A stretch of DNA of 64,000 nt from Vulcanimicrobiales bacterium (GTDB lineage: Bacteria; Vulcanimicrobiota; Vulcanimicrobiia; Vulcanimicrobiales; Vulcanimicrobiaceae). The DNA lies in assembly GCA_038231455.1 (NCBI GenBank), contig JBBRLI010000002.1, positions 96,001 to 160,000 of the forward strand. The letters run 5' to 3'. Below, in pieces: positions 1 to 64,000 of the stretch. The notes beneath the pieces were generated by a model that saw nothing but the letters and a program-made list of their open reading frames with translations, searched no databases and had not been told where the DNA came from. The position numbers were made by a program, and so were the translations under genes. Numbering within the stretch: position 1 is the stretch's first letter; each line of letters opens with the position of its first letter.

Positions 1-1135
1 TTGCGCTCGGGTGTGCTTGCAGTTTCGCATGCGCGAGCGTCGGCGGGTCCGCGGGCGACGTGAGTTCGATCGCCGGGGCGCTCACGGACATCGTAAGGAT
101 TGCGAGAGCCGATCCAAGACCAAGCGTTGCGAGCGCCGGTGCCGAGAGGCGCGGCCGCAAATCGCGACGCGCGTCGAGGAGTTGCTCGATGCGGACCGTG
201 ATTTGTTTGCGCGTCAAGAGAGCCCCGGGCGCGACAATCGCGTGCTCGGGCATGCGCATCTCTTTGGCGAGGCGCCAGAGCGACTCGGCGTACTCTTGCG
301 GGTGGCCCGTTTGTGCGACCACGCAATCATCGGATGCGATCTCGCGTTCCAGTGCGATGCGTTTGCCGACCAGCCAGACGACCGGGTTAAACCAGAAGAG
401 TCGCTCGACCACGCGCTGCGCGAAGTTCGTGTAATCGTCGTAGCGACGGAGATGCGCGTGCTCGTGCATGACGAGCGATTCGATCGCGCCGAGTCCCTCG
501 TGCGTCGCAAGCTCCGTCGGGATCAAGATGACGGGGCGTCCAAATCCAATCGCAACCGGCGTTTCGATTTCGTAGCTCAAGCGCAAATAGATTTCGCGTG
601 CGCGAACATCGGTGAGCCAAGGGAGTTCGCCGGCAAGCGATCCTTCAAGCGGGCTCGACCGGCGTTTCAGACCTTGAACGCGCAGCACGCTTGCGATCAG
701 CATCGCAAAGCCAATCGCGGCCCCGGTCGCCCAGATCACGAGCGCACCGATTGCAATGGACTCCGGGATGGTAATCGTCGGAAGACGAGGCGCCGGTGCG
801 GAGAGCGTCGTCGCTGCTGAAGTGGCGGCAGTCGAGATCGAAGTCGATCCCACGTTCCCGCGATGCGGATGCACCGGCACGGCATCACTCGTCGTGGTCG
901 CGGCTGTGATATAACGGACGTGCGCGAGTGAACTGACGATGCTCGCCACCGGCAAGATGGCGATCGCGAGCAGCGCCAGCGACCACACGGTGTGGCGCGC
1001 AGCCGCGCGCATCGGGAGAAACTTCTCGACGACCAGCCACACGATGCCGGCGAGGAAGGCGCCGACGAGTGCGCTCTCGGCGAGGGCGCGAACGGCAAGG
1101 CGCGGGAGCGCAGCGAGAAGTTCGCTTGGGATCAC
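1..1135 (-). CDS. BlaR1/MecR1-like M56 family metallopeptidase (3' part runs off the window)
   Basis: Read manually because it is absent from the ORF track. GTG at 1135 overlaps the blaI-like stop (GTGA). Hydrophobic N-terminus (IPSELLAALPRLAVRALAESALVGAFLAGIVWL), then LVMHEHAHLRRYDD...LFWFNPVVW...EREIASDD, the M56 HExxH signature, in frame. Confidence 0.9.
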   Translation of the reverse strand, partial: MIPSELLAALPRLAVRALAESALVGAFLAGIVWLVVEKFLPMRAAARHTVWSLALLAIAILPVASIVSSLAHVRYITAATTTSDAVPVHPHRGNVGSTSISTAATSAATTLSAPAPRLPTITIPESIAIGALVIWATGAAIGFAMLIASVLRVQGLKRRSSPLEGSLAGELPWLTDVRAREIYLRLSYEIETPVAIGFGRPVILIPTELATHEGLGAIESLVMHEHAHLRRYDDYTNFAQRVVERLFWFNPVVWLVGKRIALEREIASDDCVVAQTGHPQEYAESLWRLAKEMRMPEHAIVAPGALLTRKQITVRIEQLLDARRDLRPRLSAPALATLGLGSALAILTMSVSAPAIELTSPADPPTLAHAKLQAHPSA

Positions 1136-1515
1136 GGTGCGTTACGCTTCTTGTCGAGCATCGCGCGCAGGTGCGCCAGTTCCGCGTCGTCGACTTCGTC
1201 CGACTCGATCAAGTTGAGCACGAGTTCGCGCGGCGAGTTGTTGAAGAAGCGGGACACGACGTGCGAGACGACACTGCGCTGCGCATCTTCGCGCTCGACG
1301 ATCGCTTTATAAACAAAGGCGCGCCCGATCGCTTTGTGGCGGACGTAGCCCTTTTGTTCGAGGATACGCATGGTCGTGAGCACCGTGTTGTAGGCGAGCG
1401 GCGGATCGCCGAGCGAATCGACGACCTCGGCTACCGTTGCGGTCTCGCGGTTCCAAAGAATATCCATGAGGCGGAATTCCGCCTCGGTAAGCGTCGGCGA
1501 CTTTTTGCGGGCCAT
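1132..1515 (-). CDS. BlaI/MecI/CopY family transcriptional repressor
   Basis: LTEAEFRLMDILW...LAYNTVLTTMRILEQKGYV...GRAFVY. ATG at 1515 lies 6 nt after a TTGACG-N17-TACCGT promoter, so it is probably leaderless. Confidence 0.92.
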   Translation of the reverse strand: MARKKSPTLTEAEFRLMDILWNRETATVAEVVDSLGDPPLAYNTVLTTMRILEQKGYVRHKAIGRAFVYKAIVEREDAQRSVVSHVVSRFFNNSPRELVLNLIESDEVDDAELAHLRAMLDKKRNAP

Positions 1516-1521
1516 ACGGGG

Positions 1522-1565
1522 ACGGTAGCACACGCCTGCCGAGCCGTCAACTAATTCCTTAGGTG
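1522..1565 (-). promoter_or_regulatory. sigma70-type promoter of blaI-like gene with overlapping candidate BlaI operator
   Basis: Minus strand TTGACG (1550-1545), 17 nt, TACCGT (1527-1522). The 18-mer CAACTAATTCCTTAGGTG (1548-1565) overlaps the -35 and recurs exactly at 2436-2453. Confidence 0.7.
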
Positions 1566-1567
1566 TA

Positions 1568-2434
1568 CTACCCATCGACCCGGGCTCCGGTGAGATCGGC
1601 GTGGCCTAGCGTGCGAAGCTCGTCGGCCGTTACCGGGCGGCAGTTGTGATCGTCGTATTCACAGTACCGGACACCGCGCAAATCGGTGCCGGCCAGCTTC
1701 GCGCCGGAGAAGTCCGCACAGTCCGTTTTTCCCGAGACGGTCACGACGCCGTTGTACGAATGCCGGGTTTCCGGGAAGCACACCGACGCGTTCCGCAGTG
1801 AGGCGCCCTCGAGATGCGCGTTTCGAAAGCTTACACCCAGGAGCGACGCGTCGCTGAGGTCGGCATTGCGCGCGTCGGTATCGTCCATATCCGCGCCGAC
1901 GAGGTGCGCGCGTAAAAACTTCGTGCGTTGCAAGTCGTCGCCGCGGAGATTCGCGCCGATGAGGCGCACGTCGCTAAGGTCAAGGTCGCGGAGATTCGTC
2001 GCACGGAGATCGCAGCCGGTGCAGGAACGGAAAAGCAGCTTTGCATTCCGCATCGATTCGAGCGTTTGATTCGTGATGCGGATGCCCACCAGTTTGACAT
2101 CGGTCAGGGTCGCATTGGCGAAGCTCACGCCATCGAGCGATGTGCCGGTGAATGTGGCGCCGGTCAAGTCGGCTCCGTCGAGCTTCGCGCCGCGCAAATG
2201 GCAGCCCACGAAGTGGGCGCCGCGAAGATTCGCACCGCGTAAATCCGTGCCGTCGAGATTTGCCCCGACGAGCGTAATCTCGTGCAGGTCGCGGCCGTGC
2301 AAGTCGACCTCGCCGAGGTTACAGCCGGTGCACCGCGAGAGCAGTGCGCGCGAGGTATCCTCGGCGCGGACAGTCGTCCCGGCGGCGAGATTCAGGGCCA
2401 CGATCGAGAGGGCAACGATAACGAAGCGTTTCAT
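1568..2434 (-). CDS. secreted pentapeptide-repeat protein
   Basis: Signal peptide MKRFVIVALSIVALNLAAG...VRA, tandem A(D/N)Lxx repeats (GANLDGTDLRGANLRGA), two CTGC-capped repeat blocks. Confidence 0.88.
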   Translation of the reverse strand: MKRFVIVALSIVALNLAAGTTVRAEDTSRALLSRCTGCNLGEVDLHGRDLHEITLVGANLDGTDLRGANLRGAHFVGCHLRGAKLDGADLTGATFTGTSLDGVSFANATLTDVKLVGIRITNQTLESMRNAKLLFRSCTGCDLRATNLRDLDLSDVRLIGANLRGDDLQRTKFLRAHLVGADMDDTDARNADLSDASLLGVSFRNAHLEGASLRNASVCFPETRHSYNGVVTVSGKTDCADFSGAKLAGTDLRGVRYCEYDDHNCRPVTADELRTLGHADLTGARVDG

Positions 2435-2435
2435 G

Positions 2436-2511
2436 CAACTAATTCCTTAGGTGAGCGTGGATCGACCCTACCACGGCGCCTCACGACTGTCAACTATAAG
2501 CTTAAGAGTTG
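2436..2511 (-). promoter_or_regulatory. sigma70 promoter of pentapeptide gene flanked by two candidate BlaI operators
   Basis: Minus strand TTGACA (2493-2488), 17 nt, TAGGGT (2470-2465). Boxes CAACTAATTCCTTAGGTG (2436-2453) and CAACTATAAGCTTAAGAGTTG (2491-2511). Confidence 0.7.
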
Positions 2512-2546
2512 GGAAAGAAATCTTCACAGGGGGCGAAACCGACCGC

Positions 2547-4208
2547 ATGCAGAGCTACGTTCACGGCGCGAGCCCCGTTCCGCTCATCGGTGCGACGATC
2601 GGCAGCTATTTCGATGCAATCGCGAAGCGTTTCCCGGAAATCGATGCCGTGGTATCGGTGCACCAGGGCCTACGCATGACGTACGCTCAGCTCCGGGATG
2701 CAACCGATCTTTTTGCCCGCGGCCTCATGGCGCTCGGTGTCCGGCACGGCGACCGCGTCGGCATCTGGTCGACGAACTCGCTCGAATGGGTGATCGCGCA
2801 GTATGCGACACCGAAAATCGGCGCGATCCTCGTCAACGTCAACCCCGCGTATCGCACCTCCGAATTGCAGTATGCGCTCGCGCAAAGCGGCGTAAGCGTT
2901 TTGCTCGCGCAGATCTCTTATAAGACGAGCGCGTATTTGGCGATGATCGCCGAGGTGCGTGCGGATCTGCCGGAGCTTCGAGAAATCGTAGCGATCGGTG
3001 ATGAATCCATCGACGCGCTCCCCGGGGCGGTGCGGTGGAACGACGTCAACGCGCGCGCTGTTGAAATCGCGCCACAAGCGCTCGCCGAGCGTCTTGCCGC
3101 AACCGAGTTCGACGAGCCGATCAACATTCAGTACACCTCGGGGACCACGGGATTTCCCAAAGGCGCGACCCTCTCGCATCACAACATCCTCAACAACGGA
3201 TTCTTCATCGGCGAGGGCTGCGGATATACAGAGCGCGATCGCGTCTGCATTCCGGTGCCGTTCTATCACTGCTTTGGCATGGTGCTTGGCAACATGGCCT
3301 GTATCACGCACGGTGCGACGATGGTGATTCCGAGCGGCACGTTCGATCCGGCGCTCGCGCTCGATGCCGTGCAGAAAGAGCGTTGCACGTCGCTCTATGG
3401 CGTCCCGACGATGTTCATCGCGGAACTCGCGCTGCCCAATTTTCACGCATACAAGCTCGATACGCTGCGGACGGGAATCATGGCGGGTTCGCCCTGCCCC
3501 GTTGAGGTCATGAAGCGCGTGCAGACCGAGATGCATATGCCCGAAGTCACGATCTGCTATGGCATGACCGAGACATCGCCGGTCTCGTTCCAAACCGGCA
3601 AGAGCGATTCCCTCGAGAAGCAAACGACGACCGTCGGCAAAGTTCATCCGCACTTGGAGTGCAAGATCGTCGACGAAGGGGGCAAGATCGTCCCGGTAGG
3701 GACGCCCGGAGAATTATGCACGCGCGGCTACAGCGTGATGCTCGGCTACTGGAACGACCAGCAGAACACGGCTGCTTGCATCGATGCCGCGCGATACATG
3801 CATACCGGCGATATCGCGATCATGGACGACGAAGGGTATGTCAATATTAGCGGCCGCATCAAGGACATGGTGATTCGCGGCGGCGAGAACATCTATCCGC
3901 GCGAAATCGAAGAGTTTCTCTATTCGTGCGTGGGCGTCAAAGACGTTTCTGTCATCGGCGTGCCCGATGAAAAGTACGGCGAGCAACTGTGCGCCTGGGT
4001 GATCCGGACGCCCGATGCAACGATCGACGCCGATGCGATTCAAGCGCACTGTCGTGGAAAAATCGCGCACTACAAGATTCCCCACTACATCCTCTTTGTC
4101 GATGAATTTCCGATGACGGTCTCGGGGAAAGTCCAAAAGTACAAAATGCGCGAGGCCTCGATCGCGACACTGGGACTCGAACGTGCCGCCAGCGTCGTCA
4201 CGGCCTAA
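2547..4208 (+). CDS. AMP-binding acyl-CoA synthetase (ACSF2-like)
   Basis: YTSGTTGFPKG, YGMTETSP, HTGD, GRIKDMVIRGGENIYPREIEE, and terminal SGKVQK. Start moved to the ATG at 2547. Confidence 0.92.
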   Translation: MQSYVHGASPVPLIGATIGSYFDAIAKRFPEIDAVVSVHQGLRMTYAQLRDATDLFARGLMALGVRHGDRVGIWSTNSLEWVIAQYATPKIGAILVNVNPAYRTSELQYALAQSGVSVLLAQISYKTSAYLAMIAEVRADLPELREIVAIGDESIDALPGAVRWNDVNARAVEIAPQALAERLAATEFDEPINIQYTSGTTGFPKGATLSHHNILNNGFFIGEGCGYTERDRVCIPVPFYHCFGMVLGNMACITHGATMVIPSGTFDPALALDAVQKERCTSLYGVPTMFIAELALPNFHAYKLDTLRTGIMAGSPCPVEVMKRVQTEMHMPEVTICYGMTETSPVSFQTGKSDSLEKQTTTVGKVHPHLECKIVDEGGKIVPVGTPGELCTRGYSVMLGYWNDQQNTAACIDAARYMHTGDIAIMDDEGYVNISGRIKDMVIRGGENIYPREIEEFLYSCVGVKDVSVIGVPDEKYGEQLCAWVIRTPDATIDADAIQAHCRGKIAHYKIPHYILFVDEFPMTVSGKVQKYKMREASIATLGLERAASVVTA

Positions 4209-4209
4209 C

Positions 4210-5181
4210 GTGCGTGCGCTCCTCATCCTCGCACTCATGCTTGCGTGCGCAAGTAGCGCACGCGCGCAAGCGGTGCCCGCTGGCCGACCCGAACTCGCAA
4301 AGATCGGCGCGTCAGAATACACACTCCCCGAAGACTCATTTCTAAAGAGTTATTTCCTCTTCGCGGGGCGCGATGCCGCGCTCGCGCCGACCGTCGTCGG
4401 CGTCGGGCCGAGCTTTCTCTTCGTCAGTCACGCGGGACACGCTGCGGAAACGATCGACCCGGATCGTGCGTTCCGCCCCGTAGCGCAGGCGATCGGCGGT
4501 GACGGGGCGCTTTGGTTTGCAGAGCGGGACGGCACCGCAACGCGCGTCGATTCGAGCGGATTCTTTTCTTCGGTCGCGCTCGCCTCACCGGCACTTGCGA
4601 TTGCGGGCGACGGCGCGCACACGGACGTGCTCGAATCAGACGCTGTCGAGTCTTTCGATGCGCTGGGTGTTCGGCACCGAATTTCGCTCGGGCGTAAGAT
4701 CGCGCGCGGTTCGATTCGGGCTCTCCCAAACGAAATTGTCATTGCGGCGGATGGGATCGCCGGCATTATTCGCATCGACCGCGCCGACCGCGTCGAAATT
4801 CTCAAACTCGAGGACGACTTCCGTCCGGGCGCGCTGCAAGTCGTCGGCAACACGGTTTGGTTTGCGCTCGAGATCGGTGGTACGACCTCGACGCGCCGCG
4901 TCGGTCGCGTGCACGACCGCGTCATTCAGACCATCGACGTACCGACGTTCGCACCAATCCATTCCATCGGCGCGGGCGCGGACAACCGCTTCTTCGTGAT
5001 CGAGTCGTTCGACGTCTACGGCGTGGTAAGCAACGACGGCCAGTTGGTTTGCGAGCGTTCGATCGGCCAAGGATTCCCCCCGCTCGTCATCTCGCAGATG
5101 TTCGTTGATGCGCGGGATTCGACGTACGTAACGACGAGCCGCGTTCCGGGATTTTACAAGGTAACCGACGCCTGCCGTTAA
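4210..5181 (+). CDS. secreted hypothetical protein, possibly beta-propeller
   Basis: GTG right after the upstream stop, signal peptide (RALLILALMLACASSARA), beta-rich repeats such as GGDGALWFAE and GNTVWFAL. Confidence 0.6.
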   Translation: MRALLILALMLACASSARAQAVPAGRPELAKIGASEYTLPEDSFLKSYFLFAGRDAALAPTVVGVGPSFLFVSHAGHAAETIDPDRAFRPVAQAIGGDGALWFAERDGTATRVDSSGFFSSVALASPALAIAGDGAHTDVLESDAVESFDALGVRHRISLGRKIARGSIRALPNEIVIAADGIAGIIRIDRADRVEILKLEDDFRPGALQVVGNTVWFALEIGGTTSTRRVGRVHDRVIQTIDVPTFAPIHSIGAGADNRFFVIESFDVYGVVSNDGQLVCERSIGQGFPPLVISQMFVDARDSTYVTTSRVPGFYKVTDACR

Positions 5182-6680
5182 GCGGGCTCGGGAACAAAAG
5201 CCGCGGCGACGAAGCGTCGCTGCACTTTGCCGGTGGCGGTCTTGGGAATCGCATCGGTCACGTGCATGACGGTCGGGACTTTGAACGATGAGAGCTTCGT
5301 TGCAACGTGCGCGCGCACGTCATCCACACTGACGCCCGGCTTGAGGACGACGGCGGCCGCGACGACCTCGCCGTACTTTTCATCGGGCATCCCAAACGCC
5401 ACGGCTTCGATCACGCCGTCGTGCGAGAGCAGTGCCTCGTCCACTTCGACCGGAGAGATTTTCTCGCCGCCGCGATTGATCAACTCTTTGAGTCGCCCGA
5501 CGAGCGTGAGGTAGCCGTGCTCGTCGAGAATCCCGTAGTCGCCGGTGCGAAACCAGCCGTTCGTAAACGACGCGGCGTTCGCGGCGTCGTTGTTGTGATA
5601 ACCGCTCGTTACGTTCGCGCCCCGGACGGCGACTTCACCAACTTCACCTGGTTCGCGTTCGCTACCGTGTTCGTCGAGGATCGTCACGGCGACGAACGCG
5701 CCGACGCCGACCGAGCCCGCGCGTCGCTCGCCGCGCAGCGGGTTCGCGCACATCTGATGGGCGGCTTCGGTCATCGAATACGCTTCGATCACGGGCACGC
5801 CGAAGCGGGCTTCGAGACGATGCATTTCGAGGGCCGGCAGCGCCGCGCTGCTTGAGCGGAAGAAGCGGACCGTGTGTTCGCCGCCGTGCGGCGCGCGATC
5901 GTCGTCGGCACGCAAGAGTAGCGTGCGATAGATCGTCGGAACGGCGCTCACGACGGAAACGCCGAATTCGGCGACCGTCGGCCAGAAGGCACTTGCAGAG
6001 AACTTCTCGGGAATGACGACACTTGCATGTGCGCCGAGCGTCGCGAGTGTTGAGAAGACGAGGCCGTGAACGTGAAAGAGCGGCATCACGCAGAGCGAGA
6101 TGTCGCTCGGACCCAGCTCGTACCATTTGCCGATGTTGAGCGCGGATGTGGTAAGATTGCGATGCGAGAGCGGGACGCCTTTGGGCCGGCTCGTCGTGCC
6201 ACTCGTGTGCAGAAAGAGAGCGATGTCGCTCTCGTTCACCGTATCGCTCGCCGCGGCCGCGGCAAGTGACTTTCCATCAACGAGCGCGAGGCCGTTGTCG
6301 TCGAGTGAGAAGTCGGCAACGCGAATGCCAAGCGAAATCGCCGCCGTGCGCGCGGCCGGAACCGTTCCCGGCGCGAGCAGCACGAGCTTGGGTGCGATGT
6401 CCTCAAGATAGAAGCGAAACTCATCTTCGGTGTATGCCGCGTTGAGCGGCGCGAACGTCGCACGTGCGGCGGCGACGCCGAAGAACGCGTGCACGATCGG
6501 AGCACCGTTGGCAAACGACGCTGCAACGCGATCGCCTGGGGCGATCCCGCGGTCGGCCAGTGCCGCGGCAAGTCGTGCCGCGCTTGCGCGCAGCGTTGCA
6601 TAGCTATGTGCGGCACCTTCGGGCGTGAGGATCGCGACCTTTTCTGCCGGCGCGTTCGCCAGTAATCCCTCAAGTGTCAT
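5178..6680 (-). CDS. acyl-CoA synthetase, probable oxalate-CoA ligase (AAE3/Oxs-like)
   Basis: LHTSGTTSRPKGVPL, MPLFHVHGL, RSSSAAL, EAYSMTEAAHQM, PKTATGKVQRR motifs resemble AAE3/Pcs60-type oxalyl-CoA synthetases. Directly downstream of oxlT-like gene. Confidence 0.8.
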   Translation of the reverse strand: MTLEGLLANAPAEKVAILTPEGAAHSYATLRASAARLAAALADRGIAPGDRVAASFANGAPIVHAFFGVAAARATFAPLNAAYTEDEFRFYLEDIAPKLVLLAPGTVPAARTAAISLGIRVADFSLDDNGLALVDGKSLAAAAASDTVNESDIALFLHTSGTTSRPKGVPLSHRNLTTSALNIGKWYELGPSDISLCVMPLFHVHGLVFSTLATLGAHASVVIPEKFSASAFWPTVAEFGVSVVSAVPTIYRTLLLRADDDRAPHGGEHTVRFFRSSSAALPALEMHRLEARFGVPVIEAYSMTEAAHQMCANPLRGERRAGSVGVGAFVAVTILDEHGSEREPGEVGEVAVRGANVTSGYHNNDAANAASFTNGWFRTGDYGILDEHGYLTLVGRLKELINRGGEKISPVEVDEALLSHDGVIEAVAFGMPDEKYGEVVAAAVVLKPGVSVDDVRAHVATKLSSFKVPTVMHVTDAIPKTATGKVQRRFVAAAFVPEPA

Positions 6681-6681
6681 A

Positions 6682-7983
6682 TCAGGCAAGTGCCTCTCTT
6701 GTTGGTACACCGGAGCCGAATTCGCCGCGCGCGGTCTCGGTTTCTTCCCGTTCCCGTTGCTGCGCGCGCTCGCGAAGAGGTTTGAGCGCCACGAGCGCTA
6801 GGATGGCGGTGATGAAATTGAAGATCATCACGACGACAAAGATTGCGACCCAGCTTCCGGTTGCCGCGGTGATGATCGAACCAATCGGAACGACGAACGA
6901 TGCCACGCCTTTGCCCGTATAGAGCAGACCGTAATTGGTTGTGGCATAGGTGCGCCCGTACAGATCGCCGGAGGTCGCGGGAAAGAGGCTGTAGATTTCG
7001 CCGGCGGTGAAGAACATGAAACCGGTAAGCAAGACGAACACGAGCGGATTCTTCGCGAAGAGCAGCATTGCACCGATCGCCGTCCCTTGCAGAACGAACG
7101 CGATAAACATCGTTTGCTCGCGTCCGATGCGATCGGAGAGCGCACCGAAGGCCGGGCGGCTCAGACCATTGAGGATGCGGTCGAGCGTCAGCGCGAACGG
7201 CAACGCTGCAAGCGTGATTCCTGCGATGGACACCGGTGTTTTCGCAATCCCAAAGTCGGTTGCGAGGACGCCGAGTTGCGCGGTTACGAGCAAGCCGCCC
7301 GTCGCGACCATCACGAGCATTGCGTAGAGTAGATAGAACGAAGGTGTGCGCAACATTTGCCTTGGCGTGAAGTTGCGCATCGTTGCCCGTGCGCTGGGCG
7401 CTCGGTCTTCGCTCGCGCCGGGTTTGACGAGCAGCAGCGCGACGGCGATAACAATCGCGCCTTGGATCCAGCCGAAGGTGGTAAACGTCGCGCGGTAACC
7501 CGAACTTGCAATCATGTTCGCAATCGGAACGACTGTGAGCGCTGCTCCGGCGCCAAATCCGGCGGCAGTCAATCCGGCGGCGAGCCCGCGCCGGTCGGGG
7601 AACCACTTAATGGCATTCCCGACGGCCGTCCCGTAGACGATCCCCGCGCCCACACCGCCGACGACGGCGCCGGCGTAGAGCATGGGAAGCGACGTTGCGG
7701 CGCCGTCGACTAGCCAAGCGGCGCCGACGAGCACCCCGCCAATCGCGACCATCGGGCGCGGCCCGATCCGATCGATGAGATACCCCTCGACCGGCACGAG
7801 GAACGTCTCCGTTAGAACGAAGAGCGTAAAGGCCCACTGGATTGCTGCCTTGCCCCAGTGATTTGCTTCCACCATCGGAGGGACGAACTGAGCCCAGCCG
7901 TACTGCAGGTTGGCGATCATTATCATCGCCACGATTCCAAGACTAAGTTGGAGCCACCGATTGCGCACGAAACCCACTTTCAC
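6682..7983 (-). CDS. oxlT: oxalate/formate antiporter family MFS transporter
   Basis: About 12 TM helices; MIANLQYGW, KWFPDRRGLAAG, NGLSRP, GEIYSLFPA, NYGLLYTGKG motifs of the OFA family. Start codon uncertain (GTG 7983 chosen). Confidence 0.85.
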   Translation of the reverse strand: MKVGFVRNRWLQLSLGIVAMIMIANLQYGWAQFVPPMVEANHWGKAAIQWAFTLFVLTETFLVPVEGYLIDRIGPRPMVAIGGVLVGAAWLVDGAATSLPMLYAGAVVGGVGAGIVYGTAVGNAIKWFPDRRGLAAGLTAAGFGAGAALTVVPIANMIASSGYRATFTTFGWIQGAIVIAVALLLVKPGASEDRAPSARATMRNFTPRQMLRTPSFYLLYAMLVMVATGGLLVTAQLGVLATDFGIAKTPVSIAGITLAALPFALTLDRILNGLSRPAFGALSDRIGREQTMFIAFVLQGTAIGAMLLFAKNPLVFVLLTGFMFFTAGEIYSLFPATSGDLYGRTYATTNYGLLYTGKGVASFVVPIGSIITAATGSWVAIFVVVMIFNFITAILALVALKPLRERAQQREREETETARGEFGSGVPTREALA

Positions 7984-8065
7984 AAGACGTCGAGTGATAC
8001 GAAATTTATCTCTGCGCCCGCAGTACGCGGTCGACGTCCTCAAACCATCCAAGGGAGACCGCTAA

Positions 8066-9046
8066 GTGGGCCAATCGTATGCGGTCATCGGCGCCGGCGC
8101 GATCGGGGGGTACGTTGGCGCGGCGCTAGCGCGCGGTGGGGCGGAGGTCACCCTCGTCGCGCGGGGCGGCCATTTGAAGGCGATGCAGTCGAACGGCGTG
8201 CGTATCACAAGCGAGCGCGGCGATTTCACGGCGCGTCCGCGGGCCGTTGGAACGATCGCGGAAGCGGGCGCAGTCGACGTCGTCATTCTGGCGCTCAAAG
8301 CGCAACAGATTGCGGCGATCGCAAGCGAGCTGCACGCGCTCAATCACGAGCGCACCGCGATCGTGGCGATGCAGAACGGCATCCCCTGGTGGTATTTCCA
8401 GCGCAACGGCGGACCGTACGACGGACGCACGGTGGAATCCGTCGATCCCGGCGGCGTCCTCGCACGCACGATCGATCCGGCGCGCGTCCTCGGCTGCGTC
8501 ATCTACTCATCGACCGAAATCGTCGAGCCGGGGGTGATCCGGCACTTAGAGGGGACGCGGTATTCGCTCGGTGAGCCCGACCGCACGCTGAGCGCGCGCG
8601 CTGCGTCGATCGCAGCGGACTTCGTGGCCGGCGGTCTCAAAGCACCGGTCGAACCGGATATTCGCAAGGATATTTGGGTGAAACTGCTCGGAAACGCGGC
8701 GTTCAATCCGATCTCGGCGCTCACGCGCGCAACGCTCGTCGCGATGGCCGAAGATCCCGCCGTGCACGCGCTCGTTGCGGAGATGATGGCAGAGTGCGTT
8801 GCAATCGCCGGGCGGTTGGGTTCGCCCGTCGACATCGCGATCGAAAAACGCATCGATGGCGCACGGCGTGTCGGCGAGCATAAGACCTCGATGTTACAAG
8901 ATCTCGAAGCGCGCAAAGCCTTCGAACTCGACGCGCTCGTCGGCGCGGTCGTCGAGCTCGGCGCCCTCGTCGGCGTTCCGACGCCGGCGACCTCGCACGT
9001 GTACGCGCTCGCGCATCTACTCGACCGCACGAATCGTGCCGGATGA
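8066..9046 (+). CDS. ketopantoate reductase family protein (ApbA/PanE), candidate oxalyl-CoA reductase PanE2
   Basis: GAGAIGG Rossmann motif, MQNGIPWWYF, WVKLLGN, HKTSMLQD. Divergent from oxlT. Confidence 0.85.
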   Translation: MGQSYAVIGAGAIGGYVGAALARGGAEVTLVARGGHLKAMQSNGVRITSERGDFTARPRAVGTIAEAGAVDVVILALKAQQIAAIASELHALNHERTAIVAMQNGIPWWYFQRNGGPYDGRTVESVDPGGVLARTIDPARVLGCVIYSSTEIVEPGVIRHLEGTRYSLGEPDRTLSARAASIAADFVAGGLKAPVEPDIRKDIWVKLLGNAAFNPISALTRATLVAMAEDPAVHALVAEMMAECVAIAGRLGSPVDIAIEKRIDGARRVGEHKTSMLQDLEARKAFELDALVGAVVELGALVGVPTPATSHVYALAHLLDRTNRAG

Positions 9047-9771
9047 TCGATATCTTCGGCGACGCGCGTATGGCGCTCGTGCAGCGCGGTACCGAACTCT
9101 GGAGCGCACTTTTCGTCATCATCATCACGATCGTTGCGGCGCGACTTTCGGGCCGCTTCATTCCGACGTTTTTACCGTCGGCATCGGTGATTCGCAGCGT
9201 CGTTCGGATCGCGATCGTTTCGATCGGACTCCTCATCGCGCTCGGCACGTTCGGCATCTCGATCGCACCCGCGCTGACGGCGCTCGGCGTTGGCGGATTA
9301 GCGGTCGCCCTCGGACTTAAAGATACGCTCTCGAATTTATTCGCCGGGATCGCGCTGCTCGCATCGCGTCAAGTCGTGCCGGGCGATTTCATTCGATTCG
9401 ATGGCGGCGAAGGCTACGTCGTGGATATTTCGTGGCGCATCACGACCGTGCGCGACGCGGCGGGCGCGTACATCTATGTTCCAAACGAAAAACTGGCCCA
9501 GTCGACACTCACGAGCGTCGCGCGAGGCGGCGAACAGCTCAGCGTCCCCTTCGCAATTCCGCAAGCGACCGATTTACCGGTGTTTCTTGCGGCGGTGCGC
9601 GAGCGGCTCGTGCCCGCAGTCGCGCGCGCGATTTATCTTGTCGGCATGAATGAGGCGCAGTCGGCCTTTTCGCTCGTCATCGAATTGCCGCAGGGCGTCG
9701 ATGCGTTTGCGGCCCGCGCTCGTGCGCTCGAAGAGATCGCGGCGGTCGCACTTCCCAAACGCGCGCCGTAA
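9043..9771 (+). CDS. mscS: small-conductance mechanosensitive channel family protein
   Basis: Three TM helices, LGVGGLAVALGLKDTLSNLFAG, GD.I...G.V..I.WR.T, VPN. Confidence 0.85.
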   Translation: MIDIFGDARMALVQRGTELWSALFVIIITIVAARLSGRFIPTFLPSASVIRSVVRIAIVSIGLLIALGTFGISIAPALTALGVGGLAVALGLKDTLSNLFAGIALLASRQVVPGDFIRFDGGEGYVVDISWRITTVRDAAGAYIYVPNEKLAQSTLTSVARGGEQLSVPFAIPQATDLPVFLAAVRERLVPAVARAIYLVGMNEAQSAFSLVIELPQGVDAFAARARALEEIAAVALPKRAP

Positions 9772-9807
9772 ACAAAAAAGACCGGACGGTTCGCACCGTC
9801 CGGTCTT
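9772..9807 (-). terminator. intrinsic terminator between convergent genes
   Basis: 13-bp stem AAGACCGGACGGT-TCGC-ACCGTCCGGTCTT (9778-9807) with a T-tract on the minus strand. Confidence 0.8.
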
Positions 9808-9821
9808 CGCCTTACGAGGTT

Positions 9822-11174
9822 CTACTTGAGATTTTGCGCCGTGTAATCGGCGCGTTTGGGAATCGTCTGACCCGCGAAGATCTTTTCGGCTGCTTCGCTG
9901 TCGGGATTGCTGCACGAGCCGGCTGCGAATTCGCCGCCGACGCTCGATGAGATGATGAAGTATTCGCCCTCGCTCTTGCGCTTATTCTTGGCGACGATTT
10001 CACCGGAATAGGTGTTTTGGATCGCCTGATGGTCGCATTTGCGGAAGTAGCCTTTGTCATGTTTACCGGCGTCATAATGGTAGTTTTCAAACGCGGCGAC
10101 CAGTTTTGAGGCATCGGTCGATCCCGTTGCCGAGATGCGATTGATCAGCGATTCACCGGCCATGTAGCCGAGATACTGGCGCCAGTCGACGTTTTTCGAC
10201 CGTGCTTTGAGGCCTTTGTAGATCGCCGCGGTGCGTGCGCCGCCGGCTTCCGGCCCCCAAACGTAACCCCACTGCGAACCGACGATGTCGTCGACCGGAA
10301 GGCCGACGGCAACGTCGTTCCCGCAGAGAATTCCGCCGAAGAGCATCGTCTTGTTCAGACCGAGTTGCACCGCAGCTTTGACCGCATTTTGCGTATCCGG
10401 CCCGTAGTTGCAGAACACCAGAACGTCGGCGCCCGAATTACGCGCTTTGGTCATGTACGACGAGTAGTCGGTCTGACCGAGTGCGTGTTTGTCCTCGCCC
10501 ATTTCGGCGCCGCCGTGAGCGACAAGGATCTTCTTAAGACGGTCGTGCGCGTCGTTTCCGAACGCGTAGTCGGCGGTGAGGAAATACCACCGTTTGCCAT
10601 GCTTGAGCAGAGCGGGTCCAACCGCGCTTGCGAGCATTGCGTTCGAACAGGTTTGACGGAAGGTCACTTTGTTGGCTTTGGGGCCGGTAATGTTCGTATC
10701 GTGCGTACCGATTGCAAGGTAGAGTATGCCGGTTTCCTCGGCGATCGCACTGACGGCAAGGCCGACGGCCGAACTCAGGCAACCCGTGAGCACATCGACT
10801 TTCTCTTGCGAGATTAAGCGCTTGGCCTCGGTGCTGCCAACGGCCGGCTTACTCGTGTCGTCGCCTTTGATGATCTCGTATTTGATGCGGCTGTTCTTTT
10901 TCATCGCTTCGTCGACGGCCATTTGAAGGCCGAGCTGTTGCGAATCGGATGCGGAGGCATAGACGCCGGAAAAGCCGTCAACGTGACCGATTTTAATGGT
11001 CGCCCCGCCGCCGGCTGCGATCACATCGCGGGCGGGTGAAAGCGGGCGGGCGTCTGCCGCAATCGTTTCGAGGAGCGGAAAACCAAGGAACGCAGCTCCG
11101 GCGACGCCGAGTGCGCCTGTGCGGCGGAGGAATTCTGAGCGTTCGATCGTGGTCTTCGGTGATTGATCGGCCAT
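9822..11174 (-). CDS. ABC-type substrate-binding protein, branched-chain amino acid/amide (LivJ-like) family, Tat-type signal
   Basis: ERSEFLRR Tat-like leader; IKIG...SGVYA, DDTSKP, GCLSSAVGLAV, DYAFG motifs. Confidence 0.85.
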   Translation of the reverse strand: MADQSPKTTIERSEFLRRTGALGVAGAAFLGFPLLETIAADARPLSPARDVIAAGGGATIKIGHVDGFSGVYASASDSQQLGLQMAVDEAMKKNSRIKYEIIKGDDTSKPAVGSTEAKRLISQEKVDVLTGCLSSAVGLAVSAIAEETGILYLAIGTHDTNITGPKANKVTFRQTCSNAMLASAVGPALLKHGKRWYFLTADYAFGNDAHDRLKKILVAHGGAEMGEDKHALGQTDYSSYMTKARNSGADVLVFCNYGPDTQNAVKAAVQLGLNKTMLFGGILCGNDVAVGLPVDDIVGSQWGYVWGPEAGGARTAAIYKGLKARSKNVDWRQYLGYMAGESLINRISATGSTDASKLVAAFENYHYDAGKHDKGYFRKCDHQAIQNTYSGEIVAKNKRKSEGEYFIISSSVGGEFAAGSCSNPDSEAAEKIFAGQTIPKRADYTAQNLK

Positions 11175-11401
11175 GCGGTCTCCTTAAGATGGCAAGACGA
11201 AAAGCAGCGGCGCACCCACCCTGCGGTATGAAAGAACTTTTCTTCATCCGGTACGGTTTGCCTGGAGCAATTGACGCGTTCCACGATTCACCCGCGTCCG
11301 AGGGCACGCTCGAGTGCTAGGCGACCAGCTAGAAGTCGTATAACTGGACGCCGATAAGATCTAAAGACGGTCGCATCGGCCGTTTCCCGAGCTTCAAGAG
11401 G

Positions 11402-12268
11402 ATGAACGTTTTGCGACATCCGGCATTCCGTGCACTCATCAGTGCACTCATCTTTTCGTCGTTGCTTTGCGGCACGATGACTTCGGCGCGTGCGGCAAGT
11501 GCCATCCACGGCCGCGTCGTGTGTCTCGAAACCGGACGTCCGCTCGCCCACGCGATCGTCGCGTTCAGCGAGATGGTGATTCCGGGAACGTCGATCCCCG
11601 CCGGAACGACCGTGACGGAAACTGCCGATGATGGGACATTCACCTTACCGCGCGCGGCGGGCTCGCATCTTGCGATCTTTGCAAACGACGGTCACGCGGT
11701 GATGCACAAACGAGTGATGCTCTCCGAGAGTACAACGATGCTCGGCGACTTAGCGCTCGCGATGCCGACGGCAAGCGAACGGGCGTGGCTTACTTTAGTG
11801 AATGCCGACCGTGCGAAATACGGCGCCGCACCGCTGCTTTTCGATGCCGCTGCCCTGGTTGCCGCACGCGGCTATGCAAATGCAATGGCCGGCAACGGCC
11901 AATACGCACACGATGGCAAAGACGGTTCGACGCACGTCTCGCGTTACGAAGCCGCCGGCGGCGTTCCGCCGCGTCGTCTTGGCGAGAACATCGATACGCT
12001 CGCGACCGACTACTCGGCGCTTCCCGCGACGTGGCAAAACGCCGAGGCGCGCTTCATGGCCGAGAGCAAAAACTGCACGGCGCGCGCGAGCTGCCAATAC
12101 GTCGATGACCCGACCGGCGCGCGAACGACGGGCCATTTCCTCAACCTCACCGATCCCGCTTATGTGTGGGTGGGCTTAGGTATTGCCAAAGGCCGCAATC
12201 CCGCGAATATGCCGAGCGCACCGGCGCAATACGCGTACTTCGATCAGGAGTTCGTCGCCCCGCAATAG
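11402..12268 (+). CDS. secreted CAP (SCP-like) domain protein with N-terminal carboxypeptidase-regulatory-like domain
   Basis: Signal peptide; GRV...TG.PL...T..DG.F; LVNADRAKYGAAPL, AHDG, GENI, GHFLNL, VGLG CAP motifs. Confidence 0.8.
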   Translation: MNVLRHPAFRALISALIFSSLLCGTMTSARAASAIHGRVVCLETGRPLAHAIVAFSEMVIPGTSIPAGTTVTETADDGTFTLPRAAGSHLAIFANDGHAVMHKRVMLSESTTMLGDLALAMPTASERAWLTLVNADRAKYGAAPLLFDAAALVAARGYANAMAGNGQYAHDGKDGSTHVSRYEAAGGVPPRRLGENIDTLATDYSALPATWQNAEARFMAESKNCTARASCQYVDDPTGARTTGHFLNLTDPAYVWVGLGIAKGRNPANMPSAPAQYAYFDQEFVAPQ

Positions 12269-12304
12269 CGGACCGATTCGACGCCGGCGCCGAAGAGTGG
12301 CCCG

Positions 12305-13285
12305 ATGGTCGAAGAACGCAGTGAACCGAAAGTCGTCCTCTTGGTCCGCCTGCTAAGCGCGATCGATGAAGGCGTGTACGCGTTCGAAGAACTCAAAGTG
12401 CGTATCGCCGACGGAAAACCACCCTCGACGCGCAGCCTGCGCCGGTATCTTGCGGTACTCGCCGACGCCGGTTTTCCGTGGTATTTCGACCGCGCCGCGG
12501 GCACCTATCGTTTTTCAGACGGCTACAGCCTCAAGCGCCTGAACTTAAGCCAGCGCGAACTCTTCGGCCTCGTCACGCTCAAGCGACTAGGAACCTCGCT
12601 CGGCGGCACACTCGCAACCTACATCGACGAGGCGACGACCAAACTTCTGGGGTCGAGCGACCGCCGGACGAACGCCGGAATCGAATCCACGCCGTCCTTC
12701 ACGATCCGTCTCGATGAAGTCGCGCTCGATGCGACCGTCGAGCGCGTATTCGACACGCTGCAAACCGCCGAGCGGGCGCGCCGCCGCGTCAGTTTCGCCT
12801 ACGTCGACAAACGCGGCACGGCGAGCGACCGCCGCGTCGATCCATACGGATTTATCGTTTCATCCGGCCGCATCTACATGGTCGGCTACGACCACGGACG
12901 GAGCGACATGCGCGTCTTTGCCGTCGACAACATCAGCGACCCAAAAGTGCTTCCGGCAACCTACGAGAAACCGGCCGACTTCAACCTCGATGCCTTCGGC
13001 GTGAATTCCGTCAGCGGCGTGATCCAAACGGAATCCCTCGAGTCGATCACCGTCGCGTTTTCCGCAATCGTCGCAAAGGCCGCCGCAGCCTCCAACGTCG
13101 CGCGCGAACGCGAGGTCGTTCGACGCGCAGACGGATCGGTTGAGATCACGTACCGCGTCGGCGATCCACTCGAGATCGTGCGCTGGTCGATGGGCTGGGG
13201 AGCCGAAGCCGAAGTCGTCGCGCCCGCAAGCGCGCGAGACGCCGCACGCGAAATCGCGCAGCGTCTCGCCGCGCGTTACGGTTAG
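12305..13285 (+). CDS. HTH-WYL-WCX transcriptional regulator
   Basis: N-terminal wHTH (STRSLRRYL), RRVDPYG...IYMVGYD...RVFAVDNI WYL core, WG.EAEVVAP..AR C-terminal WCX. Confidence 0.88.
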   Translation: MVEERSEPKVVLLVRLLSAIDEGVYAFEELKVRIADGKPPSTRSLRRYLAVLADAGFPWYFDRAAGTYRFSDGYSLKRLNLSQRELFGLVTLKRLGTSLGGTLATYIDEATTKLLGSSDRRTNAGIESTPSFTIRLDEVALDATVERVFDTLQTAERARRRVSFAYVDKRGTASDRRVDPYGFIVSSGRIYMVGYDHGRSDMRVFAVDNISDPKVLPATYEKPADFNLDAFGVNSVSGVIQTESLESITVAFSAIVAKAAAASNVAREREVVRRADGSVEITYRVGDPLEIVRWSMGWGAEAEVVAPASARDAAREIAQRLAARYG

Positions 13286-13551
13286 TCCCCACCCCACTGC
13301 CGCGCTTCGGGCGGAGCATAGTGCGCCTCGATGTCGTCCGGCGCGACGTCGCGTCCGATCGTCGATTTGATGATCGCAGCAATGTCCGCATCCGATTTCC
13401 CCGCCTCCCGGAACTGCTCGATCTCATCGCTGATCATCCCGACGAACGCAGGCAACGGAAAGCGTTCCGCATCCATGCCGAGGGAGCGACGAAGCTCCCG
13501 CTGAACGGCGACAGCCTCTTGAGCGGAAAAGGTCGAAGACTCTTCATGCAT
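13282..13551 (-). CDS. small hypothetical protein
   Basis: 89-aa ORF with a GGAG RBS, divergent from marR and overlapping the WYL stop. No family recognised. Confidence 0.65.
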   Translation of the reverse strand: MHEESSTFSAQEAVAVQRELRRSLGMDAERFPLPAFVGMISDEIEQFREAGKSDADIAAIIKSTIGRDVAPDDIEAHYAPPEARQWGGD

Positions 13552-13598
13552 CGTGATTTCTCCCAAACAGCGCGGCCGAGCGGGCCGTTAGCTGCATA

Positions 13599-14084
13599 AT
13601 GCAGGTTTCAGTGGAGGACGTCGTTCAGCAAGAAGCGCGGGCGTTCCTTGCGGCCTGGTTCGACACGCGCCGCATCATACAAACGTTCAATTTCAACCGC
13701 TTCCAACAAGAAGGCTTGAGCGCCACCCAGTTCATTCTCCTCAACATGATCGGTGAACAAAAAACCGGTGCAACGGCCGCCGACCTCGCGCGCCGCCTCA
13801 ACGTCGACGTCACGACAACGATGCGCACCGCCGAGAGCCTCGCAACGCGCGGGCTACTACGCAAAGCAAAAGACCCAGCCGACCGCCGACGCTCGTTCCT
13901 CACACTCACCGCCAAAGGCCGCAAACTCCACGCCCGAATCCACGAAGCATTCATCGATCAAATCGTAGCCGCATTCGGTGCAATGCCGGCGAGCGCGCGA
14001 ACCGGACTAATCGCGGGCCTGTCTGCGTTCGTGGAAGCCACGAACGCAGCAGACGTTCTCCTTATGAACAAGCGCCAAAGCTAA
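13599..14084 (+). CDS. MarR family transcriptional regulator
   Basis: LSATQFILL...DLARRL...L..RGLL....DPADRR....LT.KG. The start may instead be GTG at 13611. Confidence 0.9.
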   Translation: MQVSVEDVVQQEARAFLAAWFDTRRIIQTFNFNRFQQEGLSATQFILLNMIGEQKTGATAADLARRLNVDVTTTMRTAESLATRGLLRKAKDPADRRRSFLTLTAKGRKLHARIHEAFIDQIVAAFGAMPASARTGLIAGLSAFVEATNAADVLLMNKRQS

Positions 14085-14151
14085 CCACAAAGTCGATCCC
14101 TCCTATTCTCTCAAAGCATTTTTTTGAAAGATCAAAGGCGATTCGTCCCCA

Positions 14152-14189
14152 GAGTTCCGGGTGAGATGGCACCATCTCGCCCGGAACTC
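14152..14189. repeat. near-perfect 18-bp inverted repeat (REP-like hairpin)
   Basis: GAGTTCCGGGTGAGATGG-CA-CCATCTCGCCCGGAACTC with one T-G wobble and no downstream T-tract on either strand. Confidence 0.7.
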
Positions 14190-14207
14190 AAAACCACGAT
14201 CCAAAAG

Positions 14208-14252
14208 CAAAAAAATAGCACAAACGCCCGGTGCGAAGGCACCGGGCGTTTG
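14208..14252 (-). terminator. intrinsic terminator of minus-strand intergenic transcript
   Basis: Perfect 14-bp stem CAAACGCCCGGTGC/GCACCGGGCGTTTG (14221-14252) followed on the minus strand by TGCTATTTTTTT. Confidence 0.85.
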
Positions 14253-14437
14253 AAAGCGCGAGATTCAGAGCTTTTCCCTTTCGAGTCTCCGAAGCGTTTC
14301 TGCGAAGCGTGTACCCCGCAAAACCGGTATCCGTGTCTCGATCGACATCGGCGTCCTTGGCACCACGTTCCTTCGAACTTTCGTTCTCTGGTCGGTGAGC
14401 CGCGAGCCTCGCAACTCGCCCGTCATTGCTGACGTGC
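14210..14437 (-). ncRNA. candidate structured non-coding RNA (about 225 nt)
   Basis: Bounded by a consensus-like promoter and a strong terminator, with several GNRA-capped hairpins. No convincing protein is encoded. Confidence 0.55.
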
Positions 14438-14441
14438 CCCA

Positions 14442-14470
14442 ATAGTAGCAGGCCAAATTTCGGTTTGCAA
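14442..14470 (-). promoter_or_regulatory. sigma70-type promoter with extended -10
   Basis: TTGCAA (14470-14465), 17 nt ending in TGC, TACTAT (14447-14442). Confidence 0.75.
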
Positions 14471-14538
14471 TGCCAAATGCGGGCGTTCCACAAGTCGTCC
14501 ACAAGAAAACGAACTTATTCGCAGAATTCCACAGCCTT

Positions 14539-15045
14539 ATGCACAAATTGACGGCTCTCTTGATGTTCGCACTGCTCGTTTTGGGTGTCCCGGCAAGCGC
14601 CCAAGGGGTTCCACAAGGCGCTCCGGTCGACGGCATTCCCTGTGATACAGCAGAGGGCGCGTTGCTCCACTTCCACCCGCATGTGTCGATCAGCGATCAT
14701 GGCAAGCCGGTCGTTATTCCGGAAGACGTCGGCCGTCCGCTGGCCACGCCGTGTTTATACTGGATCCACACACATACGCCGGACGGAATCGTCCACATTG
14801 AATCGCCCCGGTACCGGACGTTCAAGCTTGGGGAGTTTTTCGATATTTGGGCGCAGCCGCTATCGCGGTCAAACATTGCCGGCGTGAAGGTGCGTAAAGG
14901 TGAGAAAGTGATGGTTTGGGTGGCCGGCCGGTTGTATTCCGGTGATTTACGGAAGATCGAGCTTGCCCAGCACCTGGATATCGACATTGCCGTTGGCCCT
15001 CCGTATATGAAGCCCCGCGCTTTTACGGCCTGGAACGGCAACTGA
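14539..15045 (+). CDS. secreted hypothetical protein with His-rich putative metal site
   Basis: Signal peptide, then HFHPHV...CLYWIHTHTPDGIVHIES...LGEFFDIW. Confidence 0.75.
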   Translation: MHKLTALLMFALLVLGVPASAQGVPQGAPVDGIPCDTAEGALLHFHPHVSISDHGKPVVIPEDVGRPLATPCLYWIHTHTPDGIVHIESPRYRTFKLGEFFDIWAQPLSRSNIAGVKVRKGEKVMVWVAGRLYSGDLRKIELAQHLDIDIAVGPPYMKPRAFTAWNGN

Positions 15046-15135
15046 GCCGACAATAATTGCTGGGCGAGCCCTTCCTTCCTTGAACAGTCGGTCGGGTAGG
15101 GGTGCGTAGAATCTTGTACTGAACCGTACCAGACG

Positions 15136-15987
15136 ATGTCGACGACAAACGCTACGCGCCAAATTTTTACCCTGCTTCAGGACCAGCGCGAGCGTATTTT
15201 TCCGCGCTGGATCGAAGCGGTCGGGGCGCGTTCGCGCGGGCGTCGCAGTTCGGCGGAAACGCAGGTCGAACTCCGGCCGATCTTCGACGCGCTCGTGGCG
15301 GGCGTGTCGGGCGGCGGCGTCAACGTCGACAATCCGGCATATGATGAGTTGCGCGCGATTCTTGCGGAATATTCGCGGGCACGCGCCCGTCAGGGTTTTA
15401 CGCCTTCGGAGACGGCGTTTGCCATCTTCGCACTTCGCGAAGCCGCACTCGATACGATTCATGACGCGAGCGGCAGCCTCGACTATGCGGACACCGCGGC
15501 GTTCTCGAAACTCGTCGATGGTCTGGGACTCATCACGTTCGAAGCCTTCGCGCTTGCGCGCGAAACGGTCATCGTCAACCAGAACGAACAACTGCTCGAA
15601 CTCTCGACGCCGGTGATCAAGCTTTGGGATGGGATCCTCGCGGTGCCGCTTGTGGGGACGCTCGACTCGGCCCGCACGCAAGTGGTGATGGAGGGTCTTT
15701 TGCAAGCGCTGGTCGACACCGGCAGTTCGCATGCCATCATCGATATCACCGGTGTTCCCGCCGTCGACACGCAAGTCGCGCAGCATTTGCTCAAGACGGT
15801 TGTTGCCGCGCGGCTCATGGGCGCGGAGTGTGTCATTTCGGGGATCCGGCCGCAGATCGCGCAGACGATCGTCGACCTTGGGATCGAATTCGGAGACATT
15901 CCGACCAAAGCCAATCTCGCTGACGCGCTGAAGCTTGCGTTTGCGCGCGCTGGTCTGCACGTGCGTAAGCTGGGCCTGAACGCGTGA
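15136..15987 (+). CDS. rsbR: stressosome scaffold RsbR (N-terminal sensor domain plus STAS)
   Basis: LLELSTPVIKLWDGILAVPLVGTLDSART, IIDITGVPAVDTQVAQHL, GIRPQIAQTIV. Confidence 0.92.
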   Translation: MSTTNATRQIFTLLQDQRERIFPRWIEAVGARSRGRRSSAETQVELRPIFDALVAGVSGGGVNVDNPAYDELRAILAEYSRARARQGFTPSETAFAIFALREAALDTIHDASGSLDYADTAAFSKLVDGLGLITFEAFALARETVIVNQNEQLLELSTPVIKLWDGILAVPLVGTLDSARTQVVMEGLLQALVDTGSSHAIIDITGVPAVDTQVAQHLLKTVVAARLMGAECVISGIRPQIAQTIVDLGIEFGDIPTKANLADALKLAFARAGLHVRKLGLNA

Positions 15988-16385
15988 GCGAGCGTATCCC
16001 GGTCGTCAAAATCGGCCGGGTGCTGATTGCGTCGATTCCAAGCGATCTTGGGGACGATACCGCGCTCCTCTTGCAAGAAGATCTCTCGAAACAAATCGTC
16101 GAGCACGCCGCAAGCGGTGTCATTATCGATATTTCGGCGCTCGATATCGTCGACACGTTCATCGGCCGCATGCTGGCGCGGCTCGCGTCGATTTCGCGCG
16201 TCCTCGATGCGTTGACGATCGTCGTGGGAATGCGACCAGCAGTCGCGATCACCCTGACGGAACTCGGGCTCACGCTTGGCGGTGTGCGCACCGCGATCAA
16301 CAGCGATCGCGCGTTCGAGATTCTGCAATCACTCGACGTCCGGGAAGAAGACGATCTCGCGGATCTCGCCGACCACGTTTCGTGA
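15984..16385 (+). CDS. rsbS: stressosome STAS protein RsbS
   Basis: GVIIDISALDIVDTFIGR...VVGMRPAVAITLTELGL. Confidence 0.92.
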   Translation: MSERIPVVKIGRVLIASIPSDLGDDTALLLQEDLSKQIVEHAASGVIIDISALDIVDTFIGRMLARLASISRVLDALTIVVGMRPAVAITLTELGLTLGGVRTAINSDRAFEILQSLDVREEDDLADLADHVS

Positions 16386-16789
16386 GTGCGGATAGCGACG
16401 GCGAGCGCGTCGATATCTCGACCGACGCGGACGTCGTACGGGTGCGACAGGCCGTCCGCGCGTTTGCGCTGCGGGCCGCGCTCTCGATCGTCGATCAAAC
16501 GAAAATCATCACCGCGGCAAGCGAACTCGCGCGCAACGCCCTTGTCCACGGCGGTGGCGGATTTGCTCGCATCGCCTTAATCGAAGAAAACGGACGCGTC
16601 GGCGTCCGCGCCGCCTTCGAAGATTCTGGCCCGGGAATCGTCGATCTGGAGCGGGCTCTTGTGGGCGGCATCAGCACGGCCGGCGGCCTTGGACTCGGCT
16701 TGTCCGGCAGTCGCCGACTCGTCGATCTCTTTGCGCTTGACTCCGATTCGCGCGGGACGCGCGTCACGGTGACTAAGTGGAAACGCTGA
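16382..16789 (+). CDS. rsbT: Ser/Thr kinase RsbT
   Basis: TAASELARN, DSGPGI, GLGLGLSGSRRLVD, GTRV HATPase boxes. Confidence 0.92.
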   Translation: MSADSDGERVDISTDADVVRVRQAVRAFALRAALSIVDQTKIITAASELARNALVHGGGGFARIALIEENGRVGVRAAFEDSGPGIVDLERALVGGISTAGGLGLGLSGSRRLVDLFALDSDSRGTRVTVTKWKR

Positions 16790-17793
16790 GCCGTGTCGAG
16801 GACGTGTCGTGGTTTCGCGTCGAGGATTCAAGCGCGCCGGGAGCGGTGCGGCGCGCGGCCGTTACGCTTGCCGCGCGACTCGGATACAGCGAGCACCGCA
16901 CGGGAGAAGTGGCGATCGCCGCAACGGAACTTGCGACGAATTTGCATCGACACGCCATCGAAGGGACGATCGTGCTCCGAATTCGGCGCGACACGTTCGC
17001 TGCCGCAATCGAATTGCTCGCGATCGATGGCGGCCCCGGCATCGCCGATCTCTCGGTGTTCGCGCGCGACGGAAAATCAAGCGCCGGGTCGCTCGGCATT
17101 GGCCTTGGCGCTGCGATGCGCCTTGCAACGTGGTTCGATGCCTATTCGCTCCTCGGACGCGGGACGGTCATGATCGCGACCTTTTGGCCGGACGAGCGCA
17201 GCCATATCGGCACGAACATCGCCGGGTTGACCCGCGCAATGATCGATACGGAACCCTGCGGCGATGCGATCGCGCATCGCGAGAGTCCCGAGGTGACGAC
17301 CGTGTTGCTAGCAGATGGACTCGGACACGGAGAACTCGCTGCGGTCGCCTCCCGCGCAGCGGTTCGGGCGTTTGCAATCGATGAGGAGCCGCAGCGCGAT
17401 CCGGTGGCGACGTTACACCTGTTGCACCCCGCCCTCAAGACCACGCGCGGAGCGGCAGTGGGCATCCTGCGGCTCGATTGGGGAAAGCGAGCGATCACCT
17501 TCGCCGGCGTCGGGAATATCGAGGGTTGGGTCGATGATGGCGAGCGGCGTCGATCGCTTGCCTCGACACCCGGCATCATCGGCAGCAACACGCGGAAGAT
17601 CCGAGAATATACGCTCCCGATGCCAACCGCCGGACTCGTCATTCTTCACACGGACGGGTTGACGGGCAAGTGGAATTTGGACGATTATCCCGGGCTGCGC
17701 GGACGCGACCCGCATCTCGTCGCTGCGACGCTGATGCGCGATGCCGGTATCCGAGCGGACGACCGCGGCATCGTTGTCGTGAAGGTCGCATGA
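16777..17793 (+). CDS. HATPase plus SpoIIE/PP2C phosphatase (RsbX-like)
   Basis: TELATNL, DGGPGI, GSLGIGLGA followed by CGD, ADGLGHG, HTDGL and DD. Confidence 0.88.
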   Translation: METLSRVEDVSWFRVEDSSAPGAVRRAAVTLAARLGYSEHRTGEVAIAATELATNLHRHAIEGTIVLRIRRDTFAAAIELLAIDGGPGIADLSVFARDGKSSAGSLGIGLGAAMRLATWFDAYSLLGRGTVMIATFWPDERSHIGTNIAGLTRAMIDTEPCGDAIAHRESPEVTTVLLADGLGHGELAAVASRAAVRAFAIDEEPQRDPVATLHLLHPALKTTRGAAVGILRLDWGKRAITFAGVGNIEGWVDDGERRRSLASTPGIIGSNTRKIREYTLPMPTAGLVILHTDGLTGKWNLDDYPGLRGRDPHLVAATLMRDAGIRADDRGIVVVKVA

Positions 17794-19046
17794 ACGAGTT
17801 GTTGGCAAAACTGCCGCTGCATTTTGCAGAGCATGTCTTTGAGCTGCGGCATGCGGCGCGTGTCGCGTCGGCGGCGCTTGGATGCGATGAGGCCGATCAA
17901 GTGCGATTCGCGACGGCGCTGAGTGAACTGGGCCGCGAAGCGCTCGCGCACGGCGGCGGCTCGACGGCGGCGATCAGCCTCGAACGCGACGGCGCTCTCG
18001 TCATCGACGTCGGTCACTTCCCGCGCAGCGCGCTCGAGGGCAAGGAGATGACGGGGATCGATGCCGCGCGCAAGCTCGTCGGCGATGTCGTCGTGACGGA
18101 TCGAAAATCGCATCCGACGGTAACGGTAACGCTGCGCCTTGCTCGCACGACCTCCCGGCCGCGCGCCACAGCAAACGATCTTCGCCTAGCGCTTTCGATC
18201 AAAGCCGCGCCGCTCGAAGATCTGCGACTCGAAAACAAAGATCTGATCGCAACGCTCGAAGCGCTCAAGTCCAAAGCGACCGAACTCGTGGCGCTTAACG
18301 ATGAACTCGAAGAAACCAATCGCGGCGTCATGGCGATGTATGACACCGAGCGGATCATCGCGCTGAGCCTGCAACACAATTTGCTGCCCGATGCGGCACC
18401 GACGATCGCCGGGATGGACGTTGCGGTCCGGTATGTGGCAAGCGCCGAGCACGCCGAAGTCGGCGGCGATTTCTACGAAATTTTCACGCTACCCGACGAC
18501 AAGATCGCAATCGCCATCGGCGATGTGGCCGGCCATTCGCTCGAAGCGGCAATGGTGATGGCGCAACTGCGCACGGGCATACGCTGCTATCTTGTGGACG
18601 GCTATGGGCCAGCGCAGACGCTCGCACGTCTCAATCGCCTGCTCTTGCAGTTCCATCCCGAGTGGTCGGCGACGGTCTGTTGCGCGATCTACGATCGTCG
18701 AACGGGCCGGTGCGAGGTTGCCAATGCCGGTCATCACCCGCCGCTGCTGCGCACGCGCAGTGGGATCGACTTTCTTCCGCCCGGCGGCACCTTACTCGGC
18801 GTCGACGCGCCGACCGCACCCGAGCATACCGTGGTGTTGGAAAAAGACGACCTTTTCTTGATGTTTACCGATGGACTCATCGAACGGCGCGACGAGTCGA
18901 TCGATACCGGACTCGCGCGTCTTCGAGCTGCGGTAACCGCGCCCGCCGCGCATCTCGATGAACTGTGCGATCGCGTGCTTCGTGAGGTCGGCCCGGTAAG
19001 CGTTCAAGACGATATCGCGATCGTCGCGATTCGTCCGCAAAACTAA
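17790..19046 (+). CDS. RsbT-like N-terminal domain, coiled coil and SpoIIE/PP2C phosphatase (RsbU-like output)
   Basis: FATALSELGR; ELEETNRGVMAMY coiled coil; LQHNLLP, VGGDFY, GDVAGH, NAGHHPP, FTDGLIE, DDIA. ATG overlaps the upstream stop. Confidence 0.88.
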   Translation: MNELLAKLPLHFAEHVFELRHAARVASAALGCDEADQVRFATALSELGREALAHGGGSTAAISLERDGALVIDVGHFPRSALEGKEMTGIDAARKLVGDVVVTDRKSHPTVTVTLRLARTTSRPRATANDLRLALSIKAAPLEDLRLENKDLIATLEALKSKATELVALNDELEETNRGVMAMYDTERIIALSLQHNLLPDAAPTIAGMDVAVRYVASAEHAEVGGDFYEIFTLPDDKIAIAIGDVAGHSLEAAMVMAQLRTGIRCYLVDGYGPAQTLARLNRLLLQFHPEWSATVCCAIYDRRTGRCEVANAGHHPPLLRTRSGIDFLPPGGTLLGVDAPTAPEHTVVLEKDDLFLMFTDGLIERRDESIDTGLARLRAAVTAPAAHLDELCDRVLREVGPVSVQDDIAIVAIRPQN

Positions 19047-19762
19047 GTCGGGTCGGCTCCGAGATACGCGGTCGTGACGGCGCGATTCGTCGCAAGTTCG
19101 GCGCCGGTGCCGCCGAGGACGACGCGCCCCCGTTCGAGCACGTATGCGCGATCGGCCATGGCGAGCGCCCGGCGTGCGTTTTGCTCGACGAGCAAAATTG
19201 TCGTGCCCGCAGCACGCAGTTCGGCGACGATCGCAAAGATCTCGGAGACGAGTTTCGGCGCTAGCCCCATCGAGGGTTCATCGAGCAAGAGGAGCCGCGG
19301 TTTGCTTGCCATTGCGCGGGCAATTGCGAGCATTTGCTGCTCTCCGCCGGAGAGCGAGCCCGCCGGTACGCCTCGGCGCGTTTCGAGAATGGGGAAGCGC
19401 TCGTAGAGCGCGGCGACTGTTTTTGCGCGTTCGCTCTGCGGCGTGAGGGCGGCTGCAATGAGCAAATTCTCATCGACGGACATCGCCTGGAGCATGCGGC
19501 GTCCTTCGGGGACGTGCGCGAGCCCTCGGCGCACGATGTCGTGCGGCGCGACGCGACTGATGTCGAGCCCGTCAAAATGGACGCTGCCGCCGCGTTTGGG
19601 AATGACGCTCGAAATCGCGAGCAGCAGCGTCGTCTTTCCCGCACCGTTGGCACCAACGATCGCGCATAGCGTCCCCGCTTCGAGCTCGAGCGAGACATCG
19701 TGGAGAATTTCGACTTTCCCGTATCCGGCGCGCAGGTTCTCAACGCGCAGCAGCTCGCTCAT
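19043..19762 (-). CDS. livF: branched-chain amino acid ABC transporter ATPase
   Basis: GANGAGKTT, VPEGRR, LSGGEQQMLAIARA, LLLDEPSMGL. Confidence 0.92.
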   Translation of the reverse strand: MSELLRVENLRAGYGKVEILHDVSLELEAGTLCAIVGANGAGKTTLLLAISSVIPKRGGSVHFDGLDISRVAPHDIVRRGLAHVPEGRRMLQAMSVDENLLIAAALTPQSERAKTVAALYERFPILETRRGVPAGSLSGGEQQMLAIARAMASKPRLLLLDEPSMGLAPKLVSEIFAIVAELRAAGTTILLVEQNARRALAMADRAYVLERGRVVLGGTGAELATNRAVTTAYLGADPT

Positions 19763-20481
19763 ATCGCAACCGTATCCGCGCCGAGGTAAGCTTCGATCAC
19801 GAGCGGATCCACGGCGATCGACGCCGGCGTGCCGCGCGCGATAACCTCGCCGAAGTTCAGCACCACGACGGCATCGCATGCCGCGCGGACGAGCGTCATG
19901 TCGTGCTCGATGAGCAGCATGCCGATGCCGCTTGCGGCGATCGTGCGGATGATACTCGTGAGGCGCGCGGTTTCCACCGGGTTCATGCCGGCGGCGGGTT
20001 CATCGAGCAAGATCACCGTCGGATTTGAAGCCAGCGCACGTGCGATTTCCAGCCGTCGCTGGTCGCCGTAACTGATCGATGCGGCAGGCGCATCGAGGTC
20101 CACTTCGTTGAGATCGACGCGCGCGAGCAGTGCGCGTACCGCACGCTCGTCGAAAACCTTGCTCTGCGTGAATGCACCGGCGCTAACGTTGGTGCGCACG
20201 TCGAGCGCCCCGAAGAGGCGGATGTTTTGATACGTGCGCGCGATTCCGGCGCGCGCGATGCGATGCGGCGCAATGCCGTCGATGCGCTTCCCGCCCAGCC
20301 GGATGCTGCCCGCATCGATGCCGACAATTCCGGTAACGGCGTTGATCAGTGAGGTCTTCCCGGCGCCGTTGGGTCCGATAAGGCCGAGGACGGAACCCGC
20401 CTCGACGGCGAGGGCGACATCTCGCACGGCGGTTACTCCGCCATAGCGCACGGCTACGCCGTCAAGTTCGAGTCCGCTCAT
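19759..20481 (-). CDS. livG: branched-chain amino acid ABC transporter ATPase
   Basis: GPNGAGKTS, ARTYQNIRLF, SYGDQRRLEIARAL, LLDEPAAGMN, VIEAYLG. Confidence 0.92.
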   Translation of the reverse strand: MSGLELDGVAVRYGGVTAVRDVALAVEAGSVLGLIGPNGAGKTSLINAVTGIVGIDAGSIRLGGKRIDGIAPHRIARAGIARTYQNIRLFGALDVRTNVSAGAFTQSKVFDERAVRALLARVDLNEVDLDAPAASISYGDQRRLEIARALASNPTVILLDEPAAGMNPVETARLTSIIRTIAASGIGMLLIEHDMTLVRAACDAVVVLNFGEVIARGTPASIAVDPLVIEAYLGADTVAI

Positions 20482-21305
20482 GATTTCGCGCGCCGCCAAA
20501 GTCCCGCGATCCCTTGCGGAGCAAAGAGGACGACGCCCAGGAGAATCGCGCCATTCGTCACTTCGCGATAGTCCGCAAGAAACCGAATCGTCTCCGGGAG
20601 CAACGTAAGGACGATCGAACCAACAACCGCGCCGATGGCGCTCGTCGACCCGCCGATTACGCACGCGACGAGGATCTGCTCCATACGTCCAAAACCGAAA
20701 TCGGCCGGCGTGATGAAGAAGTTGGAGTGCGCGTAGAGCACGCCTGCGATTCCGGCGATCGCGCCGCCGAGCGCGAGCGTCCAGAAACGGACACCCGCCG
20801 TATCGACGCCCACGCCGCGCGCGGCGGTTTCATCCTCACGCGTAAGGGCGATCGCGAGCGCGAACTTCGTCCGGCTCAGGAGATAGAGCGCGATGCAAAC
20901 GATGATGAGCGCGCCGTAGATGACGAACGTATTGGCATCGGATGGAATCTGCGAGAGCCCCTCGCCGCCACCGGTGAGTTTGAGATTATTTGCAACGATA
21001 CGCAGAATTTCGCCGAAGCCGATCGTCGCAATCGCAAGAAAGACACCGCGCAAACCGCGAACGGGCAGTGCAAGCAGCATCGCTGCGAGTGTCGAGGCGA
21101 GTGCCCCAATCGCGATGCACGGCAGGAGCGGTAGACCCGCGGAGACCGCGAGGATCGCTCCGATATACGCGGCAATGCCCATGAATGCAGCCTGCGCGAG
21201 TGCAAGTTGTCCCGCTTGCAAACAGACCGAAAGCGAGAGGGCGAGCAGCGCGTTGATCGCAAGCTGATCGAACAACTTGGAATGGGAGGTAAAAAACGAG
21301 ATCAT
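20478..21305 (-). CDS. livM: branched-chain amino acid ABC transporter permease
   Basis: GQL.LAQAAFMGIAAY, LRGVFLAIATIGFGEI, TGG.EG; multi-TM. Confidence 0.9.
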   Translation of the reverse strand: MISFFTSHSKLFDQLAINALLALSLSVCLQAGQLALAQAAFMGIAAYIGAILAVSAGLPLLPCIAIGALASTLAAMLLALPVRGLRGVFLAIATIGFGEILRIVANNLKLTGGGEGLSQIPSDANTFVIYGALIIVCIALYLLSRTKFALAIALTREDETAARGVGVDTAGVRFWTLALGGAIAGIAGVLYAHSNFFITPADFGFGRMEQILVACVIGGSTSAIGAVVGSIVLTLLPETIRFLADYREVTNGAILLGVVLFAPQGIAGLWRRAKS

Positions 21306-22180
21306 GCGGCGCGCAGTGCGCGCTTGCCGAAGAGTCCGCGCGGACGTAAGACCAGGATCAGAAACATAACGCCGAAGGCGATTGCGTCCCGCCAGTTCGA
21401 TGAGATGTACGCAACCGATAGCGTTTCGACCGCCCCGAGAATGAAGCCGCCAACGACGGCTCCCGTAATCGATCCCATTCCGCCCAGAATGATAACCGCA
21501 AGACCCTTGAGTTCGATTCCGGCACCCATGTCGACCGTGACGCTATTATAGTGCAGGCCGGTGAGAATTCCGGCGGCGCCGCCGAGTGCCGAGGCGATGA
21601 AAAACGTCATCGCGATCGTCTTCTCGAGATCGACGCCGAGCAACACGGCGGCAACGCGGTCTTCCGCGACGGCGCGGATGTTGCGCCCGAGTGCCGTTGC
21701 GCGCAAGACGTAACTCAAGCCGAGCATCAAAGCCAGAGCCGCGCCGAACGTCACGAGTTCGACTGTCGTGACGGTAATCGCGCCAAGGTGGATCGGCGGT
21801 GCATCGCCTAAAGCATTGGGAAAATGTCGCTCGTCGATGCCCCAGATGCCGCGCGCGATCGCGCCGATGATGATCGAGACGCCAATCGAGGAAATCAGGG
21901 GAATAAGCGTGCCGGCGTTCCGTCTACGCAGCGGGGCGAACGCAACGCGATCGAGTGCGATGCCCACCAAGCCCGCGAGCAGGCAGCCGCCTAGAAACGC
22001 AAGCCAGAGCGGCACGCCGGCCGCCACGAGCGCATACGTGGCGAATGCCGCGATCATGAAGATCGCGGCATGTGCCAGATTGAGGATGTCGAGTACGCCG
22101 AATACGAGCGTATACCCGACCGCGAAGAGCGCGTAGACGGACCCAACGACGAGCCCGTTGACGAGCTGTTGAAGCAGCAC
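21302..22180 (-). CDS. livH: branched-chain amino acid ABC transporter permease
   Basis: QQLVNGL..GSVYAL.AVGYTLVFGVL..LN.AH, ILGGMGSI.GA. Confidence 0.92.
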   Translation of the reverse strand: MLLQQLVNGLVVGSVYALFAVGYTLVFGVLDILNLAHAAIFMIAAFATYALVAAGVPLWLAFLGGCLLAGLVGIALDRVAFAPLRRRNAGTLIPLISSIGVSIIIGAIARGIWGIDERHFPNALGDAPPIHLGAITVTTVELVTFGAALALMLGLSYVLRATALGRNIRAVAEDRVAAVLLGVDLEKTIAMTFFIASALGGAAGILTGLHYNSVTVDMGAGIELKGLAVIILGGMGSITGAVVGGFILGAVETLSVAYISSNWRDAIAFGVMFLILVLRPRGLFGKRALRAA

Positions 22181-22183
22181 GCG

Positions 22184-23311
22184 TTATTTAAAGTACGCGA
22201 AGCCGCCTTTGACGATCTGCAATATCACGGGCGCGCTCTTCACGTCGCGGTTGCCGTCAAAGCCAATCGGGCCAAGGACTGTTTTTGCAAGCGGCAGTGC
22301 CTTGAGGCCGCTGCAAATTTCCGCGGGAGTCGTCGCGCCGTTCTTGACGACGGCGGCAATGACTTGCGCGCCCGCATACGCTTGTGCGGCGAACTGATCG
22401 GGATCACCGCCGAAACGTTTTTTATAGCGTTCGACGAACGCTTTGTTGCCGGTGTAGTTCGCACCGATGAACCATGCTGCGCCGACGGCCGTGCCGGCGG
22501 CACCGGGTCCCGCGTCGTTGTAAATCGTCGGTGAGTTGAGGCCGTTGCCGCCCATCAGGTGGCCCGTGTAGCCGAGCTTGCGCGCCTGTGCGATGATCTT
22601 CACGCCTTCGGGTGCGAGCGCGCCGATCACGATGAGATCGGGCTTCTTGTCGTTGATCTTCGTGAGCTGCGCTTGGAAGTCGACGTCTTTTTGGTGGAAC
22701 GTCTCGGTGTCGACGATCTGCACGCCGGCCTTATCGAGTTGCTCTTTGAAGATGTCGCCGTTGGTTTTGGTAAAGGCGTTATCGTCGCCGTAGATGATCG
22801 CGGCGGTTTTATACTTCCACGATTTAAGCGTCTTTTTGATCGTCGTCGGAATCACTTGCGCCTCGGAGAGTGAGACCCGATAGACGCACGAACCAAGCGA
22901 CGTGATGCCGTCGGCGGTCGTCGAGGTGCCGAGCACCGGGAAATTTGCTTTGACAGCGATCGGGTCGGCTTTCTTTGCTTCGCCCGAGAGTGTCGGCCCA
23001 AGGACAACGGCGCTGCCGTCGGTCGTGAACTTCTGCATGAGCGTTGCGACTTGGTTACCGTCGCTTGCCGCATCTTGCACCTCAAAGGACAAGTTCGCGC
23101 CGCCCGCATCGATGAGACCGCTTTTGATGTCGTCGTTTGCGAGCTCGTAGGCGTTCTTCTGCGGCGTGCCGTACACGCCGGCGCCGCCGGTAACATCGGC
23201 GATCACACCGGCCTTAACGGTCTTTCCGGCGGCGGGGCCTTTGCCGGCCGCAAATGCGGGCGTCGTGAGTGCGAGTGCCGCAATGGCGGCGATCGAGAGA
23301 AACGTACGCAT
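22184..23311 (-). CDS. branched-chain amino acid ABC transporter substrate-binding protein (LivK/LivJ-like)
   Basis: Signal peptide, GPTLS, DF.AQLTKI, AAQAYAG; first gene of the liv operon. Confidence 0.9.
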   Translation of the reverse strand: MRTFLSIAAIAALALTTPAFAAGKGPAAGKTVKAGVIADVTGGAGVYGTPQKNAYELANDDIKSGLIDAGGANLSFEVQDAASDGNQVATLMQKFTTDGSAVVLGPTLSGEAKKADPIAVKANFPVLGTSTTADGITSLGSCVYRVSLSEAQVIPTTIKKTLKSWKYKTAAIIYGDDNAFTKTNGDIFKEQLDKAGVQIVDTETFHQKDVDFQAQLTKINDKKPDLIVIGALAPEGVKIIAQARKLGYTGHLMGGNGLNSPTIYNDAGPGAAGTAVGAAWFIGANYTGNKAFVERYKKRFGGDPDQFAAQAYAGAQVIAAVVKNGATTPAEICSGLKALPLAKTVLGPIGFDGNRDVKSAPVILQIVKGGFAYFK

Positions 23312-23339
23312 AGAGCCTCCAATCGAGTGGGAGTTTCGC

Positions 23340-26036
23340 TTAGGCGCGGCTTGCGGTGCTCCCCGCTAGTTGTCCCGTCTCTTCGGCGAAAAGCATCTGC
23401 CGCTCGCTTTCGAGATCGTGGGTCGATTCGACGGAGCGCAAACTCTCGTTGCTGTGATAGTCGATCAGCATGGACATCTCTTCAAAATTGCCGTGCATGG
23501 CAAAGGCGCGCTGCCCTTCGCTCGTTGCCTCGCGCTGCGCCTCGGAGAGCGTGTCGATGATGCTCTCGGTAAATGTGTCGATGCGCGCGAGCGCTGCCTC
23601 GGCGAGCCCCGCCTGCTTTGCGCTCCGCTCCGCTTCGCCGACGCCCGAGGCAATCGCGGTTGCCGCGGCCTTGCCGCGGCCGTCGAGATCGGCGAGGACG
23701 CCGCGCATCTGCTGCGTCGAGGCGCGCGTCTTGTCGGCAAGGCTGCGAACTTCGGTTGCGACCACCGCAAAGCCGGCGCCGTGATCGCCGGCGCGCGCCG
23801 CTTCGATTGCGGCGTTGAGCGCGAGCAGGTTGGTGCGGTCGGAGACGCCCCGGACCAGCGTGATGATCTCGCCGATCTGCCGCATGAGCGCGCCGAACTG
23901 CGTGAGGGCGTGACGGCTCTCCATCGCCATCGTTGCGAGCGTCGAAACCGCCTCGGCGAGACCGCGGACGGTTTCGCGCGTCGCGTGCACTTCATCTTGT
24001 GCCGTCGCGAAGCGCATCAGGAGATCGGTAAAGTCGTTCGCGATCTGCGTGTTGCGTTCGGCCATCTGCGCCGAGCGCTCCCCGAGTTCGAGCAATCGCG
24101 GCGTTTGTTCTTTCCCATGCATCGCCGACTCCGTCGCGGAGGTACGCACGGCGGAAATCGCCGTGTCGATCGCCTCGATGATGTCGTGAATTTGAAATTT
24201 GCGACGTGCGGCGCGCTGGGCTTCCTGGGATTGCGGCCGATCGATCTTGTGTGCGTCGCCGCCGAGCAGCAGATCGTAAATGTCATCGGGAAAAAGCGGT
24301 TGCATCCGTTCCCAAACGAAGTGACCCGCGCGCGAAAATGCGCCGCGCTCGGCTTCGGTGAGGTCGCGGACCTCCATCGTCTTGCGCAGTTCCGCAAGCG
24401 CGTGTTCCTCTTCGTCGTGCGCGATCGCGCGATGCCACGGAATCACCTCGGCCATCGTATCGATGACGAGCGCGCGGTCTTCCTCACCCAGGCGTGCTAG
24501 CGTTTCGCTGTTTGCGAGCACGACTTGCGTGTTGTAGGTGTGCGCGGTGAGCGTGAGGTGGCGCTGCACTTCGTGCAGCTTGGCGCCGTAAATGTTGGCG
24601 AGCGGATTTTCTTGCCCGTCGAGAGCACCCGTCTTGAGGGCTTCGTAAACGCCCCCAAATGGCATGACTTTCGGTGCGGCGGAGAACGCGTGCATCAGCG
24701 CAAGATAGACGACTGAGTCCTGAATGCGCATGCGCATTCCGCGCACGTCCGCCGGCGTTGCAATTGCGCGCGAGGCGCTCGTCATGTGGCGGATGCCGTT
24801 CTCGAAATACCCCATGCCGGTAAGGCCGAACGGTTCGAACGCCGAGAGGACGCGCGCGCCGAGCCCGCCGTCGAGAACGCGATGTGCGGCGCTCGCGCTC
24901 GGAAAAAGAAACGGCAGATCGAAGACTTGCGCGAGCGGAAGGAGCGAACCCGCGATGTATGTCGTGACGCTCACGAAATCGAGTTGACCCGAGCGCACCT
25001 GCATGAGCATCTCGAGTTCGCTTCCGGCGAAAGGCACCTGGAGTTCGACGGTGATGCGTCCGCCGGTGCGCTCGCGAACCTGTTGCGCGAAGCGCTCCCA
25101 TGCGCGCGACGGCGGATAGCCCGGCGGTAATTGCGTCGCGCAGCGTAAGGTCGTGATCGCTTCATCGCGCGGATGCGCGGGGCGCGAGAAATACATGATC
25201 TCCGCGCCGTAGTAGGCGAGGCGCTGCGTCGAAAACGCGGCTTCGATCGCTTGTCGCCCTTGGGTCTCGGCGATTTGCGCGAGCGTTTGCGTTTCGCGCC
25301 CGATCGCCGTCGACGTCTCCGCGTGGGCGCGGCCGATCGCAACCGATTCTTGCAGTGCGCGCATAACGTCTTGCGCGAGTGCTGCGACGCGTTCTAGGGA
25401 CGAGCGCGCGGCGATTGCGATCGGTGCGGATTTTGCGGACCGCTCGGCCGATTCGCGCACGGAGGTGATGGTGACTTCGGCTTGCGCTTGAATCTGTTCG
25501 ACGAGTTCTTTGATCGCATGCGTCGAGTCGCTGGTCGCCTTCGCCAGTCGTCCGACCTCGCCCGCGACAACCGCAAAGCCGAGTCCGTGCGTACCCGCGC
25601 GCGCCGCTTCGATCGCGGCGTTGAGCGCGAGAAGCTGGGTTTCGTCGCTCACGTCCTCGACGAATTCGGTCATCTGCCCGATCTCGCCCATCAGTCGACC
25701 GAAATCGTCCATCGCGGCAGCCGTTCCGGTTGAAAGTTCGGCGAGCCGCTGAACGGACGAAAGCAGTTCCTCGACGATGTGTAGCGAGTCGGTGAGATCG
25801 CCCGATGCGCTGCGCGCATCCGCCTGCGTTGCCTCCAGACGCGCGACCGTTGCGGTTGACTCCTCAGCGAGTAAACCCGCCGATTCGGCGAGTGCGGCCA
25901 TGAGCATTGTCTGTTCTTGGGCGTTTGCTGCAATCGATTCGGAAGCGGTACGTACGGCATCGGCCGATGTCGCTAGCGACTGCGCGAATTCATCGAGACG
26001 CGGAATATCGGGCAGCAAGTCCAGGACGATCGACAA
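23340..26036 (-). CDS. soluble fusion: methyl-accepting signalling domain, TRAP DctP binding domain, second methyl-accepting domain
   Basis: Two [26 protein letters not shown] hairpin tips flank a DctP-type domain ([48 protein letters not shown]). No TM helix or signal peptide. Confidence 0.85.
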
Positions 26037-26048
26037 GGGCAGGGCTCC

Positions 26049-26855
26049 CTAGGCACGGACCAAGTGCGGACGGAGCAAACGCATAAACGCGCCAAAACGC
26101 GTGTCGTTCACATCGCTTGATTCGAGCCCGGTATATACGACGAGGACGTAGCGCTCGCCGCTTTCGAGCTCCAAGATACCACCGTCGTGCGAGACCTCAT
26201 CGGTGTCCCCCGTTTTGTGCATGAAGCGGTCGCCGGCGCAGAGGCCAGCCGGGAGCTTCGATTGCCAATACTGGTCGGCAAGCGTTTGGCGCAAAATTGA
26301 GGCGCCGGGGATGCGGCCTGCGTCGATCGCCTCGAAGAGGGTCGCGGCGTCACGTGCGGAGTGGGTGTTGCGACCGGTCGCCTCGGGGTCGTCGATGAGC
26401 GGCAGCGCGCCGGAGAGCTTGCGGTGGATCTCCGTTTGTTCGAGTCCAATGGAAGCGCAGAAATCCGTCGCGCGCGCGCGGCCGACGATGTCGATGAGGA
26501 CGTTGGTTGCCACGTTGTCGGAACGCGAAAGCATCAACTCGACGAGCTCCGCGACGGTCGCAACGTATCCCGCCTTCATCGGCGAGGGAGCGTCGTTGAC
26601 CGTCATGTTGTCCGGGCCGACTTCGAAACGCTGGCCCCACCAAAGCCGCTTGCTAGCTACGTCGCTCGCCACGGCTGCCGCCAAGGGGGTTTTGATCATG
26701 CTGGCCGGGTAGAGCGGGCTGCCGTTGTCTAAGGCCGCGCGGACGGGGGTTGCGCCCTTGAGGCACGCGAGGTAGATCGTCGCGGTTTCGAGACCCGCGG
26801 AGGCACTCAGGAGGGCGAGGGTCTCCGGTCCTACCACGCGGATCGGCCGATGCAA
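26049..26855 (-). CDS. class A beta-lactamase-like serine hydrolase
   Basis: ASMIK (SxxK), SDN and HKTG motifs. No evident signal peptide; start uncertain. Confidence 0.82.
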   Translation of the reverse strand: MHRPIRVVGPETLALLSASAGLETATIYLACLKGATPVRAALDNGSPLYPASMIKTPLAAAVASDVASKRLWWGQRFEVGPDNMTVNDAPSPMKAGYVATVAELVELMLSRSDNVATNVLIDIVGRARATDFCASIGLEQTEIHRKLSGALPLIDDPEATGRNTHSARDAATLFEAIDAGRIPGASILRQTLADQYWQSKLPAGLCAGDRFMHKTGDTDEVSHDGGILELESGERYVLVVYTGLESSDVNDTRFGAFMRLLRPHLVRA

Positions 26856-26860
26856 GTAGA

Positions 26861-26929
26861 AATGCGTGTAAGCACTTGCATTCGAGCGGAGCGAGCGCTA
26901 TGATTTGAATGCAAGTACTCACACGCATT
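26861..26929 (+). promoter_or_regulatory. sigma70 promoter enclosed by a 25-bp inverted repeat (candidate TetR operators)
   Basis: TTGCAT (26876-26881), 17 nt, TATGAT (26899-26904). Arms 26861-26885 and 26905-26929 match 22/25 as reverse complements. Confidence 0.75.
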
Positions 26930-27970
26930 GATGGACGAACTCATTTGGATACGCAATACCTCGATCTTACCGTTAACCCCGCCCAGCCGCCGGAGGCCCA
27001 GATCTCTTTGGCCGTCGAGGCGCTTCTAGCGCACCAAGACGCAAGCGATCACGGCCCGACGCTCAGCGTTCGCCCCGACGCCCTCGTAAAGCTGGAGGCT
27101 CGCACCATCGGTGCGTTGATCGCTGCGCTACGCCGCTTACGTGAAGTTGGTGGTCGCTTGGAAATCGCGACGGGTCGGACCGACGTCCGTGAAACGTTGC
27201 GGATCACGGGACTCGATCACGTGTTTTCGATCGATGCGTTAACGGAAGAACCCAAAGCCAAGCGTCGCGGTGCTGTCGGTTCGCTCAAAGCCGCGGCATT
27301 CGCCGCGTTGATCGGCATCGTATCGCTCGGGCTGCCGGCAAACGCACAAACGACAGAACCGGCGGCAGCGCTCGAACCAGCCGCGATCATCGCGAAGGTC
27401 GTCGAGAAGAATCCGAGTCTTGCAAGTTACCAGTCGCACGTGCATGTGGATGTCCATATTCGCAAAGGGCTCTCGATCTTCACGCCGCTTGCAAATCTCG
27501 CCGCACCGAAGCTCGACGGTAAAACGTATTTCAAACGCCCGAACAACTATGAAGTTGTCTTCGAGAGCGTCCCGTCGTATGCCAAAGGTTTCGAGAAGAT
27601 GTACACGGACATCGGCGATCCCTCGAACTGGGAGAAGCGCTTTTCGATCACGGTTATCGGCGAGCGCGTCGTCAACGGGCACAACGACATCGAGCTCAAA
27701 CTCGTACAGCGCGTACGCGGTATGATCGATCACGAAAACGTGCTCGTCGATCCGAGTGCCTGGCAGATCGATGCCATGGAGTATCATTACTACAACGGTG
27801 GCACGATCGTGATGACGCAAAAGTATCGCGAAGAAGGCCCCTTCTCGGTGCTCGCAAGTCAGACCGCGAAGATCGACATCCCGCACATCTCTGCGACGGC
27901 GTTCGCCAGCTACACCGACTACCACACGAACGTCGCCGTCGACGATTCCGTGTTCACCAAGGTGCGCTGA
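26909..27970 (+). CDS. STAS-like domain, TM helix and extracytoplasmic LolA-like domain protein
   Basis: GALIAALRRLREVGGRL...VRETLRITGLDHVF (STAS-like C-terminal half), hydrophobic helix ending ANA, then beta-rich GKTYFKRPN...VLVDPSAWQI...YHTNVAVDDSVF. The start may be TTG 26945. Confidence 0.7.
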   Translation: MQVLTRIDGRTHLDTQYLDLTVNPAQPPEAQISLAVEALLAHQDASDHGPTLSVRPDALVKLEARTIGALIAALRRLREVGGRLEIATGRTDVRETLRITGLDHVFSIDALTEEPKAKRRGAVGSLKAAAFAALIGIVSLGLPANAQTTEPAAALEPAAIIAKVVEKNPSLASYQSHVHVDVHIRKGLSIFTPLANLAAPKLDGKTYFKRPNNYEVVFESVPSYAKGFEKMYTDIGDPSNWEKRFSITVIGERVVNGHNDIELKLVQRVRGMIDHENVLVDPSAWQIDAMEYHYYNGGTIVMTQKYREEGPFSVLASQTAKIDIPHISATAFASYTDYHTNVAVDDSVFTKVR

Positions 27971-27971
27971 G

Positions 27972-28577
27972 ATGCTCCTGAAGATCGAAGAGCCCGCGCA
28001 CACCCGCACCTCGCCCGATGAGACGCGACTGCGCATCATGACGGCGGCACACGAGATTTTCTCGCGCGCCGGAACGCGCGGCACGACGACGCGCGAGATC
28101 GCCGAAGTCGCGGGTGTCAACGAAGCCACGATCTTCCGTCACTTCGGTTCGAAGACCGGGCTACTCGATCAAATGCGCGAGCATTTCTGCGCGGTCGAAC
28201 AATTTAAAGCCATCATCAACGAGGCGACGGGCGATATCGAGAGCGACCTCAAGACGATGGGGCGGCTCATGGTGGAGCGGATCGCCGAGAACCGCGAGAT
28301 GATCGTTATCTCAATGGCGGAGGAAGCGCGCGACGCCGTCACCTTCGAGACGACGTGGCGGGGACCAAATGAGATCCTCAATCGTCTTACCGAATATCTT
28401 GCCGGACATGTTGCGGTCGGCACGATCGGCGGAAATCCGCGGACGCACGCTCGCTGTTTCATGGGTATGATCGTTGCCTACGTCATCCAGCGCAAATTGT
28501 GGGAAAGCTACGAACCGGATCCCGCAATCGCCGACTATTTCGTAACCATTTTCCTCAACGGCGCAAGGAGCAAGTAA
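27972..28577 (+). CDS. TetR/AcrR family transcriptional regulator
   Basis: RIMTAA.EIFS..G..GTTTREIAEVAGVNEATIFRHFGSK. Confidence 0.93.
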   Translation: MLLKIEEPAHTRTSPDETRLRIMTAAHEIFSRAGTRGTTTREIAEVAGVNEATIFRHFGSKTGLLDQMREHFCAVEQFKAIINEATGDIESDLKTMGRLMVERIAENREMIVISMAEEARDAVTFETTWRGPNEILNRLTEYLAGHVAVGTIGGNPRTHARCFMGMIVAYVIQRKLWESYEPDPAIADYFVTIFLNGARSK

Positions 28578-28580
28578 ACC

Positions 28581-29975
28581 GTGGAGTCCCAGACGCAGTC
28601 CCCGCCCAAGGCCGACGGGGCCGCCGCAATCGGAACGCAGCGTGGCGATGTTGCCCCGCCCCCGGAACCCGTGAAAGCCGCCCGCAAAGGGCCTCCGATC
28701 CCGGTGCTCGTCGGCATCGGTATCGTTCTGCTCGTCGCGCTGTTCTTCGGAATCAAGTACTTCGCGTACGCTTCTACGCACGAGACGACCGACGATGCGA
28801 AGATCGACGCCGATACGGTGACGATCACGAGTAAGATCAGCGAACGCGTCTCCGCCATTCTCGTGGATACGAATCAGCCGGTTCGCAAAGGCCAAGTGCT
28901 CGTGCGCCTGGATAACACGGACGAATCGTCCAAGCTCGCCTCGGCCCGCGCCGCGCGCGATTCCCAGCGTGCACAGGCTCGTGCCGCTCAAGCGTCGGTC
29001 GGCTTGACGCAATCGACGCAGACCGCTCAGAACCAGCAGGCATCCGGCGGCATCAGTGCTGCCGAGTCCGGTATTCAGAGCGCGGACGCGCAATATCAGT
29101 CAGCACTCGAACAGATCGGCGTTTCTAAAGCGGTCGTCGCTCAAGCACAAGCACAGTTGCGCGTCGCACAATCGCAAGTTCCCGCCGCTCGCGCGAACCT
29201 CGCCCGAGCGAATGCCGACTATCAGCGGACAGCCTCGCTCGTTTCAACCGGTGATATCGCGCGCTCGCAACTCGATGCGGTCCGCGCAGCGCAAGCAGCG
29301 GCCCAAGCCCAGTATCAGTCGGCGATCGACAACGTGACCGCCGCGCAAACGTCGGTAACGCAGGCGACGGTTCGCGTCTCGGCTTCGGCTTCGACCGCTG
29401 CTGCGGCGCAGTCGCAGATCGGTACACAACAGGGTCAACTCTCGACCGCCGAAGGCAAACTTGCGGAATCCGGCTCGCCGTATCGCGTAAGCGCGCAGCA
29501 AGCTCAAGCCGATGCTGCCTTCGCGCAGGTAGCATCGCTTGAAGCGCAAGTTCGCACCGCTCAAGATCAGGTCAACAATACGTCCATCGTCTCGCCGATC
29601 GACGGCTACGTCGGGGCGAAAAACGTGGAAGTTGGCAAGACCGTCTCGCCAGGTGAATCGCTCCTTGCGATCGTGCCTTCGGGCAAAGTCTACGTAACCG
29701 CGAATTACAAAGAAACACAGATTGGAAAGATGAAGCCCGGCCAAGAAGTCGACCTTAAAGTCGACGCGTATAAGGGCGTGACGTTCCAAGGTCACCTCGA
29801 TGCGATCGCACCTGCATCGCAAAACACGTTCAGCTTAGTGCCCGCGCAAAATGCGACCGGCAACTTCGTGAAAGTCACGCAGCGCTTGCCCGTCCGTATC
29901 CTCTTCGACAATCCGCCGACGGATAAACCGCTGCGCCCGGGTATGTCCGTTGAGGCATCCGTTCGCGTCAAGTAG
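28581..29975 (+). CDS. HlyD/EmrA-type membrane fusion protein
   Basis: TM anchor, ETTDDA, I.SPIDG.V, ANYKETQI, PAQNATGNFVKVTQRLPVRI, LRPGMSV. Confidence 0.92.
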   Translation: MESQTQSPPKADGAAAIGTQRGDVAPPPEPVKAARKGPPIPVLVGIGIVLLVALFFGIKYFAYASTHETTDDAKIDADTVTITSKISERVSAILVDTNQPVRKGQVLVRLDNTDESSKLASARAARDSQRAQARAAQASVGLTQSTQTAQNQQASGGISAAESGIQSADAQYQSALEQIGVSKAVVAQAQAQLRVAQSQVPAARANLARANADYQRTASLVSTGDIARSQLDAVRAAQAAAQAQYQSAIDNVTAAQTSVTQATVRVSASASTAAAAQSQIGTQQGQLSTAEGKLAESGSPYRVSAQQAQADAAFAQVASLEAQVRTAQDQVNNTSIVSPIDGYVGAKNVEVGKTVSPGESLLAIVPSGKVYVTANYKETQIGKMKPGQEVDLKVDAYKGVTFQGHLDAIAPASQNTFSLVPAQNATGNFVKVTQRLPVRILFDNPPTDKPLRPGMSVEASVRVK

Positions 29976-30003
29976 TCCCCACCGTAACAACGAAAGAAGA
30001 TCC

Positions 30004-31977
30004 GTGGACCGCCGTTCTCTCTCGCTCGCGCTGAGCGTGTCGCTCAGCGCACTCCTCGTCGCGCCAACCGCGATTCTCGCGCAACCGCAGGCATCTCCGT
30101 CGCCTGCATCCGCCGTCACGCCTCGGCCCGCGGCAACGCGACAACCCGCGAGCGGTGCTGCGTTGCCCGGATCGCCGCAACCCGGCCCGAGTGCGCGACC
30201 GATCGGGACGAATCCGCAGTCGAACGGACAGCCGGCTCCGCCGAATATTCCGGTGTTGCCTCCGGTCCCCGATATCGCTCCCGGTTACGAAGCGCCGCAA
30301 AACGGCACTCCGGCGGGCGAGATCGTCGGCGTTGCGCAGCTGCCGTTTGTCGGCATCTCGCTCGAAGATGCAATCGCGATGGCGCTCATGCGCAATACGG
30401 ACTTAGCACTCGCGCAATCGAACCGCCGCATCGCCAACTACCAGATCGTTGCCGCGGAAGGCGCGTACGACGTGCGCTTCCAGGTCTCGCCGCAATATTC
30501 GCACAGCGTTACTCCGCCGCAGAGTCCGTTCCAAGCCGGACCCGGTGTCGGACCGATCACACAGGACGTCGCGGGCGCGACGACGTCGTTATCGGGTCTC
30601 ACGCGCGGGGGCCAGCAATTTAGCGTTTCCGCAAGCGCTCAGGATGTCCGCACGAACAACACGTCGGCCGGTTTCGATCCGTCGTATCCGACGTCACTTT
30701 CCTTCAATCTCTCGCAGCCGCTGTTCCGCGGTCGCGAAACGAATGCGGCGCGTCGTCAGCTGTTGCTCGCGCAAGCTAGTGCCCTCACCTCAAAGGACAT
30801 CGCCCTCACGCAAGCATCGAGCACGCTTACAAACCTCAGCAACGCGTATTGGGACCTCGTCTCGGCGTGGCGCAACGTAGCGATTCAAGAAGAAGGCCTC
30901 AAACAAGCGCAGGCGCAGGCGCAGAGCAATTCGCGTCTCGCCGCGCGCGGTCAGGCAGCTCCCGTCGATATCGTCGAATCGAATACGCAAGTCAATGTCT
31001 TTCAAGACAACGTTTTTGCCGCGCTGCAGAACGTGCATCGTCTCCAGACCCAGATCAAATCGCTCGTGCTCGCGAACCCCGCCGATCCGCTCTGGATGGC
31101 CAATCTCGTACCGACCTCGAACGTGCGCCAATTGCCGGCCGAACCGACGGTTGACGACCTGATCGTGCAAGCGCTGCGCACGCGACCGGAAATCGCGCAA
31201 TTGCGCGACGCGCGACGCGCCGCTGACATCAACGCAAGCTATGCGAAAGATCAAACAAAGCCGCAACTCGATCTCAACCTCGGCTATACCACGAGCGGCT
31301 TTGCGGGCAATCCGACCGATCCGCGCAACAACCCAATCTTCGGTGCGCTCGGGCCGCAGTTCGCAGCCGTCAACGCGCTTATCGCACGCGCCAACGTGGG
31401 ATTACCGCCGAGCCAGCAAATTCCGACCGTCAATACGGCGCTGCCGACAACACCCGGCTACCTCTCAGGCCGGTTCGGTCAGTCGACCAAGAACCTGCTG
31501 GACAATCGCTTCCCTACCTATCAAGTCGGTGTGACGTACACCCTGCCCCTCGGCAACCGTACGGCAAAAGCCGACTACGCGATCGCGCAAGAACTGCAGT
31601 CGCAAGTGCAGCTGCAAGAAATCGCGTTGCTCCAGCGCGTGAAATCCGAGGCCAGCAACGCAATTCAGACGCTGCGCGAAACGCGTTACCGTCTCATCGC
31701 CGCGCACAACGCGCGCGTCGCTGCTGAACAAGTCTTTGCATCCGAACAGCGCCGGTTCACTGCTGGGACGTCGACGACGTACCTTGTGCTCCAGCGTTCG
31801 CTCGATGTCGCGAACCAGCGCGGGCGCGAACTGCAAGCCCAGACCGACCTCAACAAGGCCGTCGTCGAACTGCAGCGCGTCTCCGGTTCGATCTTCGCCG
31901 ACAACAAGATCGACGTGAATGCGCTTGGCGCGACCAGTAAAAACGCCGCGACGCCGAACGGTTCGAAGCTTCCTTAG
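30004..31977 (+). CDS. TolC family outer membrane efflux protein
   Basis: Signal peptide, Pro-rich linker, SLEDAI.MAL.RN.DL, AL..RPEI, EQRRF.AG.ST...VL OEP repeats. Confidence 0.88.
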   Translation: MDRRSLSLALSVSLSALLVAPTAILAQPQASPSPASAVTPRPAATRQPASGAALPGSPQPGPSARPIGTNPQSNGQPAPPNIPVLPPVPDIAPGYEAPQNGTPAGEIVGVAQLPFVGISLEDAIAMALMRNTDLALAQSNRRIANYQIVAAEGAYDVRFQVSPQYSHSVTPPQSPFQAGPGVGPITQDVAGATTSLSGLTRGGQQFSVSASAQDVRTNNTSAGFDPSYPTSLSFNLSQPLFRGRETNAARRQLLLAQASALTSKDIALTQASSTLTNLSNAYWDLVSAWRNVAIQEEGLKQAQAQAQSNSRLAARGQAAPVDIVESNTQVNVFQDNVFAALQNVHRLQTQIKSLVLANPADPLWMANLVPTSNVRQLPAEPTVDDLIVQALRTRPEIAQLRDARRAADINASYAKDQTKPQLDLNLGYTTSGFAGNPTDPRNNPIFGALGPQFAAVNALIARANVGLPPSQQIPTVNTALPTTPGYLSGRFGQSTKNLLDNRFPTYQVGVTYTLPLGNRTAKADYAIAQELQSQVQLQEIALLQRVKSEASNAIQTLRETRYRLIAAHNARVAAEQVFASEQRRFTAGTSTTYLVLQRSLDVANQRGRELQAQTDLNKAVVELQRVSGSIFADNKIDVNALGATSKNAATPNGSKLP

Positions 31978-31997
31978 CGTCCGTACCGTGGGTTGGT

Positions 31998-32729
31998 TCA
32001 GGCCGTGCGCTTGAGTTTTGCGACCGCCGCGCGGTCGACAATCCAGAGCAGTTCTCCGTCGGTTGGCGCGACAAGCTGAATCGGGTAGAGCGCCGGATTT
32101 TGCGGTCCCTCGAGGACGGCAGCGAGTGCGTCGGCTTTGCTGTCGCCGCCCGTCTCGATTGTTACGCTGCGCGCGTGGTTGATCACGCGCGGGGTGAGCG
32201 TGACGCGGTGCGTTGCAAATTTCTCGACCCACGGGGCGGCGGTCAATTTGCCGTCGTCGATTTGATCGAGCGTCCCGGGGAAGATCGAAGCGGTGTGCCC
32301 GTCGGGACCCATCCCTAAGTGGATGAGATCGAAGCGCGGTCGAGCGCCCATCTCGCGTACGAGGACTTGCGCGTAGGCATCGGCCGCGGCTTGCGGTTCG
32401 TCCTCGCCGCGGATGCGAAAGATTTGACTGTCCTCGATACGCAGCGGCGCGAACAACGACTCATTCGTCATGCGGTAATTGGAGTCGACGTGGTCCGGCG
32501 GCACGCAGCGCTCATCGCCGAAGAAGAAACGAATGGATTCCCAGTGGACGCGATCTTTGCGCGGCGAAACGGCGAGTAGCGCGTTCATGGCCTTGGGCGT
32601 CGAGCCACCGGCAAGCGCGACATCGAACGAGCCTCGCTCCATGATCGCCGCGCGGGCCTTTTCCACAAAATGATCCGCAGCGCGCTCGGCGAGTTCGACG
32701 TCGCCGGCGACGATGACGAGATTGTCCAC
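31998..32729 (-). CDS. pgl: 6-phosphogluconolactonase
   Basis: ALAGGSTP, FFGDERCVPP....SNY, LGMGPDGHTASIFP, RVTLT. Confidence 0.95.
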   Translation of the reverse strand: MDNLVIVAGDVELAERAADHFVEKARAAIMERGSFDVALAGGSTPKAMNALLAVSPRKDRVHWESIRFFFGDERCVPPDHVDSNYRMTNESLFAPLRIEDSQIFRIRGEDEPQAAADAYAQVLVREMGARPRFDLIHLGMGPDGHTASIFPGTLDQIDDGKLTAAPWVEKFATHRVTLTPRVINHARSVTIETGGDSKADALAAVLEGPQNPALYPIQLVAPTDGELLWIVDRAAVAKLKRTA

Positions 32730-32739
32730 GACCGTCTTT

Positions 32740-33741
32740 CTAAGCGAGAATTGCGCCGACCATGCGCAGGGCGGTTTCGAAGATCTTATCGGTTTGGCGT
32801 TCGAGGATCGCGCGTTCGATGAGCGAGGCGTTGTCGATTGCCTGCAGCGTTGCGAGGCGCTCCGGTCGCTCTTTCTTGCCCTCGACGTAGAGCCGTACGA
32901 CGGCGGGGTCGCTGGTCACTTCTGCAATGTATGTCGAATTTGTGGTTGTGATGGCGACGGTTTGCACGCGCCGCATCCCGCCGTCTCGTACGAGCGAAAA
33001 TTTAATCGGCGTGCCGTCGCGGTCGCAGAATTCATCGTGCCCGCACGCCTTCCAACCGAGACGGCTGCCGAGCCAACCCGCAAGATAAAGCGCCTCGGCG
33101 CTGGAACCCGAGACGATCTTCAAGGACCGAATGCAAAAGAGTTCTTCCCTAAGCGCAGCGTCGTCGAAGAATTGTGCCACCATATCGTGCCACGGACTCA
33201 GCCGCATCCACGCAAGATCGCGTAGGGCAAGGCGTCGCCTCGTGCGTTCGAAGAACGCCGAAAGACCGAGGATCGCCCCGTCGTCGCGGGTGGAACCCGA
33301 CGAATCGACGACGACGTCTGCGGCAATTTCGATGAGTTTATCGAAGCGCGGACTGCCGGCGGTTTCCTCCGCCGTCCACCAGAGGACCGTCGGCAAATCG
33401 GGGATCGTGAGCGCGTGCGCGATCGCACGCAGTTCGTCGGCGCTCATTCCGCGGCAAGCAAGCGTAATGCGTTCGCTCTTGATCGTGCCGTGGCCGTCGC
33501 CGGAAAACGTCTCGACGGTCGCGCCGTCTTCGAGTCCGGTCGTATCGAGCACGATCATGCGCGAGGGATGTTTGTCGGCGATCATCGTCGCGCGCTCCAT
33601 CACCCACTCGCGCCGCTCGGCGTCATCGATAAACACGATGAAATTGATGGTCGTCGCGCTGACGGTCGTCGCGTCGTGCTTGAGACGCGAGAGTTCCGCG
33701 CGAATCGAATCGACGTCGGCGGGAAGATGTTGCGCGTTCAT
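32740..33741 (-). CDS. opcA: glucose-6-phosphate dehydrogenase assembly/effector protein OpcA
   Basis: HPSRMIVL, PDLPTVLWW, VVDS, DLAWMRL.PW, LAGWLGSRLGW. ATG overlaps the zwf stop. Confidence 0.88.
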   Translation of the reverse strand: MNAQHLPADVDSIRAELSRLKHDATTVSATTINFIVFIDDAERREWVMERATMIADKHPSRMIVLDTTGLEDGATVETFSGDGHGTIKSERITLACRGMSADELRAIAHALTIPDLPTVLWWTAEETAGSPRFDKLIEIAADVVVDSSGSTRDDGAILGLSAFFERTRRRLALRDLAWMRLSPWHDMVAQFFDDAALREELFCIRSLKIVSGSSAEALYLAGWLGSRLGWKACGHDEFCDRDGTPIKFSLVRDGGMRRVQTVAITTTNSTYIAEVTSDPAVVRLYVEGKKERPERLATLQAIDNASLIERAILERQTDKIFETALRMVGAILA

Positions 33742-35297
33742 ATGGTCCTCCAATCCCGGCCGTCGTCTTCGAGCATGGCATCCGATGCGATCGGCCCTTG
33801 TCCGCCGGCGGCGTAGTTGGGAAAACTATCGTCCTTGAGTTGCGTCCATCGATCGAGGATCGGGGTGACGGCCTGCCATGCCGCCTCGACGGCATCCCAA
33901 CGCGTGAAGAGCGTCGCATCGCCGCGCATCGCATCGCCGATGAGGCGTTCGTACGCGGGTGCCGAGACGACGCCAAAGCCCGTGCCGTAGTTGAAGTCCA
34001 TGCTTACCGCGCGAATGTGCATCTTGGGACCCGGCACTTTGGCCGAGAAGCGCAGCGAGACGCCTTCTTCGGGCTGGATCTTCATGACGAGCACGTTGTT
34101 GTCGATCGAGTCGCCCGCCTCACCGAAGAGGCGATGCGGAATGCCTTTGAAGCGGACCGCAATCTCCGAGTACTTCCGCGCGAGACGCTTCCCGGAGCGC
34201 AGGTAGAACGGCACTTCGGCCCAGCGCCAGTTGTCGATGTAGAACTTGACTGCTGCGTACGTCTCGGTATTGGAGTTCGGGGCAACGTCCGGTTCGTCGC
34301 GATAGCCTTGCACGGGCTTGCCATCGATCATTCCCGCGGCATATTGTCCGCGCGCGGCATCGTACATTACGCGATCGGGATCGATCGGACGCAGTGCTGA
34401 GAGCACCTTGAACTTCTCATCGCGGATGTTGTCCGCGTTCGGCGAGACCGGCGGTTCCATCGCGACGAGGGCGAGCAAGTTGATGACGTGATTTTGAATC
34501 ATGTCGCGCAGGGCCCCTGCGTTATCGTAGTAGCCGCCACGGAGTTCGACGCCGACGGTTTCGGATGCCGTGATCTGAATCGAGTCGACGTAGCGACGAT
34601 TCCAAAGCGGCTCGAAGATCACGTTGGCAAAACGTAAGGCCATAATATCTTGGACGGGTTCTTTGCCAAGATAATGATCGATGCGGTAGACCTGCTTTTC
34701 TTCGAACACTTTGCCGACGTCGGACTGGAGCGAACGCGCCGACTGCAAATCCGTACCGAACGGCTTCTCGATGATGATGCGCGTCCAGCCTTTGGGATTG
34801 TCTTTCGGCCCGAGACCCGCTTGCGCGAGCATATCGACGATCTTGCCGAAGACCGAAGGCGGCGTCGAGAGATAGAAGAGCCGGTTGCCGTTCGTCCCGA
34901 GTTCTTCGTCGTTTTTATCGAGCTGTTCTTTGAGGGCTTTAAATGCGGCCGCGTCATCGAACGTGCCCGAGACGTACGAGAGTTTCTTTGCGAAGTCCGA
35001 CCACAGCGGATCGCGCGCGGGGCCGGAGCGCGAAAATTCATCCACGCTCTTTTTCATCTCCGTTCGGAATTCTTCGGCCGAGAATTCCGAACGTGAGAAG
35101 CCCACGATGCCGAAGTTGGCCGGCATGATGTCGCCTAGGCGCAGATTGTACATCGCGGGCAGCAGCATGCGTTTCATCAGGTCGCCGGACGCGCCGAAGA
35201 AGACGATGCTGCACGGATCGCTGATGCGATTGCTCGCAACGCCAGCACGCAGCGGGTTTTCATCGAGGTTCGGGCGATCCAGAGTGATCTCGGACAT
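33738..35297 (-). CDS. zwf: glucose-6-phosphate 1-dehydrogenase
   Basis: FGASGDL, IEKPFG, RIDHYLGKE, GALRDMIQNH, VPFYLRSGKRL. Confidence 0.97.
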   Translation of the reverse strand: MSEITLDRPNLDENPLRAGVASNRISDPCSIVFFGASGDLMKRMLLPAMYNLRLGDIMPANFGIVGFSRSEFSAEEFRTEMKKSVDEFSRSGPARDPLWSDFAKKLSYVSGTFDDAAAFKALKEQLDKNDEELGTNGNRLFYLSTPPSVFGKIVDMLAQAGLGPKDNPKGWTRIIIEKPFGTDLQSARSLQSDVGKVFEEKQVYRIDHYLGKEPVQDIMALRFANVIFEPLWNRRYVDSIQITASETVGVELRGGYYDNAGALRDMIQNHVINLLALVAMEPPVSPNADNIRDEKFKVLSALRPIDPDRVMYDAARGQYAAGMIDGKPVQGYRDEPDVAPNSNTETYAAVKFYIDNWRWAEVPFYLRSGKRLARKYSEIAVRFKGIPHRLFGEAGDSIDNNVLVMKIQPEEGVSLRFSAKVPGPKMHIRAVSMDFNYGTGFGVVSAPAYERLIGDAMRGDATLFTRWDAVEAAWQAVTPILDRWTQLKDDSFPNYAAGGQGPIASDAMLEDDGRDWRTI

Positions 35298-35304
35298 GCT
35301 CTCC

Positions 35305-36231
35305 CTACTTCTTTGCCGGAGCCCCGTGTGCAGCGGTCTCCGCTTTGATTGCGTGACCGCCGAACTGATTGCGCAGCGCGGCGATGACTTTGGCGGAGAA
35401 CGATTCGTCCTGGCGCGAAACGAAGCGCGATAAGAGCGACATCGTAATCACGGGCGCGGGAACGTTCTGATCGATCGCAGCCTGCACCGTCCAGCGGCCT
35501 TCACCCGAATCTTCGACGAAGCCGCGTACGGTCGAGAGCGTCGTATCTTCTTTGAACGCAAGCTCCGCGAGTTCCAAGAGCCACGAGCGTACGACCGAAC
35601 CGTGCAGCCACAGTTCCGAGAGCTGATGCAAGTCGTACTTGAACGGCGAGGTCTCGAGAATTTCGAAGCCTTCACCGTAGGCCGCAAGCATGCCGTACTC
35701 GATGCCGTTGTGCACCATCTTCGAGAAGTGGCCGGCACCGACTGGACCGACGTGCGCGTAACCGTTCTCCGGCGCGAGCGTGATAAACACCGGCTCGCAG
35801 CGCTTTACCGCAGCATCGGCACCGCCGACCATCAGACAGTAGCCGTTGGCAAGGCCCCACACGCCGCCCGAGGTTCCGGCATCGACGAAATCGACACTCT
35901 TGACCTTGCATCGCTCGGCGCGCGCTTGTGAATCTTTCCAATTGGAGTTGCCGCCATCGATGATGACGTCGCCCGGTGCGAGCAGCCCCAGCAATTCGTC
36001 GATCGTCGATTCTGTCGGCGCGCCGGAAGGCACCATGATCCAGAGCGCGCGCGGTGCCTTGAGTTTGCCGACGAGGTCCGCAAGGCCGGTCGAGCCCGTC
36101 GCTCCTTCGGATACGGAATGCGCGATCGCATCAGCAGAACGGTCGTACACGACGACCTCGTGCTTGCCGCGCAAGAGACGCGTCGTCATATTCGCGCCCA
36201 TTTTTCCAAGTCCGATCATTCCCAGTTGCAT
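35305..36231 (-). CDS. gnd: 6-phosphogluconate dehydrogenase, short (YqeC/GntZ-like) type
   Basis: GMIGLGKMG, IDGGNS, DAGTSGG, GHFSKMVHNGIEYG, DSGEGRWTV, LRNQFGGH. Confidence 0.95.
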   Translation of the reverse strand: MQLGMIGLGKMGANMTTRLLRGKHEVVVYDRSADAIAHSVSEGATGSTGLADLVGKLKAPRALWIMVPSGAPTESTIDELLGLLAPGDVIIDGGNSNWKDSQARAERCKVKSVDFVDAGTSGGVWGLANGYCLMVGGADAAVKRCEPVFITLAPENGYAHVGPVGAGHFSKMVHNGIEYGMLAAYGEGFEILETSPFKYDLHQLSELWLHGSVVRSWLLELAELAFKEDTTLSTVRGFVEDSGEGRWTVQAAIDQNVPAPVITMSLLSRFVSRQDESFSAKVIAALRNQFGGHAIKAETAAHGAPAKK

Positions 36232-36329
36232 GGTTGGCCGAGCCCCATTTCGGAAAGTGTGGAAAGGTAGCAAGGGCTTCCAAGCAAGCCGCGGGGCTTC
36301 CCGCGATGGAGCCCCGCGTTATTCGATTG

Positions 36330-39170
36330 TTATGCTTTGGCGGTGGCCACATCGTCCACGGCCGCGGCCAGTGCCGCAAGTCCGTGCGCAAGGTTGCCGG
36401 GGAAGTGGATGCGCGCGCCGCGCCGGTCGCGTTTGTCGAGCGATTCGAAATCGCCGAGCGCTTGCGAGCGTTCCAGGGTGCGGAAGCCGGTCATGCCGGG
36501 GATTTCGAGGTCGAACGGCACATCGGCGGTGATTTGCAGGTAGACGCCCGTTGGCGGGCCGCCTTTGTGCAGCTGACCCGTCGAGTGGAGGAAGCGGGGA
36601 CCAAACCCGACCGTCGTTGCGACGCGGAACGCATCGCGGATTTTCGTGCGCACCGCGCGGAAGAAGTCGATGTGTTCGGGCGTCATCGCGACGTACGCGT
36701 TGAGTGCAACGTAGTCGCCGGGGCGAATCTGCGCGGCGATCGCGGCAACGGCGGAATCGAGGTCACCGCCGAGGTTGATGCTTGCGGAACCTTTGAGCGG
36801 GATGACGGCAGCGTCGGTCGTCGTGAGCTTGGCGGCGGGTTCGGAGAACTTGCCGTTCTGCATGTATTCCGCGAGCAGTCGTTTCGTGTTGTCTTTGGAC
36901 TCTTGGACGTTGGGCTGATCGAAGGCATCGATGCCGATGACCGAACCCGCCGCGGCCGTTGCGATCTCCCAAGTGAAGAACTGCTCGCCGATGTCGAGTG
37001 CGTCGGTCATCTGCAAGCGGATCACCGGGTGTCCGGCAGCAGCGAGCTCATCGAGGCGTTTTTCCATTGCTGCATCGGCGTTCGGTAAGCCGGCACCGAC
37101 GTACACAAAGGTGCGATCCGTACCGTACGCCTCGACCGCGCCGAGCGGTTCGCCCTCGACGGGAACGATGCCGGTGCCGGATTTGCCGGTCGACTCAGCG
37201 ATGAGCTGCTCGGCCCACGCGCCAAAGGCCGCGAGAAGCGGATGCGTGACGATCGTGAGTTTGTCTTGGCCCGCTTTGGCGAGGCCCCCGATCGCCGAGC
37301 CGAATTTCATCCCCGGTGCATCGGAGACTTTGATCGAGGCGGCATTGGCGAACATCGCGCCTTTGGCGCGATCCAGAATGGTTGTGATGTCGTAACCGGC
37401 GAGGGCTGCGGGGACCATGCCAAAATACGAGAGCGCCGAGTAACGGCCGCCGATATCCGGGGCGTTGATGAACGTGCGCAAGAAGTTATGCGCTTTGGCA
37501 TCGGCTTCGAGTTTCGTTGCGGGATCGGTGATGGCGACGAACTGATCGCCCGCGGTCGTCGATCCGGAGAGCTTCTGCACTTTATCGTAATAATAGCGGA
37601 AGAAGGCATCGGGCTCGGTCGTCGTGCCCGACTTCGAGGCGACGATGAAGAGCGAGGTTTTGATGTCGAGCGCATCATCGAGCGCTTTGACTTGTACGGG
37701 ATCGGTCGAATCGAGCACGTGCAGTTGCGGATAGCCTTCGATTCGACCGAACGTCGCGCGCAAGACGTCGGGCGCAAGCGAGCTGCCGCCCATCCCGAGC
37801 ACGACGACGTGGTTGAAGCGCTTCGCGCACGTTTTGGCAAACGCGACGATGTCGCCGGCCGCCGCGTGGGTGACCTGCGGAATATTCAGCCAGCCTAAGG
37901 CGTTTTTGATGATGGCGACGTGAGCGGGATCGGCCGACCACGGTGCGGGATCGTGCTTCCAAAGTTTGTTGAGAAAATCTCCCTCACTCAACTTCGCAAG
38001 CGCCGCGTCCGCGTCGGCCTTCGCTTTTCCCAGTTGTAAGGACACCCGCTCGTGCGAGCCTTCGGCGAGAGCCTTCTGCTTATACTCGATCGCGGCGAGC
38101 AGCGCCGTGAATGAATCGGCAAACGACGCGAGCCCGTCGACGAGCAGCTTTTCCGTGACGTCGAAGAGCGAGATCTGCGCTTTGGCAAGATCCGCAAGAA
38201 CCGCTTTTGCAGCGTCGAGGTCGGTAAGGACGGTCTCGGCCACGACCGTACCGTGATCGAGCAGCGCATCGAGCGTAGGCGGCGGAACGGTGTTGACCGT
38301 CTCCTTACCGATCACGCACTCAACGTACATCAGATCGCTATAGGCCGGGTTCTTCGTCCCGGTCGACGCCCAGAGCGGCCGCATGACATGCGCACCGGCA
38401 GCACGGGCTTTTGCAAAACGCTCGCCGTGAAAGATTGCAAGAAAGCGTTGGTACGTCATCTTCAGATTGGCGACGCCCGCTTTGCCCAGCAGATGCTCGT
38501 ACTTGTTCCCTGCGGCTATTTTTGCTTCGAGCTGTTTGTCGACGGCGCTGTCGATGCGTGATACGAAGACACTTGCAACCGAGGCGATCCCCGCCACCGG
38601 TTCGCCGCGTCCGATGCGATCTTCAATCCCTTGCACGTACGCAAGGGCCGCCGTTTCGTACCGATCGACATCGAAAAGAAGCGTGACGTTGACGTTGATG
38701 CCCGCGCCGATGACGGCGCGGATCGCCGGTGCACATTCCGGCGTACCGGGAATTTTGATCATGACGTTCGGTCGGTCGACCGCGGCCCAGAGTCGTTTTG
38801 CCGCTTCGATCGTGCCATCCGAATCGCGCGCGAGGGTCGGCGCAACTTCGAGACTCACATATCCGTCGAGGCCTTTGCTTGCATCGTAGAGCGGACGGAA
38901 GAGATCGCACGCACTGCGGATATCTCGCACGGCGAGCGCTTCGAACAAGCGCTGCGGGTCGTGCTCGGTCCCGACGAGCGATTTGAGTTGCGTATCGTAG
39001 TCGTTACCGCTGCCGATCGCCTTCTCGAAAATCGTTGGGTTCGAGGTCATGCCGCGCAGACCCAGATCGATGAGCTTTTGCAATTCGCCCGAGGGGAACA
39101 TGCTGCGACGGATGTTATCGAGCCAGATGCTCTGGCCAACCGCGGTGAGATCGTGAAGTTGCGTGCCCAT
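36330..39170 (-). CDS. bifunctional transaldolase / glucose-6-phosphate isomerase
   Basis: N-terminal QSIWLD, TSNPTIF, MIKIPGT, NVTLLF, RPLWAST; C-terminal GMGGSSL, SKSGTT.E, GGRYSALS, EQLIAESTGK, DQPNVQESK, HSTGQLHKGGP. Confidence 0.95.
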   Translation of the reverse strand: MGTQLHDLTAVGQSIWLDNIRRSMFPSGELQKLIDLGLRGMTSNPTIFEKAIGSGNDYDTQLKSLVGTEHDPQRLFEALAVRDIRSACDLFRPLYDASKGLDGYVSLEVAPTLARDSDGTIEAAKRLWAAVDRPNVMIKIPGTPECAPAIRAVIGAGINVNVTLLFDVDRYETAALAYVQGIEDRIGRGEPVAGIASVASVFVSRIDSAVDKQLEAKIAAGNKYEHLLGKAGVANLKMTYQRFLAIFHGERFAKARAAGAHVMRPLWASTGTKNPAYSDLMYVECVIGKETVNTVPPPTLDALLDHGTVVAETVLTDLDAAKAVLADLAKAQISLFDVTEKLLVDGLASFADSFTALLAAIEYKQKALAEGSHERVSLQLGKAKADADAALAKLSEGDFLNKLWKHDPAPWSADPAHVAIIKNALGWLNIPQVTHAAAGDIVAFAKTCAKRFNHVVVLGMGGSSLAPDVLRATFGRIEGYPQLHVLDSTDPVQVKALDDALDIKTSLFIVASKSGTTTEPDAFFRYYYDKVQKLSGSTTAGDQFVAITDPATKLEADAKAHNFLRTFINAPDIGGRYSALSYFGMVPAALAGYDITTILDRAKGAMFANAASIKVSDAPGMKFGSAIGGLAKAGQDKLTIVTHPLLAAFGAWAEQLIAESTGKSGTGIVPVEGEPLGAVEAYGTDRTFVYVGAGLPNADAAMEKRLDELAAAGHPVIRLQMTDALDIGEQFFTWEIATAAAGSVIGIDAFDQPNVQESKDNTKRLLAEYMQNGKFSEPAAKLTTTDAAVIPLKGSASINLGGDLDSAVAAIAAQIRPGDYVALNAYVAMTPEHIDFFRAVRTKIRDAFRVATTVGFGPRFLHSTGQLHKGGPPTGVYLQITADVPFDLEIPGMTGFRTLERSQALGDFESLDKRDRRGARIHFPGNLAHGLAALAAAVDDVATAKA

Positions 39171-39184
39171 CGTATCCTTCGTTT

Positions 39185-41173
39185 CTAGACGCTGGCGAGC
39201 AGGCCCGAAGCAACGTCGGCGACGTGCTCGGGGGTAAAGCCGAATTCTTGTGCGATCGCGGGAGCGGGGGCTGATGTTCCAAAGTGGTCGAGTCCGTATG
39301 CGATCCCATAGTCGCCGACATATTTATGCCAACCGAACGTGGATGCGGCTTCGATTGAAACGCGCGCCTTTACCGCTGCCGGCAAGATTGTTTCACGGTA
39401 CGTCGCCGGTTGTGCATCGAAAAGCTCCATGCACGGCATCGATACGACACGCGCATGCGTCCCGCGCTCGGCGAGTTTCTTTGCTGCATCGACCGCAAGC
39501 GAAACCTCGGAGCCCGTCGCGATGAGGATGACTTCGAGGGCGCCCGTTGGTTCGTGAAGGATGTACGCGCCTTTGTCGACCGCCGCCGTGCGCTCGCCGA
39601 GGAACGGCAGTTTCTGACGGGAGAGCACGAGCGCCCACGGTCCCGTCTCCGGCTGGATCGCGAGTTTCCAGGCTTCCAGTGTTTCGAGCGCATCGGCCGG
39701 TCGCACGACACGGAAGTTCGGCGTCGCGCGCAAGGTCGCGAGTTGCTCGATCGGCTGGTGCGTCGGTCCGTCTTCGCCCAGCCACACCGAGTCGTGCGTG
39801 AGGACGTAGATCGAGCGGATCTTGTTGAGTGCGCCCAGGCGCATCGCGGGCTTCATATAGTCGACGAAGTTGAAGAACGTCGCGCAGAACGGCAAGAGTC
39901 CGCCGTGGAGTGCGATGCCGTTCATGGCAGCGGCCATCGCGTGTTCGCGCACACCGAAGTGCATGTTGCGGCCATCGTAGGTGCCGGGTTCGAAATCGCC
40001 TGCGCCTTTGAGGTATGTCTTGGTCGAGGGATCGAGATCCGCCGAGCCGCCGACGAGTTCGGGCAGTGCGCTCGCGATTGCATTCATGATCGCGCCGCCC
40101 GATTCGCGCGTCGCAACCGATCCGTTTTCCGCATTGAACGTCGGCCACGGGATCGTGTCCGGGAGTCTGCCGTCGCGGGTGCGCTCGAACTGCGCGGCAA
40201 GCGTCGCGTTCGCGCCTTTCCACTTGTCGTAATGCGCGTTCCAGTCGGCTTCCATTTTGGCACCGGCGACGGCGCGCCCGCGCCAGAACGTGGCGACCTC
40301 AGCGGGGATCAGGAATGCCGGTTCGAGCGGCCAGCCTAACGCCTCTTTTGTTTTTGTGACGTTGTCGGCGCCGAGCGGCTCGCCATGCGCGGCCGACGTG
40401 CCGGCGCGCGGCGAACCAAAGCCGATCGTGGTGCGAACGATGATGATCGAGGGTTTGTCGCTCACGGCTTTTGCCGCGACGATGGCTTTATCGATCGCCT
40501 CGACCTCCTCGCCCGCCTCGACGTGTTGCACGTGCCAGCCGTAGGCGGCGTACCGCATGCCGACGTCTTCGTTAAACGATTTCTCGGCTGGGCCCGCGAG
40601 CGTGACTTTGTTGTCGTCGTAAAAGAGGATCAGCTTGCCGAGTGAGACGTGTCCGGCAATCGAGGAGGCTTCACCCGAGATGCCTTCCATCATATCGCCA
40701 TCGCCCGCCATAACGTACGTATAATGATCGACGAGTGGCTCCGTGCCGCGGTTGTAAACCGCGCCAAGATGCGCTTCGGCCATCGCCATGCCGACCGCGT
40801 TTGCAACGCCTTGGCCGAGCGGTCCCGTCGTGACCTCAACGCCGGCCGTGTGGTGGTATTCCGGGTGGCCGGGTGTGCGGCTGCCGAGCTGCCGGAACGA
40901 TTTGAGATCGTCCAGCGTGAGGTCGTAGCCCGCGAGATGCAAGAGCGCGTAGAGAAGCGCCGATGCATGGCCCGCGCTCAAAACAAAGCGGTCGCGGTTG
41001 AACCAGTGCGGGTTCGTCGGGCTATAACGCAGGTGGCGCGACCAGATCGTGTAGGCCGTCGCGGCGGCGCCGAGCGGCATCCCGGGGTGGCCCGAGTTCG
41101 CTTTCTGCACCGCGTCGACCGCGAGAAAACGGATTGTATTGATGCGCTGCTCGTCGGCGGTGGAATTCGGCAC
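39185..41173 (-). CDS. tkt: transketolase
   Basis: [51 protein letters not shown]...GEDGPTHQP. Start placed at the GTG after a GAGGT RBS. Confidence 0.96.
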
Positions 41174-41279
41174 AAACACCTCACGTGGCCTGGGGGGAAG
41201 GCGAAGTTCGCCGCCGTCCCGGCCGTTCATGCCGTATCTTAACGGGGGCGTCCGGCCTTGCGGCGTAAGCCCGCTTCCA

Positions 41280-42140
41280 ATGAAGATCGCCGAATGGGAA
41301 AAAGAAATTGACGCGCTTGTCGCCGACCCCGCCGGGGTGCGTGGCAAAGCCGGCAAGGTGGTCGACAAAGTGATCGCCGCGCTCGATGAGGGTCGTTTGC
41401 GCGTGTGCGAGCCATTCGATGGCGGCTGGATCACGCACGCCTGGGTCAAACGCGCGATCTTGCTGTACTTCGCGCGGCTCGATAGCGTGATCGTCGGAAC
41501 GCCCGGCGCGTCGCGCGGCAAATCGGCCACAGAACTGCGCGACGTCGTGCCATCCTATTACGATAAAGTGCCGACCAAACGCAATTACGAGGAACTCGGC
41601 GTGCGCTGCGTGCCGCCCGGCGTTGCACGCTACGGCTCGTTCCTTGCCAAAGGCGTGATCCTGATGCCCGGCTATGTCAACATCGGCGCCTACGTTGATG
41701 AGGGCTCGATGGTCGATACCTGGGCCACGGTCGGCTCGTGCGCGCAGATCGGCAAAGGCGTGCATCTTTCGGGTGGCGTCGGCATCGGCGGCGTCCTCGA
41801 ACCCGCCCAGGCGCAGCCGGTCGTGATCGAAGATGGCGCGTTCATCGGTTCGCGCTGCATCGTCGTTGAAGGCGTGCGGGTTGGCGCAGAAGCCGTACTC
41901 GGCGCAGGCGTCGTGCTCACCGCGAGTACGCCGATCGTCGATGTGAGCGGAAGTGCGCCCGTGACGACCAAAGGCAGCATCCCGCCGCGAAGCGTCGTCA
42001 TTCCCGGAACGCTACCGAAAAAATTCCCGGCGGGCGACTTCGGCGTGCCATGTGCGCTCATTATCGGCACGCGCACCGAAAACACCGATCGCAAAACCTC
42101 GCTCACCGCAGCACTGCGCGATTTCGAGGTTGCGGTATGA
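41280..42140 (+). CDS. dapD: 2,3,4,5-tetrahydropyridine-2,6-dicarboxylate N-succinyltransferase
   Basis: WVKRAILLYF, YYDKVP, GVRCVPP, YVNIGAYVDEGSMVDTWATVGSCAQIG..VHLSGGVGIGGVLEP. Confidence 0.95.
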   Translation: MKIAEWEKEIDALVADPAGVRGKAGKVVDKVIAALDEGRLRVCEPFDGGWITHAWVKRAILLYFARLDSVIVGTPGASRGKSATELRDVVPSYYDKVPTKRNYEELGVRCVPPGVARYGSFLAKGVILMPGYVNIGAYVDEGSMVDTWATVGSCAQIGKGVHLSGGVGIGGVLEPAQAQPVVIEDGAFIGSRCIVVEGVRVGAEAVLGAGVVLTASTPIVDVSGSAPVTTKGSIPPRSVVIPGTLPKKFPAGDFGVPCALIIGTRTENTDRKTSLTAALRDFEVAV

Positions 42141-43276
42141 ACCCGAAGCTGCTCGGAATCGAGCCGTCGGTCATTCGCGCGCTTGCGGCAAAGAAGAAGC
42201 CGGATTCGATCGATCTTGGACTTGGCGAGCCGACGCTCAAACCGCAGCAACGTTTTTTCGAGGCGGCGACGCGCTGGGTTGCCGAGAACGGCACGAAGTA
42301 TACGACGAACGCCGGCGATCTTGCCACGCGCGAGCGCATCGCCGCGCATTACAATTATCCGGGGATGGCGAAGGCGAGTAACGTCTGCATGATGACGGGC
42401 TCGCAAGAAGCCGTTTTCGTAACGATCAAAACGATGTTCGATCCGAGGTTGCACGAATTGCTCGTCGTCGAACCCGCGTTTCCGGCGTACGGCAAGATGG
42501 CGCAGCTCGAAGGCATCGCTACGCGCCGCATCGCGATGCGCGCCGAAGACGATTTCGGCTACGACGTCGATGCGATTCTCGCCTCGATCGGACCGCGGAC
42601 GCGGATGATCGTCATCGGTTCGCCCGCTAATCCCACGGGCGCGGTTTTGCGACGCGCAGATGCAAAACGGCTCGCCGATGCCTTACTCGCGCGCGGCGGC
42701 GAACCGATTTGGGTGCTGCACGATGAAATTTATCGCGAGCTCACTTACGTCGATGATCCGGGTTACCTGGCCCAGGTGTATCCGTACACCATCGTTGCGA
42801 ACTCGCTCTCGAAATCAAATGCCCTGACCGGAATGCGCATCGGCTGGATCATTGCGCCCGATAGCGCGATCGACAAAATCACCCAAACGCATTCGTGGGT
42901 CACGGCGACGGCGAGTGCTTTCGGTCAGCGAATCGCGTATGAAATTTTTGGCGAACCGGGCGCTCTGCAAGAACAATTTGCCTGGTATCGCGACCAGCGT
43001 ACGAAGGTTGTCGCGGCGCTCCAACACAGCGGCATGCGCTTCATCAAACCGGATGGCGCGTTCTACGCCTGCGTGAAGCTGCCGGATGGACTGGACTGCC
43101 TTGTAGCGGCAACCGAACTCGTCGAACAGCGCGGCGTCGTCGCGATTCCGGGGAAGATTTTCGGTTCAACGCTTGCCGGTTGGCTGCGCCTGAGCTGGGT
43201 CGCGCCGATCGACCAATTTACCGAGGGAATTCGCCGAATCGCCGCCCTTGAAGCGCCAAGCGCAGTGCGGATTTAA
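42137..43276 (+). CDS. PLP-dependent aminotransferase class I/II (possibly DapC)
   Basis: DLGLGEP, SPANPTG, DEIY, SLSKSNALTGMRIGW. Translationally coupled to dapD. Confidence 0.88.
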   Translation: MNPKLLGIEPSVIRALAAKKKPDSIDLGLGEPTLKPQQRFFEAATRWVAENGTKYTTNAGDLATRERIAAHYNYPGMAKASNVCMMTGSQEAVFVTIKTMFDPRLHELLVVEPAFPAYGKMAQLEGIATRRIAMRAEDDFGYDVDAILASIGPRTRMIVIGSPANPTGAVLRRADAKRLADALLARGGEPIWVLHDEIYRELTYVDDPGYLAQVYPYTIVANSLSKSNALTGMRIGWIIAPDSAIDKITQTHSWVTATASAFGQRIAYEIFGEPGALQEQFAWYRDQRTKVVAALQHSGMRFIKPDGAFYACVKLPDGLDCLVAATELVEQRGVVAIPGKIFGSTLAGWLRLSWVAPIDQFTEGIRRIAALEAPSAVRI

Positions 43277-43277
43277 A

Positions 43278-45461
43278 ATGAAACGTTCCTTATCAATCGT
43301 TCTTACTCTGCTCATGGTCGCTGGCGTAGCGATACCGACGCATGCCGCTGACGTCGCTCCGCTGCTTGGGTTTTCCGCTGCGACAAGTCGTGTGGAGCGA
43401 ACGCGGGAAGCCACGTTCGACGCCGCACTCAGCGCAAACAATCAGCGCGTTTGGATGAAGCGCATGTCCGCGCGCCCGCACCACGTCGGCTCGCCGCTCG
43501 ACAAGGCAAACGCTGAATTCATCGCTTCGCTCTACCGCAGTTGGGGATACGCGACGCGCATCGAGCGCTTCACGACGCTGTTCCCGACGCCGAAGCTGCG
43601 CACGCTCGAACTGATCGCACCAACACACGTGCGCGCGAAACTCTTCGAGCCGCCGATTCCCGGCGATCGAACCTCGGCACAAGCCGATCGCCTGCCGTCC
43701 TATAACGCGTACTCGATCGACGGTAACGTCAGCGCGCCGCTCGTCTACGTCAATTACGGCATTCCGGCCGACTACGACGTGCTTGCGCGCCACGGTATCG
43801 ACGTGCGCGGCAAGATCGTCATCGCCCGTTTCGGTCACTCATGGCGCGGCGTGAAGCCGCTCGTCGCAGCCGAACACGGCGCGGTCGGATGCATCATCTA
43901 CTCGGATCCCGCCGATGACGGTTACTCCGCCGGCGATGCGTATCCGAAAGGCACGGCGCGGAGTGCCGATGCCGTTCAGCGCGGCTCGGTGATGGATTGG
44001 CAGACGCGCCCGGGCGATCCAAGCGCCGACCGATCCGTGCTCACGAAGATTCCGACCCTGCCGATTTCCTCGAACGACGCGCGTCCACTGCTCGCCGCGC
44101 TTGACGGCGCCGTCGTGCCTGCCGATTGGCGCGGCGGGGTTCCGCTGACCTATCACTTCGGCAACGGTAAAGCGCGCGTGCATCTGCAGGTCGCGTTCAA
44201 CTGGACAACGGCCCCGCTTTACGATGTCATCGCCACGCTTCAGGGAAGCGAATTACCGGATGAATGGGTCGTCCGCGGTAACCACCACGACGGCTGGGTG
44301 CACGGCGCTGAGGATCCGCTCTCGGGACAAGTCGCGATGCTTGAAGAAGCGCGCGCGATCGCCCAGCTTGCAAAAGCCGGATTCCGGCCGCGGCGCACGG
44401 TCATCTTTGCGTCGTGGGACGGCGAAGAACCGGGGCTGCTCGGTTCGACTGCATGGACGAGAGCGCACGCTGAGGACTTGCAACGCCACGCGGTCATCTA
44501 TATCAATACCGATACCGACGATCGCGGCATCCTCGCGGGCGATGGTTCTTCCGTTCTCACCGCGCTCTTCAATTCCGTCGCGCGCGATGTCATCGATCCC
44601 GAACGCCACGTAAGCGTGTACGAGCGCGCACGCGACGCACAACTCGTCAGCGGCGATCGCGCGCTTGCCGACCTCGACACGGATCTTGCGCTCGAGCCTT
44701 TGGGTTCCGGGTCCGACTTCAATCCGTTCTCCGCGCACCTCGGTATCGAAACGATCGATTTTGCATACGGCGGCGAACCGCTCGGTGGGTTGTATCACTC
44801 GAACTACGATTCATTCGATGCATTCACCCGACTCGACGATCCGGGTTTTGCCTATGGCCTGCTGATGGCAAAAACCGGTGGACGGATGATTTTGCGTACG
44901 GCCAACGCCGACGTCTTACCGTACCGCTTCACGCCATTCGCTACGGCAGTTGCCGGCTACGTGAAGAACCTCGATGACGAAATCGCAACGCTACGCAAAA
45001 AAACCGAATCGCGCGCCGCACTTGCGAAACTCAATGCGTACGCGATCGCAAGCGATCCGCTCGCACCGGAAGTGACCGGCCGCCTCGGCACTGCTGTGCC
45101 GACAATCGATACGAGCGCACTGAGCGATGCGATCGCTCGACTGCAAGCTAGTGCCCGCGCCTGCGATGCGCGACTTGCCACAGCGCCTCCAACCCAGGCT
45201 GCCAGCGTCGATACGTTCCTGCGTTCAAGCGAACGCGCACTGCTCGACCCGGCCGGGCTGCCCCGACGTCCGTGGATGCGCCATCAAATCATGGTGCCGG
45301 GACGTTACACCGGCTACACGGCAAAAACACTTCCGTACGCACGCGAGGCCGTCGAGGCCGGAGCATGGGAAGAAGCCCGCACCGGCATCACAACCATAGC
45401 CGCCGCACTCAACCGCTACAGCGACATCATCGACCAAACAACAAAGGCTCTCTCACCATAG
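43278..45461 (+). CDS. M28 peptidase, glutamate carboxypeptidase II-like (PA and TfR dimerisation domains)
   Basis: Signal peptide, LVYVNYG, RG.K, YSDPADDG, GNHHDGW, SWDGEE.GLLGS, GSDF, YHSNYD. Confidence 0.92.
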   Translation: MKRSLSIVLTLLMVAGVAIPTHAADVAPLLGFSAATSRVERTREATFDAALSANNQRVWMKRMSARPHHVGSPLDKANAEFIASLYRSWGYATRIERFTTLFPTPKLRTLELIAPTHVRAKLFEPPIPGDRTSAQADRLPSYNAYSIDGNVSAPLVYVNYGIPADYDVLARHGIDVRGKIVIARFGHSWRGVKPLVAAEHGAVGCIIYSDPADDGYSAGDAYPKGTARSADAVQRGSVMDWQTRPGDPSADRSVLTKIPTLPISSNDARPLLAALDGAVVPADWRGGVPLTYHFGNGKARVHLQVAFNWTTAPLYDVIATLQGSELPDEWVVRGNHHDGWVHGAEDPLSGQVAMLEEARAIAQLAKAGFRPRRTVIFASWDGEEPGLLGSTAWTRAHAEDLQRHAVIYINTDTDDRGILAGDGSSVLTALFNSVARDVIDPERHVSVYERARDAQLVSGDRALADLDTDLALEPLGSGSDFNPFSAHLGIETIDFAYGGEPLGGLYHSNYDSFDAFTRLDDPGFAYGLLMAKTGGRMILRTANADVLPYRFTPFATAVAGYVKNLDDEIATLRKKTESRAALAKLNAYAIASDPLAPEVTGRLGTAVPTIDTSALSDAIARLQASARACDARLATAPPTQAASVDTFLRSSERALLDPAGLPRRPWMRHQIMVPGRYTGYTAKTLPYAREAVEAGAWEEARTGITTIAAALNRYSDIIDQTTKALSP

Positions 45462-45466
45462 CTAGA

Positions 45467-45622
45467 GTCGTCGACGAAGCTCGCCCGTGCACAGGCCTGC
45501 GTCATCAAGAATGCCTGCCAAAGTACCGCGCTTGCGTGTCTCGCCCTTGTGAACGTAAACCGAAACCATTCGCCCGGACTCAGGCTGAGGCAGTTGAAGC
45601 ATAGGCGCCTTTCGTCGCGGAC
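45467..45622. ncRNA. rod-shaped RNA-like element, possible 6S RNA (strand uncertain, minus favoured)
   Basis: The ends of the intergenic spacer are imperfectly complementary over two segments; inner arms pair with G-U on the minus strand. Confidence 0.4.
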
Positions 45623-45633
45623 GAATTCATCGC

Positions 45634-48312
45634 CTAGAACTTTGGGCCCGTGTAGACTTCGATCATTCGCTCGGGATGGATGTATGTTTTTGCTACGCGT
45701 AGGATATCGGCGGGCGTGATCGCGTTGTAATGTGAGCCAAGGTCGGCGTAATAGTCGAGCGGGAGTTGGTTCATCGCGATGTTTTCGACGCGGCCAACCA
45801 AGGCGCTCGTCGATTCTTCGGAGACGAGAGCGCCGGCGATAATCTTGGTTCGGGCGCGTGCCACTTCGTCGGCGGTAACCGGCGTCGTCCGAATGCGGTT
45901 GAGTTCTGTTTTTACGAGCGCGTCGGCGGCGCGGACGTTTTTCGGGTTGGCGTTGAATGCGATCGCGAAGAGTCCGCGGTCGCGGCTCACGTCGAGTGTG
46001 CTTGAGATGCCGTACACAAGGCCGCGCTTGGTGCGGACTTCGTCCATCAGGCGCGTGTCGAAGGAGCCGCCGCCGCCGAGGATATTGCTGAGCACGTTGA
46101 ACGCGTAGAAATCGGGATTGCTGCGCGTGATCGCATTCTCGCCGAGTTGCACCGCGACGGCGTCGCGCTCAGCTGGGACGCGCTGCTTTGCGGGATGTGT
46201 CGGCGGGACCGGCGGCAATTTTACGCTTGGCGTTGCGCCCTCGTTTTGCCACGAGCCGAACGTGCGCTCGATCGCGGCGCGCACGTCTTCGGGTTTCACG
46301 TCTCCGACGACGGCGATGGTCGTGAGGTCGGGGCGAAAGTAGCGGTGCTCGTAGGCGACCATGTCCGCGCGCGTGATCGAGCGGATGCTCGCAAGCGAAT
46401 CTTCGCGCAGTGTCGGATCGCCTTTGGGTAGGAGCAAATGCGAGAACGCACGCGAGGTGAGATAGTCGGGATCGCTCGTGCGCTGCGGGATCGACGCGAG
46501 TTCTTGCGCGCGGAAGAGGTCGAGATATTGTTCGGGAAACGTCGGGTTGCGTTCGCCGTCGGCGAGCACCGCGAGCAGCGCGGGCAAATCGTGGGCGAGC
46601 CCGTGCGCATCGAAGCTCGTACCGAAGTTAATCGAGGCGCCTAAGTCATCGGCGACTTTGCGTTGCGCGTCGAAGTCGTATTGCGCGCTGCCGTAAGCGA
46701 GCAAACCGGCCGCAAACGACCCGACGCCTTCTTTGCCTTGCGCCTCGAACGCCGGCGAGCCGTCGATCGTGCCGCTCACAAAAACGGTCGGATTCGTATG
46801 GACTTCCTGCACGAAAATGCGAAGGCCGTTCGCGAGGGTGAACGCCGTTGGCTGCACTTTGCTTCGGATCGCGACCGGTGCCCGCAGAGCGGCTTTGACC
46901 CAATCCGCTTGCACGATCGGGCCGCTTGGCGAACGTTTGGAGAAGTTATCGGAGACGCCGCTTGCCGCTGCCGCCGGGTCGCCTTTGGCGTTTGTGGCGC
47001 GCGGGAGTAACGTGCCCACGACGCTTGGCTCGTTCAAATAGGTTTTGAGTGCGGCGTCGATGTCGTTTGGTTTGAGCGCGGCGACTTCGGCGTCGTCGAT
47101 TGCGGGATCGGCGATGCCTTCGATTGCGATCGCCGCGCCGTAGCGGTCCCCGAGTCCGGCGATCGAGTCGCGCGCGAAGATCGCCTGCGTTGCAACGCCG
47201 CCTTTGGCGGCGGCGAGCAATGCGGGATCGACGCCGCTCGTGCGAAGCTGCGCGAGCGTTGCTTCGTACGCAGCGCGCGCTTCGGCGGCGGTGTGACCGG
47301 GTGTAATCGAGAGCGTCACGTGCAAGAGTCCCGACCGAAGCGTCGTTTCGGTCGTGGCAGAATAACTCAGCGCGACTTTACTCAAAACGAGCGACTTGTA
47401 AAACGGCGACCGATCGCTGCTCATCAGCGATGCGAGCACCTGGGGTGCGGTGGATGCGTGATCGCCCGCGCCCGGAATCCGATAGGCGAGGTCGACGATC
47501 TCGTACGGGGTGTCACCCGTAATACTGACCGCGCTTTTTTTGGCGTCGGGCGGAGGAGTTGGGAGTGCCGCTTGCGGCAGCGCCTTTGCTTTGATCGGTC
47601 CAAACCAGCGTTCGGCAAGTTCGAATGCATCGCTCGCACGAACGTCTCCCGTGATAACGAGCGTAGCGTTGTTGGGTGCGTAGAATTCATCGTAGTAGCG
47701 TTTGATATCGGCGACCGAGGCTTTGGCGACGTCAGCGCGATGCCCGAGCGCCGTCAATGCGAACGGCGAACTCGGAAAGGCTCGCGTACGAATTGCATCG
47801 CCGAGTTTGAAGCTCGGATTGCTGAAATCGCCGTCGATTTCGCCGAGAACGGCGCCGCGTTCGAGTTTCCAATCCGACTCCCGGAGCGAAAGGTTGGTCA
47901 TGCGATCGGCCTCGATCCGCAAGGCAAGTTCGAGATGGTCGGCGGGGACGACGAAATAGTAGCGCGTGTAGTCGTTATCGGTATTTGCATTCATCACCGC
48001 GCCAAGGCGCGCCGGAATGTCGTCCAGACCGCTACCCGAAAGTGCGGACGTGCCGCGGAACATCATATGTTCGAGCGCGTGCGCAAGACCCGTTTTGCCC
48101 GGTGTCTCTTGCAGGCTTCCGAAGTGATAGTAGATCGAACTCTGCACGACCGATGCGGCGTGATCCTCGACGACGACGACCTTGAGCCCGTTTGCAAGCG
48201 TCTTCGTCTGCGCGGCATTCGGGGGGAGGGTCGGCGGTGTACGCTGCGCTTCGAGGCCGAGCGGCAGAAGTAGTGCACTCAAGATGAGCGCGACGAGTCG
48301 GCGATTGATCAC
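45634..48312 (-). CDS. M16 (pitrilysin/PqqL-like) zinc peptidase, two-module fusion
   Basis: Signal peptide, LANGL.V, G.AHALEHMMFRG, NANT..DYT.Y; second module with RL..EVR.KRGLVY. Confidence 0.93.
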   Translation of the reverse strand: MINRRLVALILSALLLPLGLEAQRTPPTLPPNAAQTKTLANGLKVVVVEDHAASVVQSSIYYHFGSLQETPGKTGLAHALEHMMFRGTSALSGSGLDDIPARLGAVMNANTDNDYTRYYFVVPADHLELALRIEADRMTNLSLRESDWKLERGAVLGEIDGDFSNPSFKLGDAIRTRAFPSSPFALTALGHRADVAKASVADIKRYYDEFYAPNNATLVITGDVRASDAFELAERWFGPIKAKALPQAALPTPPPDAKKSAVSITGDTPYEIVDLAYRIPGAGDHASTAPQVLASLMSSDRSPFYKSLVLSKVALSYSATTETTLRSGLLHVTLSITPGHTAAEARAAYEATLAQLRTSGVDPALLAAAKGGVATQAIFARDSIAGLGDRYGAAIAIEGIADPAIDDAEVAALKPNDIDAALKTYLNEPSVVGTLLPRATNAKGDPAAAASGVSDNFSKRSPSGPIVQADWVKAALRAPVAIRSKVQPTAFTLANGLRIFVQEVHTNPTVFVSGTIDGSPAFEAQGKEGVGSFAAGLLAYGSAQYDFDAQRKVADDLGASINFGTSFDAHGLAHDLPALLAVLADGERNPTFPEQYLDLFRAQELASIPQRTSDPDYLTSRAFSHLLLPKGDPTLREDSLASIRSITRADMVAYEHRYFRPDLTTIAVVGDVKPEDVRAAIERTFGSWQNEGATPSVKLPPVPPTHPAKQRVPAERDAVAVQLGENAITRSNPDFYAFNVLSNILGGGGSFDTRLMDEVRTKRGLVYGISSTLDVSRDRGLFAIAFNANPKNVRAADALVKTELNRIRTTPVTADEVARARTKIIAGALVSEESTSALVGRVENIAMNQLPLDYYADLGSHYNAITPADILRVAKTYIHPERMIEVYTGPKF

Positions 48313-48345
48313 CGAGCGGGGTTCGCGTTTGCAGCGCGCGCCTCC

Positions 48346-49206
48346 TCAGGAGCGCTCCTCCCGCTCGACACCTAAATAAAACCGCGCGGTACGCGCGATC
48401 GCGCGCCTTGGCGCAAGCCCAATGAGTTCGGCGCGCCGAACCGAGACGCCGTGGTTTGCGGCAAGCGACCGTACCAGTTCCGTGATGCGGTAAAGCGGCA
48501 CCGCGTCGATATCCGTCACGTTGAACGACACCTGGACGCGCTGCTCATCGAGTCGCATCGCGAGCGCCTTCAGTGTCCGAAGTCCGCCGTCACGACCGCG
48601 CAGCAGGCGGGCAATCGTCGATGCGACGCCGAGGTCGCTTGTCGCAAGCTCGACGTTGAATGCAATCAGAAATGCTCGCGCGCCGACGGCACTTGCTCCG
48701 GCAGCAACGTGGAGATGATCGCCGAAGTCGGGCTGCCAGAGCGGATCGAGCATGCGCGCGGCAAGTGCCTCATACTCTCCGCGCCGGACGTCGGCAAGAT
48801 TTTCACGTTGACTCGTGCGCGCGGCTGCGCCGTAGAGATACGACGGCACGTGCAACTCGTTCCACAAACGCTCGGCGGCTCGCGTGGCAAGATCGACGGC
48901 TTCTGCCAGCGTGGACTTGCCGAGCGGTACGAACGGCAGAACGTCGAGTGCGCCGATGCGCGGGTGTTCGCCGCGATGGGTGCGCAGATCGATGCGTTCG
49001 ACCGCTAGCGCCGCGATCGCAAGCGCCGCATCGAGCACGTGCGGCCCCGTGCCGATCGCCGTGATCACGCTGCGATGATGCGCGGGGTCGCTTGTCGTAT
49101 GCACGACCCGAGCACCGGCGCGTTCGGCCGCATCGGCGCACGCCGCGATCACCGCCGCATCGCGGCCTTCCGAGATATTCGGAACAATCTCGAAGAGGGT
49201 GCTCAA
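48346..49206 (-). CDS. glutamate formiminotransferase
   Basis: VPNISEGRD, D..HHRSVIT, IDLRTH.GEHPRIGA.DV.PFVP, VGAR.FLIAFNV, QVSFN, ELIGL.P. Confidence 0.92.
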   Translation of the reverse strand: MSTLFEIVPNISEGRDAAVIAACADAAERAGARVVHTTSDPAHHRSVITAIGTGPHVLDAALAIAALAVERIDLRTHRGEHPRIGALDVLPFVPLGKSTLAEAVDLATRAAERLWNELHVPSYLYGAAARTSQRENLADVRRGEYEALAARMLDPLWQPDFGDHLHVAAGASAVGARAFLIAFNVELATSDLGVASTIARLLRGRDGGLRTLKALAMRLDEQRVQVSFNVTDIDAVPLYRITELVRSLAANHGVSVRRAELIGLAPRRAIARTARFYLGVEREERS

Positions 49207-50564
49207 TCAAGCGCCGCCCGAACCGCTTGCGCGATATCGCGCACTTCGTGCATCCCCGTTCCCGTTTGGCCGGCTTTCGACCGCGGCACGACAAATTCGC
49301 GAAAGCCGAGCTTCTGTGCCTCGCCGATGCGTCGCGTCCCCTGCGAGACGCTGCGAATTTCGCCGGAAAGTCCGATTTCCCCGAACGCTACGGCATCGCT
49401 TGAGATCGGCACGTTCCGAAACGCCGAGGCGATCGCAAGCGCGATCCCAAGGTCGGCAGCCGGTTCGTTGACGCGTAGCCCGCCGGCAACCGAGGCATAG
49501 ATGTCGTGGCCGCCAAGGGCCATCCCCGCGCGGCGTTCGAGCACGGCGATGATCATCGCAAGACGCGCTTGGTCGAGGTTCGCGGCAAGGCGTCGCGGTG
49601 TTCCGTATGATGTCTCGCCAACGAGCGCCTGAATTTCCACCAGCACCGGACGCGAACCGACAAGCGAGGGGACGATGCACGAGCCGCTCGGGCGTTCACC
49701 GCGGCCGTCGAGAAAAATCGAGGACGGGTTCTTGATCTCGTGCAGCCCGCGCTCGTCCATCGAGAACACGCAGATTTCATCGGCCGAGCCGAACCGATTT
49801 TTGTACGCACGCACGATGCGATAGTCGCCACTATTGTCGCCCTCGAAGTAGAGCACCGTATCGACGAGATGTTCGAGCAGTCGCGGGCCCGCGATCGTGC
49901 CGTCTTTGGTGACGTGGCCGACAACGAAGGTCGCGCAGTCGGTGCGCTTGGCAAACTCCATCAAGAGTTGCGCGCAGTCGCGTACCTGCGAGACGCTGCC
50001 GGCGTACGATTCGACTTCCGGTATCCAGACGGTTTGAATCGAGTCGACGATCAGAAACTGCGGCTTGTGGCGTTCGAGTTCGGCGAGGATCGCGCGCAGA
50101 TTCGTCTCAGCGTACACAAGCACGTTGTCGCCGACGCCCAGTCGCTGCGCGCGCATCTTTGTCTGCGCGGCAGATTCCTCACCGCACACGTATACGGCGG
50201 TGGCGCCGGACTCCGCGATCGTCTGTGCGATCTGCAGCAGCAAGGTCGATTTGCCCGCGCCGGGCGGGCCGCCGAGCAGGACGAGCGAGCCGGGGACGAT
50301 GCCGCCGCCGAGCAGCGTATCGAATTCGCCGATCCCCGAGCGAAAACGCGCGACGCGCGCGCCGTCGACATCGGCGAGGCGCACCGGCACCACGCCCGTC
50401 GAACTGGCGCGCGTTTGCGATTGCTTCACCCCGCGCGTTGCGGTCGCCGTCGGCGCTTCGGCGAACGTGTTCCACGCCTCACACGCCGGGCAGCGCCCTT
50501 CCCAGCGTGCGGATTCGTGTCCGCAGGCCGCGCAGAAGAAGAGACTCGCCTTCGATTTCGCCAT
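49203..50564 (-). CDS. radA: DNA repair protein RadA/Sms
   Basis: C4 zinc finger (CAACG...CPAC), GPPGAGKSTLLLQ, KNRFG, Lon-like C-terminus. Confidence 0.96.
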   Translation of the reverse strand: MAKSKASLFFCAACGHESARWEGRCPACEAWNTFAEAPTATATRGVKQSQTRASSTGVVPVRLADVDGARVARFRSGIGEFDTLLGGGIVPGSLVLLGGPPGAGKSTLLLQIAQTIAESGATAVYVCGEESAAQTKMRAQRLGVGDNVLVYAETNLRAILAELERHKPQFLIVDSIQTVWIPEVESYAGSVSQVRDCAQLLMEFAKRTDCATFVVGHVTKDGTIAGPRLLEHLVDTVLYFEGDNSGDYRIVRAYKNRFGSADEICVFSMDERGLHEIKNPSSIFLDGRGERPSGSCIVPSLVGSRPVLVEIQALVGETSYGTPRRLAANLDQARLAMIIAVLERRAGMALGGHDIYASVAGGLRVNEPAADLGIALAIASAFRNVPISSDAVAFGEIGLSGEIRSVSQGTRRIGEAQKLGFREFVVPRSKAGQTGTGMHEVRDIAQAVRAALD

Positions 50565-50621
50565 TCCCGCATCGCTTCGGCGGGGAGTTGCGGACGCCCG
50601 GTGCGTCGTACATCGCGCCCC

Positions 50622-51014
50622 ATGCGCTCACCCGGACTTCTCATCGCACCGCTGCTCGCGATCCTCACCGTGCCGGCTCTTGCCGACGCACCCTCATGCA
50701 GAGAAGCCAATCGCGCGCCGAAAGTGATCGCTGCGTCAAAACCCAGCGATCCACCCGATGCCCTCAAGCTGAAACTCAAAGGGAACGTCGAGGTCATCAT
50801 TCGTCTGGCCGACGATGGGACGGTGCGTCTGGCGACGGCTTCGAGCGGGCCGGAACAACTGCGTAAATCGGCAGAAGACGCCGCACGGAGCACGACGTTC
50901 GAGCCGGAGTTGAAAGACTGCCGCAAAATCGGTGGACTCTACACCTTCGTCGTCGAGTACGACTATACGAATCCACCGCCGACACCAACGCCCGCGCCCA
51001 AAGCAACCAAGTAA
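50622..51014 (+). CDS. small exported TonB C-terminal domain protein
   Basis: Signal peptide, P.DP.DA....LKG.V.V...L..DG.V......SG...L..SA..AA....FEP pattern, Pro-rich tail. C-terminal part of ORF 49740-51014. Confidence 0.7.
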   Translation: MRSPGLLIAPLLAILTVPALADAPSCREANRAPKVIAASKPSDPPDALKLKLKGNVEVIIRLADDGTVRLATASSGPEQLRKSAEDAARSTTFEPELKDCRKIGGLYTFVVEYDYTNPPPTPTPAPKATK

Positions 51015-51015
51015 C

Positions 51016-51693
51016 ATGGCGGTTCGCATTTCCGTTGCCCTCGATGGTCCCTCAGCCAGCGGCAAGACCACCGTCGCGAAGCGTTTGGCGCGCGAGGTTG
51101 GGTATCTCTATCTCGACACGGGTGCGATGTATCGTGCCGTCGCGCTTTTGGCGTTACGCAACGCGGTCGAAGTCGATAGCGACGAGGCGCTCACGGATCT
51201 CATCGCAACGCATCTGATCCGCATCGATGCCGCTCCGGCGACGATCGCCGGCTACCGCGTGTTTGTCGACGATCGCGACGTGAGCGAGCAACTCACCGCG
51301 CCCGATGTTACGGCCGCCGTCTCGAGCGTCGCCGCGCAGCCGCACGTTCGTGCCGCGCTCGTGCAGCGTCAGCGCGAGATCGCCGAGCGCGGGCCGGTCG
51401 TCATGGCGGGCCGCGACATCGGCACGGTCGTGCTGCCGGATTCCGAATTTAAGTTTTTCCTGACCGCCTCGCTCGATGAACGCGCGAAGCGGCGCCTCGT
51501 CGAATTGCGCGATGCGGGCGTCCACACGGATGAAGGGCATGTGCGCGCGCAGCTCGCCGAGCGCGACCGCATCGATGAATCGCGAACGAACTCGCCGTTA
51601 CGCCCGGATGCAAACGCACTGATCATCGACTCGACCGACATCGACGCTGGCGAAGTCGTGCGCCGCATGCTCGCGCACATGGGTCGCGCATGA
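51016..51693 (+). CDS. cmk: cytidylate kinase
   Basis: DGPSASGKTTVAK, YLDTGAMYR, GRDIGTVVLP, RD..D..R..SPL. Confidence 0.95.
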   Translation: MAVRISVALDGPSASGKTTVAKRLAREVGYLYLDTGAMYRAVALLALRNAVEVDSDEALTDLIATHLIRIDAAPATIAGYRVFVDDRDVSEQLTAPDVTAAVSSVAAQPHVRAALVQRQREIAERGPVVMAGRDIGTVVLPDSEFKFFLTASLDERAKRRLVELRDAGVHTDEGHVRAQLAERDRIDESRTNSPLRPDANALIIDSTDIDAGEVVRRMLAHMGRA

Positions 51694-52292
51694 CGGCCTA
51701 CGACATCGCACGCGGCGGGCTCAACCTCTTCATGCGCTCGCTCTGGCGTATGGAAGTTACGGGACTGGAAAACGTGCCGATGAGCGGCCCGCTGCTCGTC
51801 GCCTGCAACCACGTTTCGTACGTCGATCCGGTTGCGCTTGGCTGCGCGCTGCCGCGACCGCTTTGGTATATGGCAAAATCCGAGCTGTTCGAAATCCCCG
51901 TGCTCGGGCCGGCGATCGCGCTCGTTAACGCGTTCCCGGTCGACCGCAGCAAAGGCGGCCTTGCCGCGATCCGCAAGTCCGTTGCCATTTTAAAAGAAGG
52001 CAAAGCGATTGGGATCTTTCCGGAGGGGACGCGCAACCTCAAAGGCGAGGCCGAAGAGAAGGGCGGGGTTGCCCTGCTTGCCTCGCTTGCCGGGGCCCTC
52101 GTGCTCCCGGCGGCCGTGGTTGGGACCGCCCGGGCGACCAAACTGGGCAAAATACGGGTCGCGTTCGGCGAACCGATCCGGGTCGAGCGGAACCGAAAAG
52201 CGGCGGGAGACGATCTGGAGAAGTGGACCCATGAAATCATGAGCCGCATCCGCGGACTCGAGGAGCAAATCGGTGCACATTCGGCGGGCTAA
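51690..52292 (+). CDS. plsC: 1-acyl-sn-glycerol-3-phosphate acyltransferase
   Basis: NHVSYVD (HX4D), MAKSELF, FPVDR, IFPEGTR. Confidence 0.92.
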   Translation: MTAYDIARGGLNLFMRSLWRMEVTGLENVPMSGPLLVACNHVSYVDPVALGCALPRPLWYMAKSELFEIPVLGPAIALVNAFPVDRSKGGLAAIRKSVAILKEGKAIGIFPEGTRNLKGEAEEKGGVALLASLAGALVLPAAVVGTARATKLGKIRVAFGEPIRVERNRKAAGDDLEKWTHEIMSRIRGLEEQIGAHSAG

Positions 52293-53124
52293 AACTCAGG
52301 GATTCTGCTTTGGCGTGGCTATTACGGTCAAAAAGGCCGAGGAGGCCGTTGCCGTCCCCGGCGCGTCGGTCACGACGCTCGGGCATGTCGTGCACAATCC
52401 GCAGATGGTGCAGAAGCTCGAAGAGGCGGGTCTGAAAAACGCACACGCGATCGAGGATGTCGAGAGCGGCACGCTCTTCGTGCGTGCCCACGGTTTGCCA
52501 ACCGACGTCTACGAGAAAGCCAAAGCAAAGAACCTCACCATCATCGATGCGACGTGTCCGATGGTGACGAAAATTCACGTCCAGGCCGAGAAGCTCAAAG
52601 CCGAAGGCTACAAGATCGTCGTCGTCGGCGATCCGAATCACCCCGAAGTCAAAGGCACGCTCTCGCACGTGCCGGGCGCCTGGTGCATTGCCACGCCCGA
52701 GGAAATCGATGCGCTTCCGCGCGCGAGCCGCGTAGGTGTGGTCGTGCAGTCGACGTGGTCGGGTACGGGCTTCACCGAGATCGTGCGCCGCTTGAGTGAA
52801 AAGTATTACGAAGTGCGCGCCGTCAATACGATCTGCACCGATACGCGCAACCGGCAGTCCGAAGCACAGTCGCTCGCCCATGACGTTGAAGTGATGGTCG
52901 TCGTCGGTGGCAAGACCTCGGCAAATACCAAGCACCTCGCCGATCTTGCAGAGGCGAACGGCGCGCGCTCGTTCCACATCGAGGGCCCCGAAGACTTGCA
53001 GGCCGCGTGGTTCGATGGCGTGCGCGAGGCGGGCCTTATGTCGGGTGCATCGACGCCCGGTTGGCTCGTCGATGCGGTCGAGGCACGCATGAACGAACTC
53101 ACCGACCTTGCGGTCGCGCGCTAA
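52273..53124 (+). CDS. ispH: 4-hydroxy-3-methylbut-2-enyl diphosphate reductase
   Basis: GFCFGV, VHN, RAHG, DATCP.V, HPEV, TIC..T..RQ, SANT, GASTP. Confidence 0.95.
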   Translation: MHIRRAKTQGFCFGVAITVKKAEEAVAVPGASVTTLGHVVHNPQMVQKLEEAGLKNAHAIEDVESGTLFVRAHGLPTDVYEKAKAKNLTIIDATCPMVTKIHVQAEKLKAEGYKIVVVGDPNHPEVKGTLSHVPGAWCIATPEEIDALPRASRVGVVVQSTWSGTGFTEIVRRLSEKYYEVRAVNTICTDTRNRQSEAQSLAHDVEVMVVVGGKTSANTKHLADLAEANGARSFHIEGPEDLQAAWFDGVREAGLMSGASTPGWLVDAVEARMNELTDLAVAR

Positions 53125-53170
53125 GAACCCGGAGGGTCATCTGCCGATCGCGACGCCCGCCACGGTGGAA

Positions 53171-54148
53171 ATGCTCGAGAGATTTCTGCAGCGTGCCGTC
53201 ATGCGCTTCGAGAGTGCGTCGCCGATAAGCGAGCAAGTCCGTTACCATTTTGGTTACTTGCACGGGGAAGGCGCACGACGTGGCAAGCGACTGCGTTCGC
53301 GGCTCTTGCTCGCCGTTGGTGAAGAAGAAGGGGCGTCGATCGAAGCGGGTCTGGATGCCGCTGCGGCGATCGAGATCCTGCACAATTACTCGCTCGTGCA
53401 CGATGATATCGAAGACGGCGACCGGATGCGTCACGGTCGGGAGACGGTTTGGTCGCGCTACGGGATCGCGCACGGGATCAACGCTGGCGATGCGATGTGC
53501 GCGTACAGTTATCTCACGTTGCTGGCAAACACCGGGCACCATCCTCCCGAACGCATCGTGCGCATGACGCAGCGCCTGCATGAAGCGAATCTCGATATGT
53601 GCGCGGGCCAGGGCCGGGACATCGAATTCGAGACCGCCGCAAGCGTCAGTCTCGATGACTATCTTGCAATGATCGCGGGCAAGACTGCGGCACTCTTTGC
53701 GATCAGTTGCGAACTCGGCGCACGGTCGGCGGGTCTCGATGATGAGCGCGCCGCCGCCTACGCGCGACTTGGCCGCACCTACGGCCTTGCCTTTCAGATC
53801 CGTGATGACGTTCTTGGGACATGGGGCGAAACGGCCCAAACCGGCAAACCCTCCGGCGCCGACATCGCAAAACGCAAGTGGTCCTTCCCGGTCGTCTGGG
53901 CGATGAGCTCGACGGATTCGGCCGACCGGCAGACTGTCGCGCGTCAATATGCCGCAGGCGAGCCGCTTGAAGGCGAGGCGGTCGCGGACGTTATCGCAGC
54001 GCTCGATCGTCTCGGTGCCCGCGCTGCGGCGGATGCCGCTGCGGCGGCCTATCTCCGTGAAGCTGATGGTGTCGCGGCGGCAGCCGGCATCGACCGCAGC
54101 GGCACGGTCCGGGCATTTCTGCGCGCATCGGCGAATCGGACGGCATGA
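53171..54148 (+). CDS. polyprenyl (GGPP-type) diphosphate synthase
   Basis: GKRLR, HNYSLVHDDIED.D..R.G, GD, GQ, KT, AFQIRDD.LG. Start uncertain (ORF is open from 53108). Confidence 0.9.
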   Translation: MLERFLQRAVMRFESASPISEQVRYHFGYLHGEGARRGKRLRSRLLLAVGEEEGASIEAGLDAAAAIEILHNYSLVHDDIEDGDRMRHGRETVWSRYGIAHGINAGDAMCAYSYLTLLANTGHHPPERIVRMTQRLHEANLDMCAGQGRDIEFETAASVSLDDYLAMIAGKTAALFAISCELGARSAGLDDERAAAYARLGRTYGLAFQIRDDVLGTWGETAQTGKPSGADIAKRKWSFPVVWAMSSTDSADRQTVARQYAAGEPLEGEAVADVIAALDRLGARAAADAAAAAYLREADGVAAAAGIDRSGTVRAFLRASANRTA

Positions 54149-57100
54149 GCGCCGCCTCCCTTCGTCTTTCCGAACGCGCCCAGTCCTTTCGCGCGTATGC
54201 GCCGCTCGCCGCGATCCTCGGGATCGGTTTCCTGCTCCGGCTCCTCTTCGTGCGCGGCGACGGCTTTCACAACGACATCGCGGCGTTCGAAGCGTGGTCG
54301 CTCACGCTCTCCGAACACCCGCTTAAAGACTTCTTTGCGAACACGAGCTTCGCGGACTATCCGCCCGGCTATTTCTTCGTTCTCTGGGTCGTCGGTTCGC
54401 TGTATCACGGCCTGGTGAGTCTGGGCGTCGTACACGGCGACCCGTCGTACATGGCGCTGCGGGTCATGGTCAAATTGCCCGCTATCCTGATGGACCTTGT
54501 CGATGCGGCACTGATCTACGCGATCGTCGGCCGGTTCGCGAGCCGCGCGTGGGCGCTCGGCTGCGCGGCCCTCTTCGCACTCAATCCCGCGACGATTTAC
54601 ATCTCGTCCTACTGGGGTCAAGTCGATTCGATTTCGTCGGGCTTGGCGCTGGGCGGTCTCTTGCTGCTTCTCATCTCGCAAGAGCGTCCGCGCGGTCAGA
54701 TCGGCTGGATGATCGGCGCATACGCCGTGCTCGCGTACTCGGTCCTGATCAAACCGCAGGCGTCCTTTGTTGGGCTACTGTTCCTCGCGTTTGCCTTCAC
54801 AGCGCCGACGGCTGAAGAAGCCGCGCGGCGGCGAATCGGCACGCTCGCCGGGATCGGCGTGGGCCTTGCGATGGCATACGTTGCCGCTGCGATTTTCCAC
54901 AACGCGCTCAACCCGATCGAAGACTTCCGTTGGCTCTTGCAGCGTTATGAATTCGCCGCCAGCGTTTATCCGTACAACTCGGTGAACGCCTTCAATCTCT
55001 ATGCACTCAAGCAACACTTCTGGGAACTCGACTCGCAGCCGATGACGTTCTTGGGTATTGCGCTTGGGCCGATGGTCGTATGGGGCTGGTTGCTCACGCT
55101 TGCAGCCTCCGGGCTCATCGTCGCACGCTATATTCAGCGCAAGTCGAATGAGGCGCTGATCGAAGGCGCGATGCTCGCGACCTTTGCGTTCTTCGTGCTC
55201 AGCACGCGCATGCACGAACGCTACATCTTCACCGCACTCGCACTGGCGTTTCCGCTCGCGGCGCTGGGCAAACGCTATTTGTATGCAGCGGTGATCCTCA
55301 GCGGCACGATGCTTGCCAACATCGGCTACTCGCTCTACTATCAAAACGTGATGGAAGCAAAGATCGGCGGGGTCGACGCGACCGACTTGCTGCCGTGGCT
55401 CTCGCATCCGCTCTCGGCGCTCAACGTCGGGCTGTTTTTCTTCCTTGGCTACATCTATTTAGGCGGTCGGATTACCGGACTCGAAAAGGTCGAGACCCGC
55501 GTGCTTTCCGCCGCGCGAAGCTGGTTCGATCCGCGCCAAGGCACGGTCGGATTTAATCGCCTCGACTATCTGCTGATCGTTCTCTTTACGCTCGCGTCGT
55601 TCGTTTTGTGTTTGCTGTGGCTGCCGTGGCCGGCCGAAAAAGTGTTCGATGAAATCTACTACGCACGTGCGGGCGAAGAGTATCTCAAACATATCGACAT
55701 CTTTGAGTTCACCCATCCGCCGTTCACCAAACTCGTGATCACGCTCTCGATGATGCTCTTCGGTGGGCTCTCGGGGGCTGGCGATACGGGCCTGGGCTGG
55801 CGTTTCCTTAACGTCGTGATGGGCGCGCTGATGGTCGGCGTGACGTACGCGTTCGGCAAGAAGCTTACGGGCTCGACGCTCTGGGGCAGCGTCGCCGCCG
55901 GACTCTTGCTCTTCGATGGCTTCCACTACGTCCAGTCGCGCATCGCGACACCGGAGATTACCGTTGCGCTCCTCTCGCTAAGTACGCTCTACGCGTTCTA
56001 TCGCTACTGGATCGCTGCGCAAATTCGCACGCGTCAACTGCGCCGCGGGGCGCTCGTGCCGATGGTCCTCACGATGGTCCTTGGCACCGTTGTCGCGCTT
56101 GCGGGTGCGGCCTACCTCACCGGTTTGCATGAAATTCCCGGCATCGCAACGGCAAACGACGCCGAGACGACGGTGGCGAAACTCGTCGTGTTCGTTTACC
56201 TCGAGTCGGTCGCGTATTTGGTCGCGCGGCTGCTCGTTCCACGCTTCTTCCCGGCGGGACCCCGCGAGGCAAGTTACGCCGATGGCACGCGCGTTCGCGG
56301 GACAGCCGCATCGTTTTCCACCACCTTACCTGAGGGCTCCGTGCTACCCGTCGACCGCGGCAAAAACAGTGCACGCGTAATCGACGATGGCGACGGCGCG
56401 CGTCGGTCTTACGAACGTGATGGCTCGTTTGTTTACGCGACGCCGGATGGCACGGCGTCGTTCGCACCGCAGGGGACGCTGAGCGTGGGCGAGGTGACGA
56501 TCGAATCAAATGACGCCTGGAAGTGGCTGGTCGTCCTTGCCATTTCCGGTGGCTTACTGGCGGCGAGCAAATGGAACGGGCTCTTTGATTTCTTTGTCGT
56601 CTGGGGCTGCGCCGGGGCCGTCGTTAGCCAGCAGTTTTTCCGTCGTCGCGCGCTCTTTGGCAATCCGTTCGGCTTTCCGCTCGATCTGCTCGTCGTAACG
56701 ATGATGGTCGTCGCGGCGACGATTTATATCCTCTGCTACATTCCGTACTTCTCGCTTGGGCACGGTCTGCCCGATGTGATCGCGATGCAGCATTCGATGT
56801 ATCACTACCACTCGACGCTTGTCGCGACGCATCCGTATTCGTCGCGTTGGTGGCAGTGGCCGATTCTCGAAAAACCGATCTCGTACTTCTGGCAAGATCT
56901 CCGTCCGCCGATCGATGCGAATAATCCAAGCGCGTGCTGCGTCGCGGAGATTCTCGCGCTGCCGAATCCGATCGGTTGGTGGCTCGGCTTAATCTCCGTG
57001 CCGCTGCTCGGGTTTCTTGCCTGGCGCGAGCGCAACAAAGGCTACGCGCTCATCGTCATCGCGTACATCATTCAGTGGCTGCCATGGATCGGTTCGCCGC

Positions 57101-57351
57101 GACTCTCGTTCGAGTATCATTTTTTTCCGAACTTGGTCTTGATCGTCTTTGCGAACACGGTCTTACTCGAGCGTCTGTGGCGCTTGCGGTACAAGGTGCT
57201 CACCAATATCCCGGCCGGTAAAGTCGCGGTCGGGACGTTCCTCGTTGCCTACGTGGTGCTGTTCTTTTTCTTCTTTCCGGTCGTTGCGGGCGTCCACATG
57301 AGGTGGGACGAGTGGAACGCGCGCATGTGGTCGCGGCACTGGATTATCTGA
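54145..57351 (+). CDS. tandem GT-C glycosyltransferase fusion: polyprenol-phosphate-sugar transferase plus protein O-mannosyltransferase (PMT)
   Basis: N-half DYPPGY, K.PAIL.D, LNPA, WGQVDS, IKPQ, RMHERY; C-half FDEIYY, THPP..K, GWR, SRIA, KWNG, HPYSS.WW.WP....P, PN, YHFFP. Confidence 0.85.
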   Translation: MSAASLRLSERAQSFRAYAPLAAILGIGFLLRLLFVRGDGFHNDIAAFEAWSLTLSEHPLKDFFANTSFADYPPGYFFVLWVVGSLYHGLVSLGVVHGDPSYMALRVMVKLPAILMDLVDAALIYAIVGRFASRAWALGCAALFALNPATIYISSYWGQVDSISSGLALGGLLLLLISQERPRGQIGWMIGAYAVLAYSVLIKPQASFVGLLFLAFAFTAPTAEEAARRRIGTLAGIGVGLAMAYVAAAIFHNALNPIEDFRWLLQRYEFAASVYPYNSVNAFNLYALKQHFWELDSQPMTFLGIALGPMVVWGWLLTLAASGLIVARYIQRKSNEALIEGAMLATFAFFVLSTRMHERYIFTALALAFPLAALGKRYLYAAVILSGTMLANIGYSLYYQNVMEAKIGGVDATDLLPWLSHPLSALNVGLFFFLGYIYLGGRITGLEKVETRVLSAARSWFDPRQGTVGFNRLDYLLIVLFTLASFVLCLLWLPWPAEKVFDEIYYARAGEEYLKHIDIFEFTHPPFTKLVITLSMMLFGGLSGAGDTGLGWRFLNVVMGALMVGVTYAFGKKLTGSTLWGSVAAGLLLFDGFHYVQSRIATPEITVALLSLSTLYAFYRYWIAAQIRTRQLRRGALVPMVLTMVLGTVVALAGAAYLTGLHEIPGIATANDAETTVAKLVVFVYLESVAYLVARLLVPRFFPAGPREASYADGTRVRGTAASFSTTLPEGSVLPVDRGKNSARVIDDGDGARRSYERDGSFVYATPDGTASFAPQGTLSVGEVTIESNDAWKWLVVLAISGGLLAASKWNGLFDFFVVWGCAGAVVSQQFFRRRALFGNPFGFPLDLLVVTMMVVAATIYILCYIPYFSLGHGLPDVIAMQHSMYHYHSTLVATHPYSSRWWQWPILEKPISYFWQDLRPPIDANNPSACCVAEILALPNPIGWWLGLISVPLLGFLAWRERNKGYALIVIAYIIQWLPWIGSPRLSFEYHFFPNLVLIVFANTVLLERLWRLRYKVLTNIPAGKVAVGTFLVAYVVLFFFFFPVVAGVHMRWDEWNARMWSRHWII

Positions 57352-57441
57352 GTTCGCCGCGCCTACGCGGGGCGATCTCCCACTTACGCTGCACTTGGCT
57401 CTCAAGGTGTGCGTCGTTCTCCTTAGCGAAGTTGGGGTCGT

Positions 57442-58185
57442 ATGTCCGGACATTCCAAGTGGCACAATATCAAGCTGCGCAAAGGCAAGGCCGACTCCGC
57501 GCGCGGCGCGGTCTTCACGAAGCTCAGCAAGGAGATCATCCTTGCGGCAAAAGGCGGCTCAGCCGATCCTGAGGCCAACCATCGTTTGAAGATGGCCGTC
57601 GAAAAAGCGCGCGCTAACAACGTACCGCAGGATAACATCAAGCGGGCGATCGCCCGCGGCAGCGGCGCCGGCAACGAGAAAGAGATCGAAGAGATTCGTT
57701 ATGAAGGCCATGGTCCGGCGGGGATCGCCGTCGTCGTTGATGCTGCAACCGACAACCGGAACCGTACGGCAAGCGAACTCCGCTTTCTCTTTAGCCGCAA
57801 CGACGGGGCGCTGGGCGAGACCGGCAGCGTCGGTTGGATGTTTGATGCGCGCGGCTTAATCGAAGTCGATCCGGCGGGGCTCGATGAGGATACGCTTACC
57901 GAACGCGCGCTCGTCGACGGCGTTATCGACGTGCGCTACGGCGATCCGACCGAGATCGTAACGGAAACCGGCGTCCTTGCCGGAGCGCGCACAGCGATCG
58001 AAAAGAACGGCCTCAAAGTGACGAGCATGCATCTTGGCGTCGTCGCCAAAGCGCCGACCCATCCGCAAGGCGATGACACCGCAAAAGTGCTCGCATTTCT
58101 GGACGCGCTTGACGAACACGAAGACGTGCAGCGCGTGTACACCAACGTCGAATTCGACGACGCCCAGCTGGAGGCGCTTGCCTGA
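57442..58185 (+). CDS. yebC: YebC/PmpR family protein
   Basis: MSGHSKWHNIK.RKG..D, TDNRNRT, EDVQ.VY.N. Confidence 0.95.
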   Translation: MSGHSKWHNIKLRKGKADSARGAVFTKLSKEIILAAKGGSADPEANHRLKMAVEKARANNVPQDNIKRAIARGSGAGNEKEIEEIRYEGHGPAGIAVVVDAATDNRNRTASELRFLFSRNDGALGETGSVGWMFDARGLIEVDPAGLDEDTLTERALVDGVIDVRYGDPTEIVTETGVLAGARTAIEKNGLKVTSMHLGVVAKAPTHPQGDDTAKVLAFLDALDEHEDVQRVYTNVEFDDAQLEALA

Positions 58186-59281
58186 TCCGATAATCCGGCG
58201 CCGTCGGCCGGTCACGGATCTTGCCGAGCCATCGGCGGGATCGCGTGTGTGGACAGACCGCTTCGCTCGCCTTCGTATCGATGCAATCGATCGCGACTGG
58301 CTCTTTGCAATCGCGCTCGCGCTTGCCGTCGGCGTGAGCGTGTGGTTCGGCCGCTCGATCCGCGACTTTTTCTCGCCCGCCGCGGCGAACGTGCTCGTCC
58401 CGGCTTTCGCGGGACAGACGCAGATCGACGCGCTTTCCGAGGCAGGACGGCTCAAACTCAAAGCCGTTGTCGTCGCCCAACAGCCCAGCGACCGGTATCC
58501 CAAAGACGTCGTCATGGCGCAGCAGCCGATCCCCGGATCCCGCGTGCGCGAGGGGCGTCAGATCTCGCTCATCATTAGTCGCGGCGCGACGATCTCCGCG
58601 ATGCCCGACGTGCGGTTCGAATCGCTGCGTGAAGCGGGGCTCGATCTTGCGCATGTGAAGTTGCAACTTGCAAAAACGACGCTCGTTGCGAACGACGACA
58701 TTCCGGCAAACCACGTCGTCGAGCAGAACCCCTCGCCGAATACGGCCGTGCGCGAAGGTACGCAAGTGACGCTCACCTTGAGCAAAGGTCCGCCGAACGG
58801 GATCAAAGTTCCGAACTTCCTCGGCGATGACGTCGACTTCGCCCGACTGGAAGCAACGCGTGAGAAAGTCCACCTCGGTCAGATCGTGTGGACGCCGTTC
58901 GGTCCGAACGGACCACCGCGCGGGCGGATCGTGCGTCAAACGCCCGTCGCGGGAGCGACCATCGATCCATTCGACACCGTGTCGCTGCAAGTGAGCGCGG
59001 GACCTAAGGAATACGGCTACCTCGTTCGGCAAGTGCATGTCAGCGCGACGGTGCCCGCACGCGATTCTGCCGCCAACGTGCGCATGGAAGTACGCGATGA
59101 AACCGGGACGTGGAATGTCTACAACGGTTACGCGCAAGGCGGTGCGAAGCTCGACTTCAATCTGACCGTGGTCGGGACGGCCGAACTCGATACATACATC
59201 AACAACGAGTTGCTCAATCAGGCACGACTCGGAAACGAGACGCCGGTCGTCGTACCGAGCGCGAAACCGGAGAAGAAGTGA
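58178..59281 (+). CDS. membrane-anchored protein with three PASTA domains and no kinase domain
   Basis: TTG after GGAGG, one TM helix, three VP.F.G/MPDV...V..Q.P..G..V.....V.L..S.G repeats, C-terminal beta domain. Confidence 0.85.
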   Translation: MPDPIIRRRRPVTDLAEPSAGSRVWTDRFARLRIDAIDRDWLFAIALALAVGVSVWFGRSIRDFFSPAAANVLVPAFAGQTQIDALSEAGRLKLKAVVVAQQPSDRYPKDVVMAQQPIPGSRVREGRQISLIISRGATISAMPDVRFESLREAGLDLAHVKLQLAKTTLVANDDIPANHVVEQNPSPNTAVREGTQVTLTLSKGPPNGIKVPNFLGDDVDFARLEATREKVHLGQIVWTPFGPNGPPRGRIVRQTPVAGATIDPFDTVSLQVSAGPKEYGYLVRQVHVSATVPARDSAANVRMEVRDETGTWNVYNGYAQGGAKLDFNLTVVGTAELDTYINNELLNQARLGNETPVVVPSAKPEKK

Positions 59282-59955
59282 TCCGCATCGCGCCCTCGCT
59301 GCTCTCTGCCGATTTCTCCGACATCGCGGCGCAAATCCGCTTGGTCGAAGACGCGGGCGCGGGGATGCTCCATCTCGATTCGATGGACGGCCGGTTCGTG
59401 CCGAACATCACCTGGGGGCCGAAAATCGTCGGCGACTTGCGCAAGCTTACGACCTTGCCGTTCGACTGTCACCTCATGATCGCGGAGCCGGAGCGCTACG
59501 TCGATGAATTTCGCAAAGCCGGTGCCGACTACATTACCTTTCACTACGAAGCAACGCCCCACGCGCATCGCCTCTTGCAGTATCTGCGTTCGATTGGCGC
59601 CAAAGCCGGCGTCGGCATCAATCCGGGCACGCCCGTCGGAATGCTCGAAGATCTCATCGAAGATATCGACTTGCTCCTCATCATGTCGGTGAATCCCGGC
59701 TTCGGCGGTCAGAAATTCATCGAGCGCGCTCTTCACAAACTCGGCGAGGCGCGGGCGCTGATCGACGCGCGCAATCCGCAGTGCGAACTCGAAGTCGACG
59801 GCGGGATCGGCGTTGCAAACATCGAGCGCGCGGTGGAAGCCGGCGCGACGATCATCGTCGCGGGTTCGTCGGTCTACAACGCTTCCGACCCGCAGGCGGC
59901 GCTGCGCGACATGCGGGCGCGCGCCGAAGTTGCCGGAACGAAACGGACCGCGTGA
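59278..59955 (+). CDS. rpe: ribulose-phosphate 3-epimerase
   Basis: IAPSLLSADF, HLDSMDG.FVPNIT, DCHLM, MSVNPGFGGQ, EVDGG. Confidence 0.96.
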   Translation: MIRIAPSLLSADFSDIAAQIRLVEDAGAGMLHLDSMDGRFVPNITWGPKIVGDLRKLTTLPFDCHLMIAEPERYVDEFRKAGADYITFHYEATPHAHRLLQYLRSIGAKAGVGINPGTPVGMLEDLIEDIDLLLIMSVNPGFGGQKFIERALHKLGEARALIDARNPQCELEVDGGIGVANIERAVEAGATIIVAGSSVYNASDPQAALRDMRARAEVAGTKRTA

Positions 59956-59980
59956 TGCAGGCCCGCGGGCGGCTGCGGGC

Positions 59981-60961
59981 ATGACCGAAGAAACGCTCGT
60001 CACCGCCATCCGCGAACTCACCGTCTCCGCAACGAATACCAAACTCCGTTTGGGCATCGGCGATGATGCCGCCGCGTGGCAGCCGTCGCGTTCACATCTG
60101 AGCGTTATCACGACCGATGCGCTCATCGAGGACGTGCATTTTACGCGCGCTGCGATGTCGGCGGCCGACGTCGGCCATCGCGCGCTCGCCGCAAACCTCT
60201 CCGACATCGCGGCCATGGGCGCACGGCCGGTTTTGGCGACGATCGCTTTCGGTGTCTCACCCGCAATCGACGAGGCGTGGATCCGCGATTTCTATCGCGG
60301 CCTCGCTCGACTTGCCGAACGCACGGGTACGGCAATTGCCGGCGGTGATATCGTGCGCGCGCCGGTCGTCACAATTTCGATCACCGTCGTTGGTGAGGTG
60401 CGGCGTTCGTCGATGAAAACGCGATCGGGAGCACGAGCGGGCGACGTTGTAGCGGTAACGGGACCGCTTGGAGCGAGTCGAGCAGGGTGCGAGGTCTTGC
60501 TCGATCGACCGGACTTCGCGGGCGAGACGATCTTCGCCGAAACATTGCAGGCGTATCGCACGCCAGAACCCCGTCTGCGCGAAGGCCGGTTTCTCGGCGC
60601 TTCGCGCAATGTCCACGCGATGATGGACACCTCGGATGGAATCGCAAGCGATCTTGCTCGGCTTTGCGCTGCATCGGGGGTCGGGGCGACGCTCGATACG
60701 CTGCCGGTTTGCGTTGCGGTTGAAACGTATTGCAAACGACTAGCGGTCGATGCGCAAACTTTTGCGCTCGAAGCGGGAGAAGATTTCGAATTGCTCCTCG
60801 CAATCGATCGCCGAGCGTTCCCGTATCTTGCCGGCCGTTTTCGTGCCCACACCGGTCGCGAATTGATCGGCATCGGCGAGATTACCTCAGAGCGCGGACT
60901 GCGTTCGCGCGGGGGTGCGACCCTGAACGCTCGTGGTTACGATCACCTGAGGGCGCACTAG
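59981..60961 (+). CDS. thiL: thiamine-monophosphate kinase
   Basis: GIGDDAA, TTD..IEDVHF, NLSDIAAMG, GGD, D.SDG, GEDFELL, GYDH. Confidence 0.95.
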   Translation: MTEETLVTAIRELTVSATNTKLRLGIGDDAAAWQPSRSHLSVITTDALIEDVHFTRAAMSAADVGHRALAANLSDIAAMGARPVLATIAFGVSPAIDEAWIRDFYRGLARLAERTGTAIAGGDIVRAPVVTISITVVGEVRRSSMKTRSGARAGDVVAVTGPLGASRAGCEVLLDRPDFAGETIFAETLQAYRTPEPRLREGRFLGASRNVHAMMDTSDGIASDLARLCAASGVGATLDTLPVCVAVETYCKRLAVDAQTFALEAGEDFELLLAIDRRAFPYLAGRFRAHTGRELIGIGEITSERGLRSRGGATLNARGYDHLRAH

Positions 60962-61018
60962 TAGCGCTGAGATGAAACTGCCAGGAATCTATAAGCCTTC
61001 CTTGATACGTTCGCACGT

Positions 61019-61603
61019 ATGAAGAAGAAGGGTGTCTTTGTCGTTGTGTTCGCCTTACTCGTGTCGATGGGATCGGCCAGCGTAGCGCAGGCTGCGGAGA
61101 GTGCCGCGCCGCTGGTGCGTTTCGACGCATCGCTCGTCGATGTCATCGATTGCGCCGACGCCCGAGCCGTCGCTGCCGATTTCTCCAGTCGCCAAACGGA
61201 GATTTCCGTCGAAGACGCTCACGCAGCTGCCCGCGCGTTCATTGCGTGTGAACGGACGCGCCGGTCCGACGTCGAGAAAACGAATTTGATGCGCGTCCTT
61301 GCGGCGTCGTCGCTTCTCGTCGCAGCCAATGCGGAAAGAGATGAGGCGCAGCAAACGGATCTCTCCGCGGCTCAGGCCGAACTCCAGCAAGTCCAGCCCG
61401 CGATCTCTCTTACGTCGGGAAACGTCCGAGCAGCGTTCATTGGCCGACTCAGCACTCCGGCCGTCCGGGGCGATGACCGATTCGAGCGTGTTGAGACGTT
61501 GCCGCCGACGACTTCGCCCCCGCAAAACCGTCCGTTGGGAGCGTCGGTGTACGAACCGCTCGTCAAAGGTCTGCTCCTCGCGATCGAGATGCTGAGGAAG
61601 TAA
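61019..61603 (+). CDS. secreted hypothetical protein
   Basis: Signal peptide MKKKGVFVVVFALLVSMGSASVAQA, helical body with two Cys. No family recognised. Confidence 0.6.
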   Translation: MKKKGVFVVVFALLVSMGSASVAQAAESAAPLVRFDASLVDVIDCADARAVAADFSSRQTEISVEDAHAAARAFIACERTRRSDVEKTNLMRVLAASSLLVAANAERDEAQQTDLSAAQAELQQVQPAISLTSGNVRAAFIGRLSTPAVRGDDRFERVETLPPTTSPPQNRPLGASVYEPLVKGLLLAIEMLRK

Positions 61604-61727
61604 ATTCAGTCCGTCCGCTAGCGATGTTTCATCCCAGCGTTCTTGGCGAACGTCGCGGTTGGCGCCCACTAACATCGCCCAAGTACCCAGAGGTTGCTTA
61701 CTTTGCGGCGCCCAACTTGGGTAGAGC

Positions 61728-62681
61728 GTGGAAACTGATTTCGACCAGCGGGTCTACCCGCTCTTAGGCAGCATCCAAAACAGCGTCGGCATGGGCTTTC
61801 TCGGCAACGAGGCCGTCAACGCGATCGCGAACCGCTTGCGCGTTCGCGTGTGCGCGGTCCCCAGTTCTTTTGCTAGTGCCCGCGGCGGGATGGACGGCCG
61901 CATGAGCTTCGTCGTCGACCCGAAAGAATTTCGGCGCGGCGTGCAGTTTCTCGTGCGCCAAGAGCCGGGCGTGCTCGTAATTGGCTACTTGCCAAAACCC
62001 GAGTACGTCGATATCGTCGCGACGGCGATCCGTGATTTCGTCGGCCTGGTGGTGCTCGATCCGGTTCTCGGCGACTACGAAAAAGGCTTGTACGTAAGTG
62101 TTGAGACGGCGCGTCTGATACGCGATCTGCTCGTTCCGCGCGCGCAAGTGGTCACGCCCAACCGCTTCGAAGCCGAAGTCTTGCTCGATCTGACGCGCGA
62201 CCGTGCTGCAACGGAGCGCACCTTCCTCGACACGTTCGCGCAGCTCGGTCCGCAGACGGTCATCATCACCTCGTTCACACGCGACCGCGAACGCCGTTCG
62301 CTCACGACGCTTTTCTCGAACGGCTACCAGTACGAGAAAATCACGATCCCGCTGAGCCAAGCGCACACCGCGTACGGCGCCGGAGACGTTTTTGCAGCCT
62401 CGATGGCCTCGTTCTTGTCGCTGGGCACGAGCCCGTTCACCTCGACGCTCATGGCGACGGCCGTGGCTTCGGCCTCCGTTGCGCGAGCCTCGCAGTACGG
62501 CGGCGCCAGCGTCGATCCGGTCGCAGCGCTCGATGCCGTCCGGCCTATGGGCTATCTCGAAGAAGACAAGGCGCGGCTCTACTGCCAAAAATTTGGCATC
62601 ACCACGGCACCGATTCCGGCCACGGAAGAGCAGGGTAACCGCCTGCGCTTCGCTCCGCCGAAGAACCGGGTCGGCTCCTAG
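61728..62681 (+). CDS. pyridoxal kinase-like ribokinase-family protein
   Basis: SIQ..V..G..GN, IGYLP, VLDPVLGD, LYV, TPN.FEAE, GAGDVF. Confidence 0.8.
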   Translation: METDFDQRVYPLLGSIQNSVGMGFLGNEAVNAIANRLRVRVCAVPSSFASARGGMDGRMSFVVDPKEFRRGVQFLVRQEPGVLVIGYLPKPEYVDIVATAIRDFVGLVVLDPVLGDYEKGLYVSVETARLIRDLLVPRAQVVTPNRFEAEVLLDLTRDRAATERTFLDTFAQLGPQTVIITSFTRDRERRSLTTLFSNGYQYEKITIPLSQAHTAYGAGDVFAASMASFLSLGTSPFTSTLMATAVASASVARASQYGGASVDPVAALDAVRPMGYLEEDKARLYCQKFGITTAPIPATEEQGNRLRFAPPKNRVGS

Positions 62682-62694
62682 ATACCTCGCCGGA

Positions 62695-62733
62695 CAACAC
62701 AAAGAAGAGCCCCGATGTGTATCGGGGCTCTTC
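62695..62733 (-). terminator. intrinsic terminator downstream of rpmB
   Basis: 13-bp stem GAAGAGCCCCGAT-GTGT-ATCGGGGCTCTTC (62704-62733) with a T-rich tail on the minus strand. Confidence 0.75.
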
Positions 62734-62756
62734 CGATATCCTGAGGTGGGTTGGTG

Positions 62757-62948
62757 TTAGACGGCCCGCTTGACGCGCTTGGAGCGCAGGCAATTGGTGC
62801 ACACACGGGCGGTCTTATGCGTTCCCCGGTCGTCAATGCGGACGGCCTGGAGGTTCGGAAGCCACCGGCGCTTGGTCTTATTCATCGCGTGGCTGACATT
62901 ATTTCCCGACATCGGGCCTTTGCCGCACACGTCACATCGCTTCGCCAT
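62757..62948 (-). CDS. rpmB: 50S ribosomal protein L28 (zinc-ribbon type)
   Basis: [30 protein letters not shown]...VCTNCLRS. Confidence 0.96.
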
Positions 62949-63088
62949 ATCGGCGGAAGCATATCACGCCCGGCAATCTCATTCAAGCCCTAAGGTCGGT
63001 CCCGTGGCGCGTCGCCTCGAGCCGGTCTCCGTCCGCCCTCGAAGAGGAAGCTCAAGGGGAGGGAAAGCCCGTTTACTTGGGTACTCAA

Positions 63089-64000
63089 ATGGCGCTTATG
63101 CCGGTGACTACCTTAGATGGGCGGGCGTTTTCCAAGTTCGTCGCTGCCGGCACGTACTTCTTAAGAAAATACCGTAGCGTCCTCAACGACCTCAACGTCT
63201 TTCCGGTCCCCGATGGGGATACCGGGTCGAATATGTATCTGACGGTCCGGGCGGCGCTGGCCGCGGCCCATAAGGTCCACGATCAGCCGCTCTCGGTCGT
63301 GGCGCTTGCCGCCGCAAACGGCGCCCTGCTCGGCGCTCGCGGTAATTCAGGCGTGATTCTCTCGCAGATGCTGCGAGGCTTCGCCCACAACGTCCGCCAC
63401 CGCGATACGATCGATACCTTCGAGCTTTCGGTCGCGATGAAAGACGCCGTCGCCGCCGCACGCGCCGCGCTGACAAAACCTGTCGAAGGCACGATCCTTA
63501 CCGTCGCCAATGCTGCCGCGGAAGAAGCCTATCGCCTCTCGATGCGCGAGCCGGATTTCTACCGGCTTACGACCGGGGTGTTGCGCGCGGCGAATGACGC
63601 TCTCGAGCGCACGCCAGAGCAATTGCCCGCTTTAAAAGAAGCGGGTGTCGTGGATTCCGGCGGGGCGGGCTTCTGTTATTTTCTCGAAGGCATCTTGCGC
63701 TTTTTGCCCGATGCGACCGTCCGGACCACGGCCTTCCCGCGGCGGCCGGTTCGCAGTCAGGTCTTTACCCGTCATCAGACGGTCGAAGAACACAAGTTTT
63801 GCACCGAATTCGTCTTAGAAGAAGCGACGATCGAAGCGCATCCGCTGCGCGACATGCTCGCGCCGCTTGGGAATTCGCTCATCGTCGCCGGCGGGAAACC
63901 CACGATTAAGGTGCACCTCCACACCGATCATCCGGACGATGTCTTTCTGCTCGCGCAGAAACACGGAACGCTCACGCGCAAAAAAGTCGAGAACATGGAA
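63089..64000 (+). CDS. DAK2-domain fatty acid kinase subunit FakA/YloV-like (3' part runs off the window)
   Basis: Read manually: MALMPVTTLDG...LNDLNVFPVPDGDTGSNM...GARGNSGVILSQ...KPVEGTILTV...GVVDSGG.G...FCTEF...KVHLHT. Divergent from rpmB. Confidence 0.92.
   Translation, partial: MALMPVTTLDGRAFSKFVAAGTYFLRKYRSVLNDLNVFPVPDGDTGSNMYLTVRAALAAAHKVHDQPLSVVALAAANGALLGARGNSGVILSQMLRGFAHNVRHRDTIDTFELSVAMKDAVAAARAALTKPVEGTILTVANAAAEEAYRLSMREPDFYRLTTGVLRAANDALERTPEQLPALKEAGVVDSGGAGFCYFLEGILRFLPDATVRTTAFPRRPVRSQVFTRHQTVEEHKFCTEFVLEEATIEAHPLRDMLAPLGNSLIVAGGKPTIKVHLHTDHPDDVFLLAQKHGTLTRKKVENME

Follow-up and report, generated by a model that had tools for sequence, protein, structure and literature searches.

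A candidate structured non-coding RNA of WPS-2 / Vulcanimicrobiota and its putative association with a WYL-domain regulator

Comparative genomics has uncovered several orphan structured non-coding RNAs in bacteria, among them raiA, OLE and HEARO. Bacterial Y RNAs are encoded beside rsr, the gene of their Ro60 partner, and this synteny reflects a ribonucleoprotein. The actinobacterial RNA Ms1 (MTS2823) binds the RNA polymerase core and forms a 6S-like extended rod with a central bubble. On the protein side, the WYL domain adopts an Sm fold, and the paper that describes it proposes binding of RNA or of another nucleic acid (PMC6789036). However, the effectors reported so far for the WYL regulators DriD, PafBC and CapW are ssDNA, not RNA (PMC9186387, PMC11804915, PMC11662680). 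In Caulobacter, CcnA is reported to be a CtrA-dependent non-coding RNA that base-pairs with the ctrA and gcrA mRNAs (PMC8959179).

Here, we analysed an RNA locus within a 64,000-nt stretch of DNA (hereafter the window) and compared it with these systems. Like raiA, OLE and HEARO, the RNA appears as a stand-alone gene with a covariation-supported multi-helix fold, a narrow taxonomic range and gene neighbours as the main clue to its role; it differs from them in its WPS-2 taxon, its own conserved promoter with phased repeats, its tandem arrays and the lack of a match in Rfam 15. As in the Y RNA/rsr pair, a non-coding RNA gene is kept beside a gene whose protein fold suits nucleic-acid binding, but the neighbour is an HTH-WYL-WCX transcription factor, the RNA has no similarity to Y RNAs and binding is putative. 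In its HTH-WYL-WCX architecture and Sm-like WYL domain, the neighbouring protein agrees with DriD, PafBC and CapW (PMC10853764, PMC6789036), whereas those regulators respond to ssDNA and are not known to have a dedicated RNA gene beside them. As with CcnA (PMC8959179), a master regulator of replication or of the cell cycle would govern synthesis of the RNA, although the DnaA link proposed here concerns box sequence only. The best explanation of our results, to which we assign a probability of about 0.55, is that the locus encodes a structured non-coding RNA of a WPS-2 family, transcribed from a box-controlled promoter and having a role in the circuit of the WYL regulator.

The RNA gene and its predicted fold

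The features of the locus are as follows.

14539-15045, plus strand: ORF of 168 aa, diverging from the sRNA, no Pfam family
14470-14442, minus strand: sRNA promoter, with -35 TTGCAA (14470-14465), a 17-nt spacer and -10 TACTAT (14447-14442)
14436-14209, minus strand: predicted sRNA transcript of about 228 nt, starting at or next to CACG (14436-14433) and ending in the U-tract
14434-14421, minus strand: hairpin P1, CGUCA-GCAA-UGACG, with a GNRA loop
14419-14402, minus strand: hairpin P2, GCGAG (14419-14415) with CUCGC (14406-14402) and the 8-nt loop UUGCGAGG (14414-14407)
14401-14359, minus strand: arm P3 of the predicted folds, GGCUCAC...GUGGUGCC, with the tip GAAC-GAAA-GUUC (14386-14375)
14356-14264, minus strand: genus-specific 3' domain of the MFE and centroid folds, with P4 (14356-14326), P5 (14322-14299) and P6 (14293-14264)
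14263-14257, minus strand: 3' strand of the pseudoknot, UCUCGCG, complementary to UGCGAGG (14413-14407) of the P2 loop
14252-14209, minus strand: intrinsic terminator with a U-tract (stem 14252-14221)
13599-14084, plus strand: MarR-family gene (Pfam MarR_2, 2.6e-13), which separates the WYL gene from the RNA, an arrangement confined to this genome

The locus is intergenic and the MarR gene is convergent with it. A preliminary description had proposed a non-coding RNA that is strongly structured, stands alone and has a promoter and a terminator of its own, and this proposal is backed by the promoter, the fold, the terminator and the absence of a coding signal. We thus consider it well supported by the sequence analysis that 14436-14209 of the minus strand is a stand-alone, non-coding structured RNA gene. 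The promoter TTGCAA-N17-TACTAT is present as described, in the same register as the promoters of relatives. It matches the sigma-70 consensus at only 8 of 12 positions, and for this reason a consensus scan of 13500-15200 called no promoter. Among 34 aligned related promoters, the -35 element reads TTGCnn, the spacer measures 17-18 nt and the -10 element reads TAnnAT, at the same distance from the RNA start; these comparative data support the predicted promoter despite its sub-threshold scan score. The predicted start was placed by its spacing from the -10 hexamer and by the CACG conserved in relatives, and the GGGG at 14440-14437 is probably upstream of it. A closing stem between the 5' and 3' ends drawn by RNAalifold uses this GGGG and was rejected as probably spurious, because GGGG lies upstream of the inferred start. 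The 14-bp terminator with a U-tract reported earlier was found at 14252-14221; of its 14 pairs, 10 are G-C, the loop has 4 nt and a U-rich tail follows. A G-C pair becomes G-U and one loop position changes in the sister species (G001), and the pairing is kept. A riboswitch or cis-regulatory leader was also considered and rejected: here and in relatives the terminator is followed by a convergent gene, and there is no downstream gene on the same strand.

The 238-nt sequence has a predicted folding energy of -99.5 kcal/mol (z = -3.76), which none of 200 shuffles equalled; from the inferred start, the value is -95.2 kcal/mol (z = -3.40), and 1 of 200 shuffles was as stable. The elements CGUCA-GCAA-UGACG (14434-14421), GAAC-GAAA-GUUC (14386-14375) and UUCGGAG...CUCUGAA (14293-14264), which the first reading had pointed out, all occur on the minus strand. 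For the helix GAGUUGCGAG...UCGCGGCUC (14397-14417) of the same reading, the letters are present, but the pairing is better drawn as GCGAG/CUCGC, which is kept in relatives. Comparison of the window's genome with the sister species (G000 and G001) revealed differences at 25 of 229 positions. All 71 predicted pairs survive these differences, and two GNRA loops are altered in sequence but still conform to GNRA. The P1 stem covaries among relatives (UA in 15 and CG in 13 of 30), and its loop is GCGA, still a GNRA, in the sister species. The P2 stem is invariant or covarying in relatives, reading for instance GCGACUG/CAGUCGC in G053. The P3 tip is GAAU-GCAA-GUUC in the sister species, with pairing and GNRA loop preserved, and relatives carry a GNRA-tipped arm at this position. 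In P5 and P6, the two species differ by one compensatory U-A to G-C change and by several one-sided changes. The P2 loop UUGCGAGG would provide the 5' strand of a pseudoknot of 7 pairs, including 2 G-U, as read from the sequence, and the two species are identical there. We propose this pseudoknot for the window's RNA by homology to its relatives; the computed MFE structure is a nested alternative, which is possible because GCGAG and CUCGC each occur twice.

The locus could in principle be the mRNA of a 53-aa protein, since a frame of 53 codons from ATG to TGA (14426-14265) is present in this genome. Yet the differences between the two species are spread 7/6/5 over the codon positions, 1 changed codon being synonymous and 11 non-synonymous; the sister species has lost the stop, an ATG stands there in only 5 of 34 family RNAs and no ORF is shared. 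The preliminary description had named codon-type selection on this frame as evidence against the RNA; no coding signal was seen, the RNA stands, and by that criterion the mRNA reading is refuted and extremely unlikely. The size of about 200-230 nt and the stand-alone structured character would also suit an RNA-polymerase-binding RNA of the 6S or Ms1 type, both of which are, like this one, stand-alone sRNAs of the abundant type of 180-300 nt. A resemblance to Ms1/MTS2823 had indeed been suggested, and it was not supported: the carriers are WPS-2 / Vulcanimicrobiota and not Actinobacteria, and the covarying fold combines several hairpins with a pseudoknot and contains no 6S-like rod. Moreover, no match to 6S (RF00013) was obtained in 14050-14600 at E up to 10, and the best 6S-model match of the genome, a separate and full-length candidate, lies elsewhere (C38:4065-4249, 28.7 bits). 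By fold and taxon, this identity is disfavoured, and polymerase binding of either type appears very unlikely.

Relatives of the RNA within one bacterial family

A plain BLASTN search with the RNA in 41 relatives matched only the sister species. The pattern TTCTTGTGGA-N60-90-CGGRCGA, in turn, matched 73 of 348 family genomes (8 for the reversed control), and inspection of the matches identified 46 of the 73 as true promoter-plus-RNA loci; 34 RNA copies were extracted for the family comparison. In 30 RNAs from two genera, 96.2% of 1539 cells pair, versus 30-45% when the partners are slid, and 0 of 500 shuffles reach any of the measures. Covariation among homologues, whose absence would have told against the preliminary description, is found in these 30 relatives at 25 of 52 pairs, which change on both sides. 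The pseudoknot helix is 96.6% paired, with 3 covarying pairs. The family core consists of the 5' hairpin P1, P2 directly after it with a loop of 8-10 nt, the pseudoknot and an intrinsic terminator. The pseudoknot joins the P2 loop to the bases immediately ahead of the terminator, and it encloses variable arms with GNRA tips.

The covariance model R2, built without the window's genus, gave its best match in the window at 14252-14436 (28.9 bits, next-best 14.6 bits) and aligned the 3' domain as an 83-nt insertion. False positives in coding sequence of other genomes score 24-35 bits, and the 28.9 bits carry weight solely in combination with the features shared with relatives: promoter, P1, P2, pseudoknot complement and terminator. 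As in the relatives that we call type A, the box TTCTTGTGGA precedes the RNA start at CACG by about 63 nt (window 14510-14433), P1 is followed by CGG(G/A)CGA and P2 (14434-14402, aligned by both R1 and R2), and the P2 loop is complementary to the pre-terminator segment. The P4 domain CGAAGUUCGACGCC...GGCGAGGACGCGCGCAGAUCG of genera g34 and g53 is not in the window's RNA, which has three other hairpins there and therefore represents a divergent subtype of type A. Its membership of the RNA family as a divergent, genus-specific type-A RNA is, on these sequence comparisons, well supported. Matches of the two-sequence model R1 in L034-L036 and L038-L048 came without promoter or terminator, look like coding sequence and were rejected. 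Also rejected as resembling coding sequence were R2 matches of 24-35 bits in G017, G113, G011, G023, G111, G406, G096, G220, G025, G411, G198 and G079 and two extra ones in G075; the rejected R2 matches were inspected, except the 23.9-bit match of G075 at 1692778. Among the 4227 families of Rfam 15, none matches the RNA in sequence or structure, in line with the earlier suggestion of a new RNA class, and a literature search found nothing on this RNA.

A second, sequence-divergent form, type B, occurs in many other genera; it has the promoter and the topology of type A but almost no sequence in common with it. R2 found nothing in 20 WYL loci (best 15.3 bits), and type B was detected only through a search for the promoter box. 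The type-B pseudoknot is ACGUAU/AUACGU, or UACGAAC/GUUCGUA in G093, pairings that were read from the sequences, G093 being four columns out of register in alignment A6. In genus g34, the RNA is present in 3-4 tandem copies in 6 of 6 genomes. Adding the counts of types A and B, the RNA was found in 52 of 72 family genomes of one phylum sample, and within the range of our searches the RNA family appears confined to a single family of candidate division WPS-2 / Vulcanimicrobiota. Among named records, one candidate division WPS-2 genome and one Vulcanimicrobiota genome contain it. A scan of genome contigs with the P2 module matched at least 121 stretches; among the matches listed, 80 loci were fetched, of which 3 were real, all from WPS-2 / Vulcanimicrobiota, while the other 77 scored at most 25.6 bits, and nothing firm on other phyla emerged from these listed matches.

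The family comparison also bears on the idea of a sponge titrating CsrA in the manner of CsrB or RsmY. The genome encodes CsrA (C58:3233-3385, 84 bits), the RNA contains 5 GGA triplets and some genera have tandem copies; however, relatives have only 2-6 GGA, type B lacks all of them, and the triplets conserved in g34 sit in helices and not in hairpin loops, making this role highly improbable.

The WYL regulator beside the RNA

The neighbour that recurs beside the RNA is the following gene.

12305-13285, plus strand: HTH-WYL-WCX regulator gene of the DNA-damage type, DriD/PafBC-like (Pfam WYL 2.1e-19, WCX 4.3e-13)

The nearest solved structures of its product are DriD (8tp8) and PafBC (7p5x, 6sj9), with E-values from 1e-12 to 7e-7. 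In the window, the gene lies 0.9 kb from the RNA, with the MarR gene in between, and is the orthologous neighbour of the relatives; in the sister species, the WYL gene (C22:72631-73605, plus strand) directly adjoins the RNA (73739-73926, minus strand). For type A, a WYL gene (one of 1-3) is about 0.4-1.3 kb from the RNA in the window and in 5 of 5 genomes tested. Type B is convergent with the WYL gene in all 34 genomes that have both coordinates on one contig, at a distance below 500 nt in 30 of them (median 57 nt, minimum 10 nt); without the unpublished genome G020, these figures are 33/33 convergent and 29/33 within 500 nt. The two genes are 5.9 and 7.2 kb apart in G223 and G175, and in G075 and G053 the two genes point the same way, with the RNA downstream. 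On the promoter side, the neighbour varies between an aromatic amino-acid lyase (6 genera), an ECF-type sigma factor, an ABC ATPase, an amidohydrolase and a secreted protein. We propose a role in the WYL circuit because the RNA stays beside the WYL orthologue while its other neighbour changes; most likely, the RNA would act with or under this regulator, the suggested link being one of synteny only.

Such synteny can be read in other ways. The RNA may be an ordinary trans-acting sRNA that base-pairs with targets elsewhere, its proximity to the WYL gene being inherited gene order without function. This would agree with a stand-alone gene with its own promoter and terminator, and with the tandem arrays of g34, as known for several base-pairing sRNA families. 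The order lyase-RNA-WYL in six genera is conserved local gene order and indicates that part of the linkage is inherited, and no such RNA was found beside the gene in 9 of 20 WYL loci fetched (genera g85, g77, g48 and g14), hence the regulator needs no adjacent copy. On the other hand, the conserved parts are mostly paired, leaving few conserved single-stranded seed candidates, the near absence of sequence shared by types A and B is unexpected for conserved seed-target pairing, and adjacency to the WYL gene outlasts changes of the other neighbour and of orientation. We therefore regard the trans-acting sRNA as possible, though rather doubtful. The short type-B distances and the invariably convergent arrangement could instead indicate a cis partner of the WYL mRNA, in which a bidirectional terminator and complementary 3' ends would control mRNA stability or termination. 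This is improbable in view of the MarR gene that separates RNA and WYL gene in the window and of the same-orientation arrangement in G075 and G053; an elaborate conserved fold would also be unnecessary for a 3' overlap. The preferred reading remains an RNA that would work in the circuit of the regulator. A search for a shared motif in the WYL upstream regions revealed neither a DriD-type palindrome nor TGTGGA boxes, and by eye no DriD site (ATACGAC-N7-GTCGTAT) was seen in the sRNA promoters or the WYL upstream regions examined.

Phased repeats upstream of the promoter and possible role of the RNA

A series of repeats precedes the sRNA promoter.

14545-14484, minus strand: five DnaA-box-like 9-mers in the same orientation, as read from the sequence
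14545-14537, minus strand: box 1, TGTGCATAA
14533-14525, minus strand: box 2, TGTGGAATT
14523-14515, minus strand: box 3, TGCGAATAA
14503-14495, minus strand: box 4, TGTGGACGA
14492-14484, minus strand: box 5, TGTGGAACG

The box starts are 12, 10, 20 and 11 nt apart, a phasing of roughly one helical turn, and the array is about 25-30 nt upstream of the -35 hexamer. The sRNA promoter holds the only cluster of at least 3 TGTGGA in the 3.7-Mb assembly. In relatives, the box TTCTTGTGGA occupies the same place and related boxes precede type-B RNAs, so that phased TGTGGA(Y)AA repeats are common to the promoters of both types; this motif also occurs on the flanks of dnaA in these genomes. Within the 160 nt upstream of dnaA lie 5 boxes with at most 1 mismatch from TGTGGA(T/C)AA, the only such cluster of at least 3, while just 2 of the 5 boxes of the window array come that close. 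Exact GTGGATAA is present beside dnaA, and once in the sRNA promoter, in 4 of 5 complete genomes; genome-wide, this 8-mer is not enriched over the reversed control, and no TGTGGA boxes were found upstream of WYL genes. From these box sequences, a possible control by DnaA is a weak reading of the sRNA promoter.

In the pathway that we propose, the RNA would be transcribed from a sigma-70-type promoter under the control of DnaA or of some other direct-repeat-binding protein, and it would act on the Sm-like WYL domain as a nucleic-acid partner or decoy; alternatively, it may be an output of the same stress response as the WYL regulator. In one genus, the tandem arrangement of 3-4 copies would provide a higher dose. 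A more specific version is speculative and, in our estimate, unlikely: the RNA would occupy the ssDNA pocket of the WYL protein as effector or decoy, its synthesis being set by DnaA occupancy of the box array, so that the status of replication initiation would be coupled to a non-SOS DNA-damage regulon, with the tandem arrays tuning the dose.

WPS-2 / Vulcanimicrobiota are almost wholly uncultivated, and a literature search found no paper on their non-coding RNAs. Our results give good support for a structured RNA family that is new, includes a pseudoknot and occurs in the majority of the genomes of one large bacterial family, and its lasting pairing with a core DriD/PafBC-like WYL regulator offers a concrete partner hypothesis. 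It would bring back the RNA ligand of the WYL domain that was once raised as a possibility (PMC6789036), before later work found ssDNA. If true, a promoter of phased DnaA-box-like repeats would be an unusual control of an sRNA. Both hypotheses could be tested in vitro with purified proteins, without cultivation.

The RNA gene and its setting

The promoter, hairpin-rich body and 14-bp terminator that the preliminary description had reported are all present on the minus strand between 14470 and 14209; the body measures about 190 nt.

Features of the locus, with the basis of the call in brackets
12305-13285, plus: ORF with WYL and WCX domains (Pfam)
13599-14084, plus: MarR gene, convergent on the RNA
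14252-14209, minus: terminator, 14-bp stem with 10 G-C pairs, 4-nt loop, U-tract (terminator scan)
14293-14264, minus: hairpin UUCGGAG...CUCUGAA (sequence)
14386-14375, minus: hairpin GAAC-GAAA-GUUC (sequence)
14434-14421, minus: hairpin CGUCA-GCAA-UGACG (sequence)
within 14470-14209, minus: promoter TTGCAA, 17 nt, TACTAT (sequence)
14539-15045, plus: 168-aa ORF, no Pfam family, divergent from the RNA
15136-15987: gene with RsbRD_N and STAS domains (Pfam)
16777-17793: gene with HATPase_c_2 and SpoIIE/PP2C domains (Pfam)

By our count the promoter agrees with the sigma-70 consensus at 8 of 12 positions, and a consensus promoter scan made no call there. The locus is intergenic and, lying between a convergent MarR gene and a divergent ORF, the RNA is, as had been claimed, stand-alone; it is not a leader. 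The claim of strong structure is likewise borne out by its folding (z = -3.76, 0/200 shuffles as stable; z = -3.40, 1/200, from the inferred start) and by the pairing of its relatives (see below). A second strong hairpin, with an 18-bp stem (GAGUUCCGGGCGAGAUGG...CCAUCUCACCCGGAACUC), lies at 14152-14189 between the RNA terminator and the MarR stop codon; in the sister species G001 it is interrupted by a 43-nt insertion. This hairpin may terminate the MarR transcript or be a scar left by the insertion. A stressosome-like gene set (15136-17793) is found just past the promoter side.

In Rfam 15, the comparison proposed with the candidate, none of the 4227 families attained its gathering score at any point of the window, and at E up to 10 the interval 14050-14600 gave only chance-level matches, to two terminator-like hairpins. 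A housekeeping RNA was rejected: the SRP and RNase P RNAs, which the candidate had been said not to be, are encoded elsewhere in the genome, as is a full-length, sub-threshold match to the 6S model (G000:C38:4065-4249, locus L028; 28.7 bits against a 46.4-bit cut-off), probably this genome's divergent 6S RNA. The preliminary description had also weighed a small-protein mRNA, based on the 53-codon ORF at 14426-14265. Between the window's genome and the sister species, its differences fall 7/6/5 over the codon positions, with 1 synonymous and 11 non-synonymous codon changes, which shows no coding signal; the stop codon is gone in the sister species and only 5 of 34 related RNAs have an ATG at the start position. 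This reading was rejected as well.

Relatives and conserved fold

The window RNA is single-copy in its genome, and BLASTN matched only the same-genus genome G001 (88% identity). By our count 25 of 229 positions differ between the two; every predicted pair survives, one of them by a change from U-A to G-C, and the two GNRA loops that are altered both remain GNRA. A covariance model of these two sequences found two tandem copies in genome G053, where conservation extends to the region upstream of the promoter. A pattern that links the box TTCTTGTGGA with the beginning of helix P2 matched 73 of 348 family genomes (reversed control, 8), and reading of the printed matches left 46 genuine loci (37 in genus g34, five in g53, two in g1, one each in g46 and g68), including that of the unpublished genome G329. 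We extracted 34 copies of this form, type A. The pattern search undercounts copies, since in two g34 loci (L097 and L100) more copies lie downstream of the first without the exact box, although their -35 and -10 hexamers are kept, as are P1 and P2. Unpublished genomes are included in the tallies from BLASTN with either RNA type, the two-sequence model, the pattern search and the WYL orthologues; alignments, models and structural claims are based on published genomes only.

When aligned, 30 RNAs of g34 and g53 share P1, P2 (GCGAGC/GCUCGC), a variable arm with a GNRA tip, a long P4 hairpin that CGA/UCG closes and an extended terminator stem; in addition, ACGAGAA in the P2 loop can pair with UUCUCGU immediately before the terminator. 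With this pseudoknot included, 96.2% of the 1539 cells are paired, a share that is 30-45% if partners are shifted by 1-3 columns. The covariation that had been sought in homologues is present, with 25 of 52 pairs changing on both sides and 0/500 shuffles reaching any of five measures. Within the pseudoknot helix pairing reaches 96.6%, and three pairs covary (A-U/G-U/G-C; C-G/U-A; A-U/U-G). Since GCGAG and CUCGC are each present twice, a nested fold is possible, and for the window's own sequence this is the minimum-energy form computed. In two sequences the loop reads GUGAG and the 3' segment CUCAC while P2 is unchanged (GCGAG/CUCGC), which favours the pseudoknot over the nested fold.

A model built from the g34 and g53 RNAs only (R2) scored 58.8 bits in genome G075 and about 55 for each of the two G053 copies. 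At window 14252-14436 it scored 28.9 (next-best match in the window, 14.6), a value that alone proves nothing, as its phylum-wide scan gave additional 24-35 bit matches and those inspected were plainly coding sequence. The membership of the window RNA rests on a joint set of sequence features: promoter register, CACG start, P1, near-identical P2, and a loop complement (UGCGAGG, 14413-14407, with UCUCGCG, 14263-14257) followed by the terminator. P4 is replaced by three other hairpins, making the window RNA a divergent subtype.

Three to four tandem copies lie within about 1.5 kb in all six g34 genomes of the phylum sample; in its other 20 families, the R2 scan and inspection found the RNA in no genome. 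A P2-module scan of 185,579 species genomes gave only three real loci among the 80 examined of the matches listed; these three lie in records titled candidate division WPS-2 (also called Eremiobacterota) and Vulcanimicrobiota. A long near-perfect inverted repeat adjoins the cluster of one g34 genome (L094:1244-1384) and produces a spurious mir-BART3 match; similar GC-rich palindromes come after other g34 copies.

A second RNA type and the WYL neighbour

The nearest solved structures to the WYL protein are DriD (8tp8, so named in PMC10853764) and PafBC (7p5x, 6sj9). An orthologue occurs in 332 of 348 family genomes; it directly adjoins the RNA in G001, so the window's MarR gene is an insertion, and each of five other type-A genomes tested has one of its 1-3 WYL genes about 0.4-1.3 kb from the RNA.

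R2 matched none of 20 WYL orthologue loci fetched from genera without detected type-A RNA. In 11 of them, the same kind of promoter box lies about 100-500 nt past the WYL 3' end, facing the gene, and behind it is an RNA (type B) that looks different but is built on the same plan and measures about 190-215 nt: a CACUUC start, P1, P2 (GCGAY/GUCGC, covarying to GCGGUU/AACCGU) and a pseudoknot in which ACGUAU, within the P2 loop, pairs with AUACGU directly ahead of the terminator (in genome G093, UACGAAC with GUUCGUA). No Rfam family matches type B. BLASTN with one such RNA detected type B in 49 of 151 genomes of the family (24 of 78 genera) and, in the phylum sample, in 43 of 71 genomes of its own family and 0 of 79 of other families. 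Type B and the WYL gene are convergent in all 34 genomes with both on one contig, with gaps of at most 500 nt in 30 (median 57 nt) and of 1.4, 2.3, 5.9 and 7.2 kb in the others; without the unpublished genome G020 these counts are 33 and 29.

The promoter-side neighbour varies: an aromatic amino-acid lyase in six genera (PF00221, E ~1e-190; L269-L274, L277), an ECF-type sigma factor in g8, an ABC ATPase in g34 and g86, an amidohydrolase in g53 and a secreted protein in g1. The lyase gene is divergent from type B, placing the repeat array described below within a shared divergent promoter region. The remaining nine WYL loci (four in g85, three in g14, the others in g77 and g48) have no such RNA, and the WYL gene is directly flanked by a coding region, which is evidence against an obligatory link. 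In L266-L268 (g14) and L261, the sequence at the WYL 3' end resembles, by eye, an orthologue of the window's 168-aa ORF, as would be expected from loss of just the RNA gene.

Promoter repeats and possible role

The window promoter carries five same-orientation 9-mers with starts 12, 10, 20 and 11 nt apart; g34 promoters have five xGTGGA boxes about 10 nt apart, and type-B promoters the boxes GTGGATAAC, GTGCATAAC and TTGTGGAnAnnnTGTG. The best-kept box, TGTGGATAA or TGTGGACAA, corresponds to the DnaA box in reverse complement. In the window's genome, the sole cluster of at least three TGTGGA is the RNA promoter, and 9-mers that differ from the consensus by at most one mismatch form a cluster of at least three solely in the 160 nt preceding dnaA. 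Exact GTGGATAA flanks dnaA in 4 of 5 complete genomes (1-3 copies within about 1 kb) and occurs once in the RNA promoter of the same four, each with only 8-35 copies genome-wide; measured against its reversed control, this 8-mer shows no enrichment. From these motifs we infer that DnaA may bind the window repeats; a response regulator binding direct repeats would explain them equally well. In G041:C1, seven same-strand pairs of GTGGATAA lie exactly 1455 nt apart (e.g. 192516/193971), which suggests a repeated mobile element with the motif at both ends.

Searches of open-access papers for non-coding RNAs of WPS-2/Vulcanimicrobiota, and for small RNAs tied to WYL regulators or DnaA boxes, turned up nothing on this RNA. 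Taken together, the genome comparisons show an RNA gene that is conserved, structured and non-coding, and whose promoter and neighbour are conserved too. Its most likely role is in the WYL regulator's circuit; a base-pairing small RNA whose synteny with WYL is inherited is a strong rival. The WYL domain has an Sm fold, for which its describers suggested RNA or other nucleic acids as ligands (PMC6789036), and later work identified single-stranded DNA as the effector of DriD, PafBC and CapW; it is therefore possible that the RNA binds or mimics such an effector.

Follow-up and report, generated by a model that had tools for sequence, protein, structure and literature searches.

Two MCP hairpins around a DctP domain: a candidate single-chain pseudo-dimeric chemoreceptor in Eremiobacterota

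A single gene in the 64,000-nucleotide stretch of DNA analysed here (the window; contig C2, positions 96001-160000) encodes a soluble receptor in which a DctP domain, the fold of TRAP solute-binding proteins, lies between two MCP signalling hairpins (Table 1). An earlier note, made from the DNA letters alone, had described one 898-aa open reading frame with MCP tips near 25.6 kb and 23.8 kb, and the tips indeed centre on G148 and G750. We consider it somewhat likely that this protein is a single-chain pseudo-dimer and a cytoplasmic organic-acid chemoreceptor of flagellated Eremiobacterota, in which one chain would supply both halves that ordinary receptors make from two identical chains. The earlier note had offered two arrangements, a pseudo-dimer of this kind or an array-bridging receptor like DosM. 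The former is favoured over a DosM-like bridge by the sequence data and by both structure predictors, which pack the hairpins into one bundle; the comparison with DosM turned out to be weak.

Table 1. Features of the receptor gene, in window coordinates.
Feature	Position	Strand	Remark
Entire receptor gene (P0001; soluble, 898 aa; MCP hairpin - DctP - MCP hairpin)	23340..26036	-	TTG start
Shine-Dalgarno-like AGGGAG	26045..26050	-	8 nt 5' of TTG; upstream gene's stop codon overlaps it
Hairpin 1, residues 13-283	25188..26000	-	AlphaFold2 helices 14-146 and 148-284
Hairpin 1 tip, residues 135-161, centre G148	25554..25634	-	
Linker 1, residues 284-295	25152..25187	-	Coil in model
DctP / TRAP solute-binding-protein domain, residues 296-597	24246..25151	-	
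R437 codon, carboxylate salt-bridge arginine	24726..24728	-	Arg173 in 4P47 numbering
Linker 2, residues 598-614	24195..24245	-	pLDDT 54-66 in model
Hairpin 2, residues 615-885	23382..24194	-	AlphaFold2 helices 616-752 and 754-886
Hairpin 2 tip, residues 737-763, centre G750	23748..23828	-	
13-aa tail, unconserved, and stop codon	23340..23381	-	Tail missing in 61/80 relatives

The expected order MCPsignal-DctP-MCPsignal was obtained with Pfam. MCPsignal (PF00015) matched two stretches of the whole protein with 93.8 and 97.4 bits (cut-off 34.6), and it also matched residues 1-295 (E 1.5e-26) and 599-898 (E 1.1e-27) when these were scanned alone. Tip motifs of MCP hairpins make the receptor trimer and CheA/CheW contacts, and both tips of the receptor bear this motif ([14 protein letters not shown]...GF.VVA.EV), which is invariant across the receptor family. 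Each hairpin arm measures approximately 135 residues, and the four arms are of constant length in 80/80 aligned rows, while in 80 sequences linker 1 ranges from 10 to 14 aa (mean entropy 2.0) and linker 2 from 14 to 19 aa (mean entropy 2.56). The two tips are fixed as unequal, with three near-universal residues gone from hairpin 1 and kept in hairpin 2. The non-canonical residues are here Q134, L152 and G162, and across the family hairpin 1 carries Q/E, L and G at these positions, each in 80/80 sequences, whereas hairpin 2 carries N (76/76), K/R (73/76) and R (76/76). At the same positions 32 tips of generic MCPs have N (30), R/K (32) and R/K (32), and the tips of two-domain MCPsignal-DctP proteins are canonical as well (N 19/19, R 17/19, R 18/19).

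When residues 1-600 and 601-898 were submitted to ESMFold2 as split chains, the score was 0.61, compared to 0.00 for the best of three controls, these being unrelated proteins and not other MCP hairpins. The pass mark for this score was reached by 58/80 solved complexes and by 2/110 mismatched pairs. At least 80% of the contacts agreed in the split-chain runs, the pLDDT of the partner was at least 78, and the contacts joined residues 17-279 to residues 614-881 at equal distances from the tips (164/735, 175/724, 133/766). Since structures of MCP homodimer bundles have been solved, this pass may reflect likeness to known structures. The AlphaFold2 model of the whole chain had a mean pLDDT of 83.3 and a pTM of 0.62. 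In VIA, the 199-residue single-chain four-helix bundle 6Z0C superposed on it over 199/199 residues (rmsd 3.2 Å, Z 17.4), covering residues 90..813 and hence both hairpins, and it is from such superposition ranges that the bundle in this model was read. With the whole model as query, VIA listed DctP structures and generic helical bundles and no MCP cytoplasmic-domain chain, one domain having filled the list. Both AlphaFold2 and ESMFold2 thus predict that the hairpins pack in register into one four-helix bundle, a prediction to be read with the fact that a single-chain or half-versus-half run buries the hairpins together anyway and does not sample the pairing of twin hairpins across two chains.

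The conservation pattern fits the predicted hairpin-hairpin interface. Hairpin 1 is the more conserved of the two, with an entropy of 0.61 at the predicted interface versus 1.01 at other positions, and in hairpin 2, the outer surface of which is variable, the values are 0.66 and 1.65. All three divergent tip positions fall outside the predicted interface. Beyond the interface, hairpin 1 has a group of near-invariant residues at its far end (R29, E33, A36, A37, T43, F268, Q271, Y275 and G277). Size complementarity between the hairpins was set aside as evidence: six pairs of equivalent conserved positions show a difference of 50 cubic angstroms or more, and of these A74/F676 alone falls within the predicted interface, which is too weak a basis.

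The likely origin of this architecture is found in uncharacterised two-domain MCPsignal-DctP proteins, which consist of one hairpin followed by a C-terminal DctP domain. Some are soluble and 570-620 aa long (P0124-P0135), others have an N-terminal membrane anchor (P0134-P0163), and a 639-aa paralogue is encoded in the same genome (G000:C2:73587-75539). They occur in several phyla, for example as tandem genes in a Binatia genome, and align with receptor residues ~10-585 in one stretch at 25-40% identity (32-40% for the soluble 570-620-aa proteins). In the tree, hairpins 1 and 2 are sister groups (support 98/87), and together they lie inside the clade of soluble MCPsignal-DctP hairpins (support 100/97), with the hairpins of two-domain proteins as the sister clade of the pair. 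Judged by these sequence relationships, the three-domain receptor descends from a two-domain MCPsignal-DctP protein by internal duplication of the hairpin, and what is new in it is the duplicated, diverged second hairpin, the recruitment of DctP being older. The proposal that a transport binding protein has been repurposed as a cytoplasmic organic-acid sensor therefore needs amending: the cytoplasmic DctP domain and its intact site speak for it, but the repurposing predates this protein. The two-domain proteins have no second hairpin and must therefore pair as two chains with two DctP domains.

That ancestry lends some weight to another arrangement, a bivalent homodimer of either DosM-like or V-shaped form, in which each hairpin pairs with its counterpart in a second chain (1 with 1, 2 with 2), and the two bundles are joined via paired DctP domains. 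We regard it as rather unlikely. It would bridge two layers of a cytoplasmic array or neighbouring trimers, and ligand would change the geometry of the bridge. If the parent proteins must be homodimers, hairpin 1 once paired with itself, both tips retain most of the MCP tip motif, and the arrangement lies outside what the structure predictions sampled. The precedent is DosM (VC1403 of Vibrio cholerae), the double-signalling-domain receptor of F9 chemosensory systems. DosM, too, is soluble and carries both of its MCP signalling domains on one polypeptide; it forms an extended rod, tipped at either end, which spans two baseplates and stabilises two-layer cytoplasmic arrays (PMC7534058, PMC9321776). 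The receptor described here is instead predicted to fold its hairpins back. Moreover, DosM occurs together with CheW3, a triple CheW, and with an F9 gene cluster, and a sensor domain is lacking in 98% of its homologues (PMC7534058, PMC9321776), whereas the present receptor has a DctP domain between its hairpins, flanked by flexible coils of variable length and not by continuous helices, and its genome has one ordinary CheW. In this genome and in each of the 18 carriers found in the phylum sample described below, exactly two CheW domains were matched, one in CheA and one in a single-domain CheW, and triple CheW matches in one frame were restricted to other families of the phylum (G007, G014, G026). 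With neither a triple CheW nor an F9 system in the genome or the 18 carriers, the comparison with DosM made in the earlier note is weak, and, unlike those of DosM, the hairpins were duplicated inside a different receptor lineage. The losses at the tip of hairpin 1 would also be easier to tolerate if this hairpin was never the sole performer of tip functions, and the small-large pairing of A74 opposite F676 in the predicted interface is a weak hint in the same direction.

A second protein of the same genome bears on the pseudo-dimer reading. It is an 866-aa hairpin-hairpin-PDC receptor (G000:C1:63817-66417) from an Eremiobacterota family, and like the DctP receptor it is soluble, has two MCP hairpins and one sensor per chain, and has its hairpins bundled by AlphaFold2, the model superposing on single-chain four-helix bundles across both hairpins. 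Its PDC/Cache-like sensor is C-terminal, after both hairpins, whereas the sensor of the DctP receptor is between them. In the PDC family the arms do not vary in length, and the hairpins are joined by a variable loop of 26-54 aa. Its hairpins group together in the tree, apart from those of the DctP receptor (support 86/90), so that they go back to a separate duplication. We put forward, tentatively, that both families are one-chain 'dimers' with heritable asymmetry, that their hairpins have specialised for complementary tip contacts, that one sensor serves each bundle, and that this design has arisen twice, independently, among soluble receptors of a single phylum, in the DctP and PDC families. 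Because the halves are different polypeptide segments, they could have specialised, and the tip asymmetry suggests that the two faces of the bundle split receptor-receptor contact and CheA/CheW contact between them.

Chemoreceptors are textbook symmetric homodimers; their protomers sit in different surroundings within trimers of dimers and core units, and ligand signalling is itself asymmetric. As the two protomers share one sequence, this asymmetry is difficult to study. If the predicted fold-back is true, the halves are encoded separately and have diverged at exposed tip positions, which would amount to a natural experiment on the contacts made by each half, and one sensor per bundle can suffice. 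If the asymmetric-dimer reading is also true, the two-fold symmetry of chemoreceptors is dispensable, and the protein would be a ready tool for dissecting protomer roles inside the signalling core unit.

The central domain has the complete DctP fold and its carboxylate site is intact, in line with the ~300-aa DctP-type domain described from the letters. Pfam matched DctP (PF03480) at residues 301-578 of the whole protein (E 5.2e-71, 239.7 bits) and in residues 296-598 scanned alone (E 4.3e-72), and NCBIfam TIGR00787 (dctP) scored 219.5 bits against a cut-off of 175.05. The domain matched PDB 4P47 in sequence with E 8.2e-49 and in fold with a Foldseek TM-score, normalised to the target, of 0.89, and VIA aligned it to 8T9T over 303/308 residues (Z 33.8, rmsd 2.3 Å). 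The Arg of the RMRI motif, which the earlier note saw as kept, is R437 and aligns with the Arg of 'lkiRt' in 4P47, Arg173, the carboxylate salt-bridge residue (PMC11668362). In all, E340, R416, R437, F460 and N477 map onto D76, R152, R173, Y196 and N213 of 4P47, giving an Arg/Arg/Asn set (R416, R437, N477), an aromatic lid (F460) and an acidic residue (E340). None of the five varies among the 80 aligned sequences (80/80), compared to 65/302 invariant positions in the DctP domain overall. By analogy with the nearest solved relatives, we suggest a ligand of the small hydroxy- or sugar-acid type; 4P47, the closest of these relatives, is itself apo, and many ligands of related crystal structures were co-purified (PMC11668362).

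How a DctP domain might control a pseudo-dimer can be sketched as follows. The two hairpins would fold back with their tips together and in register, forming a four-helix bundle within one chain, and the DctP domain would sit at the opposite end of the bundle from the tips, tethered there by two flexible linkers, one leading from the final helix of hairpin 1 and the other to the opening helix of hairpin 2. It would bind a cytoplasmic carboxylate metabolite via the classical TRAP binding-protein site, and closure upon binding might alter its docking on the exposed patch of conserved residues at hairpin 1's far end. The changed docking could then alter the packing of the bundle and, through CheW, control the single CheA of the genome. 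The coupling of two hairpins by an open/close motion, as first imagined, is unlikely, as the linkers vary in length and sequence and form no continuous helices; both being variable, there is no evident rigid signal path from DctP into the bundle. The conserved patch points to a tethered DctP domain docking on hairpin 1, which would fit the data better than a rigid lever. In MBP-Tar the closed binding protein docks in trans on the MCP (PMC8050422); there, too, a two-lobed fold recognises the ligand, but it does so in the periplasm and between separate proteins. Binding-protein-type Pfam families are also recorded as MCP sensor domains (PMC9602780). Atlas clusters combining MCPsignal with NMT1, Phosphonate-bd or SBP_bac_3 are, like the present protein, soluble MCPs with a fused binding-protein-type sensor, although they have one hairpin, are 511-645 aa long and use other binding-protein families, as opposed to two hairpins and DctP. 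The TRAP binding-protein fold would join the list of cytoplasmic chemoreceptor sensor modules. The receptor is also a pointer to organic-acid (metabolite) taxis in the phylum Eremiobacterota, which is widespread but poorly represented in culture.

A pseudo-dimer of the same shape that does not sense a ligand, with DctP serving as a structural cap or protein-protein module and the whole as a scaffold, an array modulator or a relic without output, is in our view improbable. The strict methylation-site consensus was conserved nowhere in the aligned sequences of the receptor family, so CheR/CheB adaptation is unsupported; one loose methylation-like site, at residues 37-44, is present in 68/80 sequences, and inspection of the C-terminal tail by eye revealed no CheR/CheB-docking pentapeptide. 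This, the fast evolution of the outer surface of hairpin 2 and the lack of a functional gene neighbourhood would suit a receptor that has lost sensing, but an invariant carboxylate site would be difficult to account for if no ligand were bound, hairpin 2 has a canonical tip, and among the genomes sampled the gene is found only in those with CheA and CheW.

The DctP domain must, by its sequence, be cytoplasmic. The claim that the protein has neither a signal peptide nor a transmembrane helix stood: in 19-residue Kyte-Doolittle windows the top mean was 1.47 and none exceeded 1.6, whereas the maxima for the genome's nine membrane MCPs are 2.3-3.1, and the protein is taken as cytoplasmic because it has no hydrophobic segment. 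The absence of che and dctQM genes from the window, noticed before, stands as far as the families searched genome-wide go: CheW domains were placed only on contig C9, DctM only on C5, CheR on C9 and C3, and CheB on C9; the sole MCPsignal matches in the window are the two in the receptor gene. The genome does have one CheA and one CheW, with CheY and CheC, adjoining flagellar export genes, in addition to CheR and CheB, so the fear that the chemotaxis core might be missing was unfounded.

In sequence family, fold and carboxylate residues the sensor resembles TRAP solute-binding proteins (DctP, SiaP, IseP; 4P47, 8T9T, 2CEY), but unlike these it is cytoplasmic, embedded between hairpins and devoid of a signal peptide and of adjoining dctQM. 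It is at the outer membrane face that TRAP binding proteins make contact with DctQM, on the side away from the cytoplasm. With a DctP-fold domain but no export signal and no neighbouring dctQM, the protein is therefore not a transporter subunit. A sensor coupled to transport, in which DctP works with DctQM from within the cytoplasm or signals how much is being transported, appears very improbable: the genome does have a single TRAP system, comprising a dedicated binding protein and a frame of fused DctQM type, and public annotation names the family after TRAP transporters, but that system lies on another contig (C5), its binding protein shares only 27% identity with the sensor, dctQM was absent beside the receptor gene in 13/13 neighbourhoods examined, and the receptor has no export signal with which to reach the outside of the membrane. 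The name under which these proteins are publicly annotated, 'DctP family TRAP transporter solute-binding subunit', is misleading for metabolic reconstructions.

Gene neighbourhood was rejected as a sign of functional linkage. The three closest relatives (62-65% identity) keep a Liv-type ABC transporter, a beta-lactamase-like gene and TetR/HlyD/OEP genes, but the Liv-type set is limited to these three, and in the clade with 52-56% identity the neighbours are amidase, racemase, DXS, SecG and oligopeptide ABC ATPase genes. Across 13 loci of the receptor family, no neighbourhood link to che genes, TRAP membrane subunits or a catabolic pathway was found.

The receptor gene is confirmed as real and conserved. 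Among the 120 matches listed, 89 have both PF00015 and PF03480 (E <= 2.4e-176) in the same three-domain order, those with a name all belong to Eremiobacterota, and the next match is a generic MCP with 97 bits. In a sample of 200 other genomes of the phylum, some of them single-contig, 18 carry the receptor (17 full-length and one frameshifted), all from one family, and 18/18 have one CheA and one CheW, while 0/65 CheW-negative genomes of that family have the gene. The carriers form one lineage of soil and sediment bacteria. An exhaustive search of representatives for the three-domain form gave one full-length protein (P0006) and fragments. A pattern scan of species genomes, yielding at least 600 rows, found mostly generic MCPs; among the matches listed, seven of the eight loci with long matched spans proved to be separate adjoining genes and were discarded as double-tip genes (L027, L028, L029, L031, L055, L061, L071), L025 (Baltobacteraceae) being the only one listed with two tips in one frame. 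L026 (Binatia), considered as a three-domain gene, consists of two tandem two-domain genes. The three-domain form is rare. The listings and abstracts searched included no paper about DctP-bearing MCPs or about chemoreceptors of Eremiobacterota, in agreement with the statement that this architecture is not known from a characterised protein.

An assembly chimera of an MCP gene and a dctP gene deserves practically no credence: an independent assembler does break the contigs of the probable source sample exactly at both MCP tips, where 31-mers are common to other MCPs and mis-joins could arise, but the three-domain order recurs in the 89 database proteins listed and in 17 other sampled genomes, some single-contig, and one independent contig (23802-25629), probably from the source sample, spans both domain junctions with 0 differences. 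A search of sequencing runs listed no RNA dataset with the receptor gene, and more than 7% of the gene's words were present only in the probable source sample, with small shares elsewhere.

The order of MCP hairpin, DctP domain and second MCP hairpin that the earlier note had read in a single 898-aa frame was borne out by Pfam, both on the whole protein, where DctP was matched at residues 301-578 (E 5.2e-71) together with two MCPsignal stretches, and when the receptor was scanned in three pieces (1-295, MCPsignal, E 1.5e-26; 296-598, DctP, E 4.3e-72; 599-898, MCPsignal, E 1.1e-27). The protein also passed the NCBIfam dctP subfamily model (219.5 bits versus a cut-off of 175.05). The absence of a membrane segment, likewise noted before, agrees with the hydropathy profile: the top 19-residue mean was 1.47 and no window exceeded 1.6, whereas the nine membrane MCPs of this genome (G000) reach 2.3-3.1, thus the receptor is soluble. 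MCP signalling domains act in the cytoplasm, and since the receptor is soluble, its DctP domain is cytoplasmic as well. All that the earlier note had observed of the receptor was upheld.

Positions of the receptor gene, its neighbours and related loci
Feature	Position	Strand	Details
Receptor gene	window 23340..26036	-	one open frame, 898 codons, TTG start
AGGGAG	8 nt upstream of receptor TTG	-	overlaps stop codon of preceding gene; read from sequence
Beta-lactamase-fold gene	window 26049-26855	-	ends 12 nt before receptor gene
Liv-type ABC transporter	window 19043-23311	-	directly downstream, 28 nt past receptor stop codon; Peripla_BP_6 binding protein, two permeases, two ATPases
Two SpoIIE-type phosphatase genes	window 16777-19046	+	neighbouring; first also with HATPase_c_2 (anti-sigma-kinase-like) domain
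Oxidative pentose-phosphate cluster	window 31998-39170	-	6-phosphogluconolactonase, OpcA, glucose-6-phosphate dehydrogenase, 6-phosphogluconate dehydrogenase-like gene, 946-aa transaldolase-phosphoglucose isomerase fusion
Two-domain paralogue, 639 aa	C2:73587-75539 (L020:1432-3351)	-	soluble MCPsignal-DctP; ~20 kb before window start
Double-hairpin protein, 866 aa	G000:C1:63817-66417 (L015:139-2739)	+	soluble; two MCPsignal domains and an unassigned C-terminal domain
Frameshifted receptor copy (L141)	G115:C7, ~8007-10620	-	residues 14-592 and 614-883 in different frames
Binatia tandem pair	L026:5864-9498		two MCPsignal-DctP genes, 4-nt overlap

Among the 120 matches listed by a word-indexed search through 5.8 billion proteins, both Pfam domains are present in 89 (P0002-P0090), at E <= 2.4e-176 and 52-92% identity; match 90 in this list was a generic MCP with 97 bits. 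Where the source names of these 89 proteins give a taxon, it is Eremiobacterota (Baltobacteraceae, Vulcanimicrobiaceae, Velthaea) in all but one record, labelled Verrucomicrobiae, and of the 249 members of the protein-atlas cluster to which the receptor belongs, more come from Vulcanimicrobiota than from any other phylum. When 1.84 billion representatives at 50% identity were searched exhaustively with HMMER, only one, P0006, covered the full length, and fragments were found besides. The phylum was sampled with 200 other genomes, 113 from the carrier family and 87 from 20 other families. Seventeen of these contained the receptor in full length and one (G115) in frameshifted form, all 18 belonging to the one family (18/113 sampled), and it was found in none of the 87 sampled genomes from the other families. 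The G115 frameshift lies in the variable linker 2 and may stem from a sequencing error, mark a pseudogene or reflect a true division of the gene into a hairpin 1-DctP protein and a hairpin 2 protein. The earlier note had asked for a check on an assembly chimera, and this is excluded by the conservation of the three-domain receptor in the 89 database proteins and 17 sampled genomes. Contigs from a separate assembly of what is probably the source sample break at the two MCP tips, where MCPs share k-mers, and one contig spans both domain junctions with 0 differences. Public pipelines name P0002-P0090 'DctP family TRAP transporter solute-binding subunit', 'TRAP-type transport system periplasmic protein' or similar, which is misleading for a cytoplasmic chemoreceptor.

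The closest solved sequence to the receptor is 4P47 (E 8.2e-49; receptor 296-564 versus chain residues 31-301). The carboxylate site of TRAP binding proteins has been described (PMC11668362), in 4P47 numbering, as Arg152, Arg173 and Asn213 together with position 196, which is aromatic, and position 76, which is acidic; in the sequence alignment to 4P47 these correspond to R416, R437, N477, F460 and E340 of the receptor. All five are invariant columns in the 80-row family alignment, which comprises the query and 79 relatives, ten partial or shorter rows being omitted (P0021, P0063, P0079, P0083-P0085, P0087-P0090). The DctP part of an AlphaFold2 model superimposed well on 4P47 (Foldseek TM-score normalised to target 0.89) and on apo IseP, 8T9T (VIA Z 33.8, rmsd 2.3 A, 303/308 residues aligned). 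Identity to the one true TRAP binding protein of G000, which sits with a fused DctQM-type frame on a contig other than the receptor's, was just 27%. Solved relatives are described as binding pantoate, erythronate or sugar acids, many of these ligands having co-purified (PMC11668362), and the predicted ligand of the receptor is a carboxylate, perhaps a small hydroxy acid. All functional claims on the receptor (ligand, oligomeric state, partner binding) are computational. We consider it very likely to be a ligand-binding soluble chemoreceptor. Other DctP fusions among the representatives were DctP with Peripla_BP_6 (Liv-type; ~625-726 aa; P0165, P0197, P0214, P0264) and DctP with a caspase (Peptidase_C14) domain (P0258, 651 aa). 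A Peripla_BP_6 protein gene also lies directly downstream of the receptor, a match with these fusions that we regard as coincidental.

Hairpin 1 (13-283) and hairpin 2 (615-885) are 34% identical (E 3e-27) with no net length difference, and all four arm lengths are constant in 80/80 rows. The linkers vary over the same rows: linker 1 (284-295) is 10-14 aa long with a mean entropy of 2.0, and linker 2 (598-614) 14-19 aa with 2.56. Of the two hairpins, hairpin 1 is the better conserved, and this shows best in the distal half of the N-arm (entropy 1.01 versus 1.69). Three tip positions, which in hairpin 1 are residues 134, 152 and 162, distinguish the two hairpins, a difference that points to a fixed functional asymmetry.

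Residues at the three distinguishing tip positions, with numbers of tips
Group	Position 1	Position 2	Position 3
Generic MCPs (32 tips)	N 30	R/K 32	R/K 32
Other MCPs of G000 (10 tips)	N 10	R 10	R 9
Two-domain relatives (19 tips)	N 19	R 17	R 18
Hairpin 2 of the family (76 tips)	N 76	K/R 73	R 76
Hairpin 1 of the family (80 tips)	Q/E 80	L 80	G 80

How the hairpins might pair was examined by structure prediction. With the family alignment as input, AlphaFold2 gave a model with a mean pLDDT of 83.3 and a pTM of 0.62, in which helices 14-146 and 148-284 are followed by a coil (285-295), the DctP domain with its alpha/beta fold, and helices 616-752 and 754-886; confidence is low at 591-615 (block means 54-66). 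Superpositions served as a ruler of model geometry, not of homology: 6Z0C, a 199-residue single-chain four-helix bundle, fitted with 199/199 residues (rmsd 3.2 A, Z 17.4) over the range 90..813, and the TorS sensor, a helical bundle, with 216 residues (3.3 A) over 66..832. Such superpositions would be impossible unless, in the model, segments of the two hairpins are packed alongside each other in the region of the tips. ESMFold2 was run with the receptor cut in linker 2 (residues 1-600 versus 601-898), and gave a score of 0.61 against 0.00 for the best of 3 controls; the mark used is reached by 58/80 solved complexes and 2/110 mismatched pairs. These runs had at least 80% contact agreement and a partner pLDDT of at least 78. 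The contacts are heptad-spaced, link residues 17-279 with 614-881 and match positions equally far from their tips, for example 164 with 735, 175 with 724 and 133 with 766, so that the two hairpins are predicted to run parallel and in register, as the two chains of an ordinary MCP dimer do. Structures of MCP dimers have already been solved, and the ESMFold2 pass may reflect likeness to these. Predicted interface positions are more conserved than the others (entropy 0.61 versus 1.01 in hairpin 1, and 0.66 versus 1.65 in hairpin 2), and the three deviant tip positions of hairpin 1 fall outside the interface. From these models we judge a bundle formed within one chain to be fairly probable. The main rival is a bivalent homodimer, in which each hairpin is paired with its twin from a second chain; the AlphaFold2 and ESMFold2 runs concerned single-chain pairing only, twin pairing across two chains being beyond their reach, and we regard this arrangement as unlikely.

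Outside the interface of the predicted intramolecular bundle, hairpin 1 has extra near-invariant residues at its far end (R29, E33, A36, A37, T43, F268, Q271, Y275, G277); residues of this kind are nearly absent from the corresponding part of hairpin 2. Ligand-dependent docking of DctP onto this patch is a tentative proposal that we hold to be rather doubtful. Since both linkers are coils and vary, the lever-like coupling through both connections that the earlier note suggested is unlikely. In TRAP binding proteins the N-terminus is described as belonging to domain I and the C-terminal segment to domain II (PMC11668362), so closure of DctP would move its two points of attachment with respect to one another, and this movement may contribute to signalling.

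About 30 of the best 150 HMMER representatives are two-domain proteins, with an MCP hairpin followed by DctP, and these MCPsignal-DctP proteins align in one stretch to receptor residues ~10-585 with 25-40% identity. Some are soluble (570-620 aa) and others have an N-terminal hydrophobic anchor (640-720 aa). The 639-aa paralogue in G000, with a DctP domain 40% identical to that of the receptor, belongs to this parent family. A maximum likelihood tree was made of 52 hairpins, taken from 11 of the 80 family rows (split into hairpins 1 and 2), 22 two-domain representatives, the 639-aa paralogue, five of the nine membrane MCPs of G000 and both hairpins of the 866-aa protein. Hairpins 1 and 2 came out as sister groups (98/87 support), each monophyletic (100/99), and together nested within the clade of soluble two-domain hairpins (100/97). 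It follows that DctP served as a receptor sensor before the receptor family arose, and the novelty of the family is an internal hairpin duplication with the copy placed after DctP. The tandem genes of the Binatia genome are 70% identical, and it is conceivable that a pair like this was the precursor of the fused two-hairpin form; their DGQENP motif has become DGQHSP in one and DAQGSG in the other, a hint that the ligand site is altered.

The genome (3.71 Mb, 93.7% complete) encodes one CheA and one CheW, adjoining CheY, CheC, a PilZ protein and flagellar export genes, as well as two CheR matches, one CheB and 12 MCPs, three of them soluble. The earlier note would have been at odds with a genome lacking cheA and cheW; both are present here and in all 18 carriers. 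CheW domains were found in 48 of the 113 sampled carrier-family genomes, among them all 18 carriers, each with exactly two CheW-domain matches (CheA and CheW), and the receptor was found in none of the 65 CheW-negative genomes of that family; two unpublished genomes, G177 and G128, are counted here, and the co-occurrence is a pattern, not a statistic, since related genomes are not independent. The likeness to DosM of Vibrio cholerae is weak. DosM-type receptors are described as accompanying CheW3 and F9 clusters, with 98% of them without sensors according to that source (PMC9321776), and as forming rods that span two baseplates (PMC7534058). The receptor fails membership of this class on the two features that could be examined, and in the phylum sample three CheW domains in one frame (~600-700 aa, CheW3-like) were present only in other families (G007, G014, G026) and in none of the carriers. 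The best-supported reading as a whole, which we mildly favour, is that of a predicted single-chain pseudo-dimeric cytoplasmic carboxylate receptor feeding the one CheA of G000.

Soluble MCPs with binding-protein-type sensors and double-signalling-domain receptors are already known kinds. Titles and abstracts from literature searches gave no description of a DctP sensor between two diverged hairpins of one chain, of a fixed tip asymmetry, or of a two-hairpin design recurring in a second family. Such a second family is represented in G000 by the 866-aa protein. It has 143 proteins (E <= 1e-60), with named sources mostly Eremiobacterota genera and a few rows labelled Candidatus Acidoferrum, Limnocylindria or Xanthomonadales. 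An alignment of 61 members shows three arms out of four constant or almost constant in length; the fourth, the hairpin 1 N-arm counted together with the N-terminal region, spans 147-154 aa, and the inter-hairpin loop 26-54 aa. The AlphaFold2 model (pLDDT 86.6, pTM 0.63) accommodated 6Z0C (199/199 residues, rmsd 2.7 A, range 145..562) and single-chain ROP, 1YO7 (120/120 residues, rmsd 2.0 A, range 163..540), both across the two hairpins, which are thus predicted to pack into one bundle. The C-terminal domain matched PDC/Cache sensor domains (Z 10-11.5, rmsd 2.3-3.0 A). In the tree the two hairpins of the 866-aa protein group together, on long branches and with 86/90 support, and apart from the DctP-receptor hairpins; hairpin doubling in a soluble single-sensor receptor therefore seems to have occurred twice in this phylum.

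As for the neighbourhood of the receptor gene, synteny with the Liv-type transporter does not extend beyond the three closest relatives, so this adjacency is probably not a functional link. The beta-lactamase-fold gene (Pfam Beta-lactamase2, E 3.5e-40; NCBIfam class A just 74.8 bits versus a cut-off of 200) adjoins the receptor in only two of these three. The window also holds the oxidative pentose-phosphate cluster and the SpoIIE-type pair, which looks like a partner-switching module.
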